NCBI GenBank assembly: GCA_000270325.1 | Contig: BA000048.1 | Location: 515,709-579,708 of the forward strand | From: Candidatus Caldarchaeum subterraneum | GTDB lineage: Archaea; Thermoproteota; Nitrososphaeria_A; Caldarchaeales; Caldarchaeaceae | Direction: 5' to 3' | DNA: 64,000 nucleotides | Part shown: positions 1-64,000 of the stretch, piece by piece | Position numbering within the stretch: the first letter of the stretch is position 1 | How the letters are laid out: each line of letters begins with the position of its first letter | Program-made: the position numbers and the translations under genes | Notes under the pieces: generated by a model | The model's database searches: none | What the model was told of the DNA's origin: nothing | Seen by the model: the letters and a program-made list of their open reading frames with translations, nothing else

Positions 1-264
1 CGAGAGAGTTCCCGCCACCCTGTCACCGGGCTTGAGCGCAGAAACATTTTCACCCACCTTCTCAACAACGCCAGCAACCTCGTGACCCGAGACACCGACC
101 GAGGGGAGAGGAACCCAGACATTCTCCCCAGTATAGACCCTCACATCAACAGGGCAGACACCACAAGCCTTTACACGCACAAGAACCGAGTCAGACACAC
201 ATTCGGGAACCGGCACATCCTCCACAGCAACATCAAAGACACCGCGTAAAACAGCGGCCCTCAT
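1..264 (-). CDS. Zn-dependent alcohol dehydrogenase / MDR family, N-terminal part (gene runs off window start)
   Basis: Reverse complement from ATG at 262-264 reads MRAAVLRGVFDVAVEDVPVPE...CGVCPVD...GHEVAGVVEKVGENV...GDRVAG, typical of the Zn-ADH catalytic domain; absent from ORF table because it has no in-window stop. Confidence 0.6.
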   Translation of the reverse strand, partial: MRAAVLRGVFDVAVEDVPVPECVSDSVLVRVKACGVCPVDVRVYTGENVWVPLPSVGVSGHEVAGVVEKVGENVSALKPGDRVAGTLS

Positions 265-321
265 ATAGAAAGGAAAAGCACATCATATATTATGTGTTTG
301 TCCACAGCCTTGTAAACAGGT

Positions 322-693
322 TCACGGACTCGCTTTGCTGGCAACTTCTTTCAGCATCTTTAAAGCCTCCAACAGCATCTCCCGCGTCTCCCTCGAATCA
401 CGTGCAACAACCTCCAGAATCTCCAGACTCCTCTTGCTCTGCTCCGTCAAAACCTCCAAAACCTTCGTAACCCTCTCAACAAAAGCATCCATCCTGCTAA
501 CGAAATCCCTAAACTCCGACCGATAATCCCTAAACTCGCTACGAAAATCTCTGAACTCATTCCGGAAATCATTGAACTCACCTCTGAAATCGCGAAACTC
601 ACCCCTAAAGTCACGGAACTCATTTCTAAAATCTCTGAATTCTCCCCTGTAGTCGCGGAATTCCTCCCAGTATGTGAAGAATATTGCCTGCAT
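322..693 (-). CDS. Heptad-repeat protein (eight imperfect RDFRxEF repeats followed by a predicted helical tail), function unknown
   Basis: ORF table protein ...EFRDYRGEFRDFRNEFRDFRGEFRDFRGEFNDFRNEFRDFRSEFRDYRSEFRDF...; the reading frame stays open upstream to 823. Confidence 0.5.
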   Translation of the reverse strand: MQAIFFTYWEEFRDYRGEFRDFRNEFRDFRGEFRDFRGEFNDFRNEFRDFRSEFRDYRSEFRDFVSRMDAFVERVTKVLEVLTEQSKRSLEILEVVARDSRETREMLLEALKMLKEVASKASP

Positions 694-1003
694 GGCTCCG
701 AAGCCTTCCTGGAGCTCGTCGGCCAGTTTGTTGTAGCGTATTTGGAAGTGTTTGAGGTTTGGCTTGGGCCGTGTCTCGGCTATCTCTATTTTTTTTAATC
801 TTGGCCGGGGGAGGCGGGGTCTTTAAAGCTTCCATGAATCTGTTCAGCGTCTCTTCATCGCCTTGTGCAAAGATTGTAACGGTTCCGTCTTTTTCGTTCC
901 TCACGTAGCCAGCTAGCTCAAGCTCCTGCCCAAGCTCCAGCACATGGCGTCTGTAGCCGACGCGCTGCACTCTTCCCACGACCTTCATCAGGTAGGCCTT
1001 CAA
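626..1003 (-). CDS. acyP: Acylphosphatase with an apparent +1 frameshift in an A8/T8 run (789-796); as written the C-terminus is out of frame
   Basis: N-terminal 70 aa carry both acylphosphatase signatures (VVGRVQRVGYRRHV; GYVRNEKDGTVTIFAQG); the conserved C-terminal part (IEIAETRPKPNLKHFQIRY) is encoded in the adjacent frame immediately after the homopolymer. Confidence 0.7.
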   Translation of the reverse strand: MKAYLMKVVGRVQRVGYRRHVLELGQELELAGYVRNEKDGTVTIFAQGDEETLNRFMEALKTPPPPAKIKKNRDSRDTAQAKPQTLPNTLQQTGRRAPGRLRSHAGNILHILGGIPRLQGRIQRF

Positions 1004-1047
1004 AACCCTTCCCTAATTCGTGACAACGGGGTAAAAAGTGTTTTATG

Positions 1048-1145
1048 CGCCGGGGGTGGGATTTGAACCCACGAGGCCTGTGTGGCCACGGGCTTTCATG
1101 TCTTGTCTCAAGGCCCGCCCCTTATCCTGGCTTGGGTACCCCGGC
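1048..1145 (-). tRNA. tRNA-Ser (anticodon UGA) with a 12-nt intron in the anticodon loop; type II tRNA with long variable arm
   Basis: Manual fold: acceptor GCCGGGG/CCCCGGC, anticodon stem CGGGC/GCCCG, loop CUUGAG-[intron]-A, variable-arm stem GGCC/GGCC, T-arm GTGGG-TTCAAAT-CCCAC, discriminator G; CCA not encoded. Confidence 0.7.
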
Positions 1146-1167
1146 TCCTGTTTATGGTTGTTGTCTG

Positions 1168-1177
1168 TTTTTTATAT
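1168..1177 (-). promoter_or_regulatory. Putative TATA box (ATATAAAAA) about 28 nt upstream of tRNA-Ser
   Basis: A/T-rich box at the spacing expected for an archaeal promoter; it overlaps the stop codon of the neighbouring gene. Confidence 0.3.
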
Positions 1178-2008
1178 GGTTGATGTTTTTGCGAGGTTGA
1201 GGATTGCCAGGGTGTAGGCGAGGGCTTCTTCTGTTCTGATTGTTTTGACTCCTTGGTTGGGTGCTGTGTTGACTGTATGGGTGAAGAGTCTGTTGTACTC
1301 GAGTCCGTGGGCCCGTGCTATTTCGTGGAGGCCTTTGTCGGCGGCTCCGAAGACTACGCATGTTTGGGTGGATTCTTTTAGCCGTTGGGCGACTGTGGCG
1401 TAGACTTGGTTGATTGGTTCGCCGAGGCGGGAGGTGGCTAGCCTGAATGTGTATGGTTTGAGGGCTTCTTCTAGGCTTTTGACGACACGTGTCCTGAACC
1501 CTGTGTAGGTTTCGCCTGATTTTTTGCCGACAACCGAGTACTTGACACGGCCCTCCTTAACCCGGACCCGTAGAGTGACTATCGTGTTTTTGGGGAGCTT
1601 TCGCGGGATTTTCAGCGGCTTTCCCATTCCCGCCTCGAGGAGCGATGTCTGCCCAGAAGCTGTGACAAGTGCTTGTCTGTAGTGTGTTCCCTCTTTTTTC
1701 AACGCGTCTGCCTCGGGGTGGGTCGGTATGTTGAGGGGTGGCAGGAGGCCTGCGTAGCGGAGGCTTGGCTTGAGGGGATATACTCTGGAGCGCAGGTAGG
1801 GGGCTGTGACGAGGTAGTCGAGAAGCTCCTTTATCAGTAGAGCGTTTCGGAGACGCGGTGCCCCGGGCTCGTCGGGGTATAGAACAAGCTCATCGACCCT
1901 GAAGGTGGCGAGAACTCTGCCGACAAACCCTATTTTCATAGTGGCTTCGCGGAAGCTGGGCACCTCCGCCGTGAAGGAATGTGGAAGAAACACTGCGAAT
2001 TTTTTCAT
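1172..2008 (-). CDS. Putative SPOUT-class RNA methyltransferase (DUF171/COG2106-like)
   Basis: 278-aa ORF; C-terminal VVFGAADKGLHEI...NTAPNQGVKTIRTEEAL resembles the SPOUT knot region; assignment from memory of the family, not searched. Confidence 0.45.
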   Translation of the reverse strand: MKKFAVFLPHSFTAEVPSFREATMKIGFVGRVLATFRVDELVLYPDEPGAPRLRNALLIKELLDYLVTAPYLRSRVYPLKPSLRYAGLLPPLNIPTHPEADALKKEGTHYRQALVTASGQTSLLEAGMGKPLKIPRKLPKNTIVTLRVRVKEGRVKYSVVGKKSGETYTGFRTRVVKSLEEALKPYTFRLATSRLGEPINQVYATVAQRLKESTQTCVVFGAADKGLHEIARAHGLEYNRLFTHTVNTAPNQGVKTIRTEEALAYTLAILNLAKTSTI

Positions 2009-2050
2009 GCCCGGGGGCCCGATGCACTGCTTTGCGGCTTGGCTTTAACG

Positions 2051-2491
2051 CTATATGTCGAGGACGAAACGCACCTTGTTTTTCTCCGTGTCTATCTCCA
2101 TGAGTGCGTAGGTTGGTGACTTCACCGCTGTGCCTGTCTGATGTTTTTCCCTGTTGTAGTTTTCTCCCCATAACGTGGCCTCGAGCCTGTATTCTCCGTT
2201 TCTCATGATTTTGTTGACCTTTATCTCGGTGGCGACGATGTTGTCTATCTCGAATTTGTGGAGGAGTTTTTCGAGCCAGTCGTAGAGAAGCTCCATCAGG
2301 TCTTGTCCACGTGCCTCGACTGATAGGGAGACGGTTTTCTCCGAAGCGTTCAGCACTAGTGTTTTGAAGAGGGCCAGTCCAGCTTGCTCAAACGCCTCCT
2401 CCAACGATGAGCCATATGCCTCGATGTAGATGTCGGCCATGTGGGGGAGCTGGTGGAACCCCTTCCGGGACATGCTCATAGTTTCTAACAA
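2051..2491 (-). CDS. Archease
   Basis: N-terminal FHQLPHMADIYIEAYGSSLEEAFEQAGLAL matches the archease signature (YEYLEHTADIKFRAYG...); size about 140 aa. Confidence 0.7.
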   Translation of the reverse strand: MLETMSMSRKGFHQLPHMADIYIEAYGSSLEEAFEQAGLALFKTLVLNASEKTVSLSVEARGQDLMELLYDWLEKLLHKFEIDNIVATEIKVNKIMRNGEYRLEATLWGENYNREKHQTGTAVKSPTYALMEIDTEKNKVRFVLDI

Positions 2492-2533
2492 TGATGGGAC
2501 TTATTAGGCTGCTGATGATAATGGGTTGTCGGG

Positions 2534-2926
2534 ATGGCTCGAAGGGATGAGGTGGAGGTGTTGAGGCGTAGGGGTGTGGAGTTTCTTGAGATGGCTGAGA
2601 AAGCGTTGGCAGACAAGAAGGTTGACTTCATGCTGGAGCAGGCTGCCCAGCTCTACCTCAAGTCCGCTCTTCTCAAACTAGTCGGAGAATATAGCAGGAC
2701 TCATAGCTTGAGGCGTCTGGTGTGGGAGCTGGCCGAGGCTTCGAGAGACGATGAGCTGAGAAAGTTTGGAGAAGAGAGGAGAAGTGTTCTCTCGAGTTTG
2801 GAGGATGTCTATATTATGGCGAGGTATTTTCCGAAGGAATATTCCGAGATGGATGCGGCGGAGTTTTTAGAAGTTGTCCGCGAGCTGTTTAGGCTGGTCG
2901 GCAGGGTGGCGGGTTTCCCAGCATGA
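2534..2926 (+). CDS. HEPN-domain protein (HEPN/MNT module)
   Basis: THSLRRL and C-terminal YIMARYFP motifs; overlaps the following nucleotidyltransferase gene by 4 nt. Confidence 0.65.
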   Translation: MARRDEVEVLRRRGVEFLEMAEKALADKKVDFMLEQAAQLYLKSALLKLVGEYSRTHSLRRLVWELAEASRDDELRKFGEERRSVLSSLEDVYIMARYFPKEYSEMDAAEFLEVVRELFRLVGRVAGFPA

Positions 2927-3258
2927 TAGAGACTGCGCGTAGGAGGGCTGAGATGGTTAGGCGCTGGAGAGAATTTGTCGGGATGTTGGCTGAGGCTGTT
3001 AGAAAGGTTTTGGGGGATGCGGATGTGTATGTGTTTGGCAGCGTTGTCACGGGAGAGTGTGTGGCGTCGAGCGATGTGGATGTCTTGGTTGTCTCGGACA
3101 GGGTTCCCGAGTCGATGCTTGAACGCGGTGCCTTGAAGGTGGAGATTGAAGATGCCGCGGGGCTTCCCGTCTACCACCCCTTCGAGCTTCACTTCGTCAA
3201 GCCCGATGAGGCCATGCACTATTTCAAGAAAATTGGGCGAAACATTTTGAGGGTTTAG
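2923..3258 (+). CDS. Minimal nucleotidyltransferase (MNT) partner of HEPN
   Basis: VFGSVVTGECVASSDVDVLVV = GS...DxD nucleotidyltransferase motif. Confidence 0.7.
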   Translation: MIETARRRAEMVRRWREFVGMLAEAVRKVLGDADVYVFGSVVTGECVASSDVDVLVVSDRVPESMLERGALKVEIEDAAGLPVYHPFELHFVKPDEAMHYFKKIGRNILRV

Positions 3259-4313
3259 TACCACTGGTCTTCTTCGCCGACGACTGTTTGGCTTCTTCTC
3301 CTCATTATGACTGTTGCGGCGACCGCGAGGACGGCTATGCCGGTTACGGTGCCGTAGACTATGAGCTGGGCTGTTTCATGTGATAGGCTGGGTGTGGTGA
3401 TTTCTGTGGTTATGGGGGTTGTGGTGGTTGTCGTGGTCGTTGATGTGGTTGCTTCGTTGATGCTCAGGGTTATGGTGTAGGGGCCTCCTCCGCCCACTCC
3501 GCCTTGGTTAGACACCCTGATGTAGTAGGTTTTCTCAGCTGCGTCCTGTGTTTCCAGGCTCACCGCCGCTTCACCGCTGGTGTTGGTTCTGTTGCTTCTA
3601 AGCCCGTAGCCTGTCTGGTCGAGGATGACGAGTTCATAGATGTTTCCAGGCTGTGTCGTCAGTGTCGCGGTTAATTGTTTCCCTTTTCCAAGCACCGCTG
3701 TGAGGACATATGTGTCTACGTAGTCTAGTCCTTCGCTGGAGTTGGTTAAATAGCCTGAGATGATGGTTGTTTCCCCTGTTCTCAACGCTCCCAGGGGGGT
3801 TGCTTTTTCGAGTTTGTCGGCGGCTTCTCTTCCACCTGTGTCCACTAGCCGCTCGATTCCCAGCGTGATGACGTAGTCGGCTTTGGCGGGTCTCGCTTCT
3901 GAGAATATTCCTATTTTGAAGCAGAGCGTGGTTGAGGTGTTTTCGCCGAAGTTGCTGTGTGCCCAGCTGTAGACGTACTCCAGCGGGCCTCCTGCCTGAA
4001 TGGTCTGCACTCCGCCTATGCGGGAGAACTGGCTGGGCCTTATCTCCCACATCAGCAACGTGTTAAACCCTGTTGACGTGTTTGTGGTAACGGTTACTCT
4101 GAGGACTAGGCGTTCACCGGGTCTCAGGTTCTCGAACCTGTAAAAATCCTCTCTAAGCCGTCCGGCGAGCGTGGCTTCAATGGGTGGAAGCGTGTCCCCG
4201 GCCAGGTTTATCCTTTTGTCTGTTGTGATGCAGGGGTCGCTTGTCTGAGCAGATACAGCTGTGAAGGCGGCTAACAAAACAACGATTGTCAGAAGGGCTG
4301 TTGTTTCACGCAT
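3255..4313 (-). CDS. Cell-surface protein with signal peptide, Thr-rich stalk and C-terminal TM anchor
   Basis: N-terminal MRETTALLTIVVLLAAFTAVSAQ, linker TTSTTTTTTTTPITTEITTP, C-terminal AQLIVYGTVTGIAVLAVAATVIMRRR; many N-x-S/T sequons. Confidence 0.6.
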   Translation of the reverse strand: MRETTALLTIVVLLAAFTAVSAQTSDPCITTDKRINLAGDTLPPIEATLAGRLREDFYRFENLRPGERLVLRVTVTTNTSTGFNTLLMWEIRPSQFSRIGGVQTIQAGGPLEYVYSWAHSNFGENTSTTLCFKIGIFSEARPAKADYVITLGIERLVDTGGREAADKLEKATPLGALRTGETTIISGYLTNSSEGLDYVDTYVLTAVLGKGKQLTATLTTQPGNIYELVILDQTGYGLRSNRTNTSGEAAVSLETQDAAEKTYYIRVSNQGGVGGGGPYTITLSINEATTSTTTTTTTTPITTEITTPSLSHETAQLIVYGTVTGIAVLAVAATVIMRRRSQTVVGEEDQWY

Positions 4314-4447
4314 TCCAGCTGGTTTTTTCCCCAGTTCCTAAAAACGTTTTCCGTTTTGATTTGTGTCGAAAATATCTCCTCTATACTTTGAGCTAGGGTT
4401 TTGACGGATTATAAAAAATTTGAAGGGGGTTTAAAAAAGGTGGGTGT

Positions 4448-7400
4448 TTATTTCTTTGGTGGTGCTGCTGGGTAGATGCCGAGGCGGCGTCCTCTCCAGC
4501 GGATGTATTCGCTGACGATGACGACTACGACGATGACCAGCAGTATGAGGCCGATGATCAGCGCGAGGAACGTGGCGAGGGTCATGGGTACGCCGAACAG
4601 TATGGTGTAGAGGTCGAGGACGATTGTTGCGCTTCTAACGCCTCTAGCTACGTTGGCTGAGTTGCTGAACTGTTCGTAGGATGCTCTTACTGAGTAGTCT
4701 GCGCCCACGACTTTGGAGAAGACCGCCGAACCGCTGGCGTCTGTGGCCGCTGTGGCTATTGTTGTTCCTCCTCTCACCAGCTCAACAATGGCGCCCTGTA
4801 TCGGCTGTCCTGCAGCGCCCTTGACAATTACGGCGATGTCGTATATGCCTGCCTGTATGGTTGCCGATGTCCGGGAGGCGGTGAACCTTACACGGTCTCC
4901 GCCGATAGTTGTGCCATCCTTGGAAACCTCTATCTGGTATTCGTTGTCGAGCGGTACTTGTCCGATGATGACGACGCCTTGGCTGTCTGTTGAGCCTACT
5001 TGTTGTCCGCCGAACCTTATGGCTGCGCCTGCCACGGGTCTACCGTCGAAGTCGACTACTGTCAGGGTTACGTCGTCTACGGGTATGACTATGCTGCCTC
5101 TGCTCTGTAGGCCTGCCGGCGTGTCTCTTACCGCTGCTCTCGCTGTTGTTCCGTATGGGCTGGTCCATTCGACGGTGAAGTCATAGGTTCTGCCGTCGGG
5201 TACGCGGAGGATTGTGAATATGCTGTCGGGTCTTAGCTGTATGTCCTGTTCTCTGACTAGGTTGGGTGAGACGCTTACTCTAGCGCCTGCCACGGGTCTG
5301 CCCTGTCTGTCGACGACGTTGAAGCTGAGGTCTCTGAGTGCGAGGACGACTGTGCCCTCAACGGTTCCGACGTTGGTTCTGCTGACGTCGAAGGTTCTTC
5401 TGCCGACTTCTTCACCGTTTGCGTCGGGCCAGAGGGCGACGATGTCGTAGGAGCTTCTGGCGAGGCGTTTGGCTTCGAAGATGGCTCCTTGTCCACGTAT
5501 GATGAAGTCGTCGGGCAGTGCTAGGCTGGGTGCGCTGAAGACGTATGCTGGGTCGGCTGGTCTCTGTGCGTCGCCGTAGACGAATCTTATCCTGAGGTCG
5601 AAGATGCGTGTGATGACGTCGAAGCTTCTGCCCCAGCCTGCCGGCGGGCAGCTGGCGAGTGCCTCTAGGACTCCTGCGGTGTAGTTGTATGAGCCATCTC
5701 CTGCATGTCTACAGACATCGGCTCGGAACCATCCGTCTCCCGTTGGCCAGGGTCCTGCTTCGGCTGTGTATGCGAAGCCGAGAGGTATGTCTGGTTTCTG
5801 TGTTTCCTGTGTGGTTTCGTCGTCTCTGCTGTCATATGCTATGGGCCATCTGGCGAAGCTGTTGACTGGCCATGTGGGTTCTCCGTTGGCGCCCTGTCCG
5901 AGGTAGAGGACTCTCTGGATGAAGACTCCTCCGGGCTTTCTAATGGGCATGGGCACTATTCTGCCGTCGGGTCCTGCATAGCTCCATGCGGCTGATTTGC
6001 CTGTCTGTGCGTCGATTATCTGGTAGAAGGCTCCGGGCAGTGGCCTCCCGTTGAAGTCGGTGATTCTGGCCGAGACGTTCTGGAACTCGAACATCTTGAT
6101 GAAGGGTCTGTGTGCTCTGTTGTCTGGGTCGTTGCTCACTACCGTGACCGTTGCGGTGCGTGCGACGCCTTCATATGGTCTGCCGTAGCCCATGTACTGT
6201 ATGCCTAGGTCTACGCCAGGCACCTGTAGCTGGTCGCCGACGTGTAGGTTTACGGGCTGTCCTGTGAGTGGGTCGATGGCTTGGCTGACCCAGTTTCTCC
6301 AGTAGTTGCTGGTTGTTCCTCTGTTGGGGTTGTCTGCGCCTGCTTGTCCTGTGCCGTCGTTGTACCATATGCTTGGTGGCGGTGAGACCTCGTCTATGAC
6401 GAGGGTGCTGCCGCCCCATATGACTGTCGAGGGTGTGTCTCCGCTGGTGACCGTTACGAGTCCAACTGGTTTGCCGGAGATGCATATGTTGACTGTCTTG
6501 TCGCCGACTGTGATGGTTCCCGCTGTTGTTACGGCGTCGATGGGTTTCGGTGCGAATGTTGCGCCAAGAGGTGGCACTATTCTACCTTTGACGATGTATC
6601 CTAGGAGCGGCCCGCAATCGTAGCTGCCGAGCTCGTAGTCGCCTACCTGCCAGAAGACGGGGATGTCGACGTCTGTGGCGTTGAGCTTGATGGCGACGAC
6701 TTTGCTGCCTGGTGTTGGTGTGGCTGTCCATGTCCGTGTCAACGCGTAGCCAGGTATCGGCTGGAACTGTCCTGTTCCTGTTGTTCCTCTGTAGAATGTG
6801 ATGTCGAAGGGCGGGTGTCCGAACAGCATCCACGCGTCTGGGAATTGGGCGGGTATTCTCCAGACCAGTTCATAGTGGTCGCGCTGCCATGCTCCGTTGT
6901 TATATTTTGGCGATGATGGGTCGATGGGTAGCTGGTCGCTCCATACGCTGATGCGGTACTGTATTCTGCTGTTTTCCTGGTTGGTGAGATGCGGGTGGCG
7001 TCGATCGTAGCCGGTCGGGACTGGGTTGTATGGCCATCCGTCAATCATTCTGCCGTCTTCATAGCTTGGGTAGGGTATGTCCCATGAGCGTGTTACATCG
7101 TCGTAGACCCATCTGCCGGCTGAAGAGTCGAATACCAGGTCCCAGTCGCTCTTGGTGAAGCGCTCTGATGTCGGTAGCCATGGGAGTGTGAGCTGGCCTG
7201 TTGTCCACTTGGCTGCTCCACGTGTCTCGGGTACGGCTGTGTATGTCCATGTTCTGCGGGCGTGGTCGACTGTTATCCTGCCTGGGAAGACTGTATTGCC
7301 GTCTGTTACGTTGAGCCACCAGATTCTTGCGTAGAGGTCTTTGACGGGTCGGTCTTTGTTGGCGCTTATGGCGAGGACGAATGTCACATCGGCGATGGCT

Positions 7401-10400
7401 ACTTTGTCAACCGAGTAGCCTCTCTTGGTGAGGTTGAAGGCGTCTTTGTAGACGATGCTGCTGTTGAGGTACCAGTAAACAGTCAACGTGTAGTTAACAA
7501 CGTTTGTCCCGAGGATGTTCTCCATGGCTTCCTGTGTCGGGTAGAGGAGTGTGAGGTTGCCGTCACGTCCTGTCTTGTAGAGAACTGAGGAGGAGCGATC
7601 CACTGTACCGCTATCGTCGTAGTATACGTCGAGCTGTACGACTGCGTATGGTATGGGTCTTGCGAGGTCTTCGTCTTTGAGGTTGAGGGTTATGAAGCCT
7701 ACCGGTATGGGTACTGTTACGACTTCTTTCTCGAACACCAGTGTTGTGGGTCTTGTCGGAACCTCGATGTACCTCTTTCCTTTGAATGGTGTTGATATCT
7801 CTTCGACTGCTCCGGCTGCGACCGCTTGCTCCCATCTCCATCTCTGCTGGTTCCAGAGGCCTTCATTGCCTACGACTGTGAAGTTGTGGGTGGGCCACTT
7901 GCCATTGGCTGTTTCGTTGACCGCTGGGTTGAAGAACTCTCTTATGAGGAAGCTGTCTCCTGGCCTAACGTCTCCTCCTGGGCTGGTTAGCGGTCCCTTC
8001 TGCGTTGTCAGCCATCCGCTGCCTGTTAGCCCTGCTTTGTCGTAGAATCTTGCCCATGGCTGTTCGCCTCTGGTGAACTCGAGCGGGTAGACGTAGCTGT
8101 AGAAGGTGAGGTCTTGTTTGCGGTAGGTGCCGTTCCACCAGATGTTGCTGCTGTGCTGGCTGTCTGCTTTGAGCCAAGTGGTTAGGAGGGTGTCTTCGGT
8201 CCATTTGCTGACGAAGAGCGATGAGAAGACTCCGTCTTCGGGTATGAACATCTCCATGTTGACGCCGTTGTCGTTGACTATGTGGTAGGTGGCGTTGCCT
8301 ATGCGGCGTGCTTCGTTGAGGTAGTCGAAGTCGCCGTCGACGATGCGCTGTTTGAAGGTGTGGGCCCATGTCAGCAGGTCTATCCTGACGGGTCCGCATG
8401 TCTTGTAGAGTGTTGCGTTGCCGATTGGGTTGAGGTTGGGGTCGGTGACGAATTCACCGTTCCATGTCATGTAGACTCTGAGGACGACTCTGTCATTGAC
8501 CTGGCCTGCAGGAGTCTTTCTGATGCTCGGTGGGCTGCTGTGGCTTGTCCAGTCAATCTTGATCTCATAGTCGACGGGCACGGTTCTGCCTGGCCACTTG
8601 CTGTTGCCTGGTGTCTGTTGCGTCTCGGGGTCTCCTGTTGTTACTGTTGTTACTGTTATGTTGTAGAGTGCGCTGGGCATCTTGTAGAAGACGTAGCGGA
8701 CGTCTCCGTAGGTCTTGAGGCCGTTTGACCTGGATATGCCGCCGAAGAAGTGGTCGATTCTGTAGCGGAAGAACTGGCTGAATGCGAGGGTTGTGTTGAA
8801 TTTGTCAGTGTTGGTGTCGCCTGTTGGGTCCATGGTTTCGAGGAAGTATAGGCGGCTGCCTGTTAGCGGGTGTACACCGACCCATGTGAGGGTGATGTTG
8901 AGCCTGGGTATCCTGTTGTCTTGGTTGTAGTCCCATGTTGTGAATATGAAGTCGTTGATGAGGGCTGTGAGTTTGATGGGTGAGTCGATGTTGCTGTCGA
9001 CGGTGAATGTTAGGCTTCCGTCGGGGTTGAGCGGCAGTGTGTCGTCGCCTATTCTAGCGTCTGTGAACTTGACCCATACACCCTTCCACCATACGCCGTC
9101 GATTGTGTATTGTCCTCCTGCTAGGTAGCCGAAGTCGAGGGCGCCTGTGCTGTCGAGCTGTGTTACGTAGGGTGTTGCGGGTGATGGTGGCACTACTTTG
9201 ACGAATGCTTCTCTGGAGAGTGGGCTGTTTTCGCAGTCGACGAAGACGAGCTTGACTTTGTAGATGCGGAGGACGAGGTCCTCCATGATGGTGTGGGTTA
9301 GTTTGTCGACGGTGGCTTCTCCGACGGGTGTGCCGTCGAAGGTGACGGTGACCATGTATGCGAGGTCTTCGGGCAGCTGGTAGAATACTGCCCATCCTTC
9401 GCCGTGCTGGTCATAGCTCCACTGTAGGCTGCCTGTGGATGGGAAGAAGTCGGGTATCAGGCTGGCTCCTGTCTTGGTTATTGGTGGTCCGTTGCCGCGC
9501 TGTAGGGTGATGGCTGTGTTGGCGGCTGGAGCCGGGTTGCCGAGGTTGTCAACAAGCCTATAGGCAAGATCGTGAACATTAGCCGTAATGTAGACGAGAC
9601 CCGCTCTTGCCAACGCTATGTCAGGAGCCTTGTGCGGCGCAAGACTCTGCAGTATTACTACCTGTCTCTTTGTGGCGTTGAGTATCGCGAATGTACCTGA
9701 CTGAGGCTGGCCTGAGAAGAGCATTCCTCCGACGAAATCATTGTAGGTGAACGCTGGATCCAATGTCTGTATGTCTGTGTTGTTTGATGATACAAGTGTC
9801 CTGATTGTCTGTGAACCCGGTGGCCCTGGCCATATCTCGACCTCGGCTGCACCGGTCTCGCCGGTAGTAGTTACGTTGAACCTTCTGATGGATGTGCTGT
9901 CTATTACCCCGTCTGGTCCGATGTCCTGCCAACCTGCGAGAGCGTAGGAAATGTTTCCGACTATCGGCTGGTTGGTGGCTGCGTCATGGTATTTGATGCT
10001 AGCTATAACGCCGCTGAAGGTGAAGGGCGTTCTTATGAAGCCGCCATGTGTTGCGTTTTCAACTATGTCTACTCGTAGGTCTACTCCAGGCGGATAGTTG
10101 ACGAATATGTCGAAGGTGCCTGTTAGCGGGTTGTAGTTCTGCAACCGCATTCCTATGGGGGTGTTTGAGGAGATCATCAGTGTAACCGGTCCACGGATTG
10201 GCCTCGGTGTTCCGAGGGGTCCTCGGCTGAGGGTTACGGTGACCTCGTTGTGTATCTTGATGAGGACTGTGTTGTTTCCTAGAACTACGTTCGGGACTAT
10301 CCATCCGTTGTATGTGGTTGTGTTGGTGGCTGCTATGGCGTAGGGGTTGCGTACTCTTACGCTGTCGACGAGGACTGCGGAGCCGCCGTATCCGTTTCTT

Positions 10401-12238
10401 GCTCCGCCTTTCCACTTGACCTGTATCTCGAAGCCGCCCCACCGCGGGTCATCGCTGAGCTGTCTTGTCTTCATGTAGGTGATTTCGGGAATGAGGGCGC
10501 TCCAGTTCATGCCCGCGTTTATCCATGGTCCCTGCCAGCTTCCGCCCCACGCCTGCTCAAAGTATCCGCCTGGTCTCCATGCTGGAGAGACGTCGTCTGC
10601 TGGGTTGAAGAAGTAGCTGGCGTTGAGGCTTCCTCTGAGGCCCCAGTTGGTTCCGTTGGGGAAACGGGCGAATTTGCTGTACTGGCCTAGGTATCCAGGC
10701 CACTTGTGCGGGTCGTTGGTGCAGCCGTCGCTGCCCGTGGTGTGTATGCTGTGGGCCAGGTAGTAGGGTACATCAGCTGATGTCTTGAAGTTGAGGGTGA
10801 CCTCTGCCCCGACCATCTTATCGCCTATCCATGGATGCTGGATGGCAAGGTCAGCGTCCTGCACACAGAACCGAGCATAAAACACCGTGTTATTCTCAAA
10901 GTTCGCTATCGATGGCCCAACGGTCTCAACATTCGCAGTAGTGTCAGTGCCCTCCCATGTTGGCAGCAAGGGCCTAGGTGGGTCTATATACACTGTCTCG
11001 TTAAGTACGAGGCTGAACGGCCCAGCGGGAACACCTGTGATGCCTCCCTGCGTAATCGTTGGGTTGACCGATGGGTTTGATGGATAGGCTCCGAACAGAG
11101 GCCTTATCTTGCCGGTGGCAGGGTCGGTAGCATACTCGGGAGCATTTGGACCACCTGTTTGGTTGTATTCGTTTCCTACGTAGAAGGTCTGGTTGACGAG
11201 TACGGTCTCCCACCAGACACGCTTGGTGGCGTTGAGATGCGGAGCCTCGATAAAACCGTTGTTATCTTCAGGGTCAGGAATACCTCCTTCGAATGGTTCT
11301 CTGGTGCCGAGGTTGATGCTCTGCAGCGGTATTGGGACGAGGCGGTTCTGTGCAAACTTGCCTGAACCCACACCAGCGGAGCGTGGATAGATTTCACGAG
11401 TGTATCTGCTCTGGCCATCATCTCCGGTTATAGCCGCCTGTATCAGTGATTGTGTGGAGCTGGCGTCTGTGTGGTCGGTGTCGTATATGAATATCGTCGC
11501 ATAAGTCAACACATCATTGGTGGCGTACCATGTGTGTTCGTGGAAGAGCTTGAAGATGTAGGCCGCGCGAGCCAACCAAGCCCTCTGAGGATCGTTGTGG
11601 TTAATCTGGAAAGTTATTGGACCGGATGCATAGTTTACGTTGTCCACGGGCCCTGACCCGAGAGGCGGAAAGATGTTCCAGTTAAATGGACCACCGTGGG
11701 TATCTTCTATGCCGTCATCGTTTATAGTGCTGTTGAAAGCTGAGAACCCGAACTTGCTTAGGAAGCTCGGTGTGGGGTTGACTGTTAGCCAGTAGACTAT
11801 GATTCCTCGGAATGGGTTGCCCTCGCCGATACACTCACCCTGATAGCTCTTCGCCTTCACAATAATGGTAACGTTCTCCCAGCCAGCAGGCCACGAAACC
11901 CTGATGAAACCAGTGCCGTTAGGACTGCCCGCTCTAATCGGACCCTCCCAACTATCCAAAGGCGCAGTACTTGCTCCACTTGGGTTCTTGAACTTATACA
12001 GCTCAACACAGACATTCGTCACATTATACCTATCAGCAAAGCCAACACCAGTCGGCTGCACAGGAGGAGCACCAGCTACATAAGGTGCACCATCCCACGA
12101 AGCCGTCACTATTTTGAGCCATGCGGTGTAGTTCGGCTGCGCAAACGCCGGCGTGACAATCGCTGCTCCAAGGAAAGCCGTCGGAAGCGCTAGCAGCAAA
12201 GCTAGCAAAACTGCCTGACTTTTTCCAATCATCAACAC
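4448..12238 (-). CDS. Giant (2596 aa) secreted, membrane-anchored surface protein; S-layer or adhesin candidate
   Basis: Uninterrupted 7.8 kb ORF; N-terminal signal peptide, dense N-x-S/T sequons, C-terminal repeats of the ...DGRPVAGA... type (carboxypeptidase-regulatory-like), C-terminal TM helix plus basic tail. Confidence 0.8.
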   Translation of the reverse strand: MLMIGKSQAVLLALLLALPTAFLGAAIVTPAFAQPNYTAWLKIVTASWDGAPYVAGAPPVQPTGVGFADRYNVTNVCVELYKFKNPSGASTAPLDSWEGPIRAGSPNGTGFIRVSWPAGWENVTIIVKAKSYQGECIGEGNPFRGIIVYWLTVNPTPSFLSKFGFSAFNSTINDDGIEDTHGGPFNWNIFPPLGSGPVDNVNYASGPITFQINHNDPQRAWLARAAYIFKLFHEHTWYATNDVLTYATIFIYDTDHTDASSTQSLIQAAITGDDGQSRYTREIYPRSAGVGSGKFAQNRLVPIPLQSINLGTREPFEGGIPDPEDNNGFIEAPHLNATKRVWWETVLVNQTFYVGNEYNQTGGPNAPEYATDPATGKIRPLFGAYPSNPSVNPTITQGGITGVPAGPFSLVLNETVYIDPPRPLLPTWEGTDTTANVETVGPSIANFENNTVFYARFCVQDADLAIQHPWIGDKMVGAEVTLNFKTSADVPYYLAHSIHTTGSDGCTNDPHKWPGYLGQYSKFARFPNGTNWGLRGSLNASYFFNPADDVSPAWRPGGYFEQAWGGSWQGPWINAGMNWSALIPEITYMKTRQLSDDPRWGGFEIQVKWKGGARNGYGGSAVLVDSVRVRNPYAIAATNTTTYNGWIVPNVVLGNNTVLIKIHNEVTVTLSRGPLGTPRPIRGPVTLMISSNTPIGMRLQNYNPLTGTFDIFVNYPPGVDLRVDIVENATHGGFIRTPFTFSGVIASIKYHDAATNQPIVGNISYALAGWQDIGPDGVIDSTSIRRFNVTTTGETGAAEVEIWPGPPGSQTIRTLVSSNNTDIQTLDPAFTYNDFVGGMLFSGQPQSGTFAILNATKRQVVILQSLAPHKAPDIALARAGLVYITANVHDLAYRLVDNLGNPAPAANTAITLQRGNGPPITKTGASLIPDFFPSTGSLQWSYDQHGEGWAVFYQLPEDLAYMVTVTFDGTPVGEATVDKLTHTIMEDLVLRIYKVKLVFVDCENSPLSREAFVKVVPPSPATPYVTQLDSTGALDFGYLAGGQYTIDGVWWKGVWVKFTDARIGDDTLPLNPDGSLTFTVDSNIDSPIKLTALINDFIFTTWDYNQDNRIPRLNITLTWVGVHPLTGSRLYFLETMDPTGDTNTDKFNTTLAFSQFFRYRIDHFFGGISRSNGLKTYGDVRYVFYKMPSALYNITVTTVTTGDPETQQTPGNSKWPGRTVPVDYEIKIDWTSHSSPPSIRKTPAGQVNDRVVLRVYMTWNGEFVTDPNLNPIGNATLYKTCGPVRIDLLTWAHTFKQRIVDGDFDYLNEARRIGNATYHIVNDNGVNMEMFIPEDGVFSSLFVSKWTEDTLLTTWLKADSQHSSNIWWNGTYRKQDLTFYSYVYPLEFTRGEQPWARFYDKAGLTGSGWLTTQKGPLTSPGGDVRPGDSFLIREFFNPAVNETANGKWPTHNFTVVGNEGLWNQQRWRWEQAVAAGAVEEISTPFKGKRYIEVPTRPTTLVFEKEVVTVPIPVGFITLNLKDEDLARPIPYAVVQLDVYYDDSGTVDRSSSVLYKTGRDGNLTLLYPTQEAMENILGTNVVNYTLTVYWYLNSSIVYKDAFNLTKRGYSVDKVAIADVTFVLAISANKDRPVKDLYARIWWLNVTDGNTVFPGRITVDHARRTWTYTAVPETRGAAKWTTGQLTLPWLPTSERFTKSDWDLVFDSSAGRWVYDDVTRSWDIPYPSYEDGRMIDGWPYNPVPTGYDRRHPHLTNQENSRIQYRISVWSDQLPIDPSSPKYNNGAWQRDHYELVWRIPAQFPDAWMLFGHPPFDITFYRGTTGTGQFQPIPGYALTRTWTATPTPGSKVVAIKLNATDVDIPVFWQVGDYELGSYDCGPLLGYIVKGRIVPPLGATFAPKPIDAVTTAGTITVGDKTVNICISGKPVGLVTVTSGDTPSTVIWGGSTLVIDEVSPPPSIWYNDGTGQAGADNPNRGTTSNYWRNWVSQAIDPLTGQPVNLHVGDQLQVPGVDLGIQYMGYGRPYEGVARTATVTVVSNDPDNRAHRPFIKMFEFQNVSARITDFNGRPLPGAFYQIIDAQTGKSAAWSYAGPDGRIVPMPIRKPGGVFIQRVLYLGQGANGEPTWPVNSFARWPIAYDSRDDETTQETQKPDIPLGFAYTAEAGPWPTGDGWFRADVCRHAGDGSYNYTAGVLEALASCPPAGWGRSFDVITRIFDLRIRFVYGDAQRPADPAYVFSAPSLALPDDFIIRGQGAIFEAKRLARSSYDIVALWPDANGEEVGRRTFDVSRTNVGTVEGTVVLALRDLSFNVVDRQGRPVAGARVSVSPNLVREQDIQLRPDSIFTILRVPDGRTYDFTVEWTSPYGTTARAAVRDTPAGLQSRGSIVIPVDDVTLTVVDFDGRPVAGAAIRFGGQQVGSTDSQGVVIIGQVPLDNEYQIEVSKDGTTIGGDRVRFTASRTSATIQAGIYDIAVIVKGAAGQPIQGAIVELVRGGTTIATAATDASGSAVFSKVVGADYSVRASYEQFSNSANVARGVRSATIVLDLYTILFGVPMTLATFLALIIGLILLVIVVVVIVSEYIRWRGRRLGIYPAAPPKK

Positions 12239-12255
12239 ACCCAGCCCAACAACCG

Positions 12256-12262
12256 CTATATA
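12256..12262 (-). promoter_or_regulatory. Putative TATA box (TTATATA) about 20-27 nt upstream of the giant gene's first two ATG codons
   Basis: Minus-strand read ggttatatagcgg...ATGCTGATG; spacing suggests a leaderless or short-leader transcript. Confidence 0.35.
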
Positions 12263-12289
12263 ACCCGTAACAGTCTAGAACCCCTCCAA

Positions 12290-12620
12290 AACTCTGGACA
12301 ACAACATCCAAAAAATACAAACAACAACACCCCCGTAATACCAAACCCTTAAAAACAAAACCCCAAAAACAGAAAAAACACCAAAAACCCCCAAAAAGCC
12401 AAAAAACAACACATTCTACAAAACTAGAACACACCAAAACACCCGCCAAAACAAACAACCAACGGCCAAACAACCCCACACAAAAAGGCCACGAAAATAT
12501 TTCCACAACCTGTTGTAAAACACCATAATCCTCTTCGCCAACCCTGCCCCTCATCTCTCCAAAGCCCACCTGAGCCACCGACCTCTCAACCCACTAAAGC
12601 CTATTCAACCACTTCTTCAA
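12290..12620. repeat. Low-complexity, strongly strand-asymmetric tract (A+C-rich, nearly G-free on + strand)
   Basis: Runs such as caaaaaatacaaacaacaacaccccc...aaaacaaaaccccaaaaacagaaaaaacaccaaaaacccccaaaaagccaaaaaac; the minus-strand ORF 12033..12578 over it is a compositional artefact. Confidence 0.6.
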
Positions 12621-13004
12621 GAAACATGAATACGTTCAGACATCTCCCGCCGTAAGACCACCTACAAAGCATAAAACTCTCCAACATCGACGTAGACCGT
12701 AGCCCCCCAATCAAGAGCTCCGTCTCAACAATGTCTCGGCTCTCGGACCACCGTGAACCTTCTTAACTAGCCTTACGGCCTACAAAGGGCTTCAAACAAA
12801 CAAAACCACGCTATCCGATTAGGTTAAGGCACTAGAGCTAAGCCTCTAAACATGACCTAGACATGCACGATGCAATACAATACTCTACAGCACTCTGCTT
12901 AGGCATAGACATAATCTCCTTCGTGTTGATTAACTAAAAAAGCCACTTATCATCTCGACATGAGTTCCTCTTTTTTGTAAGAGTGTTGGCTGGCTAACTC
13001 TGCA

Positions 13005-13457
13005 TCATAGCTCTCCCAATAGGGAAACATCCGTAACCACTTTTCCTTTTTGTCTAAGATCTTTATCGGCTGTGACGAGTTTTTCTCCTAATTTTCTTGA
13101 GAGCCAGAGATATGCTGAATCATATATCGTTAACCCCGATGTCACAGCTATTTCAAGCACTTCACTTGCTTCATTCCAGAGAACCGGGACCATATTTATC
13201 CCGAGAGCGCCTATCGATTTTAGAGCGCTGACTCCGTCCTCGAGAGTCAGCACGCTATTCTTTACTGCTTTTGATATTACGGATGCAAGCTCATAAATTA
13301 TTAGCGTGGGCGCATATGCTTTTACCCGGTCAAGGGCAATTGAATTCTTTAAGACTCTGGCCTCTTCCTCCCAAGGCTCGCCAGGTATAAACCATTTTAC
13401 TGCAACGCTCGCATCGATGACAAGTTTTATCTCTTTTCCCTCTCCTCCCTCAGCCAT
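13005..13457 (-). CDS. vapC: PIN-domain toxin (VapC-like)
   Basis: KLVIDASVAVKWF start with conserved Asp, PIN-like length, overlapping upstream antitoxin gene. Confidence 0.7.
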   Translation of the reverse strand: MAEGGEGKEIKLVIDASVAVKWFIPGEPWEEEARVLKNSIALDRVKAYAPTLIIYELASVISKAVKNSVLTLEDGVSALKSIGALGINMVPVLWNEASEVLEIAVTSGLTIYDSAYLWLSRKLGEKLVTADKDLRQKGKVVTDVSLLGEL

Positions 13458-13669
13458 CTAACAATCACCTCCGTCGGCACAACACCAGCCTTGCTTCTGA
13501 TCTCGTCTAGCTTCACAGCCGCCTCCTTTGCAAGCTCCTCCTTCACCTTCGCTTCTATGGCTCCCCGGATATACTCGCTCCAATCAACCTTCACTCGTCG
13601 CATTAATTGCCTAAGCTCTTCTGGAACCTTAACGGAAACATTGACAAGCTTACCCAGACAGCTCACCAA
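13427..13669 (-). CDS. vapB: Ribbon-helix-helix antitoxin (VapB/CopG-like)
   Basis: VNVSVKVPEELRQLMRRVKVDWSEYIRGAIEAKV is a typical RHH fold sequence; overlaps the PIN gene. Confidence 0.55.
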   Translation of the reverse strand: MVSCLGKLVNVSVKVPEELRQLMRRVKVDWSEYIRGAIEAKVKEELAKEAAVKLDEIRSKAGVVPTEVIVRWLREEREKR

Positions 13670-14442
13670 ATCGTAAAACCATTCGGTCTGACATATAAAC
13701 CTTAGACTCGAATCGATCTAAAGCCCTCTGAAGGCTCTAAGAGAGTCTAGAGAGCCTGTTATTATAGTTCTTGATTCTACTGGTGTTAGGCTGGTTCGTG
13801 GCTTGAGAGAAAATATGGTAAGAGGAGGTGCGTCAAGATACACGACGCGAAGACTGGGGAGACACTGGTGCTGAGATGTCTGGGATAAATATACTCCGAC
13901 CATTCCTTCTATGTCCTGAGGTAGCTAAGGTCGTGTTCCCTTATAGTTCTGACTCCCTGCTCCTGCCTAGTTACCCTTAGGTTCAAACCCTTCCAGCTAT
14001 CGTTAGAGAGCTCCAACTCAATGCCGCCAGCCCTAAACCCTATCTTGGACCAATCGCTGCTCCTCCTTAGCACCCTCAGTGTTGCCAAAAAGTCCTCCTA
14101 ATCCATACCTAGAAGCTCACACATCTCCCTGCAAACTCTTTCGATCTCCTCGACCGTAGTCATGAACCCAATCCCTTAACAGTATCCTCGTGGTCTCTCT
14201 CTTAAAATCTTTCAGGAGCATAGATCCAAAAACAATGCAATATTAAACGATGCCCAAACAATCTGGGTATACAACTTAGACGCTCGTTATATCCTCCCTA
14301 AGCCTTGTCAGCTCCTCGTCACATCGTCTAAACACTGGAAAAAGCGAGGCAACTCCTAGCAGATCATACAGCCAAAGGAATTAGGCCACAAGGCAAGTAT
14401 AGTTTAAAACTTATATATGCATGCACATGTATATGCGTAGGT

Positions 14443-14667
14443 ATGACAAAGGTTATTTCGCTCTCGGATGAAGCCTATGCAGCTCTTAAAAGAATAAAGA
14501 GGGAGGGGGAGTCCTTTTCTGATGTAGTATTACGCCTCGTGGGTCAGGCGAAGTATAGGCCCTTGTCAGAGTTTGCAGGTAGATGGGCTGGCGACGACAT
14601 AGACAAAGTGTTTGAAGAAATTCTGCGTGAAAGGGAAAGGGCCGAGTCGAGAGAGGTATCCATTTAG
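14443..14667 (+). CDS. vapB: Antitoxin (VapB-like) of a second VapBC pair
   Basis: 74-aa ORF MTKVISLSDEAYAALKRIKREGESFSDVVLRLV; its stop abuts the start of the following PIN gene. Confidence 0.55.
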   Translation: MTKVISLSDEAYAALKRIKREGESFSDVVLRLVGQAKYRPLSEFAGRWAGDDIDKVFEEILRERERAESREVSI

Positions 14668-15060
14668 ATGGTATGCCTAGATACTGACATAATCGTAGCC
14701 CTGCTCCGCGGGGATAATAAAGCCATAGAAACTATAGAGGAGCTGCAAAGAATGGGTATGCAATTTAAAACTACGATAATAACCGTCTATGAGCTTCTTA
14801 AAGGCGCAGCAATCTCAAGTAAATCATCTGAGAATATCAAGACAGTGAAAGAACTACTTCATAACGTAACCATACTGGGCTTAGACATAGACGCTTGCGG
14901 AAAAGCAGGCTTGATATACAGCGACTTGAGGCGGAGCGGAAAGATGATTAGCGAGTTCGACATATTAATAGCAGCCATAGTCCAACATAACAGAGAAACG
15001 CTAATAACCAGAGACAAACACTTCCAAGAAATCACAACAATCAACATAAGACAATGGTAA
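14668..15060 (+). CDS. vapC: PIN-domain toxin (VapC-like)
   Basis: MVCLDTDIIVALL... conserved Asp near N-terminus, 130 aa, AT-rich context. Confidence 0.7.
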   Translation: MVCLDTDIIVALLRGDNKAIETIEELQRMGMQFKTTIITVYELLKGAAISSKSSENIKTVKELLHNVTILGLDIDACGKAGLIYSDLRRSGKMISEFDILIAAIVQHNRETLITRDKHFQEITTINIRQW

Positions 15061-15408
15061 TCTAGAGATAATGAACGCAAGAGCAACCCTCATAGCAACT
15101 ATTTCAAAGGAAATGCTTTGTAGCTTAACTCTCCGTAATTTACCCTTGTCTCAGTCTCTTTTGATGGTGTTCTTTGGAGTAGTTTGCCCTCTGAGGTCCC
15201 CTATACAGACAAACTGGAGAAAACATCTAACCCATCCTCAACAACACTAAAGACACCGTCTCCTCTCAGAAACTGGAAATAACTCCATGAATTAAGCCAA
15301 AGGCACAGCCTGTTATGGTTTTATACACGGCTTGCCAAGTCGTGGAGTGGGATGATGATGAACGTCCATCTTGAGCCGATGATGGCCGATGGGCAGTCTG
15401 ACCACCTT

Positions 15409-16500
15409 CTACTCAACGGTGGGTATGTCGAGAAGCGTAACCTCGGGTGAGCCGTCGTCGGAGATGCTTGTGAAAACCCTGTCGCTGTGTATGAGTGAGA
15501 GGTAGCTGAAGGTTCGTGAAACAGAGGCCGGTGTTGACCTGTATCCCTCCTCGAGGAGCCGGTATGCGGCGGCGAGGCAGAGAACGTTCAGCTTAACTTT
15601 CCCAAGCGCTCTATGCAGAACACGGTAGGCATCCAGCAGAGCCCGTGACTCGGCCTGCTGCCCCCCAATCCTGAGACCGTGAAACAGCGGAACAAATGCT
15701 GTGAAGAAGGTCTGGTCAACTCTCTCCAAAGGCTTCTCAAACACATCCGACAGCTCGCGGACATTCTTCAGAAACCTCTGCGAAACACTGTAACGAGCCC
15801 GCTTCACCCTCTCGAGAAAACCAACATCCACCAGCCACTCCAGCCGCGGCGGAACAAAGTGCCTATACTTGGCGTAGAGACGGCTCTTAATCCACTCAGC
15901 CTGCGAAGCATACTTCAGCCGCTCCTCCCGAAAACCCGAGGCCTGCTCAAGCTCCCTCTGAACCGATGCACGCCTCCTCTCCGGCATCCTCCTCAACATC
16001 CTCCTAAGAGCCTCGGGATACACCTCCTCCATCACCGCATACATGGCCTCGAGACGGCTGAACTCACGCATCCCAGCCAACCACTTGAGCATCCCAGAGA
16101 AAATGTAGTCTCTGTTCAGCAAGGCGTGGAGAAAGAGCGTCTTCTCAACATCTGTCAACGTCAAAACCTCTGAGAGATTGGCCATCCCCTCACCTGAGAC
16201 ATGCCGCCGCAGAGCCTCCGAAGAATTGAGACAGATATACGCCGCGCCATAGAGGCCTGGCCTTCCCGAAGCCCTGTCATAGAACCCCAGCTGCGCAGCC
16301 AGCTTGACGTAGTTGCGTGCGTTAACCTCGGTCCTGAGCATGCCAGGCATCTCCCCAACATCGTTAACCAAACTCCTGCACGTCTCCAGCAACACCGAGG
16401 CCAAATAGTCAGGTGAACGTGGCGAACCATCCTCGAGGATGCAGGCGATAAGCTTCAGGTAACCTAGTCGACAGACGTCGCCGTGAACCTCCGCTATCAC
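15409..16500 (-). CDS. Hypothetical protein, 363 aa, immediately downstream of and overlapping a methyltransferase gene; candidate restriction/effector partner
   Basis: Long ORF, mostly helical by composition; 4-nt overlap (16497-16500) with the upstream methyltransferase; no recognisable nuclease or ATPase motif. Confidence 0.55.
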   Translation of the reverse strand: MIAEVHGDVCRLGYLKLIACILEDGSPRSPDYLASVLLETCRSLVNDVGEMPGMLRTEVNARNYVKLAAQLGFYDRASGRPGLYGAAYICLNSSEALRRHVSGEGMANLSEVLTLTDVEKTLFLHALLNRDYIFSGMLKWLAGMREFSRLEAMYAVMEEVYPEALRRMLRRMPERRRASVQRELEQASGFREERLKYASQAEWIKSRLYAKYRHFVPPRLEWLVDVGFLERVKRARYSVSQRFLKNVRELSDVFEKPLERVDQTFFTAFVPLFHGLRIGGQQAESRALLDAYRVLHRALGKVKLNVLCLAAAYRLLEEGYRSTPASVSRTFSYLSLIHSDRVFTSISDDGSPEVTLLDIPTVE

Positions 16501-17693
16501 GCTATCCTCACCATCCTCCGTGGCTCACCCTTCGACAAAACAAGAACCTTCTCCCTGTCAACCCCCTGCCAAGACTTGAGATACATCAGATACTTGTGCC
16601 CACGTCTTATGCCGTCGCTTATGATGGCGCGGGCTGTGAAACCGCTTTTCTCAGCAGGCTCGACCAAAAGCTCCGCCAAATCCACCCGACGACCACCCGA
16701 CTTGACATCACCCACAACCAGCACACAGTATCCCCCAGGCTTCAGCATTCTGAAAAACTCATCCAAAACCCTCCCCATAAACTCGACATAACGTTTAACA
16801 GACTGGGTGGCGAAAAGCCGTTTACCGACAACACGGTAATCATGCCCGAGAAACCAGAGCCTCAGCCAGTTATCCCAAGCATAAGTCTGCAGGTTGAGGT
16901 AAGGCGGCGAAGTTACTATGAGGTCGACAGACTCATCCGCTATAGGCAGCGCTGATGCATCCATGTTGAAGGCGGCGCCCCTCGCCTCAGGCAACCCATC
17001 AGCCAAAACAGACTCAGCCTTCCTCAGCAAACAAGCCAAAACATTTCTAACAGGCTTCTTCAACCCATGCTCCGCAACATACCTTCTCATGTAGCGCGGA
17101 GCCATCGAGAAAGAGTGGCTGCATGGAACGCTCAAACTAATCTCGGAAGAACCATGCAGGATACCGAGCATACAGGCCTTCACAAAGTTCGTCACATCGT
17201 CCTCGGAGTCCAGAAGCAGTTCTCTTACGGCCAGTATCTGTTTGAGGGTTTGGGGGTGGTAGAAAGCTCGGACATCTTCGTCGACGTCGTAGACCGAGAC
17301 TGCGTCAGGCCTCATCACTCTCGAAGCCTTCTCAACCCAGCTCCTAACATCTCTGAACATAGCCGGCTTCACCTTCGCACGGGTAACCACATAGGCCTCT
17401 GGAGCAAGGTCGTTTCCCACGCCGACGCGGCCAGTCAAACACGCCTCAAGCGGGGCCGTCCCCTTGCCCGAAAACGGGTCAAGCACAAGGTCGCCGCGCT
17501 CCGAAAACCTCGTTACAACCCAGCGAGCCAACGCCGGCGGAAAAGAGCCCGTCCTCGACATGATGCGGTGAAGCGAGTGACCCCAGCTCCTGCCAAAACC
17601 TTTCCACGAGTCGGAAACCTCGCCGCTGGAAATGTAAGCTATTTCCGTCATCAAAAAACTCGGACCAACCTGCTCCACGCTATAATCATTCAC
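16497..17693 (-). CDS. Amino-methyltransferase (N6-adenine/N4-cytosine DPPY family), motif I before motif IV
   Basis: FPPALARWVVTRFSERGDLVLDPFSGKGTAPLEA (motif X/I) followed about 185 aa later by VDLIVTSPPY (motif IV) and RMLKPGGYCVLVVGD. Confidence 0.7.
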   Translation of the reverse strand: MNDYSVEQVGPSFLMTEIAYISSGEVSDSWKGFGRSWGHSLHRIMSRTGSFPPALARWVVTRFSERGDLVLDPFSGKGTAPLEACLTGRVGVGNDLAPEAYVVTRAKVKPAMFRDVRSWVEKASRVMRPDAVSVYDVDEDVRAFYHPQTLKQILAVRELLLDSEDDVTNFVKACMLGILHGSSEISLSVPCSHSFSMAPRYMRRYVAEHGLKKPVRNVLACLLRKAESVLADGLPEARGAAFNMDASALPIADESVDLIVTSPPYLNLQTYAWDNWLRLWFLGHDYRVVGKRLFATQSVKRYVEFMGRVLDEFFRMLKPGGYCVLVVGDVKSGGRRVDLAELLVEPAEKSGFTARAIISDGIRRGHKYLMYLKSWQGVDREKVLVLSKGEPRRMVRIA

Positions 17694-17874
17694 CGGAAAC
17701 CCCGATGGCCAATTCCCCCGTTACTTCCCCGCCAAATACCAAGGTAATCGCTGGACAATATCACCAGCCAGAAACATGGGAAAACGTGTAGAAGATGAGG
17801 CGAGCCGAGGAAACTATCACTTCCTCAGAGTAAAATACATCCTCAGAGAAGTTTTCTAAGCCGGTGCGTGGTGT

Positions 17875-18447
17875 TTGTCATCCACGGTCCTCGAGTATGA
17901 TGGACGTGCTTTTTACGAGCTTGTTGTGAAAGAGTTCCGCAGACAGCTGCCTCTTATACAGGTTTCGCCCGACACTTGGATAGCGTATTTCGACAGTTTG
18001 GGAGACCGTGAATTCATAGCCTATTGTGCAAAAATCCTCGCCGACCATCTGCGGGACTGCGAGATTCTGGTCACCTCGGAGAGCAAGGGGATACCGCTGG
18101 TTCATGAGATAGCCTCCACACTCGGCCACCCACGCTACATAGTCTGCAGAAAAGAGAGGAAAGCCTTCATGAAAGACCCGATAATCGTCACCTACAGACC
18201 CATTACCTCCGCGAAAGACCTGGAGCTGGTGATAGACGGTAGATACGTGCCCTACATCAAGGGCAAAAAAGTTGGAATAGTCGACGACATCGTCAGCACA
18301 AAAAACACCATGGAAGCTATGGAGAAAATCGTGAACCTAGCAGGCGGCATAGTCACCAAAAAAGCAACAGTCCTCGTCGAAGGCGAACACCACAAAGACG
18401 TCATTTACCTCGGCGTCCTCCCCATATTCAAAAAAACACGACAATAA
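17875..18447 (+). CDS. Phosphoribosyltransferase-fold protein with a variant PRPP motif
   Basis: VGIVDDIVSTKNTMEA resembles the PRPP-binding loop of type I PRTases but lacks the canonical Gly. Confidence 0.5.
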   Translation: MSSTVLEYDGRAFYELVVKEFRRQLPLIQVSPDTWIAYFDSLGDREFIAYCAKILADHLRDCEILVTSESKGIPLVHEIASTLGHPRYIVCRKERKAFMKDPIIVTYRPITSAKDLELVIDGRYVPYIKGKKVGIVDDIVSTKNTMEAMEKIVNLAGGIVTKKATVLVEGEHHKDVIYLGVLPIFKKTRQ

Positions 18448-18450
18448 CAC

Positions 18451-18457
18451 CTATAAA
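18451..18457 (+). promoter_or_regulatory. Putative TATA box (CTATAAA) about 28 nt upstream of tRNA-Gln(CUG)
   Basis: Position and composition only. Confidence 0.3.
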
Positions 18458-18481
18458 CAACCAAAACAAAAAATCATACGC

Positions 18482-18596
18482 AGCCCGGTCGTCTAGCGGC
18501 CAAACCTGGTCAGAAGAGGGCCATGGATCTCGGGCTCTGGATCACTCCTCTGTGAGGAGAACCCCGAGGACGCCGGTTCGAATCCGGCCCGGGCTA
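18482..18596 (+). tRNA. tRNA-Gln (anticodon CUG) with two 21-nt introns, one in the D-arm and one at the anticodon loop
   Basis: Exons align base-for-base with the intron-less tRNA-Gln(UUG) at 37525-37597 (AGCCCGG-UC-GUCU-AGCGGCCAA...GGAU); anticodon stem TCGGG/CCCGA, loop CUCUGG; T-arm GCCGG-TTCGAAT-CCGGC; discriminator A. Confidence 0.65.
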
Positions 18597-18991
18597 TGGC
18601 TTTGTTTCATTTCTAAAGGCCGGGGTTCATGTTGGAGCGAAAGAAGCAACGGCTCGAGGAACACTTAGGAGAAGAAGACTCCTGCCAGCCAGCCAACCCA
18701 TTATAATGGTTTTTAGCCATGAATCGTTTTCCTTTGTGTCCAAAAATTGGCTGATGAGCGATGATGTTCTTCTAGCTTCTGGTAGAGGCTTGCATTTTTC
18801 CTAACCCGTGACCACACACTTGTGTGATAAGCCTCTCGGGTCAAGCTCTTGCCCCCAACACGGACATGAGATCCGTTGAAGAAATCACGCTGCTCGAGCG
18901 GTATGTGGTTGGAGCGGAGACGACTGTCGCTGCATAACTTCGCTGGAATTCTTATATCGTGGGTAATTTATTATTTTGTGGGAAGAATTCC

Positions 18992-19240
18992 ATGAGTGTG
19001 GTCAGTATCGATAAACGTGGGAGGGTTATTCTTCCCAAGGGGATTAGGGAGATGGGTGATAGGGCTGTTGTCATCTCTGCTGGGAGTTTTGCGGTTGTCA
19101 TCCCTATTGCTAAGGAGCCTGCGAGTGTGGCGGAAGGGTGGCTTAAGTCCAAGAGAGGAAGAAAGGAACTTGGGTTGGTTGCGGAGAAGAGAGCAAAAGC
19201 TGACGCTGTTGCGAGAGCTAGAAGGAGAAGACAGCTATGA
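18992..19240 (+). CDS. AbrB/SpoVT-type antitoxin (VapB/MazE-like)
   Basis: MSVVSIDKRGRVILPKGIRE is the swapped-hairpin AbrB signature; start taken at the internal Met of ORF 18959..19240. Confidence 0.6.
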   Translation: MSVVSIDKRGRVILPKGIREMGDRAVVISAGSFAVVIPIAKEPASVAEGWLKSKRGRKELGLVAEKRAKADAVARARRRRQL

Positions 19241-19452
19241 TGATAGAGAGTGATGTTATCTATGCTTATGTTAAGTCGAGTGACTGGCTAAAACCAGCGG
19301 CAAACAAGCTGATGTCTAGAATAACGCGGGGAGAGTTTGGGACAGTGTATTCAAGTAGAGAGATTCTACACGAACTATATTATGTCTCACTGGAAGAGGG
19401 AGTGTCTATTGAGGAATTCATAAGAAGAGCGGCAACAGTTTTTGATGTTTGA
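19237..19452 (+). pseudogene. N-terminal fragment of a PIN-domain toxin (truncated VapC)
   Basis: 71-aa ORF MMIESDVIYAYV... overlaps the antitoxin stop by 4 nt but is only about half PIN length and ends 14 nt before the convergent kdgK gene. Confidence 0.35.
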
Positions 19453-19465
19453 CGGGTTGATGTTT

Positions 19466-20428
19466 CTATTCTTTTGGATGGATGTTTATGTGCTTGATGT
19501 TGGTGTCTATGTCTTCTTCGGTGGGGAGAGCTTCTTCGTCTCCTCTTACTGTTACCACGAGGGTGCCTGCTATGGTTGCTCGTTGGAGTGATTTGTTGAG
19601 GCTTCTGCCTTTCAGGATGGATGTTATGAATGTGCCTGCGAAGGCGTCTCCTGCGCCTATCGGGTCCTCGACATACACAGGGAGAGGGGCAGCGAATGCT
19701 CTGTTGTTTCTATCCGCGGCCAAGGCCCCGCGTTCACCCATTTTGAGCACCACAATATCCACACCCATGTTGAGAAAGGTTTTGATGATCGTGTCTTGGT
19801 CCATGGTTCCCAGCAGTATAGATGCGTCCGTGGGGTCTGTGAAAAGTATGTTGGTCTTCTCTATTATCGGCATCAGGGTTTTGACGGCTCTTTCGTTTGT
19901 TTTCCACAGCACGGGCCTTATGTTTGTGTCGAATGAGATGGTGACATCGTTCGAGACAGCTGCTTCTAAGGCCTTGTATGTGGCGTTTTTCGCTGTTTCG
20001 CTCAGCGCGGGTGTTATGCCTGTCACGTGGAAGACTTTGGCTGACCCGATGTAGTCTGGGTCGATGTCCTCGGGTGATAGTCTGCTTCCCGCTGAGCCTG
20101 TTCGGTAGTAGAACATTTTGCTCCTCGCCGGTATCGGAAAGCCCCGCTGGACAAAGTAAATTCCTGTAGGTGCTTCTGGGTCGATTTTCACATGTGAGAT
20201 GTCCACTCCTTCTCCTCTAACCCAGTTGATGATGCATTTTCCGAATTCGTCATCACCGACCCTTGTGATAAGCCCTGAGTCGAGACCCTGCCTTCTCACG
20301 CAAACGGCAACGGTTGTCTCCGCCCCGGCGACATGCCGCTCGAACAACGTGACATGTCTAAGTGGGCCTCTTGTTACCGCGTTGAGTTGAATTAGTGATT
20401 CGCCGAGAGTCACAACTGTTGGAGACAT
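19466..20428 (-). CDS. kdgK: PfkB-family sugar kinase, probably 2-keto-3-deoxygluconate kinase
   Basis: PfkB signature DPIGAGDAFAGTF; adjacent to a DapA-family aldolase. Confidence 0.65.
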   Translation of the reverse strand: MSPTVVTLGESLIQLNAVTRGPLRHVTLFERHVAGAETTVAVCVRRQGLDSGLITRVGDDEFGKCIINWVRGEGVDISHVKIDPEAPTGIYFVQRGFPIPARSKMFYYRTGSAGSRLSPEDIDPDYIGSAKVFHVTGITPALSETAKNATYKALEAAVSNDVTISFDTNIRPVLWKTNERAVKTLMPIIEKTNILFTDPTDASILLGTMDQDTIIKTFLNMGVDIVVLKMGERGALAADRNNRAFAAPLPVYVEDPIGAGDAFAGTFITSILKGRSLNKSLQRATIAGTLVVTVRGDEEALPTEEDIDTNIKHINIHPKE

Positions 20429-20430
20429 TT

Positions 20431-21318
20431 TTATGCCCTTAGCTCCTGCTCCTTGGGCAGAAGGTTTTCCAGCGTATTTTTCTCTTCGGGTGTTAGGTCG
20501 CGTGTGGGCGGTATGGGGCCGCCGATGTCTATGCCTCTTAGTTTGAGGGCGTAGCGGTTGGACGCCATGTCTGGCCCGATTTTCTTAAGCGCCGCTCTGA
20601 CCTTGTTAAGTATGGTCTGAAGCCTGAGAGCTTCATCCAGCTTACCATTTTTCACACAGTCAAATACTTGTTTGGCGATTTCTGGATAAATTGAGGAGAG
20701 AGAGCTTACGTGAACGCGATATCCTATGATGAAGCTGTAGACCATGAGGTGGTCTCCGCCGGCTCCCAGAAACCTGCTTCCCTTGAATCTTTTGAACACT
20801 TGGAGGAGTGTGTCAGGGTCTCCGCTGCTCTCCTTCAACCCAACCGTCGGCTTGACTGTTTCAAGAATCTTCTGAAGACCTTCTAAGGGGATGCTGTATC
20901 CTTGGCGGCCGGGATTGTTGTAGACCAGCACGGGAACGGAGGAAATGTCTGCGATGGATTGGTAGAAGGATGTGAGTGAGTCGGGGTCGTATCTGTAGTA
21001 GAACGGGGCGACGGCTGAGACGGCGTGTGCACCTATTCTCGAGGCGTGGCGTGTGAGCTGTTTAACCGTATCCATGTCCGAGGCGCCTACATGGATTATA
21101 ACGAGGCCCCGTGAACCCGCGTATTCTACAGCCGCCTCAGCCACCTCCTGCCTAGCCGAGGGCCCGAGTTTAACACCTTCTCCCGTCGTGCCTAGAACGA
21201 AGAACCCGTTTACCCCATGTTTAAGATGGAACTCTATAAGCTCAGCCATCTTCTCTCTGTAAGCCGTTGATGGTGTAAGAAGCGCGGACACTATGCCCTC
21301 GAATTTTTCCAGCTCCAT
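20431..21318 (-). CDS. kdgA: DapA/NAL-family aldolase, probably 2-keto-3-deoxy-(phospho)gluconate aldolase
   Basis: GFFVLGTTGEG motif of the DapA family; operon partner of the PfkB kinase. Confidence 0.65.
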   Translation of the reverse strand: MELEKFEGIVSALLTPSTAYREKMAELIEFHLKHGVNGFFVLGTTGEGVKLGPSARQEVAEAAVEYAGSRGLVIIHVGASDMDTVKQLTRHASRIGAHAVSAVAPFYYRYDPDSLTSFYQSIADISSVPVLVYNNPGRQGYSIPLEGLQKILETVKPTVGLKESSGDPDTLLQVFKRFKGSRFLGAGGDHLMVYSFIIGYRVHVSSLSSIYPEIAKQVFDCVKNGKLDEALRLQTILNKVRAALKKIGPDMASNRYALKLRGIDIGGPIPPTRDLTPEEKNTLENLLPKEQELRA

Positions 21319-21420
21319 TTCGTTCCTATGGGAGATGCGGTGTATATAGGAGTTGCCCCATGCAAGCGTCTGTCAAACACGATTCAGCGCTCGCGAGGGA
21401 TTCGGAATATCATTTAAGTT

Positions 21421-22287
21421 ATGGCTCTGTGTTATTCATATGTTATGAGCTGGGGGAGTCTTCCAACCGAGCCCAAGGTTGAGGGCGAGTTCGTTGTTGA
21501 GCGTCGTGCGGTGAAGCCGGGTCGACGGTTCGAGGGCCTGAATGTGTTTGTGACGGGTGCTGGACGCGGTTTCGGCAGGCTGATTGCTCTGGGGTTTGCG
21601 CGCGAAGGTGGCAACGTGGTTGTTCACTACAACAAGTCAGCCGAATCCGCGCTGCAGACGGCGAAGGAGATTGAGCAGATGGGTGTTAGAGCCTATACTG
21701 TCAAAGCTGATGTTACGAAGTGGGATGAGGTGAAGCAGGCTGTTGAAAAGACTTGGCGAGAGTTCGGGCCCATCGACGTGTTGGTTAACAACGTGGGAGA
21801 CACGGCGCCGGGTCAGATGTCGTGGCGGGAGATAACGGAGGAGAGGATTGACCATGTGCTTGCGGTAGATATCAAGGGAACGTTGTTTATGACGCATGAG
21901 GTTGGGTCTCGGATGCTTGAGCGAAAAAAGGGTGTGATTGTCAACATCTGCTCCAACGTCATCACCACCGGAAGCCCGCGTGCGCCACAGTACGCGGCCT
22001 CCAAATATGGTGTTCTCGGTCTCACCAAATCCTACGCAAACGCTTTCGCGCCCTATGTGAGAGTGAACGCCGTCGCGCCGGGCTACATGGAGACAGAGTC
22101 GCTATTATCGAGGCCCGACTGGACAGCAGGTAGAAGGAAATGGGTTATCGAGCATACTCCTCTCCGCAGGATAGCGAAGCCCGAGGACATCGTGCCTGTT
22201 GTGCTCTTCCTCGCCTCGGATGATTCGATACACATGACAGGAAACGTCGTAATCTGTGACGGCGGATTCAGTATGCCGGGTGCCTAG
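21421..22287 (+). CDS. Short-chain dehydrogenase/reductase (SDR)
   Basis: VFVTGAGRGFGRLIA Rossmann motif, YAASK catalytic motif. Confidence 0.75.
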   Translation: MALCYSYVMSWGSLPTEPKVEGEFVVERRAVKPGRRFEGLNVFVTGAGRGFGRLIALGFAREGGNVVVHYNKSAESALQTAKEIEQMGVRAYTVKADVTKWDEVKQAVEKTWREFGPIDVLVNNVGDTAPGQMSWREITEERIDHVLAVDIKGTLFMTHEVGSRMLERKKGVIVNICSNVITTGSPRAPQYAASKYGVLGLTKSYANAFAPYVRVNAVAPGYMETESLLSRPDWTAGRRKWVIEHTPLRRIAKPEDIVPVVLFLASDDSIHMTGNVVICDGGFSMPGA

Positions 22288-23577
22288 ATGACCGCCACGA
22301 TACAGGATGTTTTAGCGAAGATTGATGTGGAGAAGACGATTAAGCGGACGCTTGACTTGGCTAACATAGAGAGTCCGACGGGTTTCGAGGGCGAGTGTGC
22401 AGAGGCTTATGCGAGGATGATGGAGGAGGTGGGGATGCGTGTCAAGCTTCAGGAGGTTGAGCCGGGTCGTCTCAACGCGGTCGGGGTGCTGCCAGGTAAA
22501 GGCGGCGGCCCATCGCTGATGTTCAACGGACACCTCGACACATCTTTCTCTCCACGCGAACCCGCCGAGATACTTAAAGCGATTTCACCGGTTTACAGGC
22601 TTGAGCCGCCGTGGGCCTATCGAGAAGGTGACTGGCTGTATGGCATGGGCGTTTTCAACATGAAGGGCGCGTTGGCGGCGTATGTCTCGGCTGTCGAGGC
22701 GCTGCAGAACGCTGGTGTGGAGCTGAAGGGCGACATCATGATTGCGGGCGTTGTTGGCGAGATTGAGAAGACACAGGTCGACCAATACAGGGGTGCACAG
22801 TACAGGGGCTATGGCACGGGAACCGCATACCTCGTAACACACGGCGGCGTAACAGATTTCGCCATCCTCGGCGAGCCAACAGGCCTCCGCCTCATGCTGA
22901 CACACTTCGGCTCCGTCTGGGCAAAAATGTATCTCAAAGGCCAGATGGTTCACACAGCCCATTCCACCGGCGTAACCAACCTAATTCTCCGAATGAACAG
23001 GGTGCTGAACGTTTTGGAGGAGTGGATTCCAAAGTATCAGGAGAGGTTCAGCCATCAGGGGGTGAAGCCGACGGTTAACATCGGCTCGATAGAGGGTGGA
23101 TGGCCTTGGAGATGCTCCCGGACACCGTGGTTTTGCAACCTATACGTCGACCTTCGGTATCCGCCGCCATACTCGGCCGTGGACGTTAAAGAGGCTCTCG
23201 AGGAGATGTTGAATGAGGTTGAGAAACGCTATGGCTTCAAGCCGATGCTCGACATCTATGTGAGCGATGCATGGGCCACTGTTCCCGAGGACTCGGCTGT
23301 GGTGAAGGCGATTGACGAGGGGCATAAAGCTGTGTTTGGCACACCTGCGGAGCGCGTTGTTTTTTCATGGTCATCCGACGCAAACGTTTTGACTAGAAAT
23401 GGTGTGGTGGCGGTCAACTACGGACCATCAGGAGGCCCCGGCAAAGAGATGCGTGGAACACTCTACATACCCAACCTCATCGCATGCACCAAAGTCTACA
23501 CCGTCGCCAGCATGAACCTATGCAACATGGACAGGAAAAAGGTAAAACAGCGCTTCACAATAACCTACGGTGAGTAA
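22288..23577 (+). CDS. M20-family metallopeptidase/deacylase (ArgE/DapE-like)
   Basis: NGHLDT metal-binding motif; size 429 aa. Confidence 0.65.
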   Translation: MTATIQDVLAKIDVEKTIKRTLDLANIESPTGFEGECAEAYARMMEEVGMRVKLQEVEPGRLNAVGVLPGKGGGPSLMFNGHLDTSFSPREPAEILKAISPVYRLEPPWAYREGDWLYGMGVFNMKGALAAYVSAVEALQNAGVELKGDIMIAGVVGEIEKTQVDQYRGAQYRGYGTGTAYLVTHGGVTDFAILGEPTGLRLMLTHFGSVWAKMYLKGQMVHTAHSTGVTNLILRMNRVLNVLEEWIPKYQERFSHQGVKPTVNIGSIEGGWPWRCSRTPWFCNLYVDLRYPPPYSAVDVKEALEEMLNEVEKRYGFKPMLDIYVSDAWATVPEDSAVVKAIDEGHKAVFGTPAERVVFSWSSDANVLTRNGVVAVNYGPSGGPGKEMRGTLYIPNLIACTKVYTVASMNLCNMDRKKVKQRFTITYGE

Positions 23578-23579
23578 GC

Positions 23580-25919
23580 ATGATGAGCAAGTATGTGGGT
23601 AAGCCGATTAAGAGAAGAGAGGACCCGATTCTTTTGACAGGCCGTGGCAGATACGTTGACGATATTAAACTCCCCAACATGGTTTACGCAGGGTTTGTCC
23701 GCTCACCCTACGCACACGGCCGCATAGTCTCCATAGATCTTTCAGAGGCGCAGAAGCATCCCGATTTTGTCGCAGCTCTTCTCCCAGAGGAGGCTGCTCC
23801 GCTGCCCAGCTGGATGAAGTATAAAGGTCTCCGCGATGTTCCGAGGTTTTCGCTTGCACGGGGCAAGGTAAGGTTCGTGGGGGAGCCTGTTGTCGGCGTG
23901 GCTGTGAAGGACCGGTACAGCGTTGAGGAGGTTGTGTCGCTGGTTAACGTGGAGATTCAGCCGCTGCCCCCGGTTGTGGATGCTGAGGAGGGCCTCAAAC
24001 CCGGGGCGCCTCTACTCTACGAGGAGTGGGGGGACAACATCATCATGAACTACAGCTTCAAGGCCGGAGATGTGGAGGCGGCTTTTGCCTCAGCAGACCT
24101 TGTTCTACAGAGAAGATATGTGAACCAGAGGTATGCACCGACTCCGATTGAGGGCCGTGGCGTGGTGGCCGACTTCGACAAATCACGTGGAGAGCTGACT
24201 GTGTGGGACTCGACACAGTTTCCGCATGTTCTCCAGACATATCTTTCTCAGGCCCTCAACTATCCCGAGAACAGGATACGGGTGATTGCGCCCGATGTAG
24301 GCGGCGGCTTCGGGCCCAAGTCAAGCGTCTGGCCTGAGGAGGTCTCCACGATACAGCTCGCGATGAAGCTGGGGAGGCCGGTGAAATGGGTGGAGACAAG
24401 GAGCGAGCACATGCTTGTCTGCGGCCACGAGCGGCAGCAGGTCCACTATGTTGAAGCGGCTTTCAAGAGAGATGGTAAGCTTCTCGCCATACGTGACAAG
24501 GTCATCGCAGACATCGGTGTGTATGGTGCTTTCTGGACCGAGACCCAGCCTGTGATGGTTACTATGGCCGCTATCCCCGGCCCCTACCGCTTCGACGCCT
24601 ACCAATACGAAGTTTTCTGCGTGGCAACCAACAAGGCTCCTTATTCGCCGCACAGAGGATTCGGCAGACCTGTGGCCGCGTTTGTTATGGAGAGGTTGAT
24701 GAACGACGCCGCCGCAAACCTCGGCATCGACCCTGTGGAGATACGGCGCAGAAACCTCATACCCGCCGAGGCCATGCCATTCAAAAACATTCACAACATC
24801 GTGTATGACAGCGGCGACTACCCCAAAGCACTCGAAGAAGCCCTCAAGCTGGCGCAATATGATAGGCTGCGGCGCATGCAGGCCGAGGCCCGTAAACAGG
24901 GCCGCTTGATAGGAATAGGCATAGCGATGTATGTCGAATACACTACGCCGAGCAGCGAGAGGCTTGACAAGGGGCTTGGATGGGAGGTGGGCGGATATGA
25001 TTCGGCGACTGTGCGGATTGAGCCTGAGGGCAAGGTTGTTGTCTTGACGGGGACGGCGAGCCAGGGACAGGGCCACTACACCGTGTATGCACAGCTTGCA
25101 GCCGACTACCTCGGAGTAAACATGGATGATGTCACGGTTTTCGAGGGTGACAGCAAGACCTGTCCCTATGGGTTCGGCGCATGGGCGAGCCGCAGCACCG
25201 TCGCCGTCGGAGGAGCCATCATCAAAGCCTGTGAAACACTCCTCGCAAAAGTCAAACACATAGCCGCCCACATGCTGGAAGCCAGCCCCGAAGATATCGA
25301 GGCAAGCGACGGCAAACTCTACGTCAAAGGCTCACCAGACAAATACGTAACCTTCGCAGATGTCGCCAAGATAGCGTGGCGCCAGCCCACCCGTCTCCCA
25401 CCCGACACAGAGCCAGGCCTAGAGGCCACTGCACACTATGAGCCAAAAGCCTTCACCACATGCAGCTACGCCGTCCACATACCCGTGGTTGAAATAGACC
25501 CCGAGACAGGCCAGATGAAGGTGCTTGAGTACCATATCTTCGACGACAGCGGCCGCGTCCTCAACCCACTCACCCTCTACGGCCAGATACACGGCGCTTT
25601 GGCCCACGGCGTCGGCGGCGCAATATACGAGGAGCTTGTGTATGACGAGAATGGGCAGCTGCTTACAAGCACTTTCGCCGACTACCTCATCCCAAGCGCT
25701 GTGGAAATGTTTAACATGAACATAGGGCACATGGAGACACCTTCTCCGCAGCCCGGAGGATTCAAGGGCATGGGCGAGGGAGGAGCCATCGGCGCACCCG
25801 CTGCACTGGCCAACGCCGTCCAAGACGCTCTAGCACATCTCGGAGTAATCGTCGACCAGACACCTCTCAAACCCGAATACATCCGCAACCTGATAGCAAA
25901 AGCCAGAAAACCCGTTTAA
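23580..25919 (+). CDS. Molybdopterin-dependent oxidoreductase large subunit (xanthine dehydrogenase/aldehyde oxidoreductase family)
   Basis: N-terminal KPIKRREDPILLTGRGRYVDD and 779-aa size typical of CoxL/CutA-type subunits; no medium/small subunit genes adjacent. Confidence 0.7.
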   Translation: MMSKYVGKPIKRREDPILLTGRGRYVDDIKLPNMVYAGFVRSPYAHGRIVSIDLSEAQKHPDFVAALLPEEAAPLPSWMKYKGLRDVPRFSLARGKVRFVGEPVVGVAVKDRYSVEEVVSLVNVEIQPLPPVVDAEEGLKPGAPLLYEEWGDNIIMNYSFKAGDVEAAFASADLVLQRRYVNQRYAPTPIEGRGVVADFDKSRGELTVWDSTQFPHVLQTYLSQALNYPENRIRVIAPDVGGGFGPKSSVWPEEVSTIQLAMKLGRPVKWVETRSEHMLVCGHERQQVHYVEAAFKRDGKLLAIRDKVIADIGVYGAFWTETQPVMVTMAAIPGPYRFDAYQYEVFCVATNKAPYSPHRGFGRPVAAFVMERLMNDAAANLGIDPVEIRRRNLIPAEAMPFKNIHNIVYDSGDYPKALEEALKLAQYDRLRRMQAEARKQGRLIGIGIAMYVEYTTPSSERLDKGLGWEVGGYDSATVRIEPEGKVVVLTGTASQGQGHYTVYAQLAADYLGVNMDDVTVFEGDSKTCPYGFGAWASRSTVAVGGAIIKACETLLAKVKHIAAHMLEASPEDIEASDGKLYVKGSPDKYVTFADVAKIAWRQPTRLPPDTEPGLEATAHYEPKAFTTCSYAVHIPVVEIDPETGQMKVLEYHIFDDSGRVLNPLTLYGQIHGALAHGVGGAIYEELVYDENGQLLTSTFADYLIPSAVEMFNMNIGHMETPSPQPGGFKGMGEGGAIGAPAALANAVQDALAHLGVIVDQTPLKPEYIRNLIAKARKPV

Positions 25920-25975
25920 CATCTCTCCTTTTTTCCCTTAAATATTTGCTAGACCGTGTTTGACGCGGGTTCATA

Positions 25976-27166
25976 GTGGAGCGGCTTGAGCAGAAGCTGC
26001 TTGTTCAGAAGATTGAGCGCGGTGTTGTGATTGACCATATAGCCCCGTGCAAAGGTTTCCTCATCTACAGCATCCTCAACCCAGACCCTGGCTCGACAGC
26101 AGTCATAGCGAAAAACGTTCCTTCAACAAAGCTGGGCCGCAAAGACTTGGTTAAGATAGAGGGCGAATACATTACTTCGAGCCTCGTTAACGTCATCGCA
26201 CTCATCTCCCCGACAGCCACCATAAACATCATCGCCGACTGGAGTGTGAAGTCGAAAGAACGTGTAAACCCGCCCAGAGAAGTGGTGGGGGTCATCGACT
26301 GCAGAAACCCGTTATGCAGCTCAAAAGGGCCCAACAGCAGGTTCTACGTCAACCTAAACACCGAAAACCTCGAGCTAACCACCCTGAAATGTGGAAGCTG
26401 CGGATACGTCTACTATTATGAGGATGCTGTGAAGGAGATTTCGCAGCGTGCATCAAGCGGGATACTTGTGTCAAGGACACGTGTTCAGCGTGAGCTGTTG
26501 GACCTGCTTGTCAAGAAAGGCGGCCTCCGCTACCATCAAAAGTTTAGGCTGAAGAGCGGCAGGGTCAGCCCCTACTTCATCAACATGGGTGCTTTGAACG
26601 ACGGCGAGTCACTCTCCAAGCTACGATGGATATTCGCCAGCTACATAGCGCTGCTCCTCAAAGAAAACATCCTCGAAGACTTCGACTTCGTCTTCGGCCC
26701 CGCATACAAAGGCATCAACCTCGCGTCACTCGTCTGCGAAGGTTTGAAAGAATACTATGGAATAAACAAGCGTTTTCTCTATGACAGGAAAGAGGTGAAG
26801 GAATACGGCGACGTTAGGATGGATGGCAGCATCGTTGGTTCCGAGTATTTCCAGCCGGGGCAGAAGATACTGATTGTCGATGACACAGTGACGACTGGGA
26901 GGACGAAGGTGGCGTCGATAAAGAAGCTCGACTCGCTCGGCAGCCACAGAGTTGTCGCGGTCGTGGTCGCCGTCGACAGACAGGAAACATCCGAGGAAGA
27001 GGGGATAAGCGCTGTGGAATATCTTGAAAAGACTCTCGGCGTCAGGGTTCACCCAATTCTCACAGCCTCCAGCATCTATGAGATGATTAAGAGCGGGCTT
27101 TCTCAGGAGGAGCAGGAAGAATGGGTGCGATACTACCGGGACTATGGGGTGGTGAAGCTTTCTTGA
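25976..27166 (+). CDS. Fusion protein: aspartate carbamoyltransferase regulatory-subunit (PyrI) domain + orotate phosphoribosyltransferase (PyrE) domain
   Basis: N-terminal ~150 aa: LLVQKIERGVVIDHI, GRKDLVKIE, CRNPLCS...LKCGSCGY (PyrI Zn domain); C-terminal part: GRVSPYFINMGAL ... ILIVDDTVTTGRTK (PRTase PRPP motif). Confidence 0.7.
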   Translation: MERLEQKLLVQKIERGVVIDHIAPCKGFLIYSILNPDPGSTAVIAKNVPSTKLGRKDLVKIEGEYITSSLVNVIALISPTATINIIADWSVKSKERVNPPREVVGVIDCRNPLCSSKGPNSRFYVNLNTENLELTTLKCGSCGYVYYYEDAVKEISQRASSGILVSRTRVQRELLDLLVKKGGLRYHQKFRLKSGRVSPYFINMGALNDGESLSKLRWIFASYIALLLKENILEDFDFVFGPAYKGINLASLVCEGLKEYYGINKRFLYDRKEVKEYGDVRMDGSIVGSEYFQPGQKILIVDDTVTTGRTKVASIKKLDSLGSHRVVAVVVAVDRQETSEEEGISAVEYLEKTLGVRVHPILTASSIYEMIKSGLSQEEQEEWVRYYRDYGVVKLS

Positions 27167-27951
27167 GCAGCAATCCGCTGGAAAGGTTTCGAAAAGCCTT
27201 GGAGCAGAGAGGCTCGGTCATCTGCCTCGGCCTCGACCCCAACCCGGACCTACATCCCCAAACCACCGAGAAACTACGGTTCTGCCTCAACATGGTTGAC
27301 GCGGTGGAGCCCTACATCGCAGCCGTCAAAGTCAACGAAAACTTTGTCCGAGACTTTTCGCTCGCCGACCATAGAAGACTGACAGAGAAGATACGGGGTG
27401 TAGGCCTTGTCTCCATATATGACTGCAAGATGTGCGACATAGATAACACGGTCAAGGCAGGCATCAAGCTGGTCTCCGAGATGGGATACGACTTCATAAC
27501 CTTCAACCCCGTCATGGGAACACTATCAACAGCCGTGAAACACGGCTCCGCAAACAACGTCGGAATAATAGTGCTCCTGCATCCATCCAACCCCGAGTCC
27601 AGCAAATACTTTAGAGCAAAACTGGACGATGGTAGAAAAGTCTACGAAAAAATTCTCGACGAGTTTGTTGAAAACGATGCCGAAGGCGTTGTCGTCGGGC
27701 TTCATCCAGAGCTGAACGAGGCCGATGTAAGAGCTGTCAGAGAAGTCATAGGCGATGGGAAGATTGTTCTTTTCCCCGGTGTGGGAGCCCAAGGCGGAGA
27801 CCTCGCCACCGCCGTCAAAGCAGGCGGCTCAGCAATCCTCATCAACATCGGACGCTCCATAATCTACTCATCCAACCCCCGACAAGCCGTAATAAACATG
27901 TATAACCGCATACAGGAAATCAGACAAATACATGGGGAAAAACATTTTTAA
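27121..27951 (+). CDS. pyrF: Orotidine-5'-phosphate decarboxylase
   Basis: VICLGLDP and DCKMCDIDNTV (DxKxxDIxNT) motifs; start may be an internal codon because the ORF overlaps the preceding gene by 46 nt. Confidence 0.65.
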   Translation: MGAILPGLWGGEAFLSSNPLERFRKALEQRGSVICLGLDPNPDLHPQTTEKLRFCLNMVDAVEPYIAAVKVNENFVRDFSLADHRRLTEKIRGVGLVSIYDCKMCDIDNTVKAGIKLVSEMGYDFITFNPVMGTLSTAVKHGSANNVGIIVLLHPSNPESSKYFRAKLDDGRKVYEKILDEFVENDAEGVVVGLHPELNEADVRAVREVIGDGKIVLFPGVGAQGGDLATAVKAGGSAILINIGRSIIYSSNPRQAVINMYNRIQEIRQIHGEKHF

Positions 27952-27978
27952 CCAATAAACATCACTGATTGACGTGGA

Positions 27979-29556
27979 ATGACCGAGAAAAAAATAACCT
28001 ATGTATCTCTTTTTGCCGACGAGTCTCTTCACCCCGCTTATGAAAAGGCCCTTAAAACGGTTGAGCAAAATTATCTCGGAAAACACTATCCCATGCTGAT
28101 AGGCGGCCGCGAGGTTTTCTCGGAGAAGGGAGAGTTCGAGACACGAAGCCCGATAGACACCTCTGTTGTCGTAGGCTATTTCCAGAAAGGCGATGCGGGG
28201 CATATGCGGCAGGCCATCGCAGAGGCCAAGAAACGGTTCAGGGAATGGGCTGACACTGATTGGCGTGAAAGAGTGCGTGTGATGCGTAGGGCCGCGCAAC
28301 TGATTGACGAGAGAAAATTTGAGATAGCCGCTGTAATCACCTACGAGGCCGGCAAAAACAGGCTGGAGGCGTTGGCCGAGGCTTGGGAGGCTATCGACGC
28401 GCTCAAGTATTATGCGCAGGTGATGGAGAAGAACAACGGCTATGAGATGGAGATGGGGCCCGGCGGCCCCGGCGAACAGTGTAGAATGGTTGCGAGACCC
28501 TACGGTGTCTGGGTCGTCATCTCACCCTTCAACTTCCCCTTCATGCTCGCCAACGGCATGATGCTCGGCGCCCTGATAACAGGCAACACAGTGGTCTTCA
28601 AGCCAACCAGCGAAACACCCTTGTCCGGGCTAATGCTCTACCGAGTGTTTGTGGACGCTGGAGTGCCTCCCGGCGCAATCAACTACGTCACGGGCCCCGG
28701 CTCCGCCTTCGAGGATGAGATAGTGTCCAACCCGGATGTCGCGGGAATAGCTTTCACAGGCTCAAAAGACGTGGGTATGAGGCTTTACCGCCGATTCACA
28801 TCCTCCCAGCCCTACCCCAAGCCGATTCTGCTCGAGATGGGCAGCAAGAACCCGACGATAGTGACGAAGAACGCGGACATCGGGAAGGCCGTGCTCGGCG
28901 TCGTGCGAGCCGCATTCGGCTACGGCGGCCAGAAATGCTCCGCAACATCACGCGTCTATGTCCAGCGAGAGGTGAAGAACAGGTTCCTCGACGAATTGGT
29001 GAAGGAAACCAGCCGCATCAAAATCGGCGACCCGCGGCTGCGAGAAGTGTTCCTCGGCCCCGTCATAAACAAAAGAGCCGTAGAAAACTTCCGGAGCTAC
29101 ATAGACACGGCGAGGCGCGACGGCGGTGAGATTGTCTACGGCGGCGAAGTGCTGGGCGGCGGCTTGTTCGACAAAGGCTATTACGTCCAGCCCACCATCA
29201 TAGACAAGCTTCCCCGCAGCCACCCCCTGTTCAAGCAAGAGCTCTTCCTCCCCATACTCCTCGTAGCCGAGTTCGACACCCTCGAAGAAGCTTTGAGAGA
29301 AGCCAACAACACCGAATACGGCCTAACCGCTGGCATCTTCTCCGAAGACCCACGCGAAGTCGAATACTTCTTCAACAACATAGAGTTCGGCGTAACCTAC
29401 GCCAACAGAAAAGGCGGAGCAACAACAGGAGCATGGCCGGGGGCGCAGACATTCGTCGGCTGGAAAGCAAGCGGAGCAACCGGTAAAGGAGTCGGCGGCC
29501 CACACTATCTACTGACATTCCTCCGAGAACAAGCACGGACAAACGTAGTCGATTAG
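27979..29556 (+). CDS. Aldehyde dehydrogenase family protein
   Basis: EMGSKNP (catalytic Glu) and GQKCSATSR (catalytic Cys) motifs. Confidence 0.8.
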   Translation: MTEKKITYVSLFADESLHPAYEKALKTVEQNYLGKHYPMLIGGREVFSEKGEFETRSPIDTSVVVGYFQKGDAGHMRQAIAEAKKRFREWADTDWRERVRVMRRAAQLIDERKFEIAAVITYEAGKNRLEALAEAWEAIDALKYYAQVMEKNNGYEMEMGPGGPGEQCRMVARPYGVWVVISPFNFPFMLANGMMLGALITGNTVVFKPTSETPLSGLMLYRVFVDAGVPPGAINYVTGPGSAFEDEIVSNPDVAGIAFTGSKDVGMRLYRRFTSSQPYPKPILLEMGSKNPTIVTKNADIGKAVLGVVRAAFGYGGQKCSATSRVYVQREVKNRFLDELVKETSRIKIGDPRLREVFLGPVINKRAVENFRSYIDTARRDGGEIVYGGEVLGGGLFDKGYYVQPTIIDKLPRSHPLFKQELFLPILLVAEFDTLEEALREANNTEYGLTAGIFSEDPREVEYFFNNIEFGVTYANRKGGATTGAWPGAQTFVGWKASGATGKGVGGPHYLLTFLREQARTNVVD

Positions 29557-29619
29557 ATGATGGTTCTTCGCTCACCCGCGGCGAACACTAGTGGATGAGC
29601 TGGTGGTGGTTTACAGTCT

Positions 29620-30621
29620 ATGGAAAAGTGGCTGGGAATTGGTTTAGGCTATGACCCCTCGATGACCGTCCGAGAAATGACCCTCTACGCGAAGAAGGCT
29701 GAGCAGCTTGGATTTGATATGGTTTTCTTTTCCGAGACGCTGCAGACTTTTCGCGACGCGGTGACCACTCTCACATCCTTCGCTCTCACCGTGGAGAAAC
29801 CTCTTCTCGGATGCACACAGGTGGTTAGACTCAGGTCACCGCTGGTGCTCGCTCAGACCTTCGCAACACTTGACGAACTCTCGGGCGGAAGAGTAGTCCT
29901 CTCACTGGGAGCGTGCACAAAACAGCACATGGCCAAGCACGGCCTCGAGTACGCAGACCCCGCTGAAACCCTCATCGAATACATCACCTTGTTCAAGAAG
30001 CTTTTGACGAATGAGAAAATCACTTATGAGAGCAAGCATTTTCGGCTCAGTGAGTCTGGCCTTGGTTTCAAACCGCTCCGAAGCAACATACCTGTATGGG
30101 TTGCTGCGACAAGCGCAAAAGGCCTCCGCATAGCTGGGGAATATGCTGACGGCGTCCTGCTAAACGCGACAACCTCTGTGGAATACTGTAGAAACGCCGT
30201 CAAAATTGTCCGCAAAGCAGCCGAGGAGAAAGGCAGAGACCCCGACGAGCTTCAGATAGCTGGCTTGATAGTCACGGCTGTTGACGCAGAGAAACCCGCT
30301 GTGGAGTATGTTAGGAGAGAAGTTGCGAGTAAGTTAAGCCCGTTGATGGTTGACTTCGCCATGAAGCCGCGTCTCAAAGTAGGCGAACCATACATCACAC
30401 CACAGCTAATAGAAAAGATGCTCGAAGCATATAACGCTGGAGGATTCGGGAAATTGATGTCCGAGATACCTGTGGAAGTTTTGAAGGGTTTGACCGCCGT
30501 CGGCACAGCTGAGGAGGTTCGCCGGAAAATCGACCAGTACCGCGAGGCAGGCGTCAAATATCCCATAATTAGGCCCGCCGACAAAAGCATCATCGACATG
30601 GTTCTCAACGTTTTCAGGTAA
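29620..30621 (+). CDS. Luciferase-like (LLM-class) flavin/F420-dependent oxidoreductase
   Basis: TIM-barrel LLM-like sequence (GFDMVFFSE..., VVLSLGAC); family call from overall pattern. Confidence 0.55.
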   Translation: MEKWLGIGLGYDPSMTVREMTLYAKKAEQLGFDMVFFSETLQTFRDAVTTLTSFALTVEKPLLGCTQVVRLRSPLVLAQTFATLDELSGGRVVLSLGACTKQHMAKHGLEYADPAETLIEYITLFKKLLTNEKITYESKHFRLSESGLGFKPLRSNIPVWVAATSAKGLRIAGEYADGVLLNATTSVEYCRNAVKIVRKAAEEKGRDPDELQIAGLIVTAVDAEKPAVEYVRREVASKLSPLMVDFAMKPRLKVGEPYITPQLIEKMLEAYNAGGFGKLMSEIPVEVLKGLTAVGTAEEVRRKIDQYREAGVKYPIIRPADKSIIDMVLNVFR

Positions 30622-31902
30622 ATGCTTTTAACTTGGAGTGGGAGGAAAAGTCTCGTGAACATAAAAGCGGTATCAACAACTCTGGTTGTGGCGGTGCTGG
30701 TCATCGCCGTCGTAGCGGGGGTAGGTGTTTACTTAGCTATCCAGCAGCTTTCCGCCCCAACAGTCGCCGAGAAACCACTCGTCATAGGCTTTTCCATATC
30801 CATCTCAGGAGACTTCGCAGTCCCCGGCCGCAAACAACTCGAAGGCATCGAGCTCTGGAAAGACTGGATAAACTCCAAAGGCGGCATATATGTCAAGGAT
30901 CAGAACAAATACTACAAAGTCGAGCTGAAGTATTATGACGATAAATCCAGCAAGGACGAGGTTATACGGCTGTATGAGAAGCTGATAAACGAGGACAAGG
31001 TTGACATCCTCTTGTCACCGTATTCAAGCACTCTCGCGTTAACGGCCGCGGGGATAACTGAGAAATATGGAAGGCTGATGGTTGTGGTGGGCGCAAACTC
31101 TGACACAATCTTCAAACAAGGATACAAGAACATAGTCGGAACCTACACACCTGCAAGCAAGATGCTGACACAGGCGATAGACATTCTTCTCGAGAAGGTG
31201 CAGAATCCGTCGGTCGCCATCATCTTCAAAGATGACGCGTTCGCGAAATCCGTTGCAGAAGGCGCTAAAGCTTACGCGGAGCAGAAAGGAGTCAATGTTG
31301 TGGCTTTCGAGATGTATCCACGCGACGCAAAAGACCTTTCACCCATTCTCACCAAGATTAAGGGCTTGAACGTTGACGCTATCCTAGGAGGAGGCCATTA
31401 CGAGGACGAGGTTCTTCTCGTCAGGCAGGCGAAGGAGCTGGGCATAAACGTGAAGCTGATGAGCCTACTCGTAAGCCCGTCGCTTCCAGCGTTTTATGAC
31501 GCCCTCAAAGAAACATCCGAAGGTATTCTCGCGCCCTCGCACTGGGAGCCTCAGACAAAACCCAAGATAACCTACGGCCCAACAATCGACGAGTTCATGA
31601 CACAGTTTAGACAGAAATGGAACAGCGAGCCATCCTATCACTCGGCAGCAGCTTTCGCCGCAGGCCTCTACATCACAGCAGCCATAGAGAAAGCAGGGAC
31701 TCTCGACAACGCAAAACTCAGAGCAGCGTTCAACGATTTAGATATAACCACTTTCTACGGCCGGTTGAAGATAGACCCTGCTACAGGTAACCAAGTGGGG
31801 CATGAACTTGTCCTTCTACAGTGGCAAGGCGGAAAGAAACAGGTCGTCTGGCCCCGCGAAGTCGCTACAGCTCAACTGATTTTCCCGAAGCCGTCTTGGT
31901 AA
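30622..31902 (+). CDS. ABC transporter substrate-binding protein (branched-chain amino acid / LivJ-like) with N-terminal membrane anchor
   Basis: N-terminal TM segment then periplasmic-binding-protein-like sequence; followed by two permeases. Confidence 0.65.
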   Translation: MLLTWSGRKSLVNIKAVSTTLVVAVLVIAVVAGVGVYLAIQQLSAPTVAEKPLVIGFSISISGDFAVPGRKQLEGIELWKDWINSKGGIYVKDQNKYYKVELKYYDDKSSKDEVIRLYEKLINEDKVDILLSPYSSTLALTAAGITEKYGRLMVVVGANSDTIFKQGYKNIVGTYTPASKMLTQAIDILLEKVQNPSVAIIFKDDAFAKSVAEGAKAYAEQKGVNVVAFEMYPRDAKDLSPILTKIKGLNVDAILGGGHYEDEVLLVRQAKELGINVKLMSLLVSPSLPAFYDALKETSEGILAPSHWEPQTKPKITYGPTIDEFMTQFRQKWNSEPSYHSAAAFAAGLYITAAIEKAGTLDNAKLRAAFNDLDITTFYGRLKIDPATGNQVGHELVLLQWQGGKKQVVWPREVATAQLIFPKPSW

Positions 31903-32757
31903 ATGTTCAACCCCGAAATTTTTTTTCAAGCTCTTGTTAACGGCCTCCTGATGGGGGCGGTCTACGGAATAGCAGCCGTGGGTCTCTCGCTCATATGGGG
32001 GGTTCTAGGAGTAGTCAACCTAGCCCACGGCTCCTTCATCATACTCGCCGCATACATAGCGTATGTCTTCTTCTCCGCCGCTGGTGCTCCGCCACTTCTC
32101 ACAGCACCCATAGCGGTGGCCATGGGCTTTGCCGTGGGATATCTTCTCTACAAAGGCGTCGGAAGAAAAGTGGTCACACTAGACCCATCCACCTCACTCC
32201 TCTTCTTCTTCGGCCTCTCGCTCCTGATCAGCAACTCCATCCTCAACATATGGGGCCCCGACGTAAGGGGAATCCCATGGCTCATCCAAAGCCTTGAATT
32301 AGGGGGAACAAGGATACCCATAGCACGGCTCATAGCCCTCGTCTCAACAATAATCTCCTTCATGCTCCTATACATGCTGCTTCAACACACATACTATGGC
32401 AAAGCCATCAGAGCAGTCGTCGCCAACCGCGTTGGAGCCGCTTCAGTTGGAATAGATGTTGACAACGTCTTCGCCATAAGCATGGGAATAGCACTTGGCG
32501 TCACCTTCTTCTCAGGCACCATGATATCACTGGTCAACCCGTTCACACCGTCCTCCGGCGACGGCTACCTCATGTACTCCTTCGCCTCAGTGGTCCTCGG
32601 CGGAGTCGGGAACATCATAGGAACACTTTTGGCAGGCATATTCATGGGCCTTGTCGAAAGCCTCGTCGGCGTATACTTCAGCCAGAGCATAAGCCCAGCG
32701 GTGGCTTTCATAATACTCGTCATAGTCATCATGGTGCGTTACCGTGGAGGCAGGTAG
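31903..32757 (+). CDS. livH: Branched-chain amino acid ABC transporter permease (LivH-like)
   Basis: Polytopic membrane protein, typical LivH size and position. Confidence 0.7.
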   Translation: MFNPEIFFQALVNGLLMGAVYGIAAVGLSLIWGVLGVVNLAHGSFIILAAYIAYVFFSAAGAPPLLTAPIAVAMGFAVGYLLYKGVGRKVVTLDPSTSLLFFFGLSLLISNSILNIWGPDVRGIPWLIQSLELGGTRIPIARLIALVSTIISFMLLYMLLQHTYYGKAIRAVVANRVGAASVGIDVDNVFAISMGIALGVTFFSGTMISLVNPFTPSSGDGYLMYSFASVVLGGVGNIIGTLLAGIFMGLVESLVGVYFSQSISPAVAFIILVIVIMVRYRGGR

Positions 32758-33691
32758 ACAGCGTCTCAAAATCGGCCTCATACTCTACATACTGCTGCTT
32801 AGCATCGCCTCTTTGCCGCCGCTGACTGGGAACACCGCGTTAATCGCCTACTTCTGGAGCTTCCTACAGATGCTTGCGCTTGTTATGAGCCTAAACTTTA
32901 TCACAGGCTTCACTGGATATGTCAACTTCGGCCACATCGCCTACTATGGAGTAGGCGCCTACACCGTCGCCTACCTCACCACAACAACCCGTGTAGACCC
33001 CTATGTCTTCGTCCCCGCCGCAGCCATCACATCAGCGGCAGTCGCCTATCTAATCGGCCGCCCAATCCTCAGAATACGGGGTCCATACTTCGCCATAACC
33101 ACCCTCGGCCTCGGAGAAGCGGTGCGGGTAATAATAGTGAATATCCCTGCGTTCAACTACAGCGAGGGGCTGCCCATAGCCGCCTACTTCACCTACAACG
33201 TAACCGGCTCATACATAGCCATGTACACCACCGTCGCCACACTCTTCATACTCACCCTCTACCTGAGGAGAACAAGGTTCGGATACATGCTCGAGTCCAT
33301 AAGAGAGGATGAGGATGCGGCCGAATCCATGGGAATCAACACCGCCAAAGCCAAGCTCGCCGCATATGTTCTAAGCTCTGCCTGCGCTGGAGTAATCGGA
33401 GGACTAACCGCGATAACACATGTATACGCGCATCCCGGCTTCTTCTCCATCACACTCAACGTCTCGGTGCTGGCTTCTCTCCTGATGGGGGGCGGAGGCA
33501 CGTTGCTGGGACCGCTCGTGGGAGCCGGCTTATTCTTCTTCATTTCAGATGCTCTGCTCATCCGTTTCCCATATCTCCACCTCGTCATATTCGGTGCAGT
33601 GGTTATGACGGTTACGCTTGCTATGCCGCGGGGGCTAAGCCACCTAATCTACAGATATCCAAAAATCTCGAGAAAAATAGCCGACGCATAG
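32744..33691 (+). CDS. livM: Branched-chain amino acid ABC transporter permease (LivM-like)
   Basis: Polytopic membrane protein, overlaps upstream permease gene. Confidence 0.7.
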   Translation: MEAGRQRLKIGLILYILLLSIASLPPLTGNTALIAYFWSFLQMLALVMSLNFITGFTGYVNFGHIAYYGVGAYTVAYLTTTTRVDPYVFVPAAAITSAAVAYLIGRPILRIRGPYFAITTLGLGEAVRVIIVNIPAFNYSEGLPIAAYFTYNVTGSYIAMYTTVATLFILTLYLRRTRFGYMLESIREDEDAAESMGINTAKAKLAAYVLSSACAGVIGGLTAITHVYAHPGFFSITLNVSVLASLLMGGGGTLLGPLVGAGLFFFISDALLIRFPYLHLVIFGAVVMTVTLAMPRGLSHLIYRYPKISRKIADA

Positions 33692-34387
33692 CTACTCGAA
33701 AAGAAACTCACCGCGTCTAATGTAGTCAACCGAGCCCTCAGCCTTTATTTTCCCCAGCTCCACGTAATAGACATAGTCGGCAATCTCCAGCACTTGGTCA
33801 ACATACTGGTCAACAATCAAAATACCTATGTCTTTTCCCGTGAGTTTGCGGAGCTCCTCATACACCATGTCAGCCATCGCAGGCGAAAGACCTACCGTGG
33901 GCTCGTCTATCAAAAGGTAGCGCGGCTCATTCATCATCGCTTTAGCAAGCTCGAGAAACTTCTGCTCACCACCGCTCATCTTGCCTGCCTTGGTGTAAAG
34001 CCTCTCCCTTAGACGTGGAAACTGGTTCAAAACAGCTTCAACCCTCTCAGTCACAAGCGCCTTGTTACCCCTAAAGAGCCAAGCAGCCAGCTCCAAGTTC
34101 TCCTTCACAGTCATCGAGCCGAAGATACCGCTCTCCTGCGGAATATAGAAAACACCCATCCTAATTCTTTCATGAGGCGCCGTCGAGGTAATCTTTCTAC
34201 CATCGAGCAGTATCTCCCCGCTTTTGGGTTTCAGAAAACCGAAGAGTGTTTTGAGAAGGGTGCTTTTACCAGCTCCATTTGGGCCGATGACCGCGTAAAC
34301 CTTCCCCTGCTCAACTTGGACACTTACGCCGTCGAGGACAAGTATGTCGCCGATGTATGCGACGGAGAGGTTCTCAGCCCGCAGCAT
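33692..34387 (-). CDS. livF: ABC transporter ATP-binding protein (LivF-like)
   Basis: Walker A GPNGAGKST, signature MSGGEQK, Walker B LLIDEP. Confidence 0.8.
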   Translation of the reverse strand: MLRAENLSVAYIGDILVLDGVSVQVEQGKVYAVIGPNGAGKSTLLKTLFGFLKPKSGEILLDGRKITSTAPHERIRMGVFYIPQESGIFGSMTVKENLELAAWLFRGNKALVTERVEAVLNQFPRLRERLYTKAGKMSGGEQKFLELAKAMMNEPRYLLIDEPTVGLSPAMADMVYEELRKLTGKDIGILIVDQYVDQVLEIADYVYYVELGKIKAEGSVDYIRRGEFLFE

Positions 34388-35132
34388 GCCTCTTCACCCC
34401 AAGATAAAGCCTGACCACTTCCTCATTTCTCAGAACCTCATCAGGCGAACCCTCCAAAAGCTTCGACCCCGCCGCCATAAATACAACCCTTTTACAAAGC
34501 CTCCGAATCTCAGCCATGTCATGGCTCACAACCAAAATCGACAGCCCCTGCGTATTCACCCTCTTCAACGCATCGATGAGTATGCTTTTCAGGACAGGGT
34601 TCACGCCCGCGAAAGGTTCGTCGAGAAGAAGCAGCCGTGGCTTAAGCATCATGGCGCGGGCGAACTCGAGAAGCTTTCTCTCGCCACCGCTCAACTGCGA
34701 GCCCAGCAAATCAGCCTTCACATCCAGCTTCACGAGACGAAGACTATCATACGCAGCTTTGCGCAGCTCCTCCACCGACATTTTCAACCACGAGGCTGAC
34801 GCCACCAAGTTGTCTAAAGCAGTCAGGTTACCGAAAACCCTGGGAATCTGGTAAGTCTTGACTATGCCGGCTCGCGCCAGCTCATACACGTTCTTCTCCA
34901 AAATGTTCTCTCCATAGTAATACACTTTTCCAGAATCCGGCCTAATCAGCCCGCATACCACGTTTATGAAAGTGGTTTTACCTGCTCCGTTGGGGCCTAT
35001 CAGCCCGAGAACCTCGCCCTCATACATTTCAAGCGAAAGACCATCCAAAGCCCTTAACTCATCATATCTCTTAACCACCTCAACAGCCCTCAGCACAGCC
35101 TTCGAGCCAGAAACATCAGGCCCCATCGCCAA
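34374..35132 (-). CDS. livG: ABC transporter ATP-binding protein (LivG-like)
   Basis: Walker A GPNGAGKTT, signature LSGGERK, Walker B LLLDEP. Confidence 0.8.
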   Translation of the reverse strand: MAMGPDVSGSKAVLRAVEVVKRYDELRALDGLSLEMYEGEVLGLIGPNGAGKTTFINVVCGLIRPDSGKVYYYGENILEKNVYELARAGIVKTYQIPRVFGNLTALDNLVASASWLKMSVEELRKAAYDSLRLVKLDVKADLLGSQLSGGERKLLEFARAMMLKPRLLLLDEPFAGVNPVLKSILIDALKRVNTQGLSILVVSHDMAEIRRLCKRVVFMAAGSKLLEGSPDEVLRNEEVVRLYLGVKRHAAG

Positions 35133-35276
35133 CCATCAACACCATACAAAATATAAACATGAAAAGCAAACACGGCCGCCGCTGACACGTGCCCACAAAA
35201 ACAAGACAAATTTCGCGCCAATCAGGCTTGTGACCCAGTAGCCTTTTTACATGCCTTTGACCTGTCTCTATGCGGG

Positions 35277-35663
35277 TTGTCGGCAGATGATGCTGAGCTA
35301 ATGAAGGCGCGGGCAATAGCTTTTCTACGCAACGCTGATAGGCTGATGGAGGAACATGAATGGGACTTGGCGATGTTCAACTTAGAACAATATTGTCAAC
35401 TTATGCTGAAGTATAAGCTGCTAGTTCAGCGTGGAATCTATCCCAAGACACATTCTCTTAGAACGCTCATCCGCATTCTCGGCGAAAACAACCCTGGGCT
35501 ACTCACTATGGTTGAGGATAGCTCAAAGCTTCACTATGTCGCGAGGCTTGAGGAAGCCTACATCGTCTCACGGTATATGCCTTACAGGTTTGAGGAGAAG
35601 GAGGTCAGGGATGTTTACCGGTTTGTGGTAGAGGTGTTTAAGCCGTTTGTCGAGAAGCTATGA
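35277..35663 (+). CDS. HEPN-domain protein (second HEPN/MNT module)
   Basis: THSLRTL and YIVSRYMP motifs, paralogous to 2534..2926. Confidence 0.65.
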   Translation: MSADDAELMKARAIAFLRNADRLMEEHEWDLAMFNLEQYCQLMLKYKLLVQRGIYPKTHSLRTLIRILGENNPGLLTMVEDSSKLHYVARLEEAYIVSRYMPYRFEEKEVRDVYRFVVEVFKPFVEKL

Positions 35664-35967
35664 GGAGAGGCTGCTCGAGTACATGAGGCGCTATAGAGAG
35701 GTGGGCGCAGAGGTTAAACGTATCCTCAGGAAAATCGACCCAGACGTTAGAGTGTTTGTCTTCGGCTCGGTTGTCAGAGGCAGATACACGGCCGCGAGCG
35801 ACATAGACATCCTCGTGCTGACGGATGATTTGTCGAAAAAGTATGAGATGATGGTGGAGGTTTACAGAAGTGTTGAGGCTCCCGTGGAGCTTCACATCAC
35901 AACTCCCCAGAAATATCGGAGCTGGTATAGTAGGTTCATACCGTTGGACGAGCTTGTCGAAATTTAG
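35647..35967 (+). CDS. Minimal nucleotidyltransferase (MNT)
   Basis: VFGSVVRGRYTAASDIDILVL = GS...DxD motif; overlaps HEPN gene. Confidence 0.7.
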   Translation: MSRSYEERLLEYMRRYREVGAEVKRILRKIDPDVRVFVFGSVVRGRYTAASDIDILVLTDDLSKKYEMMVEVYRSVEAPVELHITTPQKYRSWYSRFIPLDELVEI

Positions 35968-36305
35968 TGGCAGCGGATGCTTGGGAAACATTTCCTCAGC
36001 TCCTCGAGTTCTTCCACTGATTTTCCCGTGAAAACAAGCTCGACTGTTCTTGATGTTTTTTGGCAGGGGATGGTCAGTGTTATTTTTGTCGCAGGTTTTC
36101 TCGGCAAGCCTCTCTTTACTTGATGTGTTTCGAGGGTGGCTGAGTGTCCGTTGACTTTTACAACCGCCACGTTTCCATGTCTCTGGCTCGTTTGTCGAAG
36201 GCCTTTCTTGACATGGACCTCGAGGTCTATGACTTCTCCGCTCACAAGGTTGACGACATAGTAGGATGATGAGCCGTCTAGAACCCATCCCACGCCGTCG
36301 ACCAC
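35964..36305 (-). CDS. Hypothetical small protein (113 aa)
   Basis: ORF only; convergent 4-nt overlap with the MNT gene; no recognisable motif. Confidence 0.3.
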   Translation of the reverse strand: MVDGVGWVLDGSSSYYVVNLVSGEVIDLEVHVKKGLRQTSQRHGNVAVVKVNGHSATLETHQVKRGLPRKPATKITLTIPCQKTSRTVELVFTGKSVEELEELRKCFPSIRCH

Positions 36306-37036
36306 CGTTGTATAGTTAACGTCGGAGGGCGCGTCCCCTATCTTAACGGCCCACCCCTCGAAAACATAGACAACGATGTAGCGAAAATCTCCCCATTCAC
36401 CGAGACAAAACCCCTATTCACAGACACCGAGTAAGCCCCTGTACACAGACCCTGTCCCCCCGGTTTCCTAAAACATTACCTAAACAAAAAAGTGTAAGGA
36501 TTTTCCGCAGTTATTCTATCCTTGGTGCTTGGTATAGTGTTATCTCCATTATCTCTTATCCTACATCGATAACAACATGGACTGCCTTTCTCAGGGTTTT
36601 TACTGAATAATAGCTTACGCTCATCTTAAGACCACCAAGGATGGCAGGATACGGAACCAATCCAGCTGTCTGTTGGTCAACAGAGCTACGAACCATAGGT
36701 ATTCCATGAGGTGCTTCCCAGTATTTTAGGCGCTTGTTCGTGTCGAGAAGGAAGACCAACCTCACGGCCTTAGAATCGCGAGGAGAATACATGAATCCCA
36801 CATGAGGTTAAATGAATGTGTTCCTTTTCACAGTATGTCCGCCATCTTGCCCTTCCTCCAAGTTTTACCATTACACCTCCTCTAACTCGATGCCCCCTAT
36901 CGCCAATACGAGCGTAGAGAGTATCAACTTCACCATAATGAGCTTCAGCATTCATATTCTAAGCTTTCTTATGGATGGCTTGGTTTTGTGAGGGAAGGTT
37001 TAATATGGAAGCCATTGTTAAGATTCTTGATAAAAT

Positions 37037-37237
37037 ATGGTGATTACCCACGAGGAGGCTAAGATTATAATGGATAAACTTGACAGCATCAGATTGGAGT
37101 TATTAAGGCTTAGGGCTTCCCTTCTCCCAGAAGAAGAGCTCAGCGAGGAGGAGATTAAAGAATTAGAAGAGGCAAAGAAAGAGGTAAGCCAGGGAATGTA
37201 TGTAAAGCTTGAAGAATTGCTGAAAGAATTTGATTAA
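37037..37237 (+). CDS. Putative antitoxin (RelB-like) of a RelBE-type pair
   Basis: 66-aa acidic helical protein directly preceding and abutting a RelE/ParE-like toxin gene. Confidence 0.5.
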   Translation: MVITHEEAKIIMDKLDSIRLELLRLRASLLPEEELSEEEIKELEEAKKEVSQGMYVKLEELLKEFD

Positions 37238-37500
37238 TGTTGTTTCAGGTCATAATATCCAATAGGGCTAGGAAATCGCTTAAAAGTCTAGTCAAGCAGC
37301 ATAGGCGGAGAGTCTTGGAGCTTCTCCTGATCCTAAGAGAAAATCCTGTCCCGACAGATTACTTCGATGTAAAGAAGCTAAAGGGATTAATATACACATA
37401 CAGAGTCAGAATAGGCGACATAAGAATCATTTATGAAGTCTCATGGAACGCAAAGACAATAAAAATCCTATTAATAGAATGGCGAGAACGAGCCTACTAA
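37237..37500 (+). CDS. RelE/ParE-family toxin
   Basis: 87 aa; RARKSLKSL..., YRVRIGDIRIIYEV..., IKILLIEWRERAY are the characteristic RelE/ParE pattern. Confidence 0.6.
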   Translation: MLFQVIISNRARKSLKSLVKQHRRRVLELLLILRENPVPTDYFDVKKLKGLIYTYRVRIGDIRIIYEVSWNAKTIKILLIEWRERAY

Positions 37501-37524
37501 ACTACAGCCAGTAGCTCAGCACAA

Positions 37525-37597
37525 TAGCCCCGGTGGGATTTGAACCCACGTCGCGGGCTCCAAAGGCCCGCATCCTTGGCCGCTAGACGACGGGGCT
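37525..37597 (-). tRNA. tRNA-Gln (anticodon UUG), no intron
   Basis: Acceptor AGCCCCG/CGGGGCT, anticodon stem CGGGC/GCCCG with loop CUUUGGA, T-arm GTGGG-TTCAAAT-CCCAC, discriminator A. Confidence 0.75.
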
Positions 37598-37622
37598 GTT
37601 GTATGTTTTGTTGCTTTGTTTT

Positions 37623-37925
37623 TTAAGTTTGTTGTTTGGTGGGGTGTGAGTAGGTGACTTGGTCTACGCTGTGGACCGCTGCGCCGAGTTGTTTGACGGT
37701 GTTGGCGATTTGCTCGAAGTTGATGTTGTTGCCTTCGACGGTTAGCTTGACTGTTTCGGTGTCGGCGTCTACCTCGATGATGGATACCTCCACTTTCGTC
37801 ACACCCCTGAGCCCTGTCAAAGCCTGAGCAAACTCGACCATACCCGGTTTATGGGGTTTCAGCACATCCAGGACCAGCCGGGTCAGGACCAGCTCATGTT
37901 TATCAGGCATTTTACGTGTATTCAC
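37623..37925 (-). CDS. DUF211-family small archaeal protein
   Basis: RLVLDVLKPHKPGMVEFAQAL...ETVKLTVEGNNINFEQI...HSVDQV resembles the conserved ~95-aa DUF211 pattern (from memory). Confidence 0.55.
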   Translation of the reverse strand: MNTRKMPDKHELVLTRLVLDVLKPHKPGMVEFAQALTGLRGVTKVEVSIIEVDADTETVKLTVEGNNINFEQIANTVKQLGAAVHSVDQVTYSHPTKQQT

Positions 37926-38145
37926 CCGTCTGGGTAAATGGTTGTTGAGCTGGCTTTTTTATGTTGATTTGTTACCTTTAAATAGACTTCTCAAACCCTG
38001 CAAAACCTATGCAGAATTTATTTATAAACGGGTGTAAAAACTTTCCAGACGTGATGAGAGCGGGTATTTCTGACCGGTGATGACAATACCCGTTCTGAAT
38101 AATACTTGTATTTGGGGTAGGATTTTATAGTAATAATTTTGGTGT

Positions 38146-39624
38146 TTGCGCAGGTTGAGAATCGTTGTTGTAGGCGCCGGAGTGGGTGGTCTAGCGGCCG
38201 CCGCTCTGCTGGCGAGAGAAGGTCACGAGGTGACGGTTGCCGAGAAAAACAATAACGTCGGTGGAAGAGCAGGAGTGCTTAGCCGAGATGGGTTTACCTT
38301 CGACATGGGCCCCACATGGTATCTTATGCCGGAGATATTTGACCGCTTCTACAGCCACTTCGGCAAAAAAACCTCCGATTTTTACAATCTTCTGAAGCTT
38401 GACCCCGGGTACCGTGTCTTCTTTGACGACGGGGTCAAAGTGGATATATCGGCTGAGCTTGAGGAGAACATCCGTCTATTCGACGGGCTCGAGCCCAACG
38501 GAGGTGAGAAGCTGCGCAGATTTCTCGCAAAATGCGAAGAACTCTATAACAGCATATCAAAAACCCTATACCTCGACCTCGACTCTCCTTTCAGCTTCCT
38601 CAACCCGGAGATACTTTCCCAAGGAATCAAAATAAACATCTTCGAATCTGTCGAATCCTATGTAAAAAAATGGTTCCAATCAGACAAGGCCCGTAAACTG
38701 CTTCTCTACTCAATCGGGTTCATCGGTACACCGCCCTCCAAAGCACCCGCGTTCTACGCCATACTTAACTACGTCAAACTTGTCCAAGGCGTCTACATGC
38801 CTGAGCATGGTATCAGACAGGTTGTCGACACGTTGTACGGGTTGGCGAAGCAGGAGAATGTAGAGTTTCTCCTCGGACATGAGGTAAGTAAAATCGAGGT
38901 AACAAACTCGAAAGCCGAACGTGTCTACTTGAACGATTCTTCGATGAAGGTGGACGCCGTCGTCGTCAACGCCGACTATGCATTTTTCGAGACGAGGGTT
39001 CTCGAGCCACGTTACCGCACCTACGACGTCGACTACTGGAGCAAACGCATGTTCACACCATCAGCTCTCATCGCATACTTAGGATTAGACAAAAAAGTTG
39101 AAAATATTATTCCGCACAACGTTTTCCTCGAAAAAGACTGGGGTGAAAACTTTTACCAAATATTCGACCCACGTTACGCGAAATGGCCCGAATACGCCTC
39201 CTATTATGTGCATGTTCCCTCGAAGATAGATAAAACAGCAGCACCACCGGGGGGAGAAGCGGTCTTCATATTAATACCGGTCGCAAACGGCATAGAAGAC
39301 GATGACAAAAAACGCGAAACACTCTTCAACAACGTTCTCCGCGACCTCGAGCAGAAAACCGGGGAAAACATCCACGAAAACATCGTATTCAAACAATTGT
39401 TCAGCATAAGAGATTTTTCAGCACGCTACCACGCATACCGTGGCTCGGCGCTTGGTCTCGCCCACACACTTGGACAAACAGCTTTCTGGAGACCTGTGCA
39501 CAGAAGCAAAAAGGTCAAAAACCTCTACTACACCGGTCAGTATACTCATCCAGGAATAGGTGTGCCGATGGTGTTGATATCCGCGGAGATTATCCGTAAC
39601 AAGCTGCGAAAGGAGTTGATGTAG
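38146..39624 (+). CDS. crtI: Phytoene desaturase (CrtI family)
   Basis: N-terminal FAD fold IVVVGAGVGGLAAAALLAREGHEVTVAEKNNNVGGRA; about 490 aa; followed by phytoene synthase. Confidence 0.8.
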   Translation: MRRLRIVVVGAGVGGLAAAALLAREGHEVTVAEKNNNVGGRAGVLSRDGFTFDMGPTWYLMPEIFDRFYSHFGKKTSDFYNLLKLDPGYRVFFDDGVKVDISAELEENIRLFDGLEPNGGEKLRRFLAKCEELYNSISKTLYLDLDSPFSFLNPEILSQGIKINIFESVESYVKKWFQSDKARKLLLYSIGFIGTPPSKAPAFYAILNYVKLVQGVYMPEHGIRQVVDTLYGLAKQENVEFLLGHEVSKIEVTNSKAERVYLNDSSMKVDAVVVNADYAFFETRVLEPRYRTYDVDYWSKRMFTPSALIAYLGLDKKVENIIPHNVFLEKDWGENFYQIFDPRYAKWPEYASYYVHVPSKIDKTAAPPGGEAVFILIPVANGIEDDDKKRETLFNNVLRDLEQKTGENIHENIVFKQLFSIRDFSARYHAYRGSALGLAHTLGQTAFWRPVHRSKKVKNLYYTGQYTHPGIGVPMVLISAEIIRNKLRKELM

Positions 39625-40509
39625 ATGCTTATTCCAAAGCCTCCGCGTGTGCAGAAAACCTTGTTCAACCTATTCCACAAGGGAAGCACAACATACTTTA
39701 ACAGCACCCTCTTCTTCCCCGACAACGTCAAAAAAGACGTGTTCAAACTCTATGCATTCCTACGTAAAGCAGACAATTACGTAGACCTCATTCCACAGGA
39801 TGTGGAAGGATTCTACGCGTTCAAAGAAGAATATGAGCGAGCCGCATCCGGGTATCAATCGTCTGACATTGTCATCAACGAGTTTGTAGAACTCTCCAAC
39901 AGGAAGAAATTTGAGCAGGAATGGATAACCGCCTTCCTCGACGCGATGGAGTCGGACCTCTACCGCAAAACATACTATACACTCGACGAGCTCTGCGTCT
40001 ACATGTATGGCTCCGCCGAGGTCGTCGGCCTATTTATGGCCAAGATTCTTGATTTGCCTGAGGAGTCCTATATCTACGCAAGGTTTCTCGGTCGGGCGAT
40101 GCAGTACATCAACTTCATTAGAGACATTCGGGAGGATTATGAGCTGGGTCGCCAGTATCTACCCTACGAGGAGATGCGTATGCATGGAATTGAAGATTTT
40201 GAGCCGGCGCGTTTCTGCGGAAAACACGAAAGCTTCGCACGGTTCATTCGGTTGCAAATTGAGCGTTACCTCGAGTGGCAGCGGTTTGCTGAGCAGGGCT
40301 ACAAATACATACCGTACCGCTATTTGATACCTATTAAGACGGCGGCGGACATGTACAAGTGGACGGCTAAAATAATTCACAGACATCCGTCGATAGTTTT
40401 TATGCGTAAGGTGAAGCCGAGAAAGCGTAGGGTAGTTTACGGGGCCAACGTCAACTTTGTATTGGCTCTTCGACACAAAATTTTTACCGGGGGGCTGGTA
40501 TGGCCCTAG
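39625..40509 (+). CDS. crtB: Phytoene synthase (squalene/phytoene synthase family)
   Basis: KLYAFLRKADNYVD and YMYGSAEVVG regions typical of CrtB; abuts crtI and overlaps the next gene. Confidence 0.75.
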   Translation: MLIPKPPRVQKTLFNLFHKGSTTYFNSTLFFPDNVKKDVFKLYAFLRKADNYVDLIPQDVEGFYAFKEEYERAASGYQSSDIVINEFVELSNRKKFEQEWITAFLDAMESDLYRKTYYTLDELCVYMYGSAEVVGLFMAKILDLPEESYIYARFLGRAMQYINFIRDIREDYELGRQYLPYEEMRMHGIEDFEPARFCGKHESFARFIRLQIERYLEWQRFAEQGYKYIPYRYLIPIKTAADMYKWTAKIIHRHPSIVFMRKVKPRKRRVVYGANVNFVLALRHKIFTGGLVWP

Positions 40510-41366
40510 AAGCTGTCCAGAAAGTGCTTAAGGTCTCACGCTTTCGTTTCTGGATTTATGTGGCAGGTCCATACGTAGTCGGCTACACACTCGGCGCCAC
40601 AGGATTCAGCGACTTTCTCCGACCCGAGTACTACATCTATCTGATCTATTTCTTCATCCCCGCTAACATATTGGTCTACGGTGTTAATGACTATTTTGAT
40701 GTTGAGACGGATGCGTTGAATCCGAAGAAGAGTTCGAAGGAGCTGCGAATTGTTGGCAGAGATAGGGTTAGGCTGCGGAGGCTGCTTCTCGGTGTGCTTG
40801 GTATAAGCTTTGCATTAATGCTTTTCCAGGATAATGTGGCGCGTATCCTGTTCGGTGGATTTCTGTTTCTCTCGATTTTCTACAGCGCGCCTCCGTTGCG
40901 TTTCAAGAGTAAACCCTTCCTCGACTTCGCCTCGAACTATCTCTACATCATGCCGGGGGTCTTCGGCCACTACATCGCCTCAGGCAGCCTTCCCGATACA
41001 CTCATACTTCTGGCAGGGTTTCTACACATATCCGCTATGCACATCTTCTCAGCAGTTCCCGATATAGAGTTCGACCTAGCAGCAGGAATCAAAACAACCC
41101 CGGTTGTCATCGGCAGAAAAAACGCGCTAATACTGGTGACAGTTTTCTGGGCAGGCCTTGCATATTTAGCAATCATGCTAACGGGATTTCATCCTCTAAG
41201 CTTTTTGGCACTAATCTACCCCATGGTGCCGCTGTCTGTTCTGGTTTTCGGACGCGACATAAACCGTGTCTACTGGTCTCTTCCATACATCAACACATCT
41301 TTGGGCGGGCTTCTCTGGCTAGGACTCGTCAACCACAAGATCATCCCGTTTTTCCCGAATTTTTAG
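40500..41366 (+). CDS. UbiA-family prenyltransferase, possibly a carotenoid (lycopene) elongase
   Basis: NDYFDVETD (NDxxDxxxD) and DIEFD Asp-rich motifs, polytopic membrane protein, translationally coupled to crtB. Confidence 0.6.
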   Translation: MALEAVQKVLKVSRFRFWIYVAGPYVVGYTLGATGFSDFLRPEYYIYLIYFFIPANILVYGVNDYFDVETDALNPKKSSKELRIVGRDRVRLRRLLLGVLGISFALMLFQDNVARILFGGFLFLSIFYSAPPLRFKSKPFLDFASNYLYIMPGVFGHYIASGSLPDTLILLAGFLHISAMHIFSAVPDIEFDLAAGIKTTPVVIGRKNALILVTVFWAGLAYLAIMLTGFHPLSFLALIYPMVPLSVLVFGRDINRVYWSLPYINTSLGGLLWLGLVNHKIIPFFPNF

Positions 41367-41375
41367 AGAACCGTT

Positions 41376-41903
41376 ATGCAGATTTTTAGGCCATATGTTG
41401 ATTGGGCTAGGTCGGCCGCGGTTCTCGACGACCTGCGTCTAGGCAAACAGCGTGTAGAGTCCAAGCAGGTTCTGAACGTTTTTCTACGGAAGGCCGGTAT
41501 TCTCAGAGATGGGTTGCGCGGCTGGCTTAACCATCCGATTGTTCTACTTTACTACAACGACGGCAGGCCCTATGTCGACGACGTGGTGGGAATGTTCATC
41601 GCTTGTGTCAAAGAATGGGTGAGACGGGGAAAACAAAACAGCATAAACCTCGATGACATAAAGCATCTCCTCGACCAGCTAGAGAAAACACCCGGCACGC
41701 CTATTACCCATCTCCACGAAATAGAGTATCGGCGAATTCTTCTACTAAAAAACCCCAGCCATTACATCAAAACCTTCACAGAGGAGGAGGTTAGAGAGGT
41801 GTTGGAGACCGAGCCCGTGAAAATAAGCGGCATAAACTCTTGGTTATTTGATGACATGCGGCGTTACAGGCGGCTTTTGAAGAAAATTAGGGCGAGGCTA
41901 TAG
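41376..41903 (+). CDS. Hypothetical protein; weak resemblance to the pyrimidine-dimer DNA glycosylase (UV endonuclease) family
   Basis: N-terminus MQIFRPYVDWARSAAVLDDLRLGKQRVESKQVL...GWLNHPIV recalls the MxIWRxHP...WRE...NHP pattern; unverified. Confidence 0.3.
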   Translation: MQIFRPYVDWARSAAVLDDLRLGKQRVESKQVLNVFLRKAGILRDGLRGWLNHPIVLLYYNDGRPYVDDVVGMFIACVKEWVRRGKQNSINLDDIKHLLDQLEKTPGTPITHLHEIEYRRILLLKNPSHYIKTFTEEEVREVLETEPVKISGINSWLFDDMRRYRRLLKKIRARL

Positions 41904-42386
41904 CTTGTATCCTATTTTTCTGAGGAATTGTTTGCGGGCCTCGATGTGCTGCTCGGTTTCTATGCCTTTTGGCTTGTGGCCGTCGACTACTCCGAGGACG
42001 CCGCGGCCCTGCTCTGTCTCGGCGACTATTATCTGGAGGGGGTTAGCTGTGGCGGCGAGGATTGTGCATACCTCGGGCACGTCCTTGAGCCGCTGCATGA
42101 TGTTGATGGGGTAGAATCCCTTGATGAAGAGGATGAAGGTGTGGCCGCATCCTATCCTGAGCATGGTTTCGGCGGCGTGTTTCCGCAGCTCCGGGTCAGT
42201 TCCCTCATGGCGGACGAGGCATTCGCCGCTCGCCTCCATGAAAGCGAGGCCAAATTTAGCCCCCGGAACCGTGTTGACAACCGCCTCGTAAATGTCTTCG
42301 ACGGTTTTGATGAAGTGGGAGACGCCGAAGACCACGTTGCAGCCCTCAGGAATCTCGACACCAACAACCTCTATCTTAACGCTCAC
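41898..42386 (-). CDS. Adenosine-specific kinase family protein (COG1839-like)
   Basis: FGVSHFIKTVEDIYEAV, GECLVRHEG, PINIMQRLKDVPEV, GRGVLGVVDG match remembered family pattern. Confidence 0.5.
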   Translation of the reverse strand: MSVKIEVVGVEIPEGCNVVFGVSHFIKTVEDIYEAVVNTVPGAKFGLAFMEASGECLVRHEGTDPELRKHAAETMLRIGCGHTFILFIKGFYPINIMQRLKDVPEVCTILAATANPLQIIVAETEQGRGVLGVVDGHKPKGIETEQHIEARKQFLRKIGYKL

Positions 42387-42418
42387 AACACTCGTTGTCG
42401 CGGCTTGCTTATGTGTTT

Positions 42419-43483
42419 TTAGAGGGTTCTTTCGACGAGGAATGTTGCGAGTTTTTTGAGCTTTGTCTTGGCTGGTGTGTCGGCGAGAAGAGGCTCAACC
42501 CTGCTCCATGCCATGTGAACGCTTCGCCGCATAACCTCCCGAGCATATTTGTCTGCGCCCGATTCTCTGATGAGGTTGATTGCTTCTTTGAGCTCTTGTT
42601 TGTCGGATGTGTGGCTGTGAAGTATCTGTCTGAGTCTTTTCGCTTTTTCGGATGAGAGATGTGTCAGGGCATACACCGTCATAAGGGTGTATTTGCCCTC
42701 GGTTATGTCGCCGCCTATCTCCTTCCCGTATCTCGCCTCGTCGCCGAAGATGTTGAGATAGTCGTCCTGTATCTGGAAAGCTGTTCCAACAGCTTCACCG
42801 AAGCGGCCAAGCTCCTCGAGAAGGTCTCCGCGTCCGGCGTATATGGCTGCAAGCTCGACGGCGAACCTTGACAAAGCACCTGTCTTGAAAGCAGCCATCT
42901 GGAGATAATGCTCCTCGGTGATGTCTGTTACGAGTCCTCGGTGCCATACGATGTCCATGGTTTGGCCGAGGCTGAGCCTTGTCATCGTCTCGACATATTT
43001 CTCGAGAAAGAGTGTGGCCATGTTTTTGGGCAGCTTTTTCGCGGCTAAGTATGCCGGGATGTAGTAGTAGGCGTTGCCTGCGTTGATGGCGATGTCTATG
43101 CCGTAGATGCGGTGGATGCATGGCTCTCCTCTTCTCATGAGGCTTCCGTCCTCTACGTCGTCGACTATCAAGGTGGCGTTGTGGATGATTTCGGGAACAG
43201 CGGCCAAGATGTAGATGCCAGGGTCTCCGCCGCCCAGAGCCTCATAAACTATCACCGTCAAAGCCGGCCGCCATCTCTTGCCTCCTCTCCTGAAAAGCTC
43301 CCAAAACGGTTTAGCCAGCCCCTCGGTAAATGACTCGGGGCTGTAGCGGTAAACAGGCTCACCAAACTCCTTCACGAGAAAACCTGTGTCAAACATTCTG
43401 GGTGTGAGCTTTTCAACAGCCTTCTCCACAGGCTCCACATATTCGGAGAGAATTGACAGAACCTCGTCCTCTAAGCTCATCAC
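42419..43483 (-). CDS. Geranylgeranyl diphosphate synthase (polyprenyl synthase family)
   Basis: First and second Asp-rich motifs LIVDDVEDGSLMRRG and FQIQDDYLNIFGD. Confidence 0.8.
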   Translation of the reverse strand: MMSLEDEVLSILSEYVEPVEKAVEKLTPRMFDTGFLVKEFGEPVYRYSPESFTEGLAKPFWELFRRGGKRWRPALTVIVYEALGGGDPGIYILAAVPEIIHNATLIVDDVEDGSLMRRGEPCIHRIYGIDIAINAGNAYYYIPAYLAAKKLPKNMATLFLEKYVETMTRLSLGQTMDIVWHRGLVTDITEEHYLQMAAFKTGALSRFAVELAAIYAGRGDLLEELGRFGEAVGTAFQIQDDYLNIFGDEARYGKEIGGDITEGKYTLMTVYALTHLSSEKAKRLRQILHSHTSDKQELKEAINLIRESGADKYAREVMRRSVHMAWSRVEPLLADTPAKTKLKKLATFLVERTL

Positions 43484-43518
43484 AGTGACACGGTTTGCGG
43501 AGAATTTAACGGCTCCCG

Positions 43519-44292
43519 CTAAACCTTTACCCCCTGTTTTCTCAGAAAGGCTGAAAGCGCGCTGTAGGATTGTTTGATTTCCTTGTTCGCGCGAAGCTGC
43601 TCGGCGAGGTATTCAAAGTAGGTTCCGGAGAAGTTTGCATATTTTTTGAGATAATTTTCGCTTGAGAGGATTTGGTCTGCGTTCTCGATGTATTTTCGCG
43701 CTTCTTCGCCTGTGACGGGTTTGTAGCCGTCGATGTGGAGAATGTTTTGAAGCGGCCACCGTGGCCTCGGCGGAGGCGTTTCATCTTTTTCACCTATCAA
43801 GAGAAGAATTACGGGAACCACTCCGGTCGGCAGCTTCAGCAGGGCCGATAACCTCTCGCACTCGTATATGCCGCAGTCAAGCAGCAGGCTGCCGTATCCA
43901 AGGGCCTCTGACGCTATGACCATGTTTTCGACAACCAGCCCCAGCTCTAAAACTGACAACAGCGTCTCCGCCGGGTATGTGTCAAGCTTGAGGAAATGCT
44001 CCGGGGAAACGGTTTCCGCGAAAACAGTCAGCTTGTTGAAGTCCAGACATATGAGGAGTACGGCGGAGGCCTGTTTGATGGCCTCCGAGCCGCAGACATC
44101 ATACACGGCTTCAACCAACTGGTCAGACCTAAGCCATATGATTGAATAGGCTTGGAAATAGGATGGAGCCGACTGGCCACTCTCCACGATCATGCCGAGA
44201 ACCTCCTCACTCATCGCCGATTTGCGGAAACGACGAATAGAACGCCGACTAGCCAGAAGCCCTAAAACACTCTGCTCAACCCTTCTCTTCAA
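43519..44292 (-). CDS. Nitroreductase-family protein
   Basis: RRSIRRFRK N-terminal FMN-binding motif; about 250 aa. Confidence 0.55.
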   Translation of the reverse strand: MKRRVEQSVLGLLASRRSIRRFRKSAMSEEVLGMIVESGQSAPSYFQAYSIIWLRSDQLVEAVYDVCGSEAIKQASAVLLICLDFNKLTVFAETVSPEHFLKLDTYPAETLLSVLELGLVVENMVIASEALGYGSLLLDCGIYECERLSALLKLPTGVVPVILLLIGEKDETPPPRPRWPLQNILHIDGYKPVTGEEARKYIENADQILSSENYLKKYANFSGTYFEYLAEQLRANKEIKQSYSALSAFLRKQGVKV

Positions 44293-44328
44293 CAGAAAAT
44301 AAAATGATAAAAAGGGGGTTTTTTGTTT

Positions 44329-45414
44329 TTACGGTAGCTGGGAGACGGGCTTGATTCCCAGCTGCTCCAGTATCTTATCTATTTCTTCACCGTTTTCTTC
44401 GCCGATTCGCTGGTCGACGCTGGTGGGTGTTATCTCGTTGATCTCGACCACTTGCTCGGTTGAGGAGAGGCCGGTGAGTATCAGTGAGACCTGCATCGTG
44501 GAGCTGAAGGTGTCGTCTATCCGCGCACCCCATATCACCAGCCCATCTTCACCCATCAGCTCCGAGATAATCTCCGCCGGCCTCGCCGCTTCCGCCAGCT
44601 GCATGTCCTCCCCTCCGCAGACATGGACTATGGCTCCTGAGAGGTTTTCGTAGGATGCGTCCAGTAGCGGGGACTGGAGAGCGTTAAAGGTGGCTTCCTC
44701 TGCTCTGTTGGGTGTGGAGGAGCGGCCTACTCCAAGTGATGCGAGTTTGCCGCGGCTCACTACTGTTTTGAAGTCTTCGTAGTCGATGTTTATCAACCCG
44801 GGTTTTGCGATGGACTCTGTTATGCTCTGTATCATGTTGCTGATGATTTCGTCGGCGAGGCTGAAGGCTCTTCGCAGGTTGTGCTGTGGATAGAGGTCGA
44901 GGAGCTTGTTGTTATCAACTACAACCGATGTGTTGGTGTAGTTTTTCAGCTCCTCGAGTCCCGCTTGTGCAATTCTTTTCCTCACCATGCCCTCGAATTC
45001 GAATGGGAGAGAGACGACGCCGACAACCGTCGCGCCTTCTTCACGTGCTACGCGCGCTACGACCGGTGCTGCTCCTGTTCCCGTTCCTCCTCCAAGACCC
45101 GCGGCGAGGAAGACGATGTCCGCTCCTTCAAGGGCCCTGCGTATCTCCTCCTCAGATTCTTCGGCGGCTTTTCTTCCACGGACTGGGTCGCCTCCTGCTC
45201 CACGGAGCCGGGTCACCGATTTGCCGAGAAGAATTTTCTTGTCGGCTCTAACCATGTCGAGATGCTGCAGGTCCGTGTTCGCGGCTATGGTGTATACGCC
45301 TGTGAGACCGAGGGCGTTGAGCCTGTTGACGGTGTTGCAGCCGGCTCCGCCTACTCCGATTAGCTTGATTCTTATCTCCTCTGTGGTCTGGACAAAGTCT
45401 TCCACGCTACTCAC
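44329..45414 (-). CDS. ftsZ: FtsZ/tubulin-superfamily GTPase (FtsZ-like)
   Basis: IKLIGVGGAGCNTVNRL and tubulin signature GLGGGTGTGAAPVVA. Confidence 0.8.
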   Translation of the reverse strand: MSSVEDFVQTTEEIRIKLIGVGGAGCNTVNRLNALGLTGVYTIAANTDLQHLDMVRADKKILLGKSVTRLRGAGGDPVRGRKAAEESEEEIRRALEGADIVFLAAGLGGGTGTGAAPVVARVAREEGATVVGVVSLPFEFEGMVRKRIAQAGLEELKNYTNTSVVVDNNKLLDLYPQHNLRRAFSLADEIISNMIQSITESIAKPGLINIDYEDFKTVVSRGKLASLGVGRSSTPNRAEEATFNALQSPLLDASYENLSGAIVHVCGGEDMQLAEAARPAEIISELMGEDGLVIWGARIDDTFSSTMQVSLILTGLSSTEQVVEINEITPTSVDQRIGEENGEEIDKILEQLGIKPVSQLP

Positions 45415-45553
45415 TTATCTGGACCTCCGTGCGGATGAAGTCTCTTAGGGCCATGCGTATGGCCTCGGCTCGGTTGGGATACAGCCTGCGTTTCACCAGC
45501 TCGTCGATGGCTTGTAGATATGGCTCGGGCAGATGCACCGTTACAACCTTCAT
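45407..45553 (-). CDS. Small ribbon-helix-helix (CopG-like) DNA-binding protein immediately upstream of ftsZ
   Basis: MKVVTVHLPEPYLQAIDELVKRRLYPNRAEAIRMALRDFI; start taken at the internal Met of ORF 45407..45715; 8-nt overlap with ftsZ. Confidence 0.55.
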   Translation of the reverse strand: MKVVTVHLPEPYLQAIDELVKRRLYPNRAEAIRMALRDFIRTEVQISE

Positions 45554-45747
45554 TTCCCACCCATCACCTCCATTTGCTCCGTGCTGATGACTGAGGTAGT
45601 TATAACTAAAGGTAATACGCACGTATGTATCAACACGCGTTTCTGAAGCCATTTTTGGCCAACTCATATGCAAAAAGTTACAATTTCTAGAAGTTAGAAA
45701 CCATAAAATAATCATTTGATGAGCATGTTGTCGGACGGCGTATCAAC

Positions 45748-46116
45748 ATGGTTGATGAGATGCATTACGAAGAATTTCGAAAAACACTCGAAAACCTTGT
45801 AGCAGAAGCAGTCGAAGATGTTGTTGTTCTTGTGGAGGGCGCGCGGGATGAGAAGGCGCTCCGCCTCGCTGGTGTTCGTGCAAAAATAGTGTATGTTAGC
45901 AGGTTTCGTGAAGCGGTGGAGATGATGCCGAGGCCGCGTAAAATCATTCTGCTTCTCGATTTTGACAGCGAGGGGATGAAGACTGTGAAGAGAGTTTCTC
46001 GGCTGCTGAGGCAAATGGGTTACGAGGTTGACGAAAGCTATCACAGGCGGCTACGTGTGCTCAAGCGCTTCGGCATCACAACCGTCGAGGCGTTGGCGAA
46101 ACTCCTCGAGGTTTAG
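45748..46116 (+). CDS. Small Toprim-domain protein (COG1658-like)
   Basis: VVLVEGARDEKAL and ILLLDFDSEG resemble Toprim Glu and DxD elements. Confidence 0.5.
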   Translation: MVDEMHYEEFRKTLENLVAEAVEDVVVLVEGARDEKALRLAGVRAKIVYVSRFREAVEMMPRPRKIILLLDFDSEGMKTVKRVSRLLRQMGYEVDESYHRRLRVLKRFGITTVEALAKLLEV

Positions 46117-48158
46117 CCCTCCTCGGGCAACAAGTCAGAAAACCCTCCAGCAACCCTTATCACGGTGTATTTCTCCTCGAGCAGCCGCTCGTAAACATCC
46201 CTACCAAGGCCAAACTCTCTGCAGAAACTTTGGAGAGCGTCGCTGAGCAGCTTCAAGTCTGTTTCGCCGAGTCTGCGATAGGACACAAGATGTTCTCTGT
46301 AGTATTTTGAGGTGTAGAGTTTTGATATGCGTTTGAAGGGCTCGGGTGGAAGGTTTTCGCGGAGGTCTTGGATGGTAATTTTCTTTAGCGTGGAGAGTTT
46401 TGTGTATGTTTGTTGGTCTATTTGGCCTTCGAGCAGGAGGCCTCGGAGATATCTTTTGACGTCTTCTCTAGGAGGCTGGAGCCCTATCCGCCATCTGTCG
46501 ACACGTCCCCTGATGTAGATGACGCCGCCGACCATTCCCGTTGCCACACATCGTCCGACCAAGCATTCGTCGCTGTCAAAGCTGTCCACACCGAGAACTG
46601 CGACAACTCCGCCGGCCATGTATTCGCCGAGATAATCATCAACCCTCCCGCCAATTATGAGGTAGGGCTTGTGTTCACGGAATTCACGCATCTGGATAGC
46701 CACTCTGTTGCCCGCGCTCCCCCGGACAAAGATTTCACCGGCTTGGAAAGCCTGCGCCAAAACATCTCCCGCGTTCCCATGTATGATTACGCGGCCGCCA
46801 ACCATCGCGTCGGCTACATCGTCTTCAGCGTTCCCGTAAACGGTTATGACTCCGCCTCTGTTGAAGTTGGCTAAACAGTTTCCCGCTGTGCCGTAGATGT
46901 TGAGAAATCGTCCCGGAGGCACGTTGACGCCGAGATATCTGTGGCCGTTGACGTTGACAACATCCACTTTCTCCGCGCCTTTTGCGAAAAGCTCGGCAAC
47001 TATTTTGTTGACGCGTCGGTAGTCGAGGCCCGCAGCGTCGACAACCCTGCTGGGATATGGGGGCTTTTCTATTCTTGGCTGATAAAGGGTGATGTTCTCT
47101 CTTCCCGAGACGATTATGCCTTTCTTTAGCGAGGCGAGGAAAATTCCGCCGGGCTTGACGGGCCAAACAACCGCTTCAGGAGAGTTCTGCCTTATCTCCG
47201 CCTCCTCGCTCGCCACATATATTCTCTCTTCGTCGTAGCCGACTACAAGGGGCCTGAATTTTGACCTGTCAGCCAAAGCGAGCATGTAGATGTCTTCGCC
47301 GTCGCAGTATCCTGCTACCACGCTGAATGGGCCGTCGAGGCCTGCTCCCCGCCATCGGACATATTCATCCACCTTGTCGAGGTCGTCTTCAAAACCGCTG
47401 ACGAGCAGCTGAGCCGCATGCAGAATTGGGAGACGCTGTATGTTGGTGAGGTAGTCGAGGAGATAGGCTATGAGCTCGCTGTCTGTGCCGACGAAGCTTC
47501 TGTAGCCGCGGAACCTGATGAACTCCATGTTTGCCCCGAAGCTGCTGATATCTCCGTTGTGCGCTATGGCCCATTCCTGGCTCGCGAATGGATGAGACCA
47601 TATGGGGTAAACGCCTGGCGAGTTGGTTGGCTGCCGAGTATGAGCTATCCACATATCCGCCTCAAGGTTTTTCTCCGTCAAGCCATACATCTGTGAGACA
47701 TCGAGGGGGTATCCGACGCCTTTGAAGACCTCGACAAACCTGCCCCATGAATAAACTCTTCCACGCATGCCCGCGTTCCAGAGCTCGTAGTTAATGCTGT
47801 CGACAAGTTTCCTCAACGTTTCCTCGGATGTCTCCACGTAGGCGCTCCACGATGCGAACCTGCTTGCAGGAAGGCTGTCGAACCCCAGCTCGTAGAAACC
47901 TCCGTTAACACGTGTCTTGAGAATCTTCTTAACATGTGAGAGGGTGGTTTCCGAGTCTATGAATATCTTGAGCCTGTGCATGCCGTTGTTGCCGTCGAGG
48001 CTGTAGGCGGCGAAGCCTGCCCCAAGCCTGCTGCCCCTATACCTGACACATTCTATCGATGAAACAGCTTCCTCCACCGACACTTTCTCCGCGTCCTGTT
48101 TACGGAGGATGCCGAGTATTCCACATGCTGATATCTCTCGCCGCGGCTCCATGCTCAT
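46113..48158 (-). CDS. Glutamate-synthase-like protein: class II (Ntn) glutamine amidotransferase domain fused to GXGXG domain
   Basis: [18 protein letters not shown] (Cys after an 11-residue propeptide), AHNGDI; C-terminal repeated GxGxG-type beta-helix segments (VYGNAEDDVADAMVGGRVIIHGNAGDVL...). Start moved from 48386 to the internal Met at 48158. Confidence 0.6.
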   Translation of the reverse strand: MSMEPRREISACGILGILRKQDAEKVSVEEAVSSIECVRYRGSRLGAGFAAYSLDGNNGMHRLKIFIDSETTLSHVKKILKTRVNGGFYELGFDSLPASRFASWSAYVETSEETLRKLVDSINYELWNAGMRGRVYSWGRFVEVFKGVGYPLDVSQMYGLTEKNLEADMWIAHTRQPTNSPGVYPIWSHPFASQEWAIAHNGDISSFGANMEFIRFRGYRSFVGTDSELIAYLLDYLTNIQRLPILHAAQLLVSGFEDDLDKVDEYVRWRGAGLDGPFSVVAGYCDGEDIYMLALADRSKFRPLVVGYDEERIYVASEEAEIRQNSPEAVVWPVKPGGIFLASLKKGIIVSGRENITLYQPRIEKPPYPSRVVDAAGLDYRRVNKIVAELFAKGAEKVDVVNVNGHRYLGVNVPPGRFLNIYGTAGNCLANFNRGGVITVYGNAEDDVADAMVGGRVIIHGNAGDVLAQAFQAGEIFVRGSAGNRVAIQMREFREHKPYLIIGGRVDDYLGEYMAGGVVAVLGVDSFDSDECLVGRCVATGMVGGVIYIRGRVDRWRIGLQPPREDVKRYLRGLLLEGQIDQQTYTKLSTLKKITIQDLRENLPPEPFKRISKLYTSKYYREHLVSYRRLGETDLKLLSDALQSFCREFGLGRDVYERLLEEKYTVIRVAGGFSDLLPEEG

Positions 48159-49105
48159 CCCTCGCCAGCCATCTTCACACCGAGCAAGGCCCTCACCTCT
48201 CTGCCCAGCTCTATGGCCCGCAGCAGCTCCCTGTTGCCCACCAAGGTGTTGAAGACGCTGGAGACACCGGCCGCTCCGGCCAGCAGCTTTATCTCCCTCT
48301 GAAGGCCGAGGAGAAGGTTCTCCATCTTCTCCTGAACGATGGAAACGGTTTGGGTCTTCACGGGCTCGAGTGCTTCTTCGACGCATGCGGAGAGTAGCAC
48401 GGCGTCGGCTCCCAAGGCGACGAGCTTGAACACGTCATCAGCGCCTCTCACACTCCATCCACCTGCGACAAGGCCCACTGTGTTGCGTACACCGTGTCGA
48501 CGGAGCTCACGGTCGAGAAGCGCGACAACAACCTCGAGTTCGGCGTCTCCACCCAAATCCTCGTCAACAACCACTCCAGAAACATGCTCCAGAACAGGCG
48601 GGAGCCATGAGAAGTCTGTCGAGGAACCTACATGGGCGAAAAAGGGCCCACCCACATCACTCACACGCGTCGGCTCAGCAAAGTAGCCAGCGAAAACTCC
48701 TCTATATGCAGGGTCTACAACAAGGGCCTCACCGTAATTCTCCAACTCCGCTGGGTTTTCCAGCATCATCAAAACACCCATACAGTAGCAGGCGCGGACA
48801 ACGCCTTCTATGAAAACGCGGGGCAGATGGGCGCCGAGCTTCACGGCAACAGGCATCGATAGCCTGAGCCTCCCTCCGCGGAGATAGACATGTGTTTCAA
48901 CAGGTTCGCGGTAGGGGTCGATGCTCGGCCTCGTCACCTGCGCGCCGTCTATGACTATGTGGTCGCGTATGAAGAATGGCGCATCCACGTATGGAGGAGC
49001 TGTGCTGCCCATGCTTACTATCGGTGGCTCAGCCGGCTGCCTGCCGATAACACCAGCCATCTCCCGAAGATGCTTTACACGGTCCTCTGTCCATCCTCTA
49101 AGCAA
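48155..49105 (-). CDS. Glutamate-synthase-related TIM-barrel protein (divergent)
   Basis: 316 aa, [15 protein letters not shown] resembles the FMN-domain paralog downstream; lies between two glutamate-synthase domain genes. Confidence 0.4.
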
Positions 49106-50333
49106 GCGGCTTCACCCCCATGACGCTTAGCTGGCTCGGCTCGACGCCGCGGGACACGAGCAAATCTCTCCGTCCACATAGTTCTCCGACGCTTTTCACG
49201 CCGACCTTGTCGAGGATGAGCTTCAGCTCCTCTGTCCATCCGTTCACCATGTTCACAACCCATTTGGTCGCCGTGTCAAGGGAAAGAAGCTTAACGGGGT
49301 TGTCGTCGATTTTGTTGGTTAACACGGCGGGGCAGAAGCCGAGGTGGCACTTATGCACCATGATACAGCCCATCGCAATCAACGAAGCTGTGCCAAGCGA
49401 GACAAGGTCCGCGCCCAGCGCTATCAGCTTCGCGGTGTCCTCCGCGCTGCTCACACGACCAGCAGCAACCACGGAGAACCCTTCACGCAAACCCTCGCGT
49501 CTAAGCATCTCATCAACCACGGGAACAGCTATCTCGACAGGCAGCCCAACATTATTCCTCACAACCGCGGGCGCCGCACCCGTCCCCGCACCCTGACCAT
49601 CCAAGATAATTCCATCCGCACCCATCCGCGCAACACCGCAGGCGATGTAGCCGATGTAGTTCGTCACACCGACCTTGACGAAAACAGGCTTGCCAGTGGC
49701 TTCCTTCAGAGCCATAATCCGTTGGCCAAGGTCCTCGATGGAGTAGATGTCATGGTGGGGTGCTGGAGAGATGGCGTCGACGCCCACGGGTATGCGCCGT
49801 GTCTCGGAGATGAGGCGCGACACCTTTACTCCCGGAAGGTGGCCTCCTATGCCAGGCTTCGCACCCTGCCCAATCTTGATAACAATACCCAGCCCCGTCA
49901 TCAACACGTCGATGTCGACGCCGAAGCGTGCAGAAGCCCACTGCACAGTAATTCTCCTACATTTTCTCACCTCGGGGTGAAGACCTCCTTCACCCGTGCC
50001 CGTGAGTATCCCCGTCAAATCCGCTGCACGGGCGAGGGCTATGTTGGGGACGCCGCTGAGGGCTCCGAAGCTCATGTCGCCGAGGTAGATGGGTGTGGTG
50101 AGGGTTATCTCCCCGCCGGCCATGGAAACGGATGCATCGACACCCGCTACCTGTTTAACAGTCTCCCTTTCATCGTCTTCAAGCTCGGCCTTGAACACCA
50201 GCCTGTCGAGGAGACGGCGTGAAGAATGCTTGGCCCTGTCCCACACCCAAACAGGCTCACCGAACCGGGCCAGCTGCCTGATATGCTCAATCCTCGTCCT
50301 GTTCCAGAACTCGGGCCCCTCCTGCCTCGGCAC
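49098..50333 (-). CDS. Glutamate synthase FMN-binding (GltB-type) domain protein
   Basis: [18 protein letters not shown] and [18 protein letters not shown] signature motifs. Confidence 0.7.
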
Positions 50334-50508
50334 AGGCAGGTAATCAGCGACGAGCTTCGCCGTCCATCCATCACCCCGTTGTGGTTATCTTCTGACAAAA
50401 AAGCGATATTTAACCATGAAAACCGTCAAAAAGACGGCATTATACGAAAAACATTAACAAAAAACCAGTCCACAAACAGCAAAATAGAGCAGCCGATCTT
50501 CTAGCCGC

Positions 50509-51336
50509 ATGGTAGACCTCTTGACCGTTTTAGCCATCTCGTTTCTAGCGGGGCTGGTGGGCTCCATCACAGGGCTGGGAGGAGCCAGCATAACCACGCC
50601 TCTCCTAACCTTGGCCGGTGTACCGATAAAATACGCCATCGCAGCCGGCATCGTCTCCATCATAGCCACCTCAAGCGGCGCCGCTGCTTCATATGTCCGC
50701 GGCGGATTATCCAACGTGAAGGCTGCGATGTTTCTCGAGATGTTCACGGTAGTGGGAGCGATAATCGGCGCCATCATAACAATCTACGTCTCGGCGCGGC
50801 TTCTCTACTTTCTCTTCGCAGGGTTTCTTCTCACATCCTTCATCGGCATCAGGCGGCACCTAGGTGAAGAGCTTCCGACAAACGTGAACCAAGACAGGGC
50901 TGCTCGATGGCTGAGTCTGGAGGGCGTCTACTACGACCACGCGCTGGGCAGAGAAGTTTCCTACAAGCTTACGCGGCCTCTTGCAGCTGGAGGCGGAATG
51001 TTTATCGCCGGCGTCGCGGCTGGGATGCTTGGCATAGGTGCCGGAGCCTTCAAAGTAGCAGTCCACGAGCTAATCATGCGGATGCCGTCAAAAGTCTCAT
51101 CAGCCACCAGCACCTTCATAATAGGCATGACAGCATTAGCGGGGGCCAGCGTATACTTCAGCTCGGGGCTACTGTACCTGACTCTAGCCGCGCCGATGGT
51201 TCTCGGCACAACTTTGGGAGCAGTCGTGGGCTCCCGTATCCTCGGCCACATCAGCAACAGAGTGACGCGGCTGTTTTTCTTGGCTGTTGTTTTTGTTCTC
51301 TTTCTGCAGATGCTTCTGCGGGGGCTGCTGGCTTGA
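50509..51336 (+). CDS. TauE/SafE (DUF81) family membrane transporter
   Basis: Polytopic membrane protein with two Gly-rich repeats (SITGLGGASITTPLL; GMLGIGAGAF). Confidence 0.65.
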   Translation: MVDLLTVLAISFLAGLVGSITGLGGASITTPLLTLAGVPIKYAIAAGIVSIIATSSGAAASYVRGGLSNVKAAMFLEMFTVVGAIIGAIITIYVSARLLYFLFAGFLLTSFIGIRRHLGEELPTNVNQDRAARWLSLEGVYYDHALGREVSYKLTRPLAAGGGMFIAGVAAGMLGIGAGAFKVAVHELIMRMPSKVSSATSTFIIGMTALAGASVYFSSGLLYLTLAAPMVLGTTLGAVVGSRILGHISNRVTRLFFLAVVFVLFLQMLLRGLLA

Positions 51337-51359
51337 GCCGTTACGAGAAACTGGATGTG

Positions 51360-51689
51360 ATGATTAGCTGGATACTTGTCGCCGGCGTCGCCGCCAGCCT
51401 AGCCGTGACAACATGGGCCCTCGCCTCATATTATTTGAGCAACGGCCCTGCCTTGGCTCTCAGCGACGAATACCGAGTATCGTCCAAGAGCTTCTTCGAC
51501 TATCTGCTTCACATACATAAGGGAGGCGTGGCAGGCGCCATGGCGGTAGGCGTAGCCGCGCTCATGCTAACACCCTACATCAGAGCACTCGCCTCACTAA
51601 TCTACTTCATAGCCAAACGCGACATCAAATACATCCTAATAACAGCCTTCGTCTTCACCATATTGACAATAAGCCTCCTAACCAGTTGA
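51360..51689 (+). CDS. Small membrane protein (DUF1634-like) downstream of TauE
   Basis: C-terminal 109 aa of ORF 50907..51689 from the first ATG past the TauE stop; hydrophobic segments. Confidence 0.45.
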   Translation: MISWILVAGVAASLAVTTWALASYYLSNGPALALSDEYRVSSKSFFDYLLHIHKGGVAGAMAVGVAALMLTPYIRALASLIYFIAKRDIKYILITAFVFTILTISLLTS

Positions 51690-51725
51690 GCAAGAGCGCT
51701 TGGAAAAGCATGCAAAGCTCTGACG

Positions 51726-52583
51726 ATGTTGAGGTTTATTAGCTCGGCGAAGACTTTCAAACACATGGCGGAGCGCCGTAGAACTCTCCTGAAAGCTACG
51801 CTGGGCTCCTCGCTTCTCGTCACTCTCGCGCCTTTCCTCTCATGGGGAGGTTTCCTGTTCAGGCCCGAGGCAACATCTGGGCAGATTAGGCAGAGGCTTA
51901 TCAACCTGAAAGATTTCCCCGTCAACTCCAAGCTAACTTTCCCGTTTCCCGCGACAGGCGACCCAACCGTAGACTCAGACCCCTTCAGACAATACATACT
52001 CGTTCACCTCCCATCGGGAGACCTGAAAGCATACAGCAAAGTCTGCGTACATCTCTGGTGCCTCTACGACTACTTTCCCGATAAACGGCAGTTCCAGTGC
52101 CCGTGCCACGGAAGCATATACAACCCAGACACAGGCGTTGCGATTAGAGGGCCAGCAGCGCTACAACCCTACCCCACCAACTCACTGCCCGAGCTCAACC
52201 TCGAGGTTGACCCCGACGGCACCATATATGCGACGGGGCTGAGAGGCAGGATAGGATATGGCCGCGAATGGAGAGCCGAAGCGGCGTGGATACAGCAGAA
52301 ACAATCAAGCTCACCCAACACACCTGTAACAGGCTACGTCGTCTTCAGAGACCCGCTCCCACCCGATGACACGCTCTCACTAATCCGCGGCGTCGACGCA
52401 AAGATCGTCAAATGGTACGGCTACTTCGACAAATCCCCGACCGAGCGCGAATGGCTAACCGGAGAGGGAGAGCAAAACATCACCACCGCAACAGCGGTAT
52501 ACGGCCTAGACGCGTCGGCAACACCCTCCTCACATCTCAAACTTCTCGAAAACCCGAAGATCATAATCATCCTCCCCCGATAA
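51726..52583 (+). CDS. Rieske [2Fe-2S] domain protein with Tat-type signal
   Basis: RRRTLLKATLGSS twin-arginine motif; Rieske boxes CVHLWC and CPCHGS. Confidence 0.65.
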   Translation: MLRFISSAKTFKHMAERRRTLLKATLGSSLLVTLAPFLSWGGFLFRPEATSGQIRQRLINLKDFPVNSKLTFPFPATGDPTVDSDPFRQYILVHLPSGDLKAYSKVCVHLWCLYDYFPDKRQFQCPCHGSIYNPDTGVAIRGPAALQPYPTNSLPELNLEVDPDGTIYATGLRGRIGYGREWRAEAAWIQQKQSSSPNTPVTGYVVFRDPLPPDDTLSLIRGVDAKIVKWYGYFDKSPTEREWLTGEGEQNITTATAVYGLDASATPSSHLKLLENPKIIIILPR

Positions 52584-52616
52584 AACACAAATACCGAGAA
52601 CAAGCTCTTCAACACA

Positions 52617-52701
52617 GCGGGGGTCGCCAAGCCTGGTCAACGGCGCAGGACTGAGGCTCCTGTCCCGAAGGGGTTCGTGGGTTCAAATCCCACCCCCCGC
52701 A
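52617..52701 (+). tRNA. tRNA-Leu (anticodon GAG), type II, no intron
   Basis: Acceptor GCGGGGG/CCCCCGC, anticodon stem CAGGA/TCCTG with loop CUGAGGC, 14-nt variable arm, T-arm GTGGG-TTCAAAT-CCCAC, discriminator A. Confidence 0.75.
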
Positions 52702-53330
52702 TGTGCGACAACACAATTCCATAGCATGTTCACACCTTCCCTTTTCCCTCTTTTGATGGGGAGAATGTCGAGGTTGGCTCTTAAGAGCGCGTCAACGGGA
52801 TGCGTTCCATTTGCTATGTTGCAGAGGAGGGCTACAGCCAGCTGGCTACCATACCTGTATTTAGGCACCTTGATGCTCAGAAGACTCAGCGTCTCATCTA
52901 GCTCACGCTGCCTGCTCTCAGGCCTTCTGGCGAAATTCACGTCTTCTTGCTGGAAAATCCACGCCAAAGCATAGAGAATGTACTCCAAATCATATCCGGG
53001 AAGACCTTCAACAGCATGTCTAAACCTCTCCACAACAGTTGCGATGTTCGCACCTTGCCAAACCTCCACGATAGCTTTTAGGACCTGCATGGCCTTCTCC
53101 TTGTCGGCGCATAGTTTACCGTAGAAATCTATGGCGAAGTGGGCGTGCTTAGGTGTGTATGACCGTATTCGTGGCTCAAGCTGGTAAACAGTTCTCACTT
53201 TGAAATCGCGTTTGGATTTACTGTCTTCGGTTTTGAGCAGTATCCATCCGTTGCTGAGCCTGACTACCTCGAGTATTCTCCGTCTGTTCCTGCCCCTGCC
53301 AAAATATTCGCCAACCGATAGCATGGTCAA
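52683..53330 (-). CDS. Hypothetical protein, 215 aa, overlapping the downstream end of a methyltransferase gene; its 3' end overlaps tRNA-Leu by 19 nt
   Basis: ORF; 4-nt overlap (53327-53330) with the methyltransferase; no recognisable catalytic motif. Confidence 0.5.
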   Translation of the reverse strand: MTMLSVGEYFGRGRNRRRILEVVRLSNGWILLKTEDSKSKRDFKVRTVYQLEPRIRSYTPKHAHFAIDFYGKLCADKEKAMQVLKAIVEVWQGANIATVVERFRHAVEGLPGYDLEYILYALAWIFQQEDVNFARRPESRQRELDETLSLLSIKVPKYRYGSQLAVALLCNIANGTHPVDALLRANLDILPIKRGKREGVNMLWNCVVAHAGGGI

Positions 53331-54304
53331 ATCTGCGTTAACCAGCCGCTCAACGACAATCTGCCCCGTTCTTCCTCGTTTTCCGGCTTTCTGAAGATGT
53401 ATAGATGTTCATGGGCTATTTTGTGGAAGCCATATTGTTCAAAATTTTTTCCACTCCATTTTTCACGCGTCGTCTTCATTTTGTGCTGCAGCTTGATTAT
53501 ATCCTCTGCTAGAACAAAGCCAGCTTGCAAGAATTTCAGCATCACGTAAGTGGAGATAGGCACGTAGTGTTTGTGTTTTCTCGTGTCGCCGATGAGTATT
53601 GCACAGTATCGTCCTGGTTTCAGAACACGGTAGGATTCACGGGCTATCTGCATCATTTTTCCCAAATAGTCCTCTAGCTTTCTGTATGCTGAAAGATCGC
53701 CTTCAGGTCTTTTCCGTGAATATGGGATGATGTTCCAATAGGGTGGATGTGTGGCGATCAAGTCTACACTCTCATCTTCTATGATGTTGAGTTTTGCCGC
53801 ATCGCCGTGATACACTTTTATCACCGGTTCCTGTTGTTCATCCAGTGGATGGAATTCAAAATTGAGCCGGTCCAGCGTGAGTATACATGCTTCATAATTG
53901 ATGTCGACGCCTATCGCGTTTCTCCCCAAGAGTGTCGCCTCGACCAGCGTGGTTCCCGAGCCAACCATCTGGTCAAGCACAAGCTCCCCCGGTTTAGTGT
54001 ATTTTAGAATCAGGTTTCTCGGAACATAGGGGCTCCAGTTTCCCCTGTAGTCGCCGGAGTGTGTGGCCCAGTCGCCGCGGTCCGGAAAACTCCACACAGT
54101 TGTGGCCTCGAGGTTGTATGATGCCGGTGGGCTGTATGAGTTGATTTTATGTGGTTTGCCTATCTCTATCCTGACATCTTCTACCTCGACATAGCCTTTC
54201 TCAGCCACATAGCGGCGATAATCCTCCCAAGTGACGGGCCTCATGCTAGTCAACACAAACTGTGAAGACCCTGTGTCCAACAGCGTCCCGAACATTCTGC
54301 TCAC
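53327..54304 (-). CDS. Amino-methyltransferase (DPPY family), paralog of 16497..17693
   Basis: NWSPYVPRNLILKYTKPGELVLDQMVGSGTTLVEA (motif X/I) followed about 75 aa later by VDLIATHPPY (motif IV) and RVLKPGRYCAILIGD. Confidence 0.7.
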   Translation of the reverse strand: MSRMFGTLLDTGSSQFVLTSMRPVTWEDYRRYVAEKGYVEVEDVRIEIGKPHKINSYSPPASYNLEATTVWSFPDRGDWATHSGDYRGNWSPYVPRNLILKYTKPGELVLDQMVGSGTTLVEATLLGRNAIGVDINYEACILTLDRLNFEFHPLDEQQEPVIKVYHGDAAKLNIIEDESVDLIATHPPYWNIIPYSRKRPEGDLSAYRKLEDYLGKMMQIARESYRVLKPGRYCAILIGDTRKHKHYVPISTYVMLKFLQAGFVLAEDIIKLQHKMKTTREKWSGKNFEQYGFHKIAHEHLYIFRKPENEEERGRLSLSGWLTQI

Positions 54305-54365
54305 GCCAACCTCTTAAGCCTTTACCGAAAATAGCTCAACTCATAAGATGTCTTGAACACATGGC

Positions 54366-54686
54366 TCATGGGTTGAAGGCATATTTCTCCTCAAGGATGC
54401 GGTATAGGTTTTCATCGCATATGAAGGTGAATGTTGGGACGCCTTCGATTTTTATTTTCCCGTCTATGATGAGCGTGGGTACGGAGCGTATTTGATACTT
54501 TTTCACAAGCTCTTCGACGGCGTAGAAGTTTTTGGAGAGGTCGTGTATGGTGAAGCTGCAGCCGGCGCATTTGCCAAGCTCAATCATGGCGCGTGTTTTT
54601 CGGCAGAGGGGGCAGTTTGAGATGAACAGCTCAAGCCGGTGAGGCACGTGGGGTAGCCTATGTGATGAGATTTTAGCGTTGTGCAC
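54366..54686 (-). CDS. Thioredoxin/glutaredoxin-like protein
   Basis: CPLC redox motif and cis-Pro context (SVPTLII); start uncertain. Confidence 0.45.
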   Translation of the reverse strand: MHNAKISSHRLPHVPHRLELFISNCPLCRKTRAMIELGKCAGCSFTIHDLSKNFYAVEELVKKYQIRSVPTLIIDGKIKIEGVPTFTFICDENLYRILEEKYAFNP

Positions 54687-55302
54687 GCTCTCCTAGTTTT
54701 GTGAGGATTTTTTGCCAGTCGAGTCTTGTTATTATGTAGATGAGTGTCATGGCTGCTGCGGCTGATGCTGCTGCGAGTAGGATTGTTTGGAGGGGGTTGA
54801 GCTGGCCTGCTGTGCATTCGATTATTGTGCATGCGAGTGTGCTCCAGTAGAGGGCTGTGTAGGCTGCGATGGTTGTGATGAGAAGTTTGCCTGCGAAGAC
54901 TGTGGGGAGGAAGAGTTTGCTGCTGTAGTTGGCTATGGCGAGGAGGATGTAGATGATGTCGTCGGGGAGGGGTGTGGCGGCTGCGGCGAGGACGGCGAAC
55001 CAGCCGTGACGTGCCACAAGCCGTTCGAGAGGCTGAATCCTTCTTCTTGTCTCGTCGCTTATCAGCACACGGCCGCCTTTGAAGAACCTGAAGAGAACAA
55101 GCTTCGCCGACGCCGCTCCAGCCGCGCTCGCCAACGCCGTGGGAAGAGGGTCAAGCCTTCCAGCCATCACGGCGATGATGATGGGAGGGATGTAGGGGCC
55201 TGAGACAAACGGGAGGAGGCTTCCGAGGAAACTGGCTGCCAACACACCGATGTAGCCATACGCCGTTAACCCCTCCCAGAAAGCCTGCGAGAAAATATCC
55301 AT
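54673..55302 (-). CDS. DedA/SNARE-associated (VTT-domain) membrane protein
   Basis: From internal Met MDIFSQAFWEGL... of ORF 54673..56049; hydrophobic, DedA-like; the upstream 250 codons of the ORF are low-complexity and antisense to the glycerate kinase gene. Confidence 0.6.
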   Translation of the reverse strand: MDIFSQAFWEGLTAYGYIGVLAASFLGSLLPFVSGPYIPPIIIAVMAGRLDPLPTALASAAGAASAKLVLFRFFKGGRVLISDETRRRIQPLERLVARHGWFAVLAAAATPLPDDIIYILLAIANYSSKLFLPTVFAGKLLITTIAAYTALYWSTLACTIIECTAGQLNPLQTILLAAASAAAAMTLIYIITRLDWQKILTKLGERAQR

Positions 55303-55360
55303 CACCGTTTTCTTTTTCGGGTTTGCTTTAACTCTTTTTACAGTCGTTAAGTTTGTAGGG

Positions 55361-56713
55361 ATGTGTGGTGGATGTTTTTTGTTGCGTGTGGTGGGGCTGC
55401 GTGGTGTGGGTGATGTTGCGGCAGGGTTGAGGAGCGGGTTGGCCGCTGTTGAGCCGGGTGCTTTGATTCGTCGAGTGGTGAAGCGGCGTGGTGGATGTCT
55501 GCAAATAGGGGGTAAGGTGGTTGAGCTGAGACGATTCCGCGACTTTGTCATAGTTGGCGGGGGGAAGGCTGCGGAGGGAATGGCCGCTGAGATGCTGCGG
55601 CTTCTCGACGGCTTAGACGTCAGAGGCGTGGTTGTTGTTCCACGTGGATACAGGCTGAGACGGCGTCTCAAACCTCTCGAGGTTCTATACGGAGGCCACC
55701 CGCTGCCAGACAGTATGAGCGAGGAGGCTGGGCGGCTGATACTCGAGATGGCTTCATCATGCAGCGGCGACTCGCTTGCTTTTGTTCTTGTCTCGGGTGG
55801 TTTTTCGGCGTTGGCCGCCGTGCCAGCTGAAGGTGTTTCGCTGCAGGACAAGGTTGAGGCAACCTCTGCGCTTCTGAGGGCCGGCGCCTCGATAGATGAG
55901 TTGAACACTGTGCGGAAGCATCTCTCAGCCTTCAAAGGTGGATGGCTTGCGAAAAGCCTCCGCTGCAGGGCCTTCTCCCTCATACTCTCCGATGTTGTCG
56001 GCGACCGTGTCGACGTGATTGGCTCGGGGCCCACTGCACCTGATCCCACAACCTTCCGGGACGCCCTCGATGTTTTGAGGAGGCGGGGTGTGGAGGTGTC
56101 TGAGAATGTTTGGCGACGGCTGCGTCGGGGTGCTGAGGGGATTTATCCTGAGACGCCTAAGCAGGGTGACCCGTGTTTTAGACGTGTTGTGAACGTGGTT
56201 GTCGGCGGCTGTGTCGACTCGGTGAAGGCCGCCGCTTTGGAGATGCGGCGAAGAGGTTACAGTGTTGTTGCGTTGACGAGCGGTGTTGTGGGGGAGGCGA
56301 GGACTGTGGCGAACCTTTTCGCCGCGGTGGCCCGTGATGTGGTGAGGCATGGTGTTCCCCATGCTCCGCCTTTTGCTCTGGTTGCAGGGGGTGAGACAAC
56401 CGTGACAGTGCGAGGACGTGGTAGAGGAGGCCGCAACCAGGAGCTGGTTTTGGCCACCCTGCATCTCTTACGTGATGTTCCGAGGTTTGTTTTCGCATCG
56501 ATTGGCACAGATGGGGTGGACGGCGTAACCGATGCCGCGGGAGCGGTCGCGACTCCTCAGACTCTCAGAAACGCGGCTAAGGAGGGGCTTGACCCTCTGC
56601 CGTTTCTCGAGGACAACGACTCCTACACGTTTTTCAGCAGGGTTGGTGGACTTGTTTTGACGGGGCCCACTGGCACAAACGTGGGCGATTTGATGATTCT
56701 CGCCATCAGGTAG
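55361..56713 (+). CDS. Glycerate kinase (MOFRL family)
   Basis: VIVGGGKAAEGMA, GGETTVTVRGRGRGGRNQE and SIGTDGVDG motifs; true start may be a downstream GTG/TTG. Confidence 0.7.
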   Translation: MCGGCFLLRVVGLRGVGDVAAGLRSGLAAVEPGALIRRVVKRRGGCLQIGGKVVELRRFRDFVIVGGGKAAEGMAAEMLRLLDGLDVRGVVVVPRGYRLRRRLKPLEVLYGGHPLPDSMSEEAGRLILEMASSCSGDSLAFVLVSGGFSALAAVPAEGVSLQDKVEATSALLRAGASIDELNTVRKHLSAFKGGWLAKSLRCRAFSLILSDVVGDRVDVIGSGPTAPDPTTFRDALDVLRRRGVEVSENVWRRLRRGAEGIYPETPKQGDPCFRRVVNVVVGGCVDSVKAAALEMRRRGYSVVALTSGVVGEARTVANLFAAVARDVVRHGVPHAPPFALVAGGETTVTVRGRGRGGRNQELVLATLHLLRDVPRFVFASIGTDGVDGVTDAAGAVATPQTLRNAAKEGLDPLPFLEDNDSYTFFSRVGGLVLTGPTGTNVGDLMILAIR

Positions 56714-57743
56714 AGAAGACCCATGAGAGGTCTGGCCTGTGTTTTCTTTCGCCGACTTTTTCGTGGAGGTAGTGGGCTATGAGAGGTAGTGCGATTGTTG
56801 CGTCGCAGAAGCACTGGACACCTACTCCCTCGGATGTCTCCTTCCCCCAGCTCTTGCCCTCCTCAAGTGTTGCGCCTGATAAGCCGCCCCAGTGTGGGTT
56901 GTCGGTGGTTATCTGGACGGCGTAGCGATGAGGCCGCGTCGTAAGCGCGTCTCCTTTCTCGAGAATGTCGACAGCGACGGCTGACAACTGGATAAAGTCT
57001 TTGGGAACTCCTCCGCCGATGAAGACTGCTGCGCTGTCGCGGTGCCTGCCTCGTATGCGGACGAGTTGTTCATAGTCTTTGAAGTGGTCGAGGACGAGTC
57101 TGTAGCCGGGTTTGCGGTGTCTGTTGATAATGTAGGCGACGCCGTATCCGCTGTCTTCGATGGCTGGGCTGAAGACGGGCACTCCTGCTCTGTATGCGGC
57201 TTGGACTATTCCGTGTATGTTGCGTTGGTCTAGCCATTTGCCGAAGAGGTGGAGGAACTCGGCTGAGGAAATGGGGTTCATGTTGTCGAGTGTCAGCATA
57301 AAGTCGGCAAGCATTCCCTCCATCTTGATGTAGTCTTCTTCCTTGACGAAGACATCGTGGAACCTGTAGATGCGGAGACGGCGGAGGAGGTCGTCGTCGA
57401 TGTATGATGTGCCGATGTAGTAGTTGTAGCCCATGGCGGCTATGAGATCTTCCGAGATGTTGGCCCCTGTAGACACAACAACGTCCACGAACCTTTTCTC
57501 GATGAGCCATTTGACTATTTTCCACTGACCCGTTGTGCTGAGGGAGCCTGCATATCCAAGCATGATGACTGTGTCCTTTGCTTGTGCGGCTTTCGCCCAT
57601 GTTTCGGCTGCGAGAGCGAGGTTTCTTCCCTGAAACCCTGTTAGCTTCATTTGGTCGAGGAGCTGGGCGATGGTTTTTTCGCCGACCTCGACTGCTTGGA
57701 GCGGTGTGCGTAGCAGTTGATCTATCTGTATCTCGTGCTGCAT
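56706..57743 (-). CDS. Deoxyhypusine synthase
   Basis: 345 aa with DHS-like NAD-binding pattern (VVSTGANISEDL..., FIGGGVPKDF). Confidence 0.65.
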   Translation of the reverse strand: MQHEIQIDQLLRTPLQAVEVGEKTIAQLLDQMKLTGFQGRNLALAAETWAKAAQAKDTVIMLGYAGSLSTTGQWKIVKWLIEKRFVDVVVSTGANISEDLIAAMGYNYYIGTSYIDDDLLRRLRIYRFHDVFVKEEDYIKMEGMLADFMLTLDNMNPISSAEFLHLFGKWLDQRNIHGIVQAAYRAGVPVFSPAIEDSGYGVAYIINRHRKPGYRLVLDHFKDYEQLVRIRGRHRDSAAVFIGGGVPKDFIQLSAVAVDILEKGDALTTRPHRYAVQITTDNPHWGGLSGATLEEGKSWGKETSEGVGVQCFCDATIALPLIAHYLHEKVGERKHRPDLSWVFST

Positions 57744-57765
57744 GTTTGTTTTGTTGTTTGGTTTG

Positions 57766-58320
57766 TTAAAGCTTTTGTGTTTTTTGGCGTGCGAGTGCGA
57801 CTGCTTTGTCAGCGGCTGCTTCGGGGTCGTTGATGTAGTGGGCTGCGTTGATTTTTCGGTGGTCGAGGTGTCCGTCGGGATGCATCTGTGCGAGGATGTC
57901 TGATGGATAGCCTGTCTCGGTTAGGATGATGAGTGGGATGCGGTAGATGTATGCGAGGTGTGCTTCGATGATTGTTCCCGAGCCGCCGCCGAGGATGACG
58001 AAGCTGTCGCTGCTTCTGACGAGGCCTATGCTTCTTGCCTGGTAGGTTTGTCCGCTGCGGAAGACGATGGTGTTGTAGGGGTTGTATCGTGGATGGGTTT
58101 TGTCGATGAACTCGTCCTCGTATGGGATGACGCCCACCGTTATCCCACCTCTTCGCACAAACTCTTCACACACCACACGCATCAAGCCGCCGTCACCACC
58201 CGTCAGCAAAACAACCTCATCCCTGTAAACACCCAGTCGCGCGGCAAACCTCCGCGCCTTCTCAACAGCACCCGGCAAAGGCTCACGGTCACTCGAACAA
58301 CCCACACCAATCTGCAGCAT
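57766..58320 (-). CDS. LOG/TIGR00725-like Rossmann-fold protein
   Basis: VLLTGGDGGLM and ILGGGSGTIIEA Gly-rich motifs. Confidence 0.45.
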   Translation of the reverse strand: MLQIGVGCSSDREPLPGAVEKARRFAARLGVYRDEVVLLTGGDGGLMRVVCEEFVRRGGITVGVIPYEDEFIDKTHPRYNPYNTIVFRSGQTYQARSIGLVRSSDSFVILGGGSGTIIEAHLAYIYRIPLIILTETGYPSDILAQMHPDGHLDHRKINAAHYINDPEAAADKAVALARQKTQKL

Positions 58321-58421
58321 AGCCCACTAGCCAACAACCACCCTATTAAACCATAGACACGTCAAACCAAGAATTCTTGGAAAAAGGTAAAGCTTATTGG
58401 TGAAATTTTTCTCTTGTTTTC

Positions 58422-58568
58422 GTGGGCTGGAGAGCTTCTGAGCCTTGTCCTTTCTGCGGTATCAGGGTTCAGCCCATCAAGACCTTTCACGGGTCAAAGA
58501 AGTGTCCGCTCTGTGGGGGAGAATGGTTTGAGTCAGGTGGCTTTGCTCCGAAGACAACCATGTGGTGA
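58422..58568 (+). CDS. Putative small zinc-ribbon protein (48 aa, GTG start), not in ORF table
   Basis: Reading frame VGWRASEPCPFCGIRVQPIKTFHGSKKCPLCGGEWFESGGFAPKTTMW* contains two CPxCG knuckles 18 residues apart. Confidence 0.3.
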   Translation: MGWRASEPCPFCGIRVQPIKTFHGSKKCPLCGGEWFESGGFAPKTTMW

Positions 58569-58597
58569 AAAAAGGGATAGTTAAAGTGTATTGCCGT

Positions 58598-58626
58598 GGG
58601 TCTGTGATTTTTCCCGTCAAAGCTGT
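58598..58626. repeat. 29-nt direct repeat copy 1 (gggtctgtgatttttcccgtcaaagctgt), intergenic, just 3' of reverse gyrase
   Basis: 28/29 identity with 62489-62517; flanking gcttgcgag also shared. Confidence 0.8.
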
Positions 58627-58654
58627 AAGTGTTGAACCCTGTTGCTTGCGAGCT

Positions 58655-61600
58655 TTATGCAGCTCTTGCAGGTGTTTTCGAGATTTGTAAAGTTTCTCTG
58701 TACAGTTCTTTTAGAACTTCTTGGTAGCTGACCTTACCAGACTCGATACTCTCCATGAGCTCCTCCAGCCTCCTCGTCAACGCCTCGGAGACAAACGAGC
58801 CAAAATTCGACACGAGATATCCATAGATTGTCTTACCCAGTTTTGTCGCCAGAACTCTTCCATTATCGTTGAAAATGTATCGTCTCTTGTAGAGGAGGTT
58901 GAGGACCTGTGCGTAGGTGCTCGGCCTGCCTATGCCTCGTTCCCTCATCAAGGCGATTATGTCACCTTCGCGGAAAAACGGCACCGCCTGCATGCTCTTG
59001 ATCTGGAGGTTCAGCACCCTGTGGACACCCGGTTCAAGCGCCTTCACCGTCTTGATGACTTGGTAGAGGTGGAGGAACCCTGGCTCAATAACATCTACAA
59101 TCCTCTCTATATCATAGGTTTTCCCGAGAATCATCAACTTGCATATCTGTCTCTGCACCAGCGCGTCCTTCATCTGACTAGCCATGAAACGTCTAAACAC
59201 AAGGTCGTAGAGCATAAACTCTCTATCACCTATTCGCATCGGCACTCTAATCAAACCCGACTGGAGATAAAGCTCGAGCTGCTTTCTCGAGAGCGGTTTC
59301 GTCGGCCTGATGCATTCATGTGCACCTGGTTCGCCATGATGCCTCGCCACAAAAAGCCCTGGAAAGTTCTCTTCAAGATAATTTCGAGCCACCGATAACC
59401 CTGTCGACGAGACATACGTCGACCCCGTTCTATGATAAGTTATCAGACCTGACTCGAAGAGGGTCTGGGCAGCATCCATCGCCTCCGCAGCACTCAGCCT
59501 GAGAAAAATCGATGCATCCCTTAGGAGAGAATCGGTCGTATAGGGCTTGACAGCAGGTACAACCGTCTCAACATACTTTACATCAGCCACCTCCACATTC
59601 AACACGCCCTCGGCATAGAGTCTCTTGACAACGTCAACATCCTCAATGCTGTCTAGCATGAGCTCGGAGCCGTCTTCAAACGTCATGCTTGCGACTAGTC
59701 TCTTCTTCTTAGCCTCTTCCATCCTTTGGATTATCCAGCCGAGGACAGGGGTTTGGACACGGCCTGCCGAGAGATGTTTTTCTCCGAAAAACTCCCAGAG
59801 ACGTCTGCTCAGCTCAAAGCCAACCCACCTATCCTCAATCCTTCTCACAACCTGTGCCTCGACAAGCGGCAGCGAAATACTGCGAGGAGACTTGAACGCA
59901 TCCCGCAAAGCCTTCCTCGTAATCTCATGAAGCTCAAGCCTCTCAATCCGCTTGTTAAACGGCCAAATACTCACATAGAGGTCGTAGCCAATCTTCTCAC
60001 CCTCCGTATCAGGGTCGGTTGCAATAAAGACACGGTCAAACTCGAGCGCCAGTTTACGGAGAGACTCGATTATGGATAGCTTGGTAAAGTATTTATCGGA
60101 GCGGCAGTTGGGACATACTTCGCTGTCCGTAAACTGCTCTCCACACTTAGAGCATCTCCTAATATCCACATACATCGGCACAAACTCTCCATCATGGACC
60201 CAGACACCATGGAACCCCTGGCTCGTCGTAATGTCCACCAAATGCCCCTGACAAGCGGTGAGACACGCGACATATCCCTCGCCAACCGACTCGTAAACAG
60301 TCAGTCCATCAACAACTCGTCTAGCAGGTTTTCCGAAGAAATAGGCCAGTGTACGGGCCTTCGTAGGCGACTCGACAACAATCAGCGACGAGCTCAAAAT
60401 ATCTAAGGACTCTAGTCTAGCCGACCCTGTTCTAATCTCTCGCAGAAACTGTCTATCTCTATCACATTGCTTAAACTCCTCCCTGGCTTGCTCCAAGGTG
60501 TATTCTTGGAACGTTTCTTCATAAATGGTTTCGAGGGCTCTCGAGATGCCTCTAAAAGCTTTCTCGTCATCTACTATGAGGATGGATATTCCACGGGTTA
60601 TGCCTCCCGCATACATCCTCGACGAGCGGCCCGACGCCTGTATATATCCATCGATGTCGGGAAGAATGATAGAGACACCGTTCTCGTCTACACGTAATCT
60701 CATGTCTAGGTTCTCTGCGACACGTCTCAGCTCCTCTTCACCGATGTATGTTTTTAGAAGTTGATGAGCTCTCGTGACAGCTGAGTAGACGTATCCCGCA
60801 AATCCTTCGGGCTGTCTAGAGGATTCAAGCCCCTCTCTGACAATCTCCAACACCTCCCTATCGGTGGGGACACATTTCTTCAACATGCCGGTGACCTGTA
60901 CTAGTTCGGACTCGTTCTTCTCCCTAAGTATCGAGTACAGGTTTCTGAGGAGGCTGAGCAGCATAGAGGGCCTGTGCTCTCGCCAAGACACGTTAAGCTC
61001 ACGCCTGGGAACACCGGCGAAAATTACGTATCTTATCCGCTCCGGTAAGTCTATGCCTCTGGCTAGAGGGCTTCTCCTGCTAGCGACACCGACCAAGACA
61101 TCATACTCGCCCAACTCAAACCGACCAAGCATCTTCGCATCCATCCTCTCGTAAGCATATGCGCTAATACCCTGGCTGTTCAGAAATTTTGCCAGCTCTT
61201 TAGCGGACTCGACGCCCGCTGTCTGCGGCACAAAAATCAGACATCCGCCGCCATGTGTCTTCACCAGCTCAGCAACCTGCTCCCACATGTTCTTGCTTGG
61301 ACGCAGATACATGTTGGAGATGTTTCTGACAAACTCTATTGAGCCTCCGGGCTCAAAGTTTAGAAGGCGTCTGAACAGTTGGATTCTCTTGGTTCTCCGG
61401 CCCTTCGCAGTGGCTCCGGCTACAAGCAATATAGAGTCGGGCTTCGCAATTTCTCTAGAAGCATGCTCCCCTGCCTCATTCTTCTCAGACCTACGCGAGA
61501 CTAGGCTTAATTGTCTCTCTATCTCTTCTTCATCAAACCCCATTAAGAGAAGAACCTTGTCGATGTTCCTCGCCGACTTGAGGAAAGAGTCTACATCATC

Positions 61601-62182
61601 AACAAAAATGAAGGAGAACTTTTTTCCTCTCAGAAGCTCGAAACGTGTGTTGAGGAAACGGTCTGTAGTAACCAGAATGTTAAACTCCTCATCCCTTATC
61701 TTCTGCAGCATCTCTTCCGCCTCGCTCTTTTTCATGCCGGAAAAGTATCCAGCGATTTTTGGTGCTTTTTCTCCATGTTTGGCCGCCATCGATAAGGCTC
61801 TTTCATGGATTTGTTGTGCAAGGAGGCTTGTGGGGACGATTATGTAGGATTTTTTCCCCTTGGACGCTTGGTAAATGGCCATCGCTATGAAGAAGGTTGT
61901 CTTCCCCGTTCCCGTCGGAGAAACTATTGAGAAGCTTCTTCCAAGGAATGTTCTTCTAATCCATGTCCGCTGCAGAGACCATGGAGGGGAGCCAACGACT
62001 CTGCTGAAAAAATCCGCAAACTCTCTATATCTTTCCTCAAGCTCCAAAGCCTTTGTATATTTTCCCGGCTTAAGCCTGCCATCCTGCGAAACACATCTGC
62101 TACAAACTCCGTTACCAATAAGCTCCTCATCGGTTATTGCCCCTCCACAGTTTGGGCAGAGAGATGCATAGATCGACTTCAA
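58655..62182 (-). CDS. rgy: Reverse gyrase
   Basis: 1175 aa: N-terminal Zn finger CPNCGG...CSRC, helicase Walker A PTGTGKTT, topoisomerase IA Toprim IVESPTKARTL, second Zn finger CSKCGE...CPNC. Confidence 0.9.
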   Translation of the reverse strand: MKSIYASLCPNCGGAITDEELIGNGVCSRCVSQDGRLKPGKYTKALELEERYREFADFFSRVVGSPPWSLQRTWIRRTFLGRSFSIVSPTGTGKTTFFIAMAIYQASKGKKSYIIVPTSLLAQQIHERALSMAAKHGEKAPKIAGYFSGMKKSEAEEMLQKIRDEEFNILVTTDRFLNTRFELLRGKKFSFIFVDDVDSFLKSARNIDKVLLLMGFDEEEIERQLSLVSRRSEKNEAGEHASREIAKPDSILLVAGATAKGRRTKRIQLFRRLLNFEPGGSIEFVRNISNMYLRPSKNMWEQVAELVKTHGGGCLIFVPQTAGVESAKELAKFLNSQGISAYAYERMDAKMLGRFELGEYDVLVGVASRRSPLARGIDLPERIRYVIFAGVPRRELNVSWREHRPSMLLSLLRNLYSILREKNESELVQVTGMLKKCVPTDREVLEIVREGLESSRQPEGFAGYVYSAVTRAHQLLKTYIGEEELRRVAENLDMRLRVDENGVSIILPDIDGYIQASGRSSRMYAGGITRGISILIVDDEKAFRGISRALETIYEETFQEYTLEQAREEFKQCDRDRQFLREIRTGSARLESLDILSSSLIVVESPTKARTLAYFFGKPARRVVDGLTVYESVGEGYVACLTACQGHLVDITTSQGFHGVWVHDGEFVPMYVDIRRCSKCGEQFTDSEVCPNCRSDKYFTKLSIIESLRKLALEFDRVFIATDPDTEGEKIGYDLYVSIWPFNKRIERLELHEITRKALRDAFKSPRSISLPLVEAQVVRRIEDRWVGFELSRRLWEFFGEKHLSAGRVQTPVLGWIIQRMEEAKKKRLVASMTFEDGSELMLDSIEDVDVVKRLYAEGVLNVEVADVKYVETVVPAVKPYTTDSLLRDASIFLRLSAAEAMDAAQTLFESGLITYHRTGSTYVSSTGLSVARNYLEENFPGLFVARHHGEPGAHECIRPTKPLSRKQLELYLQSGLIRVPMRIGDREFMLYDLVFRRFMASQMKDALVQRQICKLMILGKTYDIERIVDVIEPGFLHLYQVIKTVKALEPGVHRVLNLQIKSMQAVPFFREGDIIALMRERGIGRPSTYAQVLNLLYKRRYIFNDNGRVLATKLGKTIYGYLVSNFGSFVSEALTRRLEELMESIESGKVSYQEVLKELYRETLQISKTPARAA

Positions 62183-62460
62183 CGCTAAGAAGCATCTACT
62201 CCCGCCTCAACTTATATTGTTTCCAGATGTGAGTGAGGCTTGTTAGGCTTGTTGTGGTTGAGCCATGTTTAAAAACATTTCTGGCTTCTGTGTTTCCTAG
62301 ATGTTGTTTGGTGGCTGCCTGCCAGCCAACCATCCCCCAATTTTTCCCGTTTGTTATGTTGTTTTTCTTTCGCCTTACGCTCTTTCTCTTTTATGCAAAC
62401 TCGTCGATTGATGGGAGTCTATGATAGTTTTCGCCTCGCCGCTCCTAATCCATGAGGTTA

Positions 62461-63888
62461 TTAAAGGTCCTGCAGTGGAAACTGTCTCGGGTCTGTTATT
62501 TTTCCCGTCAAAGCTGTGGCCGCTGCGACGAGAGGGCTTGCGAGATGCGTCCGTCCTCCGACGCCTTGCCTGTTCTCGAAGTTGCGGTTGCTTGTCGAGA
62601 GACATCTCTCGCCGGGCCTCAGCCTGTCCTCGTTCATGGCGATGCACATGCTGCATCCGCTGTTCCGCCACTCAAACCCTGCCTCCATGAATATCCTATG
62701 CAGCCCCATTCTTTCAGCTCTCCGCTTTGTCAGCTGCGAACCCGGCACCACAAGAACCCTGACACCCTCGGCCTTCTTCCTACCTTTCACAAGCCTCGCC
62801 ACATCAATCAAGTCGCTCAACCTGGCGTTGGTGCATGAGCCGATGAACACCGTGTCCACCTTGATGTCCGAAACCTTCATCCCAGGCTTTAGCCCCATAT
62901 ACTGCAGAGCCCGTTCAACGGCTTTTCTATCGGATGGGTCGTCAAAGTCATCGGGCGACGGCACGTTCTCCGTTACTCCGACTGTCATGGCGGGGTTGGT
63001 GCCCCACGTGACCTGTGGCTCGATGCGGGACACGTCAAACTCATGGACCGTGTCATATTTTGCGCCCGGGTCTGTTTTCAGCGTCCGCCAATACTCCATC
63101 GCCTCATCCCATTCACGGCCCTTCGGGCTATAGGGCGCGTCCTTGAGAAAGTTGAAGACTTTTTCATCGGGTTCTATGATGGCTGTCCGCGCCCCGCCCT
63201 CTATGGACATGTTGGTCAACGTCATCCTCTCCTCGACGCCGATGCTTCTGACATAGTCGCCTGTGAACTCGACGACGTGTCCTATGCACCCCCCTGTGCC
63301 GAGCTTCCTGATGATGTAGAGGATAACATCCTTCGCTGTCACGTTTTCGCCGAGTTTACCCATCAGCCTAATGTTCATCTGCTTCGGCTTCTTCAGCCAA
63401 AGCGTCTGCGTGGCAAAAACATGTTCCCCCTCGCTTGTCCCGATTCCGAAGGCGAGGGCCCCGAATGCGCCATGGGTGGATGTGTGGCTGTCGCCGCAGA
63501 CAAGCGTGATGCCAGGGATGGTGAAGCCCAGCTCAGGCCCAATAACGTGGACGATGCCCTGAAACGGGCTAAAGTAGTCGAACAAGGTGATGCCGAACTC
63601 TCGTGCGTTGCGGCTGAGCGCCTGCATCTGCGCCGCCGACATAGGGTCTCTCACAGGCTCCAATCTATCGCCTGTTGGAACGTTGTGGTCCATCACCGCG
63701 AAAGTCAGGTCGGGCCTCCGCACTCTACGGCCCGCGGCCCTCAACCCCTCGAAGGCAAGCGGCGAAGTAACCTCATGTGTCAGATGACGGTCTATGTAGA
63801 GAAGCGTCTGCCCATCCTCTCTCTCCGCGAGAGCATGGCTGTTCCAAATCTTCTCAAACACCGTGTAGCCCATGCCTCTCCAAAACAC
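62461..63888 (-). CDS. leuC: 3-isopropylmalate dehydratase / homoaconitase large subunit (aconitase family)
   Basis: YIDRHLTHEVTSP, VCGDSHTSTHGA, FIGSCTNARLSDL motifs of aconitase-family large subunits. Confidence 0.8.
   Translation of the reverse strand: MFWRGMGYTVFEKIWNSHALAEREDGQTLLYIDRHLTHEVTSPLAFEGLRAAGRRVRRPDLTFAVMDHNVPTGDRLEPVRDPMSAAQMQALSRNAREFGITLFDYFSPFQGIVHVIGPELGFTIPGITLVCGDSHTSTHGAFGALAFGIGTSEGEHVFATQTLWLKKPKQMNIRLMGKLGENVTAKDVILYIIRKLGTGGCIGHVVEFTGDYVRSIGVEERMTLTNMSIEGGARTAIIEPDEKVFNFLKDAPYSPKGREWDEAMEYWRTLKTDPGAKYDTVHEFDVSRIEPQVTWGTNPAMTVGVTENVPSPDDFDDPSDRKAVERALQYMGLKPGMKVSDIKVDTVFIGSCTNARLSDLIDVARLVKGRKKAEGVRVLVVPGSQLTKRRAERMGLHRIFMEAGFEWRNSGCSMCIAMNEDRLRPGERCLSTSNRNFENRQGVGGRTHLASPLVAAATALTGKITDPRQFPLQDL
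62489..62517. repeat. 29-nt direct repeat copy 2, inside the 3' end of leuC (encodes TALTGKITD)
   Basis: See copy 1. Confidence 0.8.
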
Positions 63889-64000
63889 CGCAAAACCCTG
63901 TGTAAAAAAGGTTCGCCACTATAGCCGTTGCCACATAAGCTTGACAACCATCAAATCCTGCGCAGGGACCTCCACACGCCACACTGTCTCCACACCTTTT

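Follow-up and report, generated by a model that had tools for sequence, protein, structure and literature searches.

An extra adenine in a homopolymer splits an acylphosphatase/coiled-coil fusion gene in the composite genome of Candidatus Caldarchaeum subterraneum and is probably a sequencing over-call

Stand-alone acylphosphatases, such as those of S. solfataricus (AcP, PDB 2BJD/1Y9O) and Pyrococcus horikoshii (AcP, 1W2I), are proteins of about 90–100 aa. An acylphosphatase-fold domain is also found at the N-terminus of HypF (PDB 1GXT, 3VTH, 4G9I), a protein of hydrogenase maturation in which it is followed by Zn-finger, YrdC, and Kae1-like domains. The gene that we analysed in Candidatus Caldarchaeum subterraneum shares with the stand-alone enzymes the fold, 34–40% of identical residues, and the catalytic Arg and Asn, but the corrected protein reaches 226 aa because it carries a C-terminal helix of 130 residues. 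Its likeness to HypF is seen both by profile (E = 8.5e-17 to 1.8e-8) and by fold, yet the partner of the domain is here a coiled coil alone, and the corrected protein scores 50.7 against TIGR00143, for which the cut-off is 466.

The deposited copy of this gene is split at a run of A's, for which there are also described parallels. The characteristic error of the 454 platform is a miscalled length of long homopolymers, which leaves split genes in the annotation. The present case resembles such artefacts in that a single-base change in a run of 7–8 bases is the sole difference from independent assemblies, in a genome that comes largely from GS20 sequencing; it differs from them in that the neighbouring 15 kb show no further discrepancy. 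The other parallel is with programmed frameshifting and slippage systems, in which an A-rich homopolymer likewise joins two overlapping frames that encode one protein (examples of recoding at A-runs are the −1 frameshift of S. solfataricus fucA1, bacterial dnaX, and slippage in IS elements). The orthologues in those systems keep the out-of-frame arrangement, whereas here the other genotypes of the organism and its relatives are in frame.

The gene occupies positions 322..1003 on the reverse strand of the window, i.e., of the whole stretch of 64 kb that was analysed. It consists of 226 codons and a stop, read from a TTG start at 1003, plus one extra base, and it encodes the acylphosphatase/coiled-coil fusion. 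The forward strand has T8 at 789..796, hence A8 on the coding (−) strand; the window contains only one other homopolymer of at least 8 bases, T8 at 31919–31926. Read on the coding strand, the sequence is ...GCC AAG ATT AAA AAA AAT AGA GAT AGC..., the eight A's being positions 796–789. The upstream frame crosses the run as ATT AAA AAA AAT and the downstream frame as AAA AAA ATA; both are open around the site, and one of the eight A's is supernumerary.

As deposited, ORF 626..1003 (−) encodes 125 aa from the TTG start, and its match to the Pfam Acylphosphatase profile (PF00708) stops at position 70 (4–70/85, 75.9 bits). Removing one A extends the match to the end of the profile (4–85/85, 87.1 bits, with a cut-off of 22.5). 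The corrected frame then reads ...PPPAKIKKIEIAETRPKPNLKHFQIRYNKLADELQEGFGAMQ... and runs past the xEFRDFR heptads to its first stop at 322–324; the junction peptide of the full-length product is ...AKIKKIEIAETR.... These results bear out the core of the first-pass annotation of this DNA, which had described an acylphosphatase ORF broken at the A8 run, a canonical acylphosphatase C-terminus once an A is removed, and a restored frame that continues through a heptad-repeat protein. The tail that follows the run in the A8 frame (NRDSRDTAQ...GRIQRF plus stop, 626..790 (−) in the ORF translation) has 54 codons, ending at the stop 626–628, and results from translating the acylphosphatase C-terminus, the linker, and the first heptads in the wrong frame. 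Because the A8 reading drops the last strands of the acylphosphatase fold, it is not expected to give a working enzyme.

The acylphosphatase domain comprises residues 1–91 (730..1003 (−), broken after codon 71) and is recognised by PF00708, by a PDB profile search, and by an AF2 model. The best matches of the profile search are the structures of the S. solfataricus AcP (2bjd/1y9o, E = 3e-19). The AF2 model has a mean pLDDT of 80.5, with values of 83–91 in this domain, and lies within 1.1–1.3 Å rmsd of 1w2i, 8jfs, and 2bjd over 80 residues. Foldseek matches it to 1w2i, 8jfs, 4oj3, and 2bjd with target TM-scores of 0.82–0.85, and the beta-alpha-beta-beta-alpha-beta order of the ferredoxin-like fold is present. 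The catalytic Arg (R18, in GYR) and Asn (N36, in VRN) are invariant in 71 family members. In the loop of the first signature, for which the reference pattern is V-x-G-x-V-Q-G-V-x-F-R with the catalytic Arg, G10, V12, Q13, V15, G16, and R18 are invariant, and the Gly after the Gln is replaced by Arg or Lys (V-Q-R-V-G-Y-R-R). The loop is V-Q-G-V-G-F-R in the S. solfataricus AcP and V-Q-R-V-G-(Y/F)-R-R in the archaeal fusion family; the extra Arg beside the phosphate cradle may alter substrate preference. The second signature, G-(F/Y/W)-(V/A)-x-N-x(2,3)-G-x-V with the catalytic Asn, is found as G32-Y-V-R-N36-E-K-D-G40-T-V, with G32, N36, and G40 invariant. All of the best 25 NCBIfam acylphosphatase equivalog models score below their cut-offs of 86–131 (top score 69.1 bits, against 119 for NF011009). 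Hydrolysis of acyl phosphates (EC 3.6.1.7) is predicted from the conserved catalytic residues.

The domain is followed by a linker, ELQEGFGAMQ (688..717 (−)), that contains Met 693 and is more strongly conserved than anything else outside the enzyme domain. Among 23 sequences, its residues E96, L97, Q98, G100, F101, G102, and M104 do not vary, and among 71 they are nearly invariant; the motif is present in nearly all of 77 genomic copies. Beyond it, 16 heptads follow in a single register from residue 113. The first eight (499..666 (−)) have the form x-E-F-R-D-(F/Y)-R, with Phe/Tyr at both a and d and Glu/Arg flanking them; their number varies widely among relatives, from a few to more than 10. 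The other eight, in the same register, form a C-terminal helix with aliphatic cores and a (D/E)S(R/K)ETREML motif (325..498 (−), stop at 322–324), in which S203, E205, T206, R207, and L210 are invariant in the family alignment. AF2 models one continuous helix of about 130 residues (88–219 of the 221-aa form, 93–224 of the 226-aa form), with pLDDT values of about 60–70 at its start and 79–89 over the rest.

Phenylalanine zippers are the closest described counterpart of this helix, and the dimerisation domain of APS is an example (PMC4634320). The family profile has a weak match to PDB 2guv and 2gus (E = 1.2e-3 and 2.6e-3), the 2guv entry having 5 chains. We take these structures to be variants of Lpp-56 that were engineered as phenylalanine zippers (Liu et al. 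2006). The archaeal protein shares with the zippers (2GUV/2GUS, APS) the Phe residues at both core positions of the heptads, but has an aromatic core in the first 8 of its 16 heptads alone. We give roughly even odds to the helix self-associating into a parallel coiled coil, probably with 3 to 5 strands. The first half of the coiled coil would have an all-aromatic (Phe/Tyr) core, and several acylphosphatase domains, catalytically competent by prediction, would be displayed at one end of a rod of about 19 nm. If the aromatic heptads are a natural phenylalanine zipper, the protein would be a modestly interesting target for structural biology and enzymology.

We compared the locus with seven independent assemblies of the same organism (n=7, L001–L007, from Logan DRR000358, DRR163687, DRR101362, DRR101363, DRR101364, and DRR101366, and from ENA ERZ1669417). 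All seven are 99.1–99.9% identical to positions 1–1072 of the window and have A7 at the run; A8 is present in none of these assembled consensus sequences. Over 1071 bases, two of them (L001 and L006) show no mismatch to the window and a single gap, which falls inside the A-run. The A8 run is thus found in the deposited reference alone. Two proteins on record, P0122 (226 aa) and P0002 (221 aa, from an internal ATG), agree with the corrected translation at every residue, and these are encoded in all seven assemblies. The first-pass annotation had left open whether the repeat protein was fused downstream of the acylphosphatase; in all seven conspecific assemblies the two form one ORF. Exact 30-mers with A7, A8, or A9 gave 0 matches in JGI metagenome contigs, which makes this collection uninformative on allele frequency.

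The contigs from DRR000358 match the window without mismatch over 2,904 bases and still have A7. One of them (L087, DRR000358_705) reads CCCC at window position 1058, where the window, another contig (L088), and L001 read CCC; the discrepancy lies in a tRNA T-arm, 8 bases from the end of the contig. This noise and the mismatch-free contigs are consistent with DRR000358 being pyrosequencing data from the same source. A literature search on DRR000358, DRR101362, DRR163687, and ERZ1669417 returned nothing relevant on platform or sample.

The intact fusion is also what relatives encode. A search with the corrected protein retrieved 822 homologues (E <= 1e-3); the best 120 of these cover 71–100% of the query, most of them about 100%, are mostly annotated as 'acylphosphatase', and come from Caldarchaeum, Nitrososphaerota, and related MAGs. 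A scan of genomes, using one per GTDB species, identified 79 loci in Caldarchaeales, Nitrososphaeria (including Nitrosocaldus), Bathyarchaeia, Brockarchaeota, Geothermarchaeota, and other Thermoproteota. About 65 of the 77 genomic copies have the acylphosphatase domain, the ELQEGFGAMQ linker, and the EFRDYR heptads in one ORF of 170–300 aa. The N-terminus is conserved in relatives (M/L-K-A-x-x-x-(K/R)-V-x-G-R-V-Q), and the TTG start is common to L008 and L010. The first-pass annotation had proposed comparing the run length in relatives. Among 12 of them, the run is present only in L008, the species-representative MAG of C. subterraneum (88% identical), which reads AAG ATC AAA AAA ATA, i.e., A7 and in frame. 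The 11 others have unrelated codons at this position (e.g., GTG AAA TCG GTC or CTG AGA ATC GAG), and these relatives encode single-ORF fusions.

When the C-terminal 135 residues were searched against 1.84 billion representatives, the full-length matches were acylphosphatase fusions. The other matches were proteins of 400–1100 aa that aligned to the repeat part alone. Nine repeat-only matches were sampled with Pfam: eight were generic coiled-coil or unannotated proteins, and one (P0126) was an acylphosphatase–heptad–archease fusion. We treat the non-fusion matches as presumably compositional. The family thus defined, with an acylphosphatase domain, the ELQEGFGAMQ linker, (EFRDYRx)n, and a DSRETREML helix, occurs widely in Caldarchaeales, Nitrososphaeria, Bathyarchaeia, and related Thermoproteota. 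No account of it turned up in text searches of a paper library that combined the enzyme name with Aigarchaeota, Thaumarchaeota, or coiled-coil. The gene is an ordinary member of this uncharacterised fusion family, which is common in databases under the bare name 'acylphosphatase'. Setting aside spurious antisense ORFs within the repeats, no neighbour recurs in more than 8 of the 79 loci, and genomic context therefore gives no clue to function.

Several genomes contain at least two family copies, and some copies are disrupted. In L015 (4001–4666, Ca. Geocrenenecus huangii), an in-frame stop replaces the Arg of EFRGF. In L079 (1796–2264), there is a frameshift or deletion directly after GFGAMQS. 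In L081 (4001–4640, a Bathyarchaeia MAG), an extra G is found some 6 codons away from the position that corresponds to the A-run of the window. We considered this last case as a recurrence at the same tract and rejected it, because it is a G that was gained (ACA GGA AAT, where ACA GAA ATA is expected) and no A-run is altered. These three copies may be assembly noise or decaying paralogues.

The gene is split in the deposited record, and this is real, but a biological frameshift is unsupported: an artefact is the likelier origin of the split, and a private mutation the less likely one. We put the probability at roughly 0.7 that A8 is a one-base over-call of the homopolymer, private to the deposited composite genome and most probably a 454 GS20 error. 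The pyrosequencing of the fosmid that supplied this stretch would have over-counted the run by one A. The real gene of the organism would then have A7 and be a single ORF of 226 codons, from the TTG at 1003 to the stop at 322–324, in which recoding plays no part. The composite genome was built from 62 fosmids, of which 50 were sequenced in pools on the 454 GS20 and 12 by Sanger (Nunoura et al., PMC3082918), so that the fosmid covering this stretch may be of either kind (GS20, 50/62; Sanger, 12/62). Gaps were closed by PCR and Sanger sequencing, and re-sequencing of frameshifts was limited to those flagged by an initial BLASTP (PMC3082918). Such flagging plausibly missed this gene, because the first 70 residues of the stump match acylphosphatases of about 90 aa and the stump as a whole exceeds these in length.

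Errors of this kind are not widespread in the reference, since every homopolymer between window positions 21345 and 36396 (15 kb) agrees with independent contigs, including the other T8. This agreement speaks neither for nor against an error at 789–796. Elsewhere in the window, we examined as candidate split genes the ORF pair at G6 40489, which turned out to be separate SQS_PSY and UbiA genes, and that at T6 42452, which proved to be separate genes for an adenosine kinase and a polyprenyl synthetase.

The A8 run could instead be a real but private lesion, a slipped-strand insertion of one base in the DNA of the cloned cell or during propagation in E. coli, and the gene a recent null allele. 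We consider this unlikely, though deserving of serious attention. Slippage by a single base is frequent at A7 tracts, over 15 kb the reference has the other homopolymers right, and family copies are disrupted in other MAGs (L015, L079, L081). Moreover, the natural population is heterogeneous, and the molecules from which the composite genome was built were cloned singly (PMC3082918). Against it stand the lack of A8 in any of the seven other assemblies and the lack of a second lesion, as shown by the 0 mismatches to L001 and L006. Neither of the marks of a pseudogene, i.e., the lesion in an independent sequence or further degeneration, was found. From general knowledge, we would also give a rare deleterious allele captured in one clone a much lower prior than a 454 miscall at a run of 7–8 bases. 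Of the three explanations given in the first-pass annotation, assembly error is thus the one we favour, a recent lesion survives, and expression by +1 frameshifting fails, because A7 is in frame in all seven conspecific assemblies and the one-ORF fusion is the norm of the family.

Very improbable, in our view, is a scenario in which A8 is real and recurrent in the mat and acts as a slipped-strand ON/OFF switch, with RNA-polymerase slippage rescuing some full-length protein; the A7 of the seven assemblies is compatible with it, since consensus assemblies would hide a minority allele. Programmed recoding at A8, by +1/−2 ribosomal frameshifting or RNA-polymerase slippage, would yield both a short acylphosphatase and the full fusion. 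A run of 8 A's is a sequence type known for slippage, and the frames are open on both sides of the site. This reading is nonetheless hardly credible: the other genotypes (7/7 assemblies) and L008 have A7 in frame, the 11 other relatives that were checked lack the run at this position, and the zero-frame product has an acylphosphatase fold that is incomplete at its end. The tail of this product is conserved nowhere and is found in the reference alone. The combination of A8 with a conserved out-of-frame tail, which the first-pass annotation had named as contrary to its own reading, was looked for in orthologues and found in none. As the slippery site is not conserved and relatives need no recoding, we reject programmed frameshifting. 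Least credible of all is the presence of two separate genes, a short acylphosphatase-like one (626–1003) and a heptad-repeat protein starting at Met 693, as the first-pass annotation had suggested for the latter: both can be read as ORFs in the window, and GenBank annotates the first, but they overlap by 68 nt in different frames, no relative is split at this place, Met 693 is the invariant internal M of the ELQEGFGAMQ linker, and the resulting 123-aa product, like the 120-aa product of an ATG start in the first ORF, has no record in a collection of 15 billion sequences.

The homopolymer over-call that we prefer has consequences for the databases. The 125-aa product is recorded as BAJ50407.1/BAJ47610.1 (UniRef100_E6N5P1), annotated 'acylphosphatase', in the composite genome of Ca. 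Caldiarchaeum subterraneum (1,680,938 bp). In the same collection of 15 billion sequences, it stands alone in its 90% cluster (1 member, from 1 contig, the reference). The 'acylphosphatase' of 125 aa that is annotated and the apparent repeat ORF of 123 aa belong to one gene, as its two halves. BAJ50407.1/BAJ47610.1 is a chimera of 71 real and 54 out-of-frame residues, and its annotation needs correction; for an archaeal lineage that is much used, the reference genome has no annotation of the last 135 residues of the real protein.

Archease appears twice around this family. In a small subgroup of 358–362 aa (P0061, P0070, and P0126), the acylphosphatase domain and EFRDFR heptads are followed by archease in place of the C-terminal helix. 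In the window, a stand-alone archease gene (2051–2491 (−)) lies two genes upstream of the fusion on the same strand and adjoins a putative RNA methyltransferase of the SPOUT type (1172–2008). A functional link between the acylphosphatase family and archease or RNA processing is possible and offers a lead; the neighbourhood is not generally conserved.

The gene lies 44 nt downstream of a tRNA-Ser(UGA) (1047–1145 (−)) that has a 12-nt intron after position 38. It was missed by ARAGORN with default options and found with aragorn -i, and it is also present upstream of the L008 orthologue. The same-strain Logan contigs break inside this tRNA, and in the ENA contig (L003) homology to the window ends exactly at its 3' end (1048) and is followed by unrelated sequence. 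This suggests a strain-level rearrangement or integration at tRNA-Ser(UGA), and a comparable event at tRNA-Thr has been described in this population (PMC3293823). The intron mode of ARAGORN also identified an intron-containing tRNA-Ile(GAU) at 49840–49951 (−), missed in the default run, and the two modes conflict at another site, where the default call is tRNA-Ser(GGA) (18503–18596) and the other an intron-containing tRNA-Gln(CUG) (18482–18596 (+)).

An exact look-up of the window proteins 30622–31902 and 31903–32757 found nothing on record. A giant ORF of 2596 aa (4448–12238 (−)) has a single Pfam match above cut-off, CarboxypepD_reg (Ig-like), at residues 2468–2528; three sub-threshold Pfam matches fall in its last 210 residues, and the rest matches no family. 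A pair of genes for a HEPN protein and an MNT-type nucleotidyltransferase is found at about 35346–35967 (+), identified by Pfam on the colinear contig L089 (HEPN 14002–14319, NTP_transf_2 14303–14623), and a second putative pair of this kind, judged by eye from the ORF translations, lies at 2534–3258 (+).

Follow-up and report, generated by a model that had tools for sequence, protein, structure and literature searches.

An aromatic heptad array in a modular acylphosphatase-like protein family of Thermoproteota archaea

The window, a 64-kb (64,000-nucleotide) stretch of DNA analysed at its full length, carries near its left end a leftwards-transcribed gene with an array of 21-nt units, and upstream of it a transfer RNA gene, a homologue of PF02598 proteins and an archease gene. 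The features of the locus are listed in Table 1. The family gene is present in the window as two overlapping open reading frames (ORFs), of which the downstream one has 123 codons. Its translation opens MQAIFFTYWEEF and continues with the units RDYRGEF, RDFRNEF, RDFRGEF, RDFRGEF, NDFRNEF, RDFRSEF and RDYRSEF, in that order, followed by RDFVSRM, DAFVERV and the remainder of the tail. The first-pass annotation described the repeat but gave neither its strand nor the longer, frameshifted gene to which it belongs.

Table 1. Features at the left end of the window. Positions are counted from the first letter of the window.
Feature	Position	Strand	Basis or remark
Whole gene: acylphosphatase-like head, predicted helical stalk and tail; about 226 codons with one A removed	322..1003	minus	
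Upstream ORF, overlapping the downstream ORF	626..1003	minus	split gene
Downstream ORF	322..693	minus	split gene
Acylphosphatase-like domain, beta-alpha-beta-beta-alpha-beta	739..985	minus	Pfam, Foldseek
Homopolymer A8 in the gene (T8 on the plus strand), one base surplus	789..796	minus	frame shifts after ...PPPPAKIKK
Predicted single alpha-helix of about 130 residues, linker to C-terminus, one register	331..726	minus	AlphaFold2
Degenerate leading heptad FTYWEEF	658..678	minus	register same as perfect units
Seven perfect heptads [R/N]-D-[F/Y]-R-x-E-F	511..657	minus	translation, TRF, motif count
Degenerate trailing heptad RDFVSRM	490..510	minus	register same as perfect units
Type-1 tail DAFVERVTKVLEVL...ARDSRETREMLLEALKMLKEVASKASP, helical, heptad-phased, with conserved polar RDSRETR patch	325..489	minus	tail alignment
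Intron-containing tRNA-Ser(UGA)	1048..1145		between the PF02598 and archease genes and the family gene
PF02598 RNA methyltransferase homologue	1172..2008		upstream of the gene
Archease	2051..2491		upstream of the gene

A gene split at a homopolymer and its heptad array

The upstream ORF has an acylphosphatase-like start, and past ...EALKTPPPPAKIKK it runs on for 50 residues that match nothing. The natural continuation, IEIAETRPKPNLKHFQIRY...LADELQEGFGAMQAIFF..., sits in the +1 frame relative to this ORF, and the frames upstream and downstream are both open across the A8 run. Deletion of one A from the run gives a protein of 226 residues in which the match to the Pfam Acylphosphatase model extends to the model end; the start codon is either TTG at 1003 (orthologues begin MKAYL...) or ATG at 988. 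The database protein P0002 (221 aa) is the product of a single ORF and is 100% identical to the corrected protein. It is encoded on three contigs (L001–L003) from three different sequencing runs, all with A7 and an intact ORF; two of these are identical to the window base for base over about 790 nt, A7 excepted, and the third (L003) differs by seven single-nucleotide polymorphisms (SNPs), all of them synonymous. The A8/A7 difference is the sole indel in 790 nt between the window and the three independent assemblies. An ORF of the family is present in 83 of the 83 other loci clustered, and no two-frame arrangement was found among the related loci examined. Because the near-identical strains have A7 and the relatives lack the two-frame layout, the frameshift is private to the window sequence. 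The extra A most likely reflects a homopolymer error in assembly or sequencing, or a mutation specific to the clone, rather than programmed frameshifting. For purposes of genome annotation, the overlapping ORFs belong to a single gene that is interrupted by a difference in homopolymer length.

Translated in all six frames, the 64-kb window contains the motif D[FY]RxEF seven times, always within the array and exactly 21 nt apart, and the motif occurs in none of 50 codon-shuffled windows; the heptad repeat is real and translates as the first-pass annotation had it. The count of eight repeats given there stands for seven perfect units only, as the eighth (RDFVSRM) is degenerate, and the total is seven full units and two degenerate ones. 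The heptads are clear in the protein, and in the DNA the periodicity detected by TRF is weak, with period 21 at 72–80% matches and period 42 at 69%. Codon pairs compared among the seven units comprise 69 synonymous differences, 32 non-synonymous differences and 46 identities, with synonymous sites saturated between units. The mean nucleotide identity of the units is 64.6%, against 67.0 ± 2.3% expected for the same peptides when codons are drawn at random from the usage of the 64-kb window, and the DNA of the array thus retains no memory of recent duplication. These values bear out the earlier statements that the protein is conserved while the DNA is diversified, and that the repeat is not a product of recent slippage. 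They give no support to the further suggestion that the array is recombination-resistant as a selected property, since the divergence is what neutrality predicts for old repeats, with no significant shortfall, and since whole heptads have been gained or lost among relatives (7 units versus 9 and 10), including by 42-nt duplications.

The window array has seven units, and its two closest relatives have nine (L005, 88% protein identity) and ten (P0001, encoded at L004, 81% protein identity). Most units are one-to-one orthologous by DNA, with window unit 3 identical to unit 6 of L004 at 21 of 21 nt, and the additional units are internal, two in L005 and three in L004. In the L004 array, adjacent pairs of units match the pair that follows at 18 of 21 positions, the trace of a 42-nt duplication. 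Unit number is equal among near-identical strains. From the orthology of the units and the extra units of the relatives, the array is old and constrained here, and over longer times heptads are gained and lost in phase. Nei-Gojobori estimates of dN/dS against L005 are 0.03 for the head plus linker, 0.09 for the six orthologous heptads and 0.70 for the tail, the last with a dS of 0.05, lower than expected, from 2 synonymous changes across 60 codons. Together with the exclusively synonymous SNPs of the close strain, the value for the heptads indicates purifying selection on the protein, in agreement with the selected role that had been proposed.

Two readings of the locus would make less of the array or more of the A8 run. 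The repeat could be a non-functional, low-complexity product of slippage, or part of a dead gene, as A8 disrupts the reading frame in the window copy and repeat number varies between relatives; this is very improbable, given units that resemble each other only as much as random codons allow, strong constraint on those same units, a motif shared by more than 500 proteins from several archaeal orders, and three near-identical assemblies in which the ORF is intact and no lesion other than A8 is present. Still more remote is the idea that programmed +1 frameshifting or transcriptional slippage at A8 tunes the output of full-length protein. It would account for a homopolymer of eight A residues placed exactly at the frame junction with open frames on both sides, but the near-identical strains read through A7 in a plain ORF, and the two-frame layout was seen in none of the related loci examined.

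The acylphosphatase-like head and the family plan

The N-terminal head of the frameshift-corrected protein, and of that version only, matches Pfam Acylphosphatase (PF00708) at 87.1 bits (cut-off 22.5) over profile positions 4–85 of 85. A Foldseek comparison of the AlphaFold model with the PDB returned solved acylphosphatases with target-normalised TM-scores of 0.86–0.89 and rmsd of 1.0–1.2 Å, the best example being 8JFS (TM-score 0.89, rmsd 1.2 Å). Sequence identity of the head to these structures is 29–40%, and in the same comparison all matches were to the head and none to the rest of the model. Seven residues are invariant in 69 family sequences (G5, V7, Q8, G11, R13, R14 and N31 in P0002 numbering), and R13 and N31 align with the catalytic-type Arg and Asn (GxVxN) of the solved acylphosphatases. 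The phosphate loop reads GRVQRVGYRR, in which the Gly that follows VQ in canonical enzymes is replaced by Arg (R9) in at least 90% of the family, and the head does not conform to the canonical loop V-x-G-x-V-Q-G-V-x-F-R. As the Arg and Asn are kept but the loop Gly is an Arg, we call the head acylphosphatase-like: by sequence and model it has an acylphosphatase-like fold and is a putative enzyme. In having the full fold and the catalytic Arg and Asn, it is similar to the acylphosphatases of PF00708, including the N-terminal domain of HypF, but canonical acylphosphatases are single domains of 90–100 residues, whereas the family protein adds a predicted helix of about 130 residues, and the two also differ at the Gly of the VQGV loop.

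A search with the C-terminal 155 residues recovered 517 proteins, and among the best 120 of these, nearly all also bear an acylphosphatase domain and are named, where they have a source name, "acylphosphatase". The homologue search thus places the repeat in a family of more than 500 members across Thermoproteota archaea, and a scan of one genome per species gave 104 loci. These are in Caldarchaeales (including Candidatus Caldarchaeum subterraneum at 88% identity), Geocrenenecus and Wolframiiraptor, and also in Nitrososphaeria (including Nitrosocaldus), Bathyarchaeia, Brockarchaeota, Geothermarchaeota and Culexmicrobium; several genomes have two or three family copies. Two loci in bacterial bins (L037 and L054) look like binning contamination. 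An exhaustive phmmer search with the 123-aa ORF against 1.8 billion representatives gave 369 matches. Among the non-family matches that were read, P0126 was a useful exception, an archease fusion described below; P0121, P0124, P0125, P0128, P0130, P0132, P0134, P0137, P0140 and P0148 contain unrelated repeats, and none looked homologous.

The common plan of family members begins with a head of about 90 residues; the invariant linker ELQEGFGAMQ.IF..YW.EF. comes next, then 0–16 heptads in a row, and finally a tail. There are at least three types of tail, and in some members an archease domain stands in place of the tail. The window protein has a type-1 tail (motif ...RDSRETREML...); the commonest is type 2, found in 88 proteins (...KYGEISEKLT.ILETL.RESRETREML...), and the third type has the motif ...ILDERLARMERDIAEIKAKIGL. 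Tail types 1 and 2 are set apart by a 3-residue indel. A profile of the C-terminal tail has no relative among all PDB sequences (best E = 0.26), and Pfam gives only sub-threshold coiled-coil matches to the tail. In the whole protein, Pfam and NCBIfam identify only the head and Halo_GVPC, the remainder being sub-threshold matches to generic coiled-coil families. There is no signal peptide or membrane segment in the protein sequence.

The acylphosphatase fold and the heptad coiled coil are each of known kinds. The literature that could be searched yielded no paper on the family or on a natural tandem aromatic zipper of its kind, and three elements appear to be undescribed: the overall architecture, the archease fusion, and the natural use of an all-aromatic core as a module that is conserved yet variable in length. 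One consequence for database annotation is that more than 500 proteins annotated plainly as "acylphosphatase" can be flagged as proteins of two or three modules.

Heptad chemistry and the predicted stalk

In 1,107 heptads from 186 family members, chosen by a loose motif filter that somewhat inflates the percentages, position a is Phe (99%), b is Arg (91%), c is Asp (72%) or Gly (15%), d is Tyr (50%) or Phe (48%), e is Arg (75%) or Val (24%), and g is Glu (99%); the solvent-facing position f is variable (Q, G, N, E, D, S, K). Unit residues 1–7 correspond to heptad positions b, c, d, e, f, g and a, an assignment in which the aromatic residues, spaced alternately by 3 and 4, fall at a and d of a classical heptad. 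In P0002 a single a/d register continues all the way from the linker through the final turn of the tail, a length of about 19 heptads, and the hydrophobic share is 87% at a/d, 16% at b/c/f and 32% at e/g. Each heptad contains two Arg and two acidic residues, and the 49-residue array has a net charge of −1. We note that Tyr at half of the d positions would place a hydroxyl inside a supposedly dry core, which counts against a zipper reading.

Independent AlphaFold2 monomer models, started from different first sequences, were obtained for two members with different tail types, and both have an acylphosphatase fold followed by an uninterrupted helix that runs through the repeat. In P0002 the helix spans residues 88–219 (132 residues), with a mean pLDDT of 80 (60–75 in the repeat, 79–87 in the tail), and in P0076 it spans residues 95–203 (109 residues), with a mean pLDDT of 84. 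The pLDDT in the repeat is moderate and the models are of monomers only, both of which count against reading the helix as part of a bundle.

The distance from linker to tail is quantised in heptads. It is 1 modulo 7 in all 88 of the type-2-tail proteins, and among the first 78 proteins it is 1 modulo 7 in 64 and 4 modulo 7 in 12; the indel that separates tail types 1 and 2 may explain part of the latter class. A mixed group with other tails is not uniform, with distances of 1, 4, 5 and 6 modulo 7 in 9, 12, 1 and 2 proteins respectively. Larger tail insertions are of 14 residues, and some relatives have a 14-residue super-repeat.

We infer that the array is probably the middle of a long helix that forms a parallel, in-register, homo-oligomeric coiled-coil stalk with an all-aromatic core, its length tuned by whole heptads. 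The 21-nt units would encode the central part of the helix, with Phe at a, Phe or Tyr at d, Glu at g and Arg at e, and several such helices would bundle as a natural phenylalanine/tyrosine zipper. Parallel orientation is suggested by the Glu(g)/Arg(e) pattern, because g–e' pairs would be attractive in a parallel, in-register bundle and repulsive (E–E and R–R) in an antiparallel one, and by analogy with engineered Phe zippers more than two strands would be expected. By standard helix geometry, the seven units would span roughly 7 nm and the complete helix roughly 19 nm. Such a stalk would couple the N-terminal head to the conserved C-terminal tail, gather several heads together, and set the distance between head and tail at about 1 nm per heptad, a length that evolution would adjust through the gain or loss of complete heptads.

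In engineered peptides, fully aromatic cores are known to switch the bundle to four or five strands. The variable-length coiled coils of Braun's lipoprotein Lpp and of trimeric autotransporter stalks have aliphatic cores and are periplasmic or extracellular. Like the proposed family stalk, they change length by whole heptads and connect a head with an end that anchors or interacts; the family core is instead aromatic, and the protein sequence has no signal peptide or membrane segment. The best PDB sequence matches to the repeat are two structures of the engineered Lpp-56 phenylalanine zipper, 2GUV (five chains; E = 0.003) and 2GUS (E = 0.009), aligned with every Phe in phase over 49 residues. 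The Lpp-56 Phe-zipper constructs are described as having four and five strands (Liu et al. 2006, J Mol Biol 361:168). A related Trp-zipper is a pentamer (Liu et al. 2004, PNAS 101:16156; via PMC4634320). The family stalk shares with Lpp-56 a heptad pattern in which all a and d residues are aromatic. However, Lpp-56 is a laboratory construct of 56 residues, and the natural array is conserved across archaeal orders with 0–16 heptads, has Tyr at half of d and a fixed Glu(g)/Arg(e) pair, and joins two other modules; the two share a design and not homology, and the family stalk is known from sequence and monomer models. The Phe zipper of APS/SH2-B is a natural dimerisation domain (Dhe-Paganon et al. 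2004; via PMC4634320), similar in being a natural helical oligomerisation element with a core of stacked Phe side chains. It differs in being a short helix-loop-helix with 10 Phe that forms a four-helix dimer, with neither tandem heptads nor variation in length.

A natural family in which a is Phe in 99% and d is Phe or Tyr in 98% of the filtered heptads, with heptad number varying, would be a ready-made test set that could show how aromatic cores govern oligomer state and thermostability, and the stalk could serve as a modular, length-programmable scaffold.

The first-pass annotation had offered two possible roles, a charged/aromatic stalk and a nucleic-acid-binding array. The models and the register analysis, with a helical, heptad-phased repeat and aromatics at a/d, do look like the former. 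An Arg/aromatic array that binds RNA or other nucleic acids could draw on the two Arg per heptad, on a gene that adjoins a tRNA gene, the PF02598 homologue and archease, and on the fusion of head and heptads to archease in another lineage. We regard it as unlikely, as every Arg is matched by an Asp or Glu and the resulting near-neutrality argues against a polyanion-binding surface, the aromatics lie on the a/d seam, away from the surface and buried in any bundle, the Pfam and NCBIfam scans matched no known RNA-binding family, and the context concerns the whole protein and not the repeat specifically. A stable single alpha-helix of the SAH or ER-K kind, acting as a rigid monomeric spacer, has a similarly low standing. 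It would suit the long isolated helix of the monomer models and a repeat in which four of seven residues are charged, but charged residues at i/i+3 and i/i+4 of the same helix always carry like charges (R1–R4, D2–E6, R4–R1' and E6–D2'), the opposite of the SAH pattern and an argument against stability of a lone helix, which would moreover leave a continuous Phe/Tyr seam exposed to solvent.

The likeness to GvpC raises a further alternative, an amphipathic helix that, instead of bundling with itself, lies flat against another protein assembly in the manner of GvpC on the gas-vesicle shell. Halo_GVPC (PF05465, cut-off 22.4) is the sole Pfam family outside the head to score above its curated cut-off, with 26.7 bits for the corrected protein and up to 35.4 for relatives (the 123-aa ORF, at 18.6, is below it), and at one locus in a Bathyarchaeia metagenome-assembled genome (L073), gvpA, a gvpN-like AAA gene and gvpO begin about 1 kb downstream of the family gene. 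The array does resemble halobacterial GvpC in its acidic and aromatic amphipathic helical repeat with DF..EF-type spacing. The match, however, covers only about 21 residues of a 32-residue model and is repetitive, its score accumulating over the DF(R)xEF-type repeat, and the repeat period is 7 (or 14) and not the approximately 32–33 of GvpC. The gvp context has no counterpart elsewhere: a GvpA signature is absent from the 64-kb window and was found at one of the 88 loci searched, L073 itself, where a different repeat protein is encoded straight after gvpA, and a 211-aa ORF in the opposite orientation lies between the two genes. An exact 7-residue stripe also winds round a straight helix, which is better suited to supercoiling than to a flat surface. 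We therefore take the likeness as convergent composition and the adjacency at L073 as probably coincidental, and the surface-lying helix as slightly less credible again than the single-helix and RNA-binding readings. The parallel, all-aromatic coiled-coil stalk remains our preferred account of the array.

Archease, PF02598 and the gene neighbourhood

In seven to eight Caldarchaeales loci, the window included, archease and the PF02598 gene, described as a "putative RNA methyltransferase", lie upstream of the family gene. RtcB is absent from the vicinity of every locus, and clustering of the neighbourhoods of 84 loci gave no family-wide conserved partner gene; two apparent neighbour "families" in that clustering were antisense ORFs of the repeat itself.

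The synteny with archease and the fusions hint, through guilt by association, at a role in RNA processing. On this basis we raise, as a tentative and rather doubtful proposal, that the protein uses a natural, length-tunable Phe/Tyr zipper, a four- or five-stranded parallel bundle, to cluster its heads within an archease-linked RNA repair or modification machinery specific to Thermoproteota. If true, coiled-coil design rules so far known only from engineered peptides would be in use in nature, and the "acylphosphatase" annotation would hide a different job. The link to archease and the PF02598 homologue is a testable lead for archaeal biology. The fusions themselves, in which a head, 3–13 heptads and archease form a single polypeptide, comprise five protein clusters (P0126 and P0269–P0272) from ENA and JGI metagenomes, and at L086 the fusion gene adjoins a PF02598 gene.

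Structure and divergence of the stalk gene

The stalk gene, which encodes an acylphosphatase-like head, a stalk of aromatic heptads and a C-terminal tail, is interrupted by a homopolymer run carrying one extra base. With A8, the gene falls into a pair of overlapping ORFs, 626..1003 and 322..693. Near-identical strains, represented by three independent assemblies, carry A7 at this run. Divergence from the 88%-identical relative at L005 is unevenly distributed along the gene, with dS values of 0.28 for the head, 0.68 for the repeats and 0.05 for the tail (window 325-489, minus strand); the tail has 2 synonymous changes in 60 codons, far below either of the other segments. The tail may lie in a tract that recombined recently, or the DNA itself may be under constraint there. 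In the near-identical strain contig L001, the downstream gene begins 57 nt past the stalk gene's stop.

Genes surrounding the stalk gene

A serine tRNA gene upstream was missed by ARAGORN and by the whole-window Rfam gathering scan, and scores 43.2 bits with a 200-nt stretch as the sole search target; its anticodon, read from the loop CUUGAGA, is UGA. The Logan contigs of the three near-identical strains (L001-L003) all terminate within this tRNA or just past its end. The archease and PF02598 genes lie upstream of the family gene in a synteny that is kept in the Caldarchaeales, and in another lineage the head and heptads are fused to archease (protein clusters P0126 and P0269-P0272), with a PF02598 gene again adjoining the fusion (L086). 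The loci with the synteny or the fusion are window 1172-2491 (minus strand) and the related loci L005, L008, L010, L011, L012, L076 and L086.

Further along the window, the HEPN domain protein and minimal nucleotidyltransferase form a pair typical of HEPN-MNT toxin-antitoxin-like systems. The 352-aa protein is without a Pfam match; it appears to start with a signal peptide and also has a stretch rich in Thr and a hydrophobic segment at its C-terminus, and the sole Pfam match of the giant ORF is a CarboxypepD_reg Ig-like domain near its C-terminus; both are probably cell-surface proteins.

Coordinates of features in the window and at related loci
Sequence	Feature	Positions	Strand	Remark
Window	Homopolymer, one base extra	789-796		T8 on plus strand, A8 in minus-strand gene
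Window	Type II tRNA gene, tRNA-Ser	1048-1145	-	Intron of ~12-15 nt in anticodon loop
Window	PF02598 SPOUT-type 'putative RNA methyltransferase'	1172..2008	-	Upstream of stalk gene
Window	Archease	2051..2491	-	Upstream of stalk gene
Window	HEPN domain protein (130 aa) and minimal nucleotidyltransferase (111 aa)	2534-3258	+	4-nt overlap
Window	352-aa protein, then giant 2,596-aa ORF	3255-12238	-	
L012	Family copies	2055-2771, 5983-6849		
L044	Family copies	2282-2908, 4671-5330		
L073	211-aa ORF	6775-7410		Opposite orientation; separates family gene from gvp cluster
L073	gvpA	7576-7806		
L073	Repeat protein, 183 aa	7845-8396		In GvpC position
L073	gvpN-like AAA_5 gene	10162-11187		
L073	gvpO	11570-11872		

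Modular variation and distribution of relatives

Some genomes carry two family members a few kb apart (L012 and L044). In one of the two members the loop is canonical (VQGVGYR/IQAVGYR), the insert in the head is longer and the linker differs, and the second L044 copy has the type-2 tail, the commonest in the family, with aromatic heptads absent. This shows modular shuffling of the head, the stalk and the tail. In the Nitrosopumilales and Nitrosocaldus relatives (L080, L075, L082 and L084) the aromatic heptads are down to 0-4 units, and in these ammonia oxidisers other in-phase repeats take their place, such as DIKEMKT heptads and 21-residue SRTDANFADLKQELRSFA units; the stalk is retained with an altered core chemistry.

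Typical family members are also present on short contigs of bacterial MAGs, one in a Caldilineae bin (L037) and one in a candidate division Kazan bin (L054), the latter almost identical to the L044 copy from Culexmicrobium. Both are probably binning contaminants, rather than products of transfer into bacteria.

In a Bathyarchaeia MAG (L073, 5974-11872), a gas-vesicle cluster lies about 1 kb downstream of a family member; the presence of such genes in Bathyarchaeia may merit attention in its own right.

Follow-up and report, generated by a model that had tools for sequence, protein, structure and literature searches.

Introduction

S-layers form the main wall of most archaea, and the genes that encode them are unidentified in most uncultured lineages.

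The system closest to the locus described here is that of Pyrobaculum arsenaticum, whose S-layer protein PySLP (UniProt A0A7L4PAH2; PDB 33FC) is a single polypeptide of 2667 amino acids (aa), the largest protein of the Pyrobaculum genome, and more divergent in its N-terminal than in its C-terminal half (bioRxiv 10.64898/2026.08.21.746120). Building the hexagonal lattice and being the envelope's most abundant protein also belong to the definition of the PySLP class. The same preprint (Caspy et al. 2026) lists BAJ47616.1, the product of CSUB_C0553, as a remote PySLP homolog and Caldarchaeales S-layer candidate found through HHpred; HHpred queries with SlaA, SlaB, and NmSLP also gave this accession as the candidate for the order, and the assignment is based on HHpred and AlphaFold only. 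The S-layer identity of CSUB_C0553 is therefore already published as a candidate, by accession and on computational grounds. Imaging, proteomic, or expression data on any Caldarchaeales envelope are absent from the preprint and were not found in our literature searches, and the main text of Beam et al. 2015 on Aigarchaeota makes no mention of an S-layer.

In Sulfolobus acidocaldarius (PDB 7ZCX, 8QOX), a large gene followed by a small one encodes SlaA, which forms an Ig-rich, glycosylated canopy in a lattice far above the membrane, has no anchor of its own, and relies on its small partner for attachment, and SlaB, which combines Ig-like domains with a long coiled-coil stalk and a C-terminal transmembrane helix. 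Nitrosopumilus maritimus, of a sister class in the same phylum, has the Ig-rich NmSLP (PDB 8C8L), with about ten Ig domains, and an adjoining gene for a smaller anchored partner, Nmar_1546, which the preprint treats as a SlaB homolog. Here we analyze a stretch of 64,000 nucleotides of Candidatus Caldarchaeum subterraneum (contig BA000048.1, positions 515,709 to 579,708; hereafter the window), in which an initial annotation had likened CSUB_C0553 and the gene that follows it to the canopy-and-stalk pairs of Sulfolobales.

Results

The Giant Gene CSUB_C0553 and Its Product

Both genes lie on the reverse strand (Table 1). CSUB_C0553, whose product is deposited as BAJ50413.1 and BAJ47616.1, encodes 2596 aa if read from the GTG at 12238 and 2594 aa from the ATG at 12232, and is annotated in GenBank with 2586 aa. 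We regard the ATG as the likely true start. The TTATATA box upstream is the probable promoter of a leaderless transcript, in keeping with its spacing from this ATG, and is also found in two homologous loci (L008 and L011). The proximal 200 nt of the G+T-rich tract are 89–98% identical to those of L008, as against 76% between the two proteins. An open frame of 7.8 kb with more than 100 full-length homologs is far from what chance would produce.

Table 1. Features of the CSUB_C0552–CSUB_C0553 locus, in window coordinates.
Feature	Position	Strand	Basis or remark
Small partner gene CSUB_C0552, 352 aa	3255..4313	(-)	ORF and translation; identical to P0109
Thr-rich linker (aa 289-311), TM helix (aa ~312-337), RRR, short aromatic-ending tail of small protein	3258..3449	(-)	
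Jelly-roll domain 2 of small protein, aa ~165-288, invariant GGxGGGG.Y loop (aa 272-279)	3450..3821	(-)	
Jelly-roll domain 1 of small protein, aa ~26-156, invariant Cys28 and Cys131	3846..4238	(-)	AF2 pLDDT ~90; invariant columns
Spacer between genes: T-runs after the CSUB_C0553 stop codon; TTTTTA box at 4339-4344	4314..4447	(-)	Sequence
Giant surface protein gene CSUB_C0553	4448..12238	(-)	ORF and translation; 100% identical to P0001
Anchor module: beta-hairpin (aa ~2545-2552), TM helix (~2553-2575), basic cytoplasmic tail SEYIRWRGRRLGIYPAAPPKK	4451..4615	(-)	
C-terminal ~1030 aa, Ig-like/transthyretin-like beta-sandwich array, presumed pillar	4616..7702	(-)	
N-terminal ~1480 aa, presumed outward lattice-forming glycosylated region	7703..12139	(-)	Sequons, divergence; boundary approximate
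Signal peptide of giant protein, ...TPAFA/QPNYT (aa 1-33; cleavage at slash)	12140..12238	(-)	Hydrophobic N-terminus and AxA-type cleavage motif
G+T-rich tract upstream of CSUB_C0553	12240..12580	(-)	Coding strand A 12%, C 7%
TATA box TTATATA	12257-12263	(-)	~28 nt upstream of ATG 12232; sequence

The initial description of the protein listed a signal peptide, an ectodomain rich in sequons, beta-sandwich-type repeats toward the C-terminus, and a transmembrane (TM) anchor; the reading frame, hydrophobicity, shuffled sequences, Pfam, and hhalign all bear this out. Beyond the N-terminal signal, aa ~2553–2575 form the sole other strongly hydrophobic stretch. There are 36 N-X-S/T sequons, compared with 18.2 ± 3.9 in shuffled versions (36 or more in 0 of 5000 shuffles), and aa 1–1650 hold 33 of them where 14.7 are expected. 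Sequons are enriched two- to threefold and almost wholly restricted to the N-terminal two-thirds, a pattern repeated in seven homologs. Pfam matches CarboxypepD_reg at aa 2468–2528 (E 1.6e-13), and an NCBIfam search gave no match. With hhalign, aa 2205–2541 resolve into four interrelated units of ~85 aa, with weaker copies farther upstream, and aa 884–1056 into two Ig-like units. The AF2 model, which covers sequence beyond the N-terminal 1400 aa, has two short strands at aa ~2545–2552 (hairpin pLDDT ~50–70, moderate) directly followed by the TM helix; the aromatic residue of this hairpin (Y or F) is kept in at least 90% of the family. The chain ends in ...VIVSEYIRWRGRRLGIYPAAPPKK, with Lys as the last residue before the stop codon.

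Searches of PDB sequences with phmmer and profiles returned no S-layer protein and only marginal transthyretin-like matches. The best Foldseek matches are Gram-positive pilins and adhesins (BcpA, RrgB, SdrD, TIE, and GhpA). Homology of the giant protein to a protease or a dedicated adhesin, which would have spoken against an S-layer role, was looked for and not found. An archaeosortase-type sorting signal at the C-terminus was considered and set aside because the tail is 21 aa long and conserved, unlike PGF-CTERM-type signals. No second copy of the anchor motif was found elsewhere in the window.

Full-length homologs range from 2000 to 3500 aa and are collinear end to end even at 29% identity. 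Close homologs share ~66% identity in the N-terminal half, which has lineage-specific inserts at aa ~650–870, and ~79% in the C-terminal half. Even at 29% overall identity, the anchor module of the family stays nearly invariant, and its tail follows the motif SEYIRWRGRRLGIYPxxPPKK. Every intact member ends in Lys except P0071, whose tail is basic (...PPPKKPIP), and none of them has a non-basic tail. Scanning genome contigs with an anchor-motif profile gave 37 loci, all of Caldarchaeales type and each in a different assembly, which indicates one anchor-bearing copy per genome. In genome contigs the anchor-module profile reached Caldarchaeales only, and a protein-database search with it, aimed at Thermoproteales, gave only short fragments of this same family. 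HMMER-level searches did not extend to Thermoproteales, and neither BLAST nor HMMER connected the giant protein with PySLP; the likeness to PySLP lies at the HHpred level and is that reported by the preprint. Two relatives, P0105 and P0107, have a beta-helix in place of the C-terminal half and a different anchor.

The Partner Gene CSUB_C0552

The next gene on the same strand was first described as encoding 352 aa that begin with a signal peptide and include a poly-Thr stalk and a C-terminal anchor. Translation, hydrophobicity, and AF2 agree with this, the signal peptide being cleaved at VSA/Q; the accessions of the product are BAJ50412.1 and BAJ47615.1. Nearly all complete partner sequences, from 36 partner-bearing loci, keep the order of TM helix, RRR, and aromatic C-terminus, the exceptions being L011 and L012 (RLRE for RRR, ending in Ala or Val) and L018 (ending in Glu). 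Outside Caldarchaeum, the linker is not conserved as a Thr-rich segment. A TTTTTA box lies ~28 nt before the ATG in the spacer, and CSUB_C0552 is probably transcribed separately from its own promoter; the stoichiometry of the partner may then differ from that of the giant protein.

The small-protein family is compact, with 40 matches among 1.84 billion representatives, ~17 of them full length. Pfam and NCBIfam searches gave no match, and PF04151 (PPC) was detected at E ≤ 1 in 0 of 18 family members; the UniRef name is "Peptidase C-terminal archaeal/bacterial domain-containing." Structure comparison reveals jelly-roll beta-sandwiches of the PPC/collagen-binding-domain type, whose closest known counterparts are the collagenase ColG domains s3a/s3b (5IKU), 5SV5, and the C-terminal jelly roll of Tk-SP (3AFG). 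The small protein differs from the collagenase and PPC domains in having no Pfam PPC match, no attached protease, and a C-terminal TM tether. Derivation from domains of the giant protein was rejected (profile–profile probability 1%), and no second copy of the partner was found elsewhere in the window.

Conservation of the Gene Pair

Of 40 Caldarchaeales loci, 36 have a partner homolog downstream of the giant gene and on its strand, in most cases no more than 250 nt away. The flanking genes vary from locus to locus while the pair persists, even where the giant proteins share only 29% identity. The pair is split by 1–4.4 kb of other genes in six loci, and among the 40 loci no partner was found near the giant gene in three from Calditenuis and in L034. 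None was found beside P0105 and P0107 either, both of which lack the pillar and anchor module. Judged by sequence searches, the small-protein family is essentially confined to genes adjacent to the giant one. In Ca. Terraquivivens yellowstonensis, the accession of the partner, MCL7394656.1, numerically adjoins MCL7394657.1, the S-layer candidate named in the preprint.

Discussion

The architectural features that characterize the PySLP class come together in the CSUB_C0553 product. A signal peptide heads a chain well above 2000 aa (2594–2596 aa versus 2667 aa in PySLP); tandem Ig-like domains include a C-terminal pillar array; an aromatic-bearing beta-hairpin is predicted to join the last Ig-like domain to the TM helix; and this single C-terminal helix is followed by a basic tail with a terminal Lys. 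Sequons and the stronger divergence of the exposed part are common to both proteins. They differ in cysteine content (10 in the giant protein versus 14 in PySLP) and in gene surroundings: the Pyrobaculum gene has a "membrane-associated Ig-like" neighbor, and in Caldarchaeales solely the tandem jelly-roll partner is conserved. The preprint describes the Caldarchaeales proteins as richer in domains, with large insertions inside them, and finds a crown domain in Pyrobaculum S-layer proteins only (bioRxiv 10.64898/2026.08.21.746120).

The listing of the accession and the architectural signature found here both support the S-layer reading. We consider it likely that CSUB_C0553 encodes an S-layer protein of the colossal, single-polypeptide PySLP type, with CSUB_C0552 as a co-inherited accessory. 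The suggestion that the giant protein is the principal cell-envelope protein probably holds, given its place in the preprint and its PySLP-type architecture.

By analogy to PySLP, we propose the following model. The giant protein would be exported via Sec, its heavily N-glycosylated N-terminal ~1500 aa forming an outward lattice or canopy and its C-terminal ~1000 aa of Ig-like and transthyretin-like domains forming a pillar across the space below. The hairpin, TM helix, and basic tail would hold each chain in the cytoplasmic membrane, and the chains would probably associate in hexameric pillars like those of Pyrobaculum. Lattice formation in Ca. Caldarchaeum subterraneum is what we infer from this analogy. 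With two predicted jelly rolls of the PPC/collagen-binding-domain type, joined by a flexible linker of ~25 aa to a TM helix of its own, the small protein would be short enough to fit below the canopy. It would most likely bind the pillar base or the glycans of the S-layer protein and so assist assembly or stabilization of the layer, a role that we infer from synteny only.

What does this add to the published assignment? The S-layer finding is mostly a re-derivation, since the accession already appears in the 2026 preprint, and the locus stands as a concrete S-layer candidate for Caldarchaeales (Aigarchaeota). New here are a conserved neighboring partner gene, absent from the preprint's discussion; an anchor-and-tail motif that hardly varies and is usable as a search key in metagenomes; and a polarity of sequons and divergence that predicts which half of the giant protein faces outward. 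With these in hand, cryo-ET or mass spectrometry on existing enrichments could probe the cell envelope of an order of uncultured thermophiles.

The role of the small protein invites the strongest competing explanation. It is conceivable, if rather unlikely, that it acts independently at the cell surface as a non-structural receptor or binding protein, for example of substrates, ions, or glycans, and that co-regulation or genomic inertia accounts for its place beside the giant gene. Jelly rolls of the PPC/collagen-binding-domain and GOLD-like kinds serve generically as binding modules, and the gene has its own TATA-like box placed after the T-runs of its neighbor. The intervening genes in six loci and the absence of the small protein beside the Calditenuis S-layer gene would fit such independence as well. 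Mere co-location is harder to reconcile with synteny that holds at 29% identity of the S-layer protein when all other neighbors have changed, with a family essentially limited to genes adjacent to it, and with the missing partner beside the two beta-helix variants.

Improbable, in our view, is that the giant protein is an adhesin or matrix fiber of Ig-like domains that forms no lattice, the true S-layer being another protein or absent. Adhesins and pilins have tandem Ig arrays just as typically, and such proteins lead the Foldseek list. The insertion hot spots and range of lengths in the family, the exchange of C-terminal half and anchor in P0105 and P0107, and the life of the related Calditenuis in filamentous streamer mats, with cells closely associated, would also suit an adhesin. 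Against it stand the single copy per genome throughout the order, the collinearity of distant homologs over their whole length, and a near invariance of TM helix and tail that is unusual in adhesins. Homology at the HHpred level to an experimentally identified S-layer protein argues in the same direction, as does the selection of this protein for Caldarchaeales by the SlaA, SlaB, and NmSLP queries (both from the preprint).

More speculative still is the idea that Caldarchaeales S-layers are of the PySLP type but built from two subunits. The partner would then be obligatory and dock at the pillar base, and the nearly invariant TM segments and tails of both proteins (the Lys-ending motif on one, RRR and an aromatic C-terminus on the other) would couple the lattice to the cell interior. 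The internal counterpart may be the crenactin/arcadin cytoskeleton, an obvious candidate whose phyletic range, according to the literature, is that of PySLP-like proteins: Thermoproteales, Culexarchaeia, and Caldarchaeales. If true, such coupling would amount to a mechanical link between exoskeleton and cytoskeleton for rod or filament shape. An arcadin-1 gene occurs close to the pair in only 4 of 42 loci, which belong to a single clade; this is a hint and does not amount to linkage.

Of the features of the SlaA/SlaB class, the locus has the adjacent, same-strand order, and lacks both a soluble large subunit and a small subunit of Ig domains and coiled coil: the giant protein, as was initially noted, is itself anchored, by its own nearly invariant TM helix and tail, and the small protein has a PPC-like jelly-roll fold in place of a coiled coil. 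NmSLP is much shorter than the giant protein, has no sequence or profile match to it, and does not appear in the list of the 50 best Foldseek matches. It is very unlikely that the two proteins are a canopy and its membrane stalk: the large-then-small order on one strand in 36 of 40 loci, the predicted secretion and anchoring of both proteins, and the preprint's treatment of Nmar_1546 of the related Nitrosopumilus as a SlaB homolog would favor this, but canopy, pillar, and anchor reside in one chain whose own C-terminus matches the Ig region of SlaB, so that a SlaB-equivalent module is in effect fused into it, while PDB searches by sequence and profile did not connect the small protein to SlaB, its profile shows no relation to the giant protein, and its two ~4-nm domains and ~25-aa linker would be too short to carry a canopy at tens of nanometers.

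A reverse gyrase gene also lies within the window and points to a thermophilic lifestyle of Ca. Caldarchaeum subterraneum.

Architecture of the large protein

We propose that the locus probably encodes a single-polypeptide S-layer of the kind formed by PySLP in Pyrobaculum arsenaticum, together with a lineage-specific, membrane-tethered accessory protein, a role for the small partner that we infer solely from synteny. The product of the large gene is CSUB_C0553 of Candidatus Caldarchaeum subterraneum (100% identity in the homolog search), and an exact-sequence look-up assigned both BAJ50413.1 and BAJ47616.1 to this sequence. Since Caspy et al. named BAJ47616.1, computationally, as a PySLP homolog (bioRxiv 10.64898/2026.08.21.746120), the S-layer assignment has already been published for this very accession. 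Added here are the conserved partner, a near-invariant anchor motif, a polarity in the distribution of sequons, and a conserved G+T-rich upstream tract.

The P. arsenaticum S-layer, solved by Caspy et al., is made of PySLP alone, a 292-kDa protein of 2667 aa that mass spectrometry ranked first in abundance among the envelope proteins. The chain begins with a signal peptide of 23 aa, its N-terminal region forms the lattice, eight Ig-like domains build a pillar in the C-terminal part, and there is a transmembrane helix; the hexamers form a layer reaching 37 nm out from the membrane. Tandem Ig-like domains, a membrane-proximal beta-hairpin, a transmembrane helix, and a basic C-terminal tail are common to PySLP-like homologs, with lysine ending every tail in the Thermoproteales proteins examined (bioRxiv 10.64898/2026.08.21.746120).

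CSUB_C0553 starts with a signal peptide (aa 1-33, ...AFA|Q) and has a single additional strongly hydrophobic segment, near aa 2553-2575, as well as CarboxypepD_reg matches in Pfam near the C-terminus; the initial annotation had described both reading frames accurately in every respect. An AF2 model of aa 1397-2596, based on an alignment of 27 homologs, consists of serial all-beta domains, the last four of which (aa 2205-2541) have a pLDDT of 80-88; a pair of short strands (aa ~2545-2552) comes next, and then a long helix. Four C-terminal units of ~85 aa are mutually related (hhalign probability 82-95%), with weaker copies at aa 2048-2082, 1508-1593, 987-1056, and 884-977. The protein ends in ...SEYIRWRGRRLGIYPAAPPKK, and its hairpin, transmembrane helix, and tail are near-invariant in ~80 intact homologs, even at 29-35% overall identity. 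All of these terminate in lysine, with P0071, which also has a basic tail, as the one exception. HMMER-level searches from the family returned matches within Caldarchaeales only.

Foldseek matched the model to Ig arrays of pilins and adhesins and to SlaB (E 1.8e-6), the latter in agreement with Caspy et al., who remark on matches between PySLP-like proteins and the Ig region of SlaB (bioRxiv 10.64898/2026.08.21.746120). The initial annotation likened the arrangement to the SlaA/SlaB pair of Sulfolobales; judged by the features that define SlaB, this analogy fails, and the module resembling SlaB is located within the large protein itself. Tandem Ig arrays are generic, and our literature search turned up neither imaging nor expression data on the Caldarchaeales lineage; for these reasons one may still consider the protein a giant adhesin that forms no lattice, a reading that we regard as unlikely.

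Returning to the S-layer model, all homologs are 2000-3500 aa long and collinear end to end, with insertion hot spots at aa ~420-443, 650-873, and 1539-1548. A scan for the anchor motif in one genome per GTDB species yielded 37 loci in 37 different assemblies, and thus one copy per genome; all are Caldarchaeales-type (Caldarchaeum, Pelearchaeum, Calditenuis, Wolframiiraptor, Terraquivivens, and HR01). CSUB_C0553 contains 36 N-X-S/T sequons, compared to 18.2 +/- 3.9 in composition-matched shuffles, none of 5000 reaching 36. They are concentrated in the N-terminal 1650 aa (33 observed, 14.7 expected) and not in the last 950 aa (3 observed, 3.5 expected), a polarity also present in seven homologs. 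In close relatives, identity is ~66% over the N-terminal half and ~79% over the C-terminal half, mirroring the faster evolution of the exposed face of PySLP described by Caspy et al. (bioRxiv 10.64898/2026.08.21.746120). Taken together, family size and collinearity, single copy, sequon polarity, and half-by-half divergence lead us to predict that the N-terminal part forms an outward, glycosylated canopy, and the C-terminal part a tightly packed, sequon-poor pillar.

Two variants, P0105 and P0107, have only the N-terminal ~1370 aa in common with CSUB_C0553, which in them are joined to a beta-helix (PF13229), a linker rich in Thr, and another type of transmembrane anchor. They suggest that stalk and anchor are exchanged modularly beneath a conserved N-terminal module.

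The conserved partner

The small gene encodes CSUB_C0552 (BAJ50412.1 and BAJ47615.1 by exact-sequence look-up). This protein has a signal peptide ending in ...VSA|Q, a linker that is Thr-rich in Caldarchaeum only, and a C-terminal transmembrane helix. Its family is narrow: a word-indexed search gave 18 matches, and 40 came from exhaustive HMMER over 1.84 billion representatives; about 17 of the latter are full length (336-414 aa). Cys28, Cys131, a GGxGGGG.Y loop, and an RRR after the transmembrane helix are invariant, and the order helix, RRR, aromatic C-terminus is kept in nearly all lineages (exceptions at L011, L012, and L018). No member has a Pfam PPC sequence match, and profile comparison found no relation to the large protein.

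In 36 of 40 loci a homolog is encoded downstream of the large gene, in the same orientation and usually within 250 nt; in six loci other genes (1-4.4 kb) separate the pair. None was found nearby in three Calditenuis loci and L034, nor beside either beta-helix variant. In Ca. Terraquivivens yellowstonensis the accession of the partner, MCL7394656.1, is next in number to MCL7394657.1, the candidate S-layer protein (SLP) of that organism according to Caspy et al. (bioRxiv 10.64898/2026.08.21.746120).

Starts and upstream sequence

GenBank places the start of the large protein 10 codons further in (2586 aa). Given the TTATATA box, the start is most likely ATG 12232, which would give 2594 aa on a leaderless mRNA. 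T-runs behind the stop codon of the large gene and a TTTTTA box ~28 nt ahead of the small ATG suggest that the small gene has its own promoter. The proximal 200 nt of the G+T-rich tract are 89-98% identical to their counterpart at L008, versus only 76% for the encoded proteins, and weaker forms occur at L001, L002, and L032; the tract may be a promoter-upstream element. A 181-aa reading frame in this region (12033-12578) was rejected as a compositional artefact.

Features of the locus and related loci
Feature	Locus	Position	Strand	Remarks
Large gene (CSUB_C0553)	window	4448..12238	-	2596 aa counted from GTG 12238
TATA-type box TTATATA	window	12257-12263	-	~28 nt upstream of ATG 12232
G+T-rich tract	window	12240-12580	-	~340 nt; A 12%, C 7%; upstream of large gene
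Small gene (CSUB_C0552)	window	3255..4313	-	352 aa
HEPN + nucleotidyltransferase toxin-antitoxin module	window	2534-3258	+	one side of pair
PIN (13005-13457) with possible RHH	window	13005-13669	-	other side of pair
Second PIN	window	14668-15060	+	same side as 13005-13669 module
Archease, RNA methyltransferase	window, L001			one flank of pair
DNA methyltransferase, PRTase	window, L001			other flank of pair
N6_N4_Mtase + ~363-aa protein	window	15409-17693	-	upstream of SLP gene
N6_N4_Mtase + ~363-aa protein	L001	5336-7608		upstream of SLP gene
Charged repeat ORF	window	322-693	-	about 10 'EFRDFRx' units
Charged repeat ORF	L002	16695-17570		between SLP gene and partner
Charged repeat ORF	L020	12554-13696	opposite to SLP gene	~2.2 kb downstream of SLP gene; no partner nearby
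Polytopic membrane protein	L003	16196-17674		492 aa; after SLP pair
Arcadin-1 (PF18653)	L002	21973-22308		downstream of SLP pair
P0105	L041	5267-10747		beta-helix variant
P0107	L042	1163-5776		beta-helix variant
Reverse gyrase	window	58655-62182	-	zf_Rg, helicase, Toprim, topoisomerase domains

Genomic neighbourhood

What could the near-invariant tails contact in the cytoplasm? A crenactin/arcadin cytoskeleton has been reported in Thermoproteales, marine Culexarchaeia, and Caldarchaeales (PMC9723716), the same lineages as those with PySLP-like proteins; Calditenuis cells are thin filaments (PMC4681859); and four of 42 loci, members of a single clade (L002, L028, L032, and L035), carry an arcadin-1 gene 3-5 kb downstream of the pair. 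On these grounds it is conceivable, if speculative and quite improbable, that the tails couple the lattice to this cytoskeleton.

Apart from the partner, neighbours are not conserved across loci. The pair is flanked by housekeeping genes syntenic with L001, a Caldarchaeum locus; the flanking toxin-antitoxin modules are missing there and so appear to have been inserted recently on either side of the S-layer genes. The DNA methyltransferase and its neighbour, which has no Pfam match, may be a restriction-modification-like pair. Reading frames with charged, short-period repeats, possibly coiled coils, occur in the window and at two other loci. At the distant locus L003, the polytopic membrane protein was judged from its sequence to resemble a Wzx-type oligosaccharide flippase, which, if correct, would fit SLP glycosylation. 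The window also encodes reverse gyrase, an enzyme that marks (hyper)thermophily, and the organism is therefore a thermophile.

Follow-up and report, generated by a model that had tools for sequence, protein, structure and literature searches.

The strand-asymmetric tract upstream of the giant surface-protein gene of Candidatus Caldarchaeum subterraneum is best explained as an extended, multi-operator cis-regulatory promoter region of this gene with an intrinsically bent spacer, a reading held with somewhat better than even confidence. What is unusual about this otherwise ordinary kind of element is its extreme composition. On the strand that encodes the surface protein (the sense strand, which is the minus strand here), adenines occur almost only inside conserved motifs, and the filler between these motifs, with hardly any C either, consists almost only of alternating T-runs and G-runs. 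In what follows, the window is the whole stretch of 64,000 nucleotides that was analysed, and its features are collected in Table 1.

Composition and setting of the tract

The initial annotation had described, between the 3' end of vapC and the surface-gene promoter, a G-depleted top strand made almost entirely of short C-runs and A-runs, and the counts agree with this description. Positions 12290-12620 of the + strand contain 44.7% A, 36.6% C, 6.3% G and 12.4% T, and the core (12290-12500) 54.5% A, 33.2% C, 5.7% G and 6.6% T. The segment 12239-12620, with 82-85% A+C, is the sole one of its kind in the 64 kb. In 330-nt sliding windows, for which the background over the 64 kb has a mean of 0.489 and a standard deviation of 0.077, A+C culminates at 0.824 for the window starting at 12224 (z about 4.3) and exceeds 0.70 solely in the stretch 12065-12776; the lowest G fraction, 0.061, is found at 12298. 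All other intergenic regions of the window have at most 63% A+C. Eighteen A-runs of at least 4 nt and 16 C-runs of at least 3 nt are present on the + strand of 12233-13004, and these are the T-runs and G-runs of the surface-gene sense strand. The described setting was also correct, the PIN/VapC gene and the giant gene bordering the region on the same strand.

The skew sets in at the start codon (12233), changing sign within about 40 nt of it, remains extreme to about 12500 and fades by about 12770. The conserved portion in relatives is 12233-12480 alone. The remainder, 12493-13004, shows a moderate skew, with 57-71% G+T in its sense strand, and carries only small, unremarkable ORFs and no structure signal; no homologue of it was found by blastn in 74 loci. 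It was considered as a leftover of the divergent genes seen in relatives, a possibility rejected when tblastn of the window with four such proteins gave noise only. A T6 run on the sense strand (12936-12941), about 65 nt past the vapC stop, is the likely vapBC terminator.

The giant gene encodes a protein with a signal peptide, a C-terminal transmembrane anchor and CarboxypepD_reg domains, according to its translation and Pfam. Its homologues are all hypothetical proteins of Caldarchaeum, Aigarchaeota or Nitrososphaerota, and it is a putative S-layer-type protein of an aigarchaeon (Caldarchaeum).

The tract had been considered non-coding, with an artefactual ORF over it, and free of CRISPR arrays, and both views hold. 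The 181-aa ORF was rejected as a coding sequence: it has no Pfam match and is not conserved, the ORFs over the tract in relatives having other frames and ends. A strand free of A has no stop codons, so that ORFs of this type are to be expected there, and this one is an artefact of the A-poor strand. No CRISPR array or regular near-identical repeats were found in the tract, TRF reporting only a weak 9/18-nt periodicity over 52 nt and the direct-repeat families D1 and D2 being low-complexity matches. A known or structured RNA was rejected as well: the tract has no Rfam match at the gathering threshold or at E<=10, its fold z-scores of +0.27 (sense), -1.55 (antisense) and -1.24 do not differ from shuffles, and RNAalifold recovers DNA palindromes only, with 0 of 11 predicted pairs covarying. 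A weak Rfam CD-box snoRNA match (E 5.5) lies outside the tract, at 12901-13017. None of these results speaks for the transcribed non-coding RNA that the initial annotation had also raised.

Table 1. Features of the surface-gene upstream region and of the cdrS-like-ftsZ region (positions in the window)
Feature	Position	Strand	Basis or remark
Giant surface-protein gene, 2594 aa	4448-12232	-	ATG at 12232; ORF translation, Pfam
181-aa ORF, artefact	12033-12578	-	No Pfam match; overlaps giant-gene start out of frame
Conserved upstream regulatory module	12233-12480	-	blastn, MAFFT alignment
TATA box TTATATA, within ACGGGTTATATAG (12256-12268)	12257-12263	-	Invariant in 18 Caldarchaeum-clade loci
TCTAGA palindrome (TTCTAGA-type operator half-site pair)	12274-12279		Position kept in orthologous loci
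Proximal palindrome TCCAGAGTTTTGGA, degenerate TTCTA-N5/6-T(A/G)GAA	12285-12298		Clade alignment
Clade-specific conserved island GTATTTTTTGGATG	12305-12318	-	Alignment
Palindromic heptamer GTA(T/A)TAC in GGTATTACG, aCcr1/CdrS-type RHH operator-like box	12334-12342		Positional conservation
TATA-like TTTTTAA element GTTTTTAAGGG (GTTTTTATATGG or GTTTTTAAATTTTTGG in relatives)	12346-12356		Present in 18/18 clade loci
A-free T-run/G-run spacer	12357-12413	-	No T and two G on the + strand over 57 nt
Distal palindrome TTCTAGTTTTGTAGAA, putative operator	12414-12429		Near-invariant in clade
Distal G/T-rich module part, ending in GTGGCC-T5 island (12481-12492)	12430-12492	-	Composition, alignment
Lineage-specific non-coding stretch, module to vapC	12493-13004		No blastn match in any locus
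PIN/VapC gene	13005-13457	-	Pfam
ftsZ	44329-45414	-	Pfam FtsZ
CdrS-like RHH gene, 48 aa	45407-45553	-	NCBIfam, Pfam RHH_1; directly upstream of ftsZ
Second box copy, GTAATAC (+) / GTATTAC (sense)	45612-45618		Abuts TATA-like element of cdrS-like-ftsZ promoter
TTCTAGAAGTTAGAA palindrome, cdrS-like-ftsZ promoter region	45685-45699		

A probable promoter module conserved upstream of orthologous surface-protein genes

Among the possibilities raised at the outset was an upstream regulatory region, together with a comparison of the regions preceding orthologous surface-protein genes. This comparison was carried out and speaks for such a region, the bias in composition as well as several motifs being conserved upstream of the orthologues. 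The module is the sole homologous part of the 766-nt intergenic region (blastn, 74 loci; 70-94% identity, query positions about 525-772). It was aligned with MAFFT over 18 loci of the Caldarchaeum clade, and the wider motif counts rest on 48 non-redundant loci.

The TATA box starts 30-31 nt ahead of the ATG in every one of the 18 loci (31 nt in the window), and other genera present GGTTAAATA or GGTCTTTATA at its position. Such a TATA element, conserved in orthologues at a fixed distance, is as expected of an archaeal TBP/TFB core promoter. Since archaeal TATA elements lie about 26-27 nt from the transcription start, a TATA box 31 nt before the ATG indicates that the surface-gene mRNA is probably leaderless or near-leaderless. 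The TATA-like element at 12346-12356 may serve as a second promoter and, taken with the neighboring box on the + strand, gives box-N7-TTAAAAA.

Three related palindromes accompany the TATA box: TTCTA-N6-TAGAA at the distal site, about 145 bp off, and TCCA-N6-TGGA and TCTAGA abutting the TATA box. The centre of TCTAGA is 13 nt upstream of the TATA start, and the distances from TCTAGA to TATA and from TATA to ATG are fixed among loci. TCTAGA occupies the equivalent site in almost every orthologous locus, in many genera, and most other genera have a canonical TTCTA-N5-TRGAA at the proximal site, -19/-20 from TCTAGA. The distal palindrome is one of just two TTCTA-N5-7-TAGAA matches in the 64 kb, where 0.10 is expected. 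Its centre and that of the GTATTAC box are separated by 83-87 bp in one subclade and by 73-74 bp in another, which differ here by about one helical turn. Neither TTCTAGAA (not significant) nor GTAWTAC (5 matches for 3.15 expected) is enriched across the 64-kb window, so that the evidence for these motifs is their positional conservation.

The compositional bias extends well beyond the window. In loci L003-L006, L008-L010 and L021-L027, sense-strand G+T amounts to 70-90% over the 300 nt that precede the orthologue, and it exceeds 50% in 44 of the 48 non-redundant loci, whether the upstream neighbor is divergent or co-directional. At -300 to -200 it is 81-90% in the window and in L006, and the TGGCC island recurs in the 18-locus alignment. 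A terminator-like match falls inside 12430-12492, in a scan with bacterial sigma-70 and hairpin-terminator models that are not applicable to an archaeon. The polarity of the runs is shared too: positions -330 to -30 of the window hold eight sense-strand T5+ runs and no A5+ run, and nearly all clade relatives show 4-10 T5+ against 0 A5+ (one in L024), with just 2 T5+ in L002 and L035.

The A-free spacer and its predicted curvature

The spacer between the TATA-like element and the distal palindrome contains 0-2 sense-strand adenines in 12 relatives, though its identity to the window is only 59-85% there (55-85% between relatives for the filler in general). Mismatches among relatives are mostly exchanges between G and T, and G+T stays at 85-96% despite a divergence of 15-40%. 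In this A-free filler it is the composition and not the sequence that is conserved, which makes it a clean natural case of this in regulatory DNA. All 14 sense-strand adenines of 12290-12500 fall into six short islands, five of which are conserved motifs. In the alignment, columns with an A consensus are 92% identical and 68% invariant, whereas about 25% of the columns with a G, T or C consensus are invariant. The length of the spacer is constant inside subclades, at 55-59 or 45-46 nt, two classes (from two subclades only) that are about 11 bp apart.

Seven T-runs of 4-6 nt, all of a single polarity, are packed within 56 nt of this spacer, and the A/C tract filler is predicted by modelling to be the most curved DNA of the window. 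Under two wedge models (De Santis and AA-wedge, with provisional wedge parameters), the predicted curvature is 34.6-35.3 degrees per 30 bp around a bend centre at about 12383-12387; it ranks first in the 64 kb with De Santis and at the 99.99th percentile with AA-wedge, the window averaging 7-9 degrees per 30 bp with its 99th percentile at 21-25. In most orthologous loci the counterpart of this region is the most strongly curved segment, with values that reach the 99.5th percentile or more. Curvature exceeds that of dinucleotide shuffles in 9 of 22 loci (z 2-3.5). Much of the predicted curvature simply follows from the T-run-rich composition, because fewer than half of the loci show significant phasing over and above composition. 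The T-runs of the window have a period of 9.0 nt (z 2.9) and not 10.5; a period of 10.5-10.75 is seen in L002, L024 and others (z 3-4), and many loci are non-significant. A strict 10.5-bp phasing was seen only in part.

A box shared with the cdrS-like-ftsZ operon

An exact GTA[AT]TAC occurs 40-110 nt upstream of TCTAGA in 27 of the 48 non-redundant loci, mostly at 55-64 nt, for a mean of 0.31 loci and a maximum of 2 in the shuffle control. The published 9-bp palindromic aCcr1-box reads A(T/G)G(A)TA(G)A(T/G)TACN (PMC9976878; PMC13199686), and GGTATTAC at 12335-12342 agrees with it at every position. A second copy of the box lies in the same window, in the promoter of an operon where a small RHH gene directly precedes ftsZ. 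This arrangement is retained in 8 other contigs, and in Aigarchaeota the cdrS-like-ftsZ promoters have the box exactly in 6 of 9 cases and with one mismatch in the other 3. The best NCBIfam match of the 48-aa RHH protein is CdrS (E 5.3e-9, 36 bits, below the curated cut-off of 100), and it also matches aCcr1_fam (E 2.3e-4, 21 bits, below the curated cut-off of 60). The protein is a candidate trans-factor for the GTATTAC box.

A model of the promoter

In the favored model, the promoter would yield a leaderless mRNA, and the T-run/G-run spacer would form a static bend or a stiff, nucleosome-unfriendly segment. The bend, together with the conserved helical phasing, could bring the factor bound at the distal palindrome beside the proximal palindromes and the TATA box, and the resulting looping would lead to cooperative repression or activation. 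The GTATTAC box would be bound by the CdrS/aCcr-like RHH protein described above, which would couple the expression of the surface-layer gene to the division programme. The strand asymmetry would then be a by-product of the one-polarity T-tracts and of a selection against A, because adenines would create TATA-like or TAGAA-like decoy sites. It can be observed that bending alone does not demand an asymmetry of G over C.

An unlikely variant holds that the keto-only (G/T) composition of one strand is itself selected, combining a bend, a sequence free of decoys and a strand-polar transcription under a CdrS/aCcr-like RHH factor. The sense read-through would be terminated, and an antisense RNA made only of A and C would meet no terminator.

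Alternative explanations

An upstream antisense or divergent transcript is the first rival to consider, and is likewise judged improbable. The tract would specify an A/C-rich, G-poor, unstructured + strand RNA directed away from the surface gene, with a predicted start near 12378. T-runs, as archaeal terminators, would be kept out of the + strand to let this RNA, or a divergent gene's 5' UTR, form. Consistent with this, the first T-run of at least 5 nt on the + strand occurs at 12970-12975 while the sense strand of the tract has 8-10, folding predictions leave the RNA with essentially no structure (-21.7 kcal/mol for 388 nt), and GTAATAC-N7-TTAAAAA on the + strand resembles the GTATTAC-C-TTTAGTTATAA of the cdrS-like-ftsZ promoter. 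In addition, a divergent gene starts at -284 to -338 in 5 relatives. However, these divergent genes belong to different families, that of L006 carries a separate TATA-like element some 30 nt ahead of its ATG, and the + strand of the window has no gene downstream of the tract, vapC and vapB being the next ones, in antisense. Moreover, in other genera the TATA-like element may stand on either side of the box, and the Rfam and covariation results given above speak against this reading as well.

A polar terminator array or insulator, in which the 8-10 oligo-T runs would stop vapBC read-through before it occludes a strong surface-gene promoter, is rated as quite unlikely. Archaeal RNA polymerase terminates at oligo-T, the genes upstream of the giant gene in the window (vapBC) are co-directional, and the excess of sense T5+ over A5+ runs shared with nearly all clade relatives would fit. 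Yet the T-runs and their polarity are kept in five loci (L006, L022, L034, L031 and L021) with a divergent upstream gene, from which no read-through can come, and vapC has its own T6 run. This explanation also leaves the avoidance of A, the G-runs and the fixed spacer length unaccounted for.

Less probable still is a role in chromatin exclusion. Rigid poly(dT:dA) and poly(dG:dC) runs would keep histones or nucleoid proteins off the operators and the TATA box of a very heavily used promoter, the spacer being nucleosome-depleted rather than loop-promoting. Poly(dA:dT) excludes histone-based chromatin in eukaryotes, as also reported for histone-bearing archaea, and dense homopolymer runs whose composition, but not sequence, is conserved are compatible with such a role. 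It would not require the single-strand polarity or the fixed spacer length; it otherwise draws on the same sequence facts as bending, with no feature distinguishing the two.

There is only a slender chance that the tract is functionless low-complexity DNA, either a decayed tandem repeat of the 9-10-nt (T5G4) type or the outcome of a mutation bias that acts locally and on one strand. TRF detects periods of 9 (5.7 copies, 68% matches) and 18 (2.8 copies, 75% matches) at 12355-12408, the families D1 and D2 could be read in the same way, and C->T and A->G deamination of an exposed sense strand would raise G+T. A slipping repeat would not keep a constant spacer length within subclades, though, and the G+T content of the spacer is maintained through its divergence. 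A mutation bias, transcription-coupled or otherwise local, was rejected because the four-fold sites of the adjacent giant gene are skewed oppositely on the same strand (A.35, C.42, G.13, T.11; G+T 23%), with the flip confined to some 40 nt. Skew among genes is patchy and not obviously linked to expression, and the window has no similar intergenic region elsewhere.

Finally, the G-quadruplex-prone element of the initial annotation (or a + strand i-motif) regulating the promoter is highly improbable: the 378 nt ahead of the ATG do contain 14 G-runs of at least 3 nt, but the minus-strand prediction that had been proposed returned 0 canonical and 0 relaxed motifs in the tract (four G3+ runs, loops <=7 or <=12), the G4Hunter peak of 1.44 is unexceptional given the 680 positions elsewhere in the 64 kb that score at least 1.2, the G-runs have not been kept (GGTTTGG stands in the close relatives L004 and L025 where the window has GGGGG, while T-runs and avoidance of A persist), and long-loop quadruplexes are unstable at hot-spring temperatures.

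Significance

Under the preferred reading as a multi-operator promoter, the present data provide a first testable map of a strong Aigarchaeota promoter, with its TATA box, three related palindromes, an RHH-type box and a predicted bent spacer. A brief full-text search turned up no promoter or regulon study on Aigarchaeota, and literature searches yielded nothing specific on Caldarchaeum promoters and transcriptomes or on archaeal promoter curvature. RHH control of the cell cycle has so far been described in Sulfolobales (aCcr1-3) and haloarchaea (CdrS). The box common to the cdrS-like-ftsZ operon and the giant surface gene suggests a regulatory link between them; RHH cell-cycle control may also be at work in the Nitrososphaerota/Aigarchaeota lineage, perhaps with envelope synthesis under its influence. 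If the keto-only variant were true, it would likewise widen the archaeal RHH division regulon, bringing in Aigarchaeota and the surface-layer gene. For genome scanning, strand-asymmetric tracts beside giant surface genes would be read as promoter architecture and not as RNA genes, G4 elements or coding sequence.

Comparison with known systems

Several known elements share part of this organization. Archaeal oligo-T intrinsic terminators recall the T5-T6 runs of the sense strand here; in the tract, however, the runs precede a promoter and are kept in the absence of an upstream co-directional unit. The intrinsically curved A-tract DNA found upstream of strong bacterial promoters also combines several short one-polarity runs with the strong curvature predicted here. 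In contrast to classical phased A-tracts, the period is about 9 nt and not 10-11, and the interposed bases are nearly all G, which results in a keto-only strand that classical curved elements do not show. Furthermore, the host promoter is of the archaeal TBP/TFB type, and the bend is a predicted one. Multi-operator looping promoters, where one dimeric or tetrameric factor is involved, similarly associate distal and proximal related palindromes; here the distances are conserved, with a one-turn difference between subclades, and looping is inferred from geometry only. Other genera have two full palindromes about 85-95 bp apart, unlike the spacing of about 145 bp in the present tract.

Close parallels are also offered by the aCcr1-box and CdrS operators of Sulfolobales (aCcr1-3) and haloarchaea (CdrS). 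[quoted passage not shown] No S-layer gene stands among the published aCcr1 targets covered here. The RHH protein of the window scores below the curated cut-offs of these families, but the heptamer fits the published box and, as in the haloarchaeal cdrS-ftsZ2 operon, the small RHH gene is located directly upstream of ftsZ.

Composition of the tract

On the plus strand, the tract at 12290-12620 contains 44.7% A, 36.6% C, 6.3% G and 12.4% T, and in its core (12290-12500) G and T account for just 5.7% and 6.6%. In 330-nt windows along the 64 kb, A+C culminates here (0.824; mean 0.489, sd 0.077), exceeds 0.70 only around 12065-12776, and G falls to the lowest value of the whole window. The G-depleted, strand-asymmetric tract reported in the initial annotation is thus a real compositional feature, exceptional within the window, where no other intergenic region exceeds 63% A+C. 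From the start codon of the giant surface-protein gene, where it sets in, the skew stays extreme to around 12500 and then fades towards 12770. A milder form of the pattern occurs at 50334-50508 (63% A+C on the plus strand, four T5+ runs on the minus strand) and includes the TATA element GGTTAAATA upstream of a glutamate-synthase-domain gene (49098-50333, minus strand).

Conservation upstream of orthologous genes

The product of the giant gene, 2594 aa long, has a signal peptide, CarboxypepD_reg domains towards the C-terminus and a TM anchor. Its homologues were all found in MAGs of Candidatus Caldarchaeum, Aigarchaeota or Nitrososphaerota and in hot-spring metagenomes, which identifies the window as aigarchaeal. 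The database homologues P0001-P0054 are mostly partial (400-1200 aa); in the fetched loci the match often runs to the contig end, assemblies tending to break within the gene.

Loci with giant-gene orthologues were fetched from genomes (20) and metagenomes (54). In the 300 nt preceding the orthologue, sense-strand G+T reaches 70-90% in the Caldarchaeum clade as well as in two or more further clades and 55-68% in most remaining genera; just three of the 48 non-redundant loci fall under 50%. Nearly every clade locus has 4-10 sense-strand T5+ runs (2 in L002 and L035) and no A5+ run, except for one in L024. The upstream neighbour is divergent in some loci (L006, L022, L034, L031, L021) and co-directional in others (the window, L023, L005); this T-run pattern is kept whatever the neighbour, and the module can therefore be assigned to the giant gene. 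With composition and motifs conserved ahead of orthologous surface-protein genes, the upstream regulatory region initially proposed is upheld, and the tract is very probably a conserved cis-regulatory region.

Within the 766-nt intergenic region, homologues are detectable only for the proximal ~250 nt (12233-12480). The ~510 nt from the module to vapC (12493-13004) are lineage-specific, with a homologue in none of the 74 related loci, no significant ORF, no RNA-structure signal and no detected remnant of the relatives' upstream genes. A 24-aa ORF at 12838-12912 (minus strand) has GGAG ahead of its ATG, and the T6 run at 12936-12941 probably terminates vapBC.

Coiled-coil-repeat genes with a LLREDEEFRYAVAG-type N-terminus, possibly DUF3782-like, are frequent upstream neighbours of the giant gene in relatives, often divergent (L006, L022, L035, L052, L071, L019, L001); in the window the vapBC pair occupies their place. 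A small protein made of tandem (E/D)FRDFR-type repeats and a helical tail is encoded at 322-693 (minus strand), and its homologue in L003 lies immediately upstream of the giant gene (about -800 to -400). Directly after the giant gene, the segment 3255-4447 (minus strand) presents T6 runs, a TTTTTTATAA element and then a protein of 352 aa that combines a signal peptide and a C-terminal TM with a Thr-rich stalk; this protein may be a surface partner expressed from a promoter of its own.

Promoter anatomy

Features of the promoter and of the related ftsZ region (promoter elements in sense, i.e. minus-strand, reading; window coordinates)
Feature	Position	Remarks
Distal palindrome TTCTAGTTTTGTAGAA	12414-12429	near-invariant within clade
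A-free T-run/G-run spacer	12357-12413	composition conserved, sequence not
TATA-like GTTTTTAAGGG	12346-12356	present in all 18 clade loci
GGTATTACG box	12334-12342	exact in 27/48 loci
GTATTTTTTGGATG	12305-12318	clade-specific
Degenerate palindrome TCCAGAGTTTTGGA	12285-12298	clade alignment; other genera carry canonical form
TCTAGA	12274-12279	in nearly all loci
ACGGGTTATATAG with TATA	TATA 12257-12263	invariant, 18 loci
ATG of giant gene	12232	
Giant gene	4448-12232 (-)	
PIN/VapC gene	13005-13457 (-)	VapB gene upstream
ftsZ	44329-45414 (-)	
RHH gene, 48 aa	45407-45553 (-)	immediately upstream of ftsZ
GTAATAC	45612-45618	intergenic, ahead of RHH gene
TTCTA-N5-7-TAGAA	45685-45699	intergenic, ahead of RHH gene
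Toprim-domain gene	45748-46116 (+)	divergent

The distances from box to TCTAGA, from TCTAGA to TATA and from TATA to ATG are all fixed. In 16/16 clade loci measured, the TATA begins 31 nt ahead of the ATG. From the distance established between archaeal TATA boxes and transcription starts, the giant-gene transcript of the clade is predicted to be leaderless. In other genera the leader is instead 50-70 nt long and includes a Shine-Dalgarno sequence, GAGGTGA. The exact GTA[AT]TAC box lies 40-110 nt upstream of TCTAGA (mostly 55-64 nt) in its 27 loci, as compared with a mean of 0.31 and a maximum of 2 for the same placement in shuffled sequences. The palindrome TTCTA-N5-7-TRGAA is found in 39/48 loci; most genera have it at -19/-20, and it also occurs at -103 to -154. 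The centre of the distal palindrome is 83-87 bp or 73-74 bp from that of the box, and these two classes of spacer length differ by about one helical turn.

An A-free spacer with a predicted bend

Across the clade alignment, consensus-A columns show 92% identity and are 68% invariant, versus 21-27% invariant for consensus C, G and T columns. The 14 sense-strand A within 12290-12500 all fall inside six short islands, namely five conserved motifs and the non-conserved AAATATTTT (12492-12504); the conserved TCTAGA and TATA, both below 12290, are outside this count. The 55-nt spacer contains no A in the window, L006, L034, L023, L031 and L029, and at most two in six further relatives. These spacers are just 59-85% identical to that of the window, with mainly G<->T mismatches; composition, especially A-avoidance, has thus been maintained during sequence drift.

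The spacer T-runs recur at 8-10-nt intervals (best period 9.0, z 2.9 against dinucleotide shuffles). In several relatives the period is 10.5-10.75 (z 3-4), and in others it is not significant. Under both dinucleotide wedge models used, AA-wedge and De Santis, the segment 12366-12406 is predicted to bend by 34.6-35.3 degrees per 30 bp, ranking first or at the 99.99th percentile within the 64 kb. At most orthologous loci the equivalent region likewise harbours the segment of strongest predicted curvature in the 4-13-kb locus, or one in at least the 99.5th percentile. Shuffling its dinucleotides leaves the segment of the window strongly curved (22-26 degrees), and the predicted curvature therefore stems largely from T-run-rich composition. 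In the models, phasing sharpens the predicted curvature in about half of the lineages: real base order adds to it in 9/22 loci (z 2-3.5) and contributes nothing in the remaining ones.

The promoter of a putative S-layer-type gene that this tract marks is extended, multi-operator and probably leaderless, with an A-free spacer predicted to be bent. Such an element is of an ordinary kind; its interest lies in the extreme one-strand composition.

Alternative explanations

Exclusion of histones by the tract is compatible with the same facts as this promoter reading. An antisense or divergent A/C-rich transcript may also start near 12378 on the plus strand, which reads GTAATAC-N7-TTAAAAA, in the order of the cdrS-like-ftsZ promoter, and is free of oligo-T terminators until 12970; the window, however, offers no plus-strand gene to be served, and the divergent genes of relatives belong to different families. 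The idea of an insulator, with the T-runs as a polar terminator array, is weakened by their retention even where the upstream gene is divergent.

A regional replication- or transcription-linked mutation bias can be rejected, because sense-strand four-fold degenerate sites of the adjacent giant gene (A.35, C.42, G.13, T.11, i.e. 23% G+T) are skewed opposite to the tract, the sign reversing some 40 nt or less from the start codon. If an exposed sense strand were deaminated, G+T enrichment would be expected in this gene body too. Window-wide, four-fold-site sense-strand G+T is patchy among genes of the same strand, from 19% to 74% (compare 15409-17693 and 33692-35132 with 4448-12238 and 56706-57743, all minus strand); among the genes of the window no explanatory link with strand or obvious expression class was seen, and horizontal acquisition or inversions may be reflected.

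The tract is non-coding, as first proposed: the 181-aa ORF over it, without family match or conservation in relatives, is an artefact since an A-free strand has no possible stop codons. A known or structured RNA is rejected, with no Rfam match in the tract, fold energies like those of shuffles, and RNAalifold recovering only the DNA palindromes, with no covariation. Elsewhere in the window, ARAGORN reports a 94-nt tRNA-Ser(GGA) at 18503-18596 (plus strand), absent from the Rfam gathering-threshold scan, which may have an intron or a long variable arm. The suggested G-quadruplex finds no backing in prediction (even with loops of up to 12 there is no motif, the G4Hunter scores do not stand out, and the G-runs are not conserved), and the just weak 9/18-nt periodicity dismisses a tandem repeat and agrees with the earlier exclusion of a CRISPR array.

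A box shared with the ftsZ promoter

The sole other TTCTA-N5-7-TAGAA match in the window, together with a further GTAATAC, precedes the RHH gene. Among NCBIfam models, haloarchaeal CdrS fits the RHH protein best (E 5.3e-9) and aCcr1_fam matches it as well (E 2.3e-4), both scoring below the curated cut-offs. The synteny of the Toprim gene with RHH-ftsZ is retained in 8 other Aigarchaeota contigs (L075-L082). In these cdrS-like-ftsZ promoters, a GTATTAC placed 55-68 nt ahead of the RHH start codon adjoins a TATA-like element; 6/9 loci have it exactly and 3/9 with one mismatch, in surroundings that are otherwise unconserved. The box thus keeps its position at two promoters, and the cdrS-like RHH protein would be the obvious candidate factor for it. 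We favour, with moderate confidence, a mechanism in which bending or looping would act together with RHH control. The box is of interest because, in Aigarchaeota, envelope genes may be linked to division genes through a CdrS/aCcr-type factor.

The published aCcr1-box is a 9-bp palindrome, A(T/G)G(A)TA(G)A(T/G)TACN, which resembles the CdrS motif, and cdrS-ftsZ2 synteny is conserved (PMC9976878; PMC13199686). GGTATTAC in the surface-gene region fits this box. Its placement is unlike that of the Sulfolobales aCcr1-box, the box of the surface gene lying 71 nt upstream of the main TATA.
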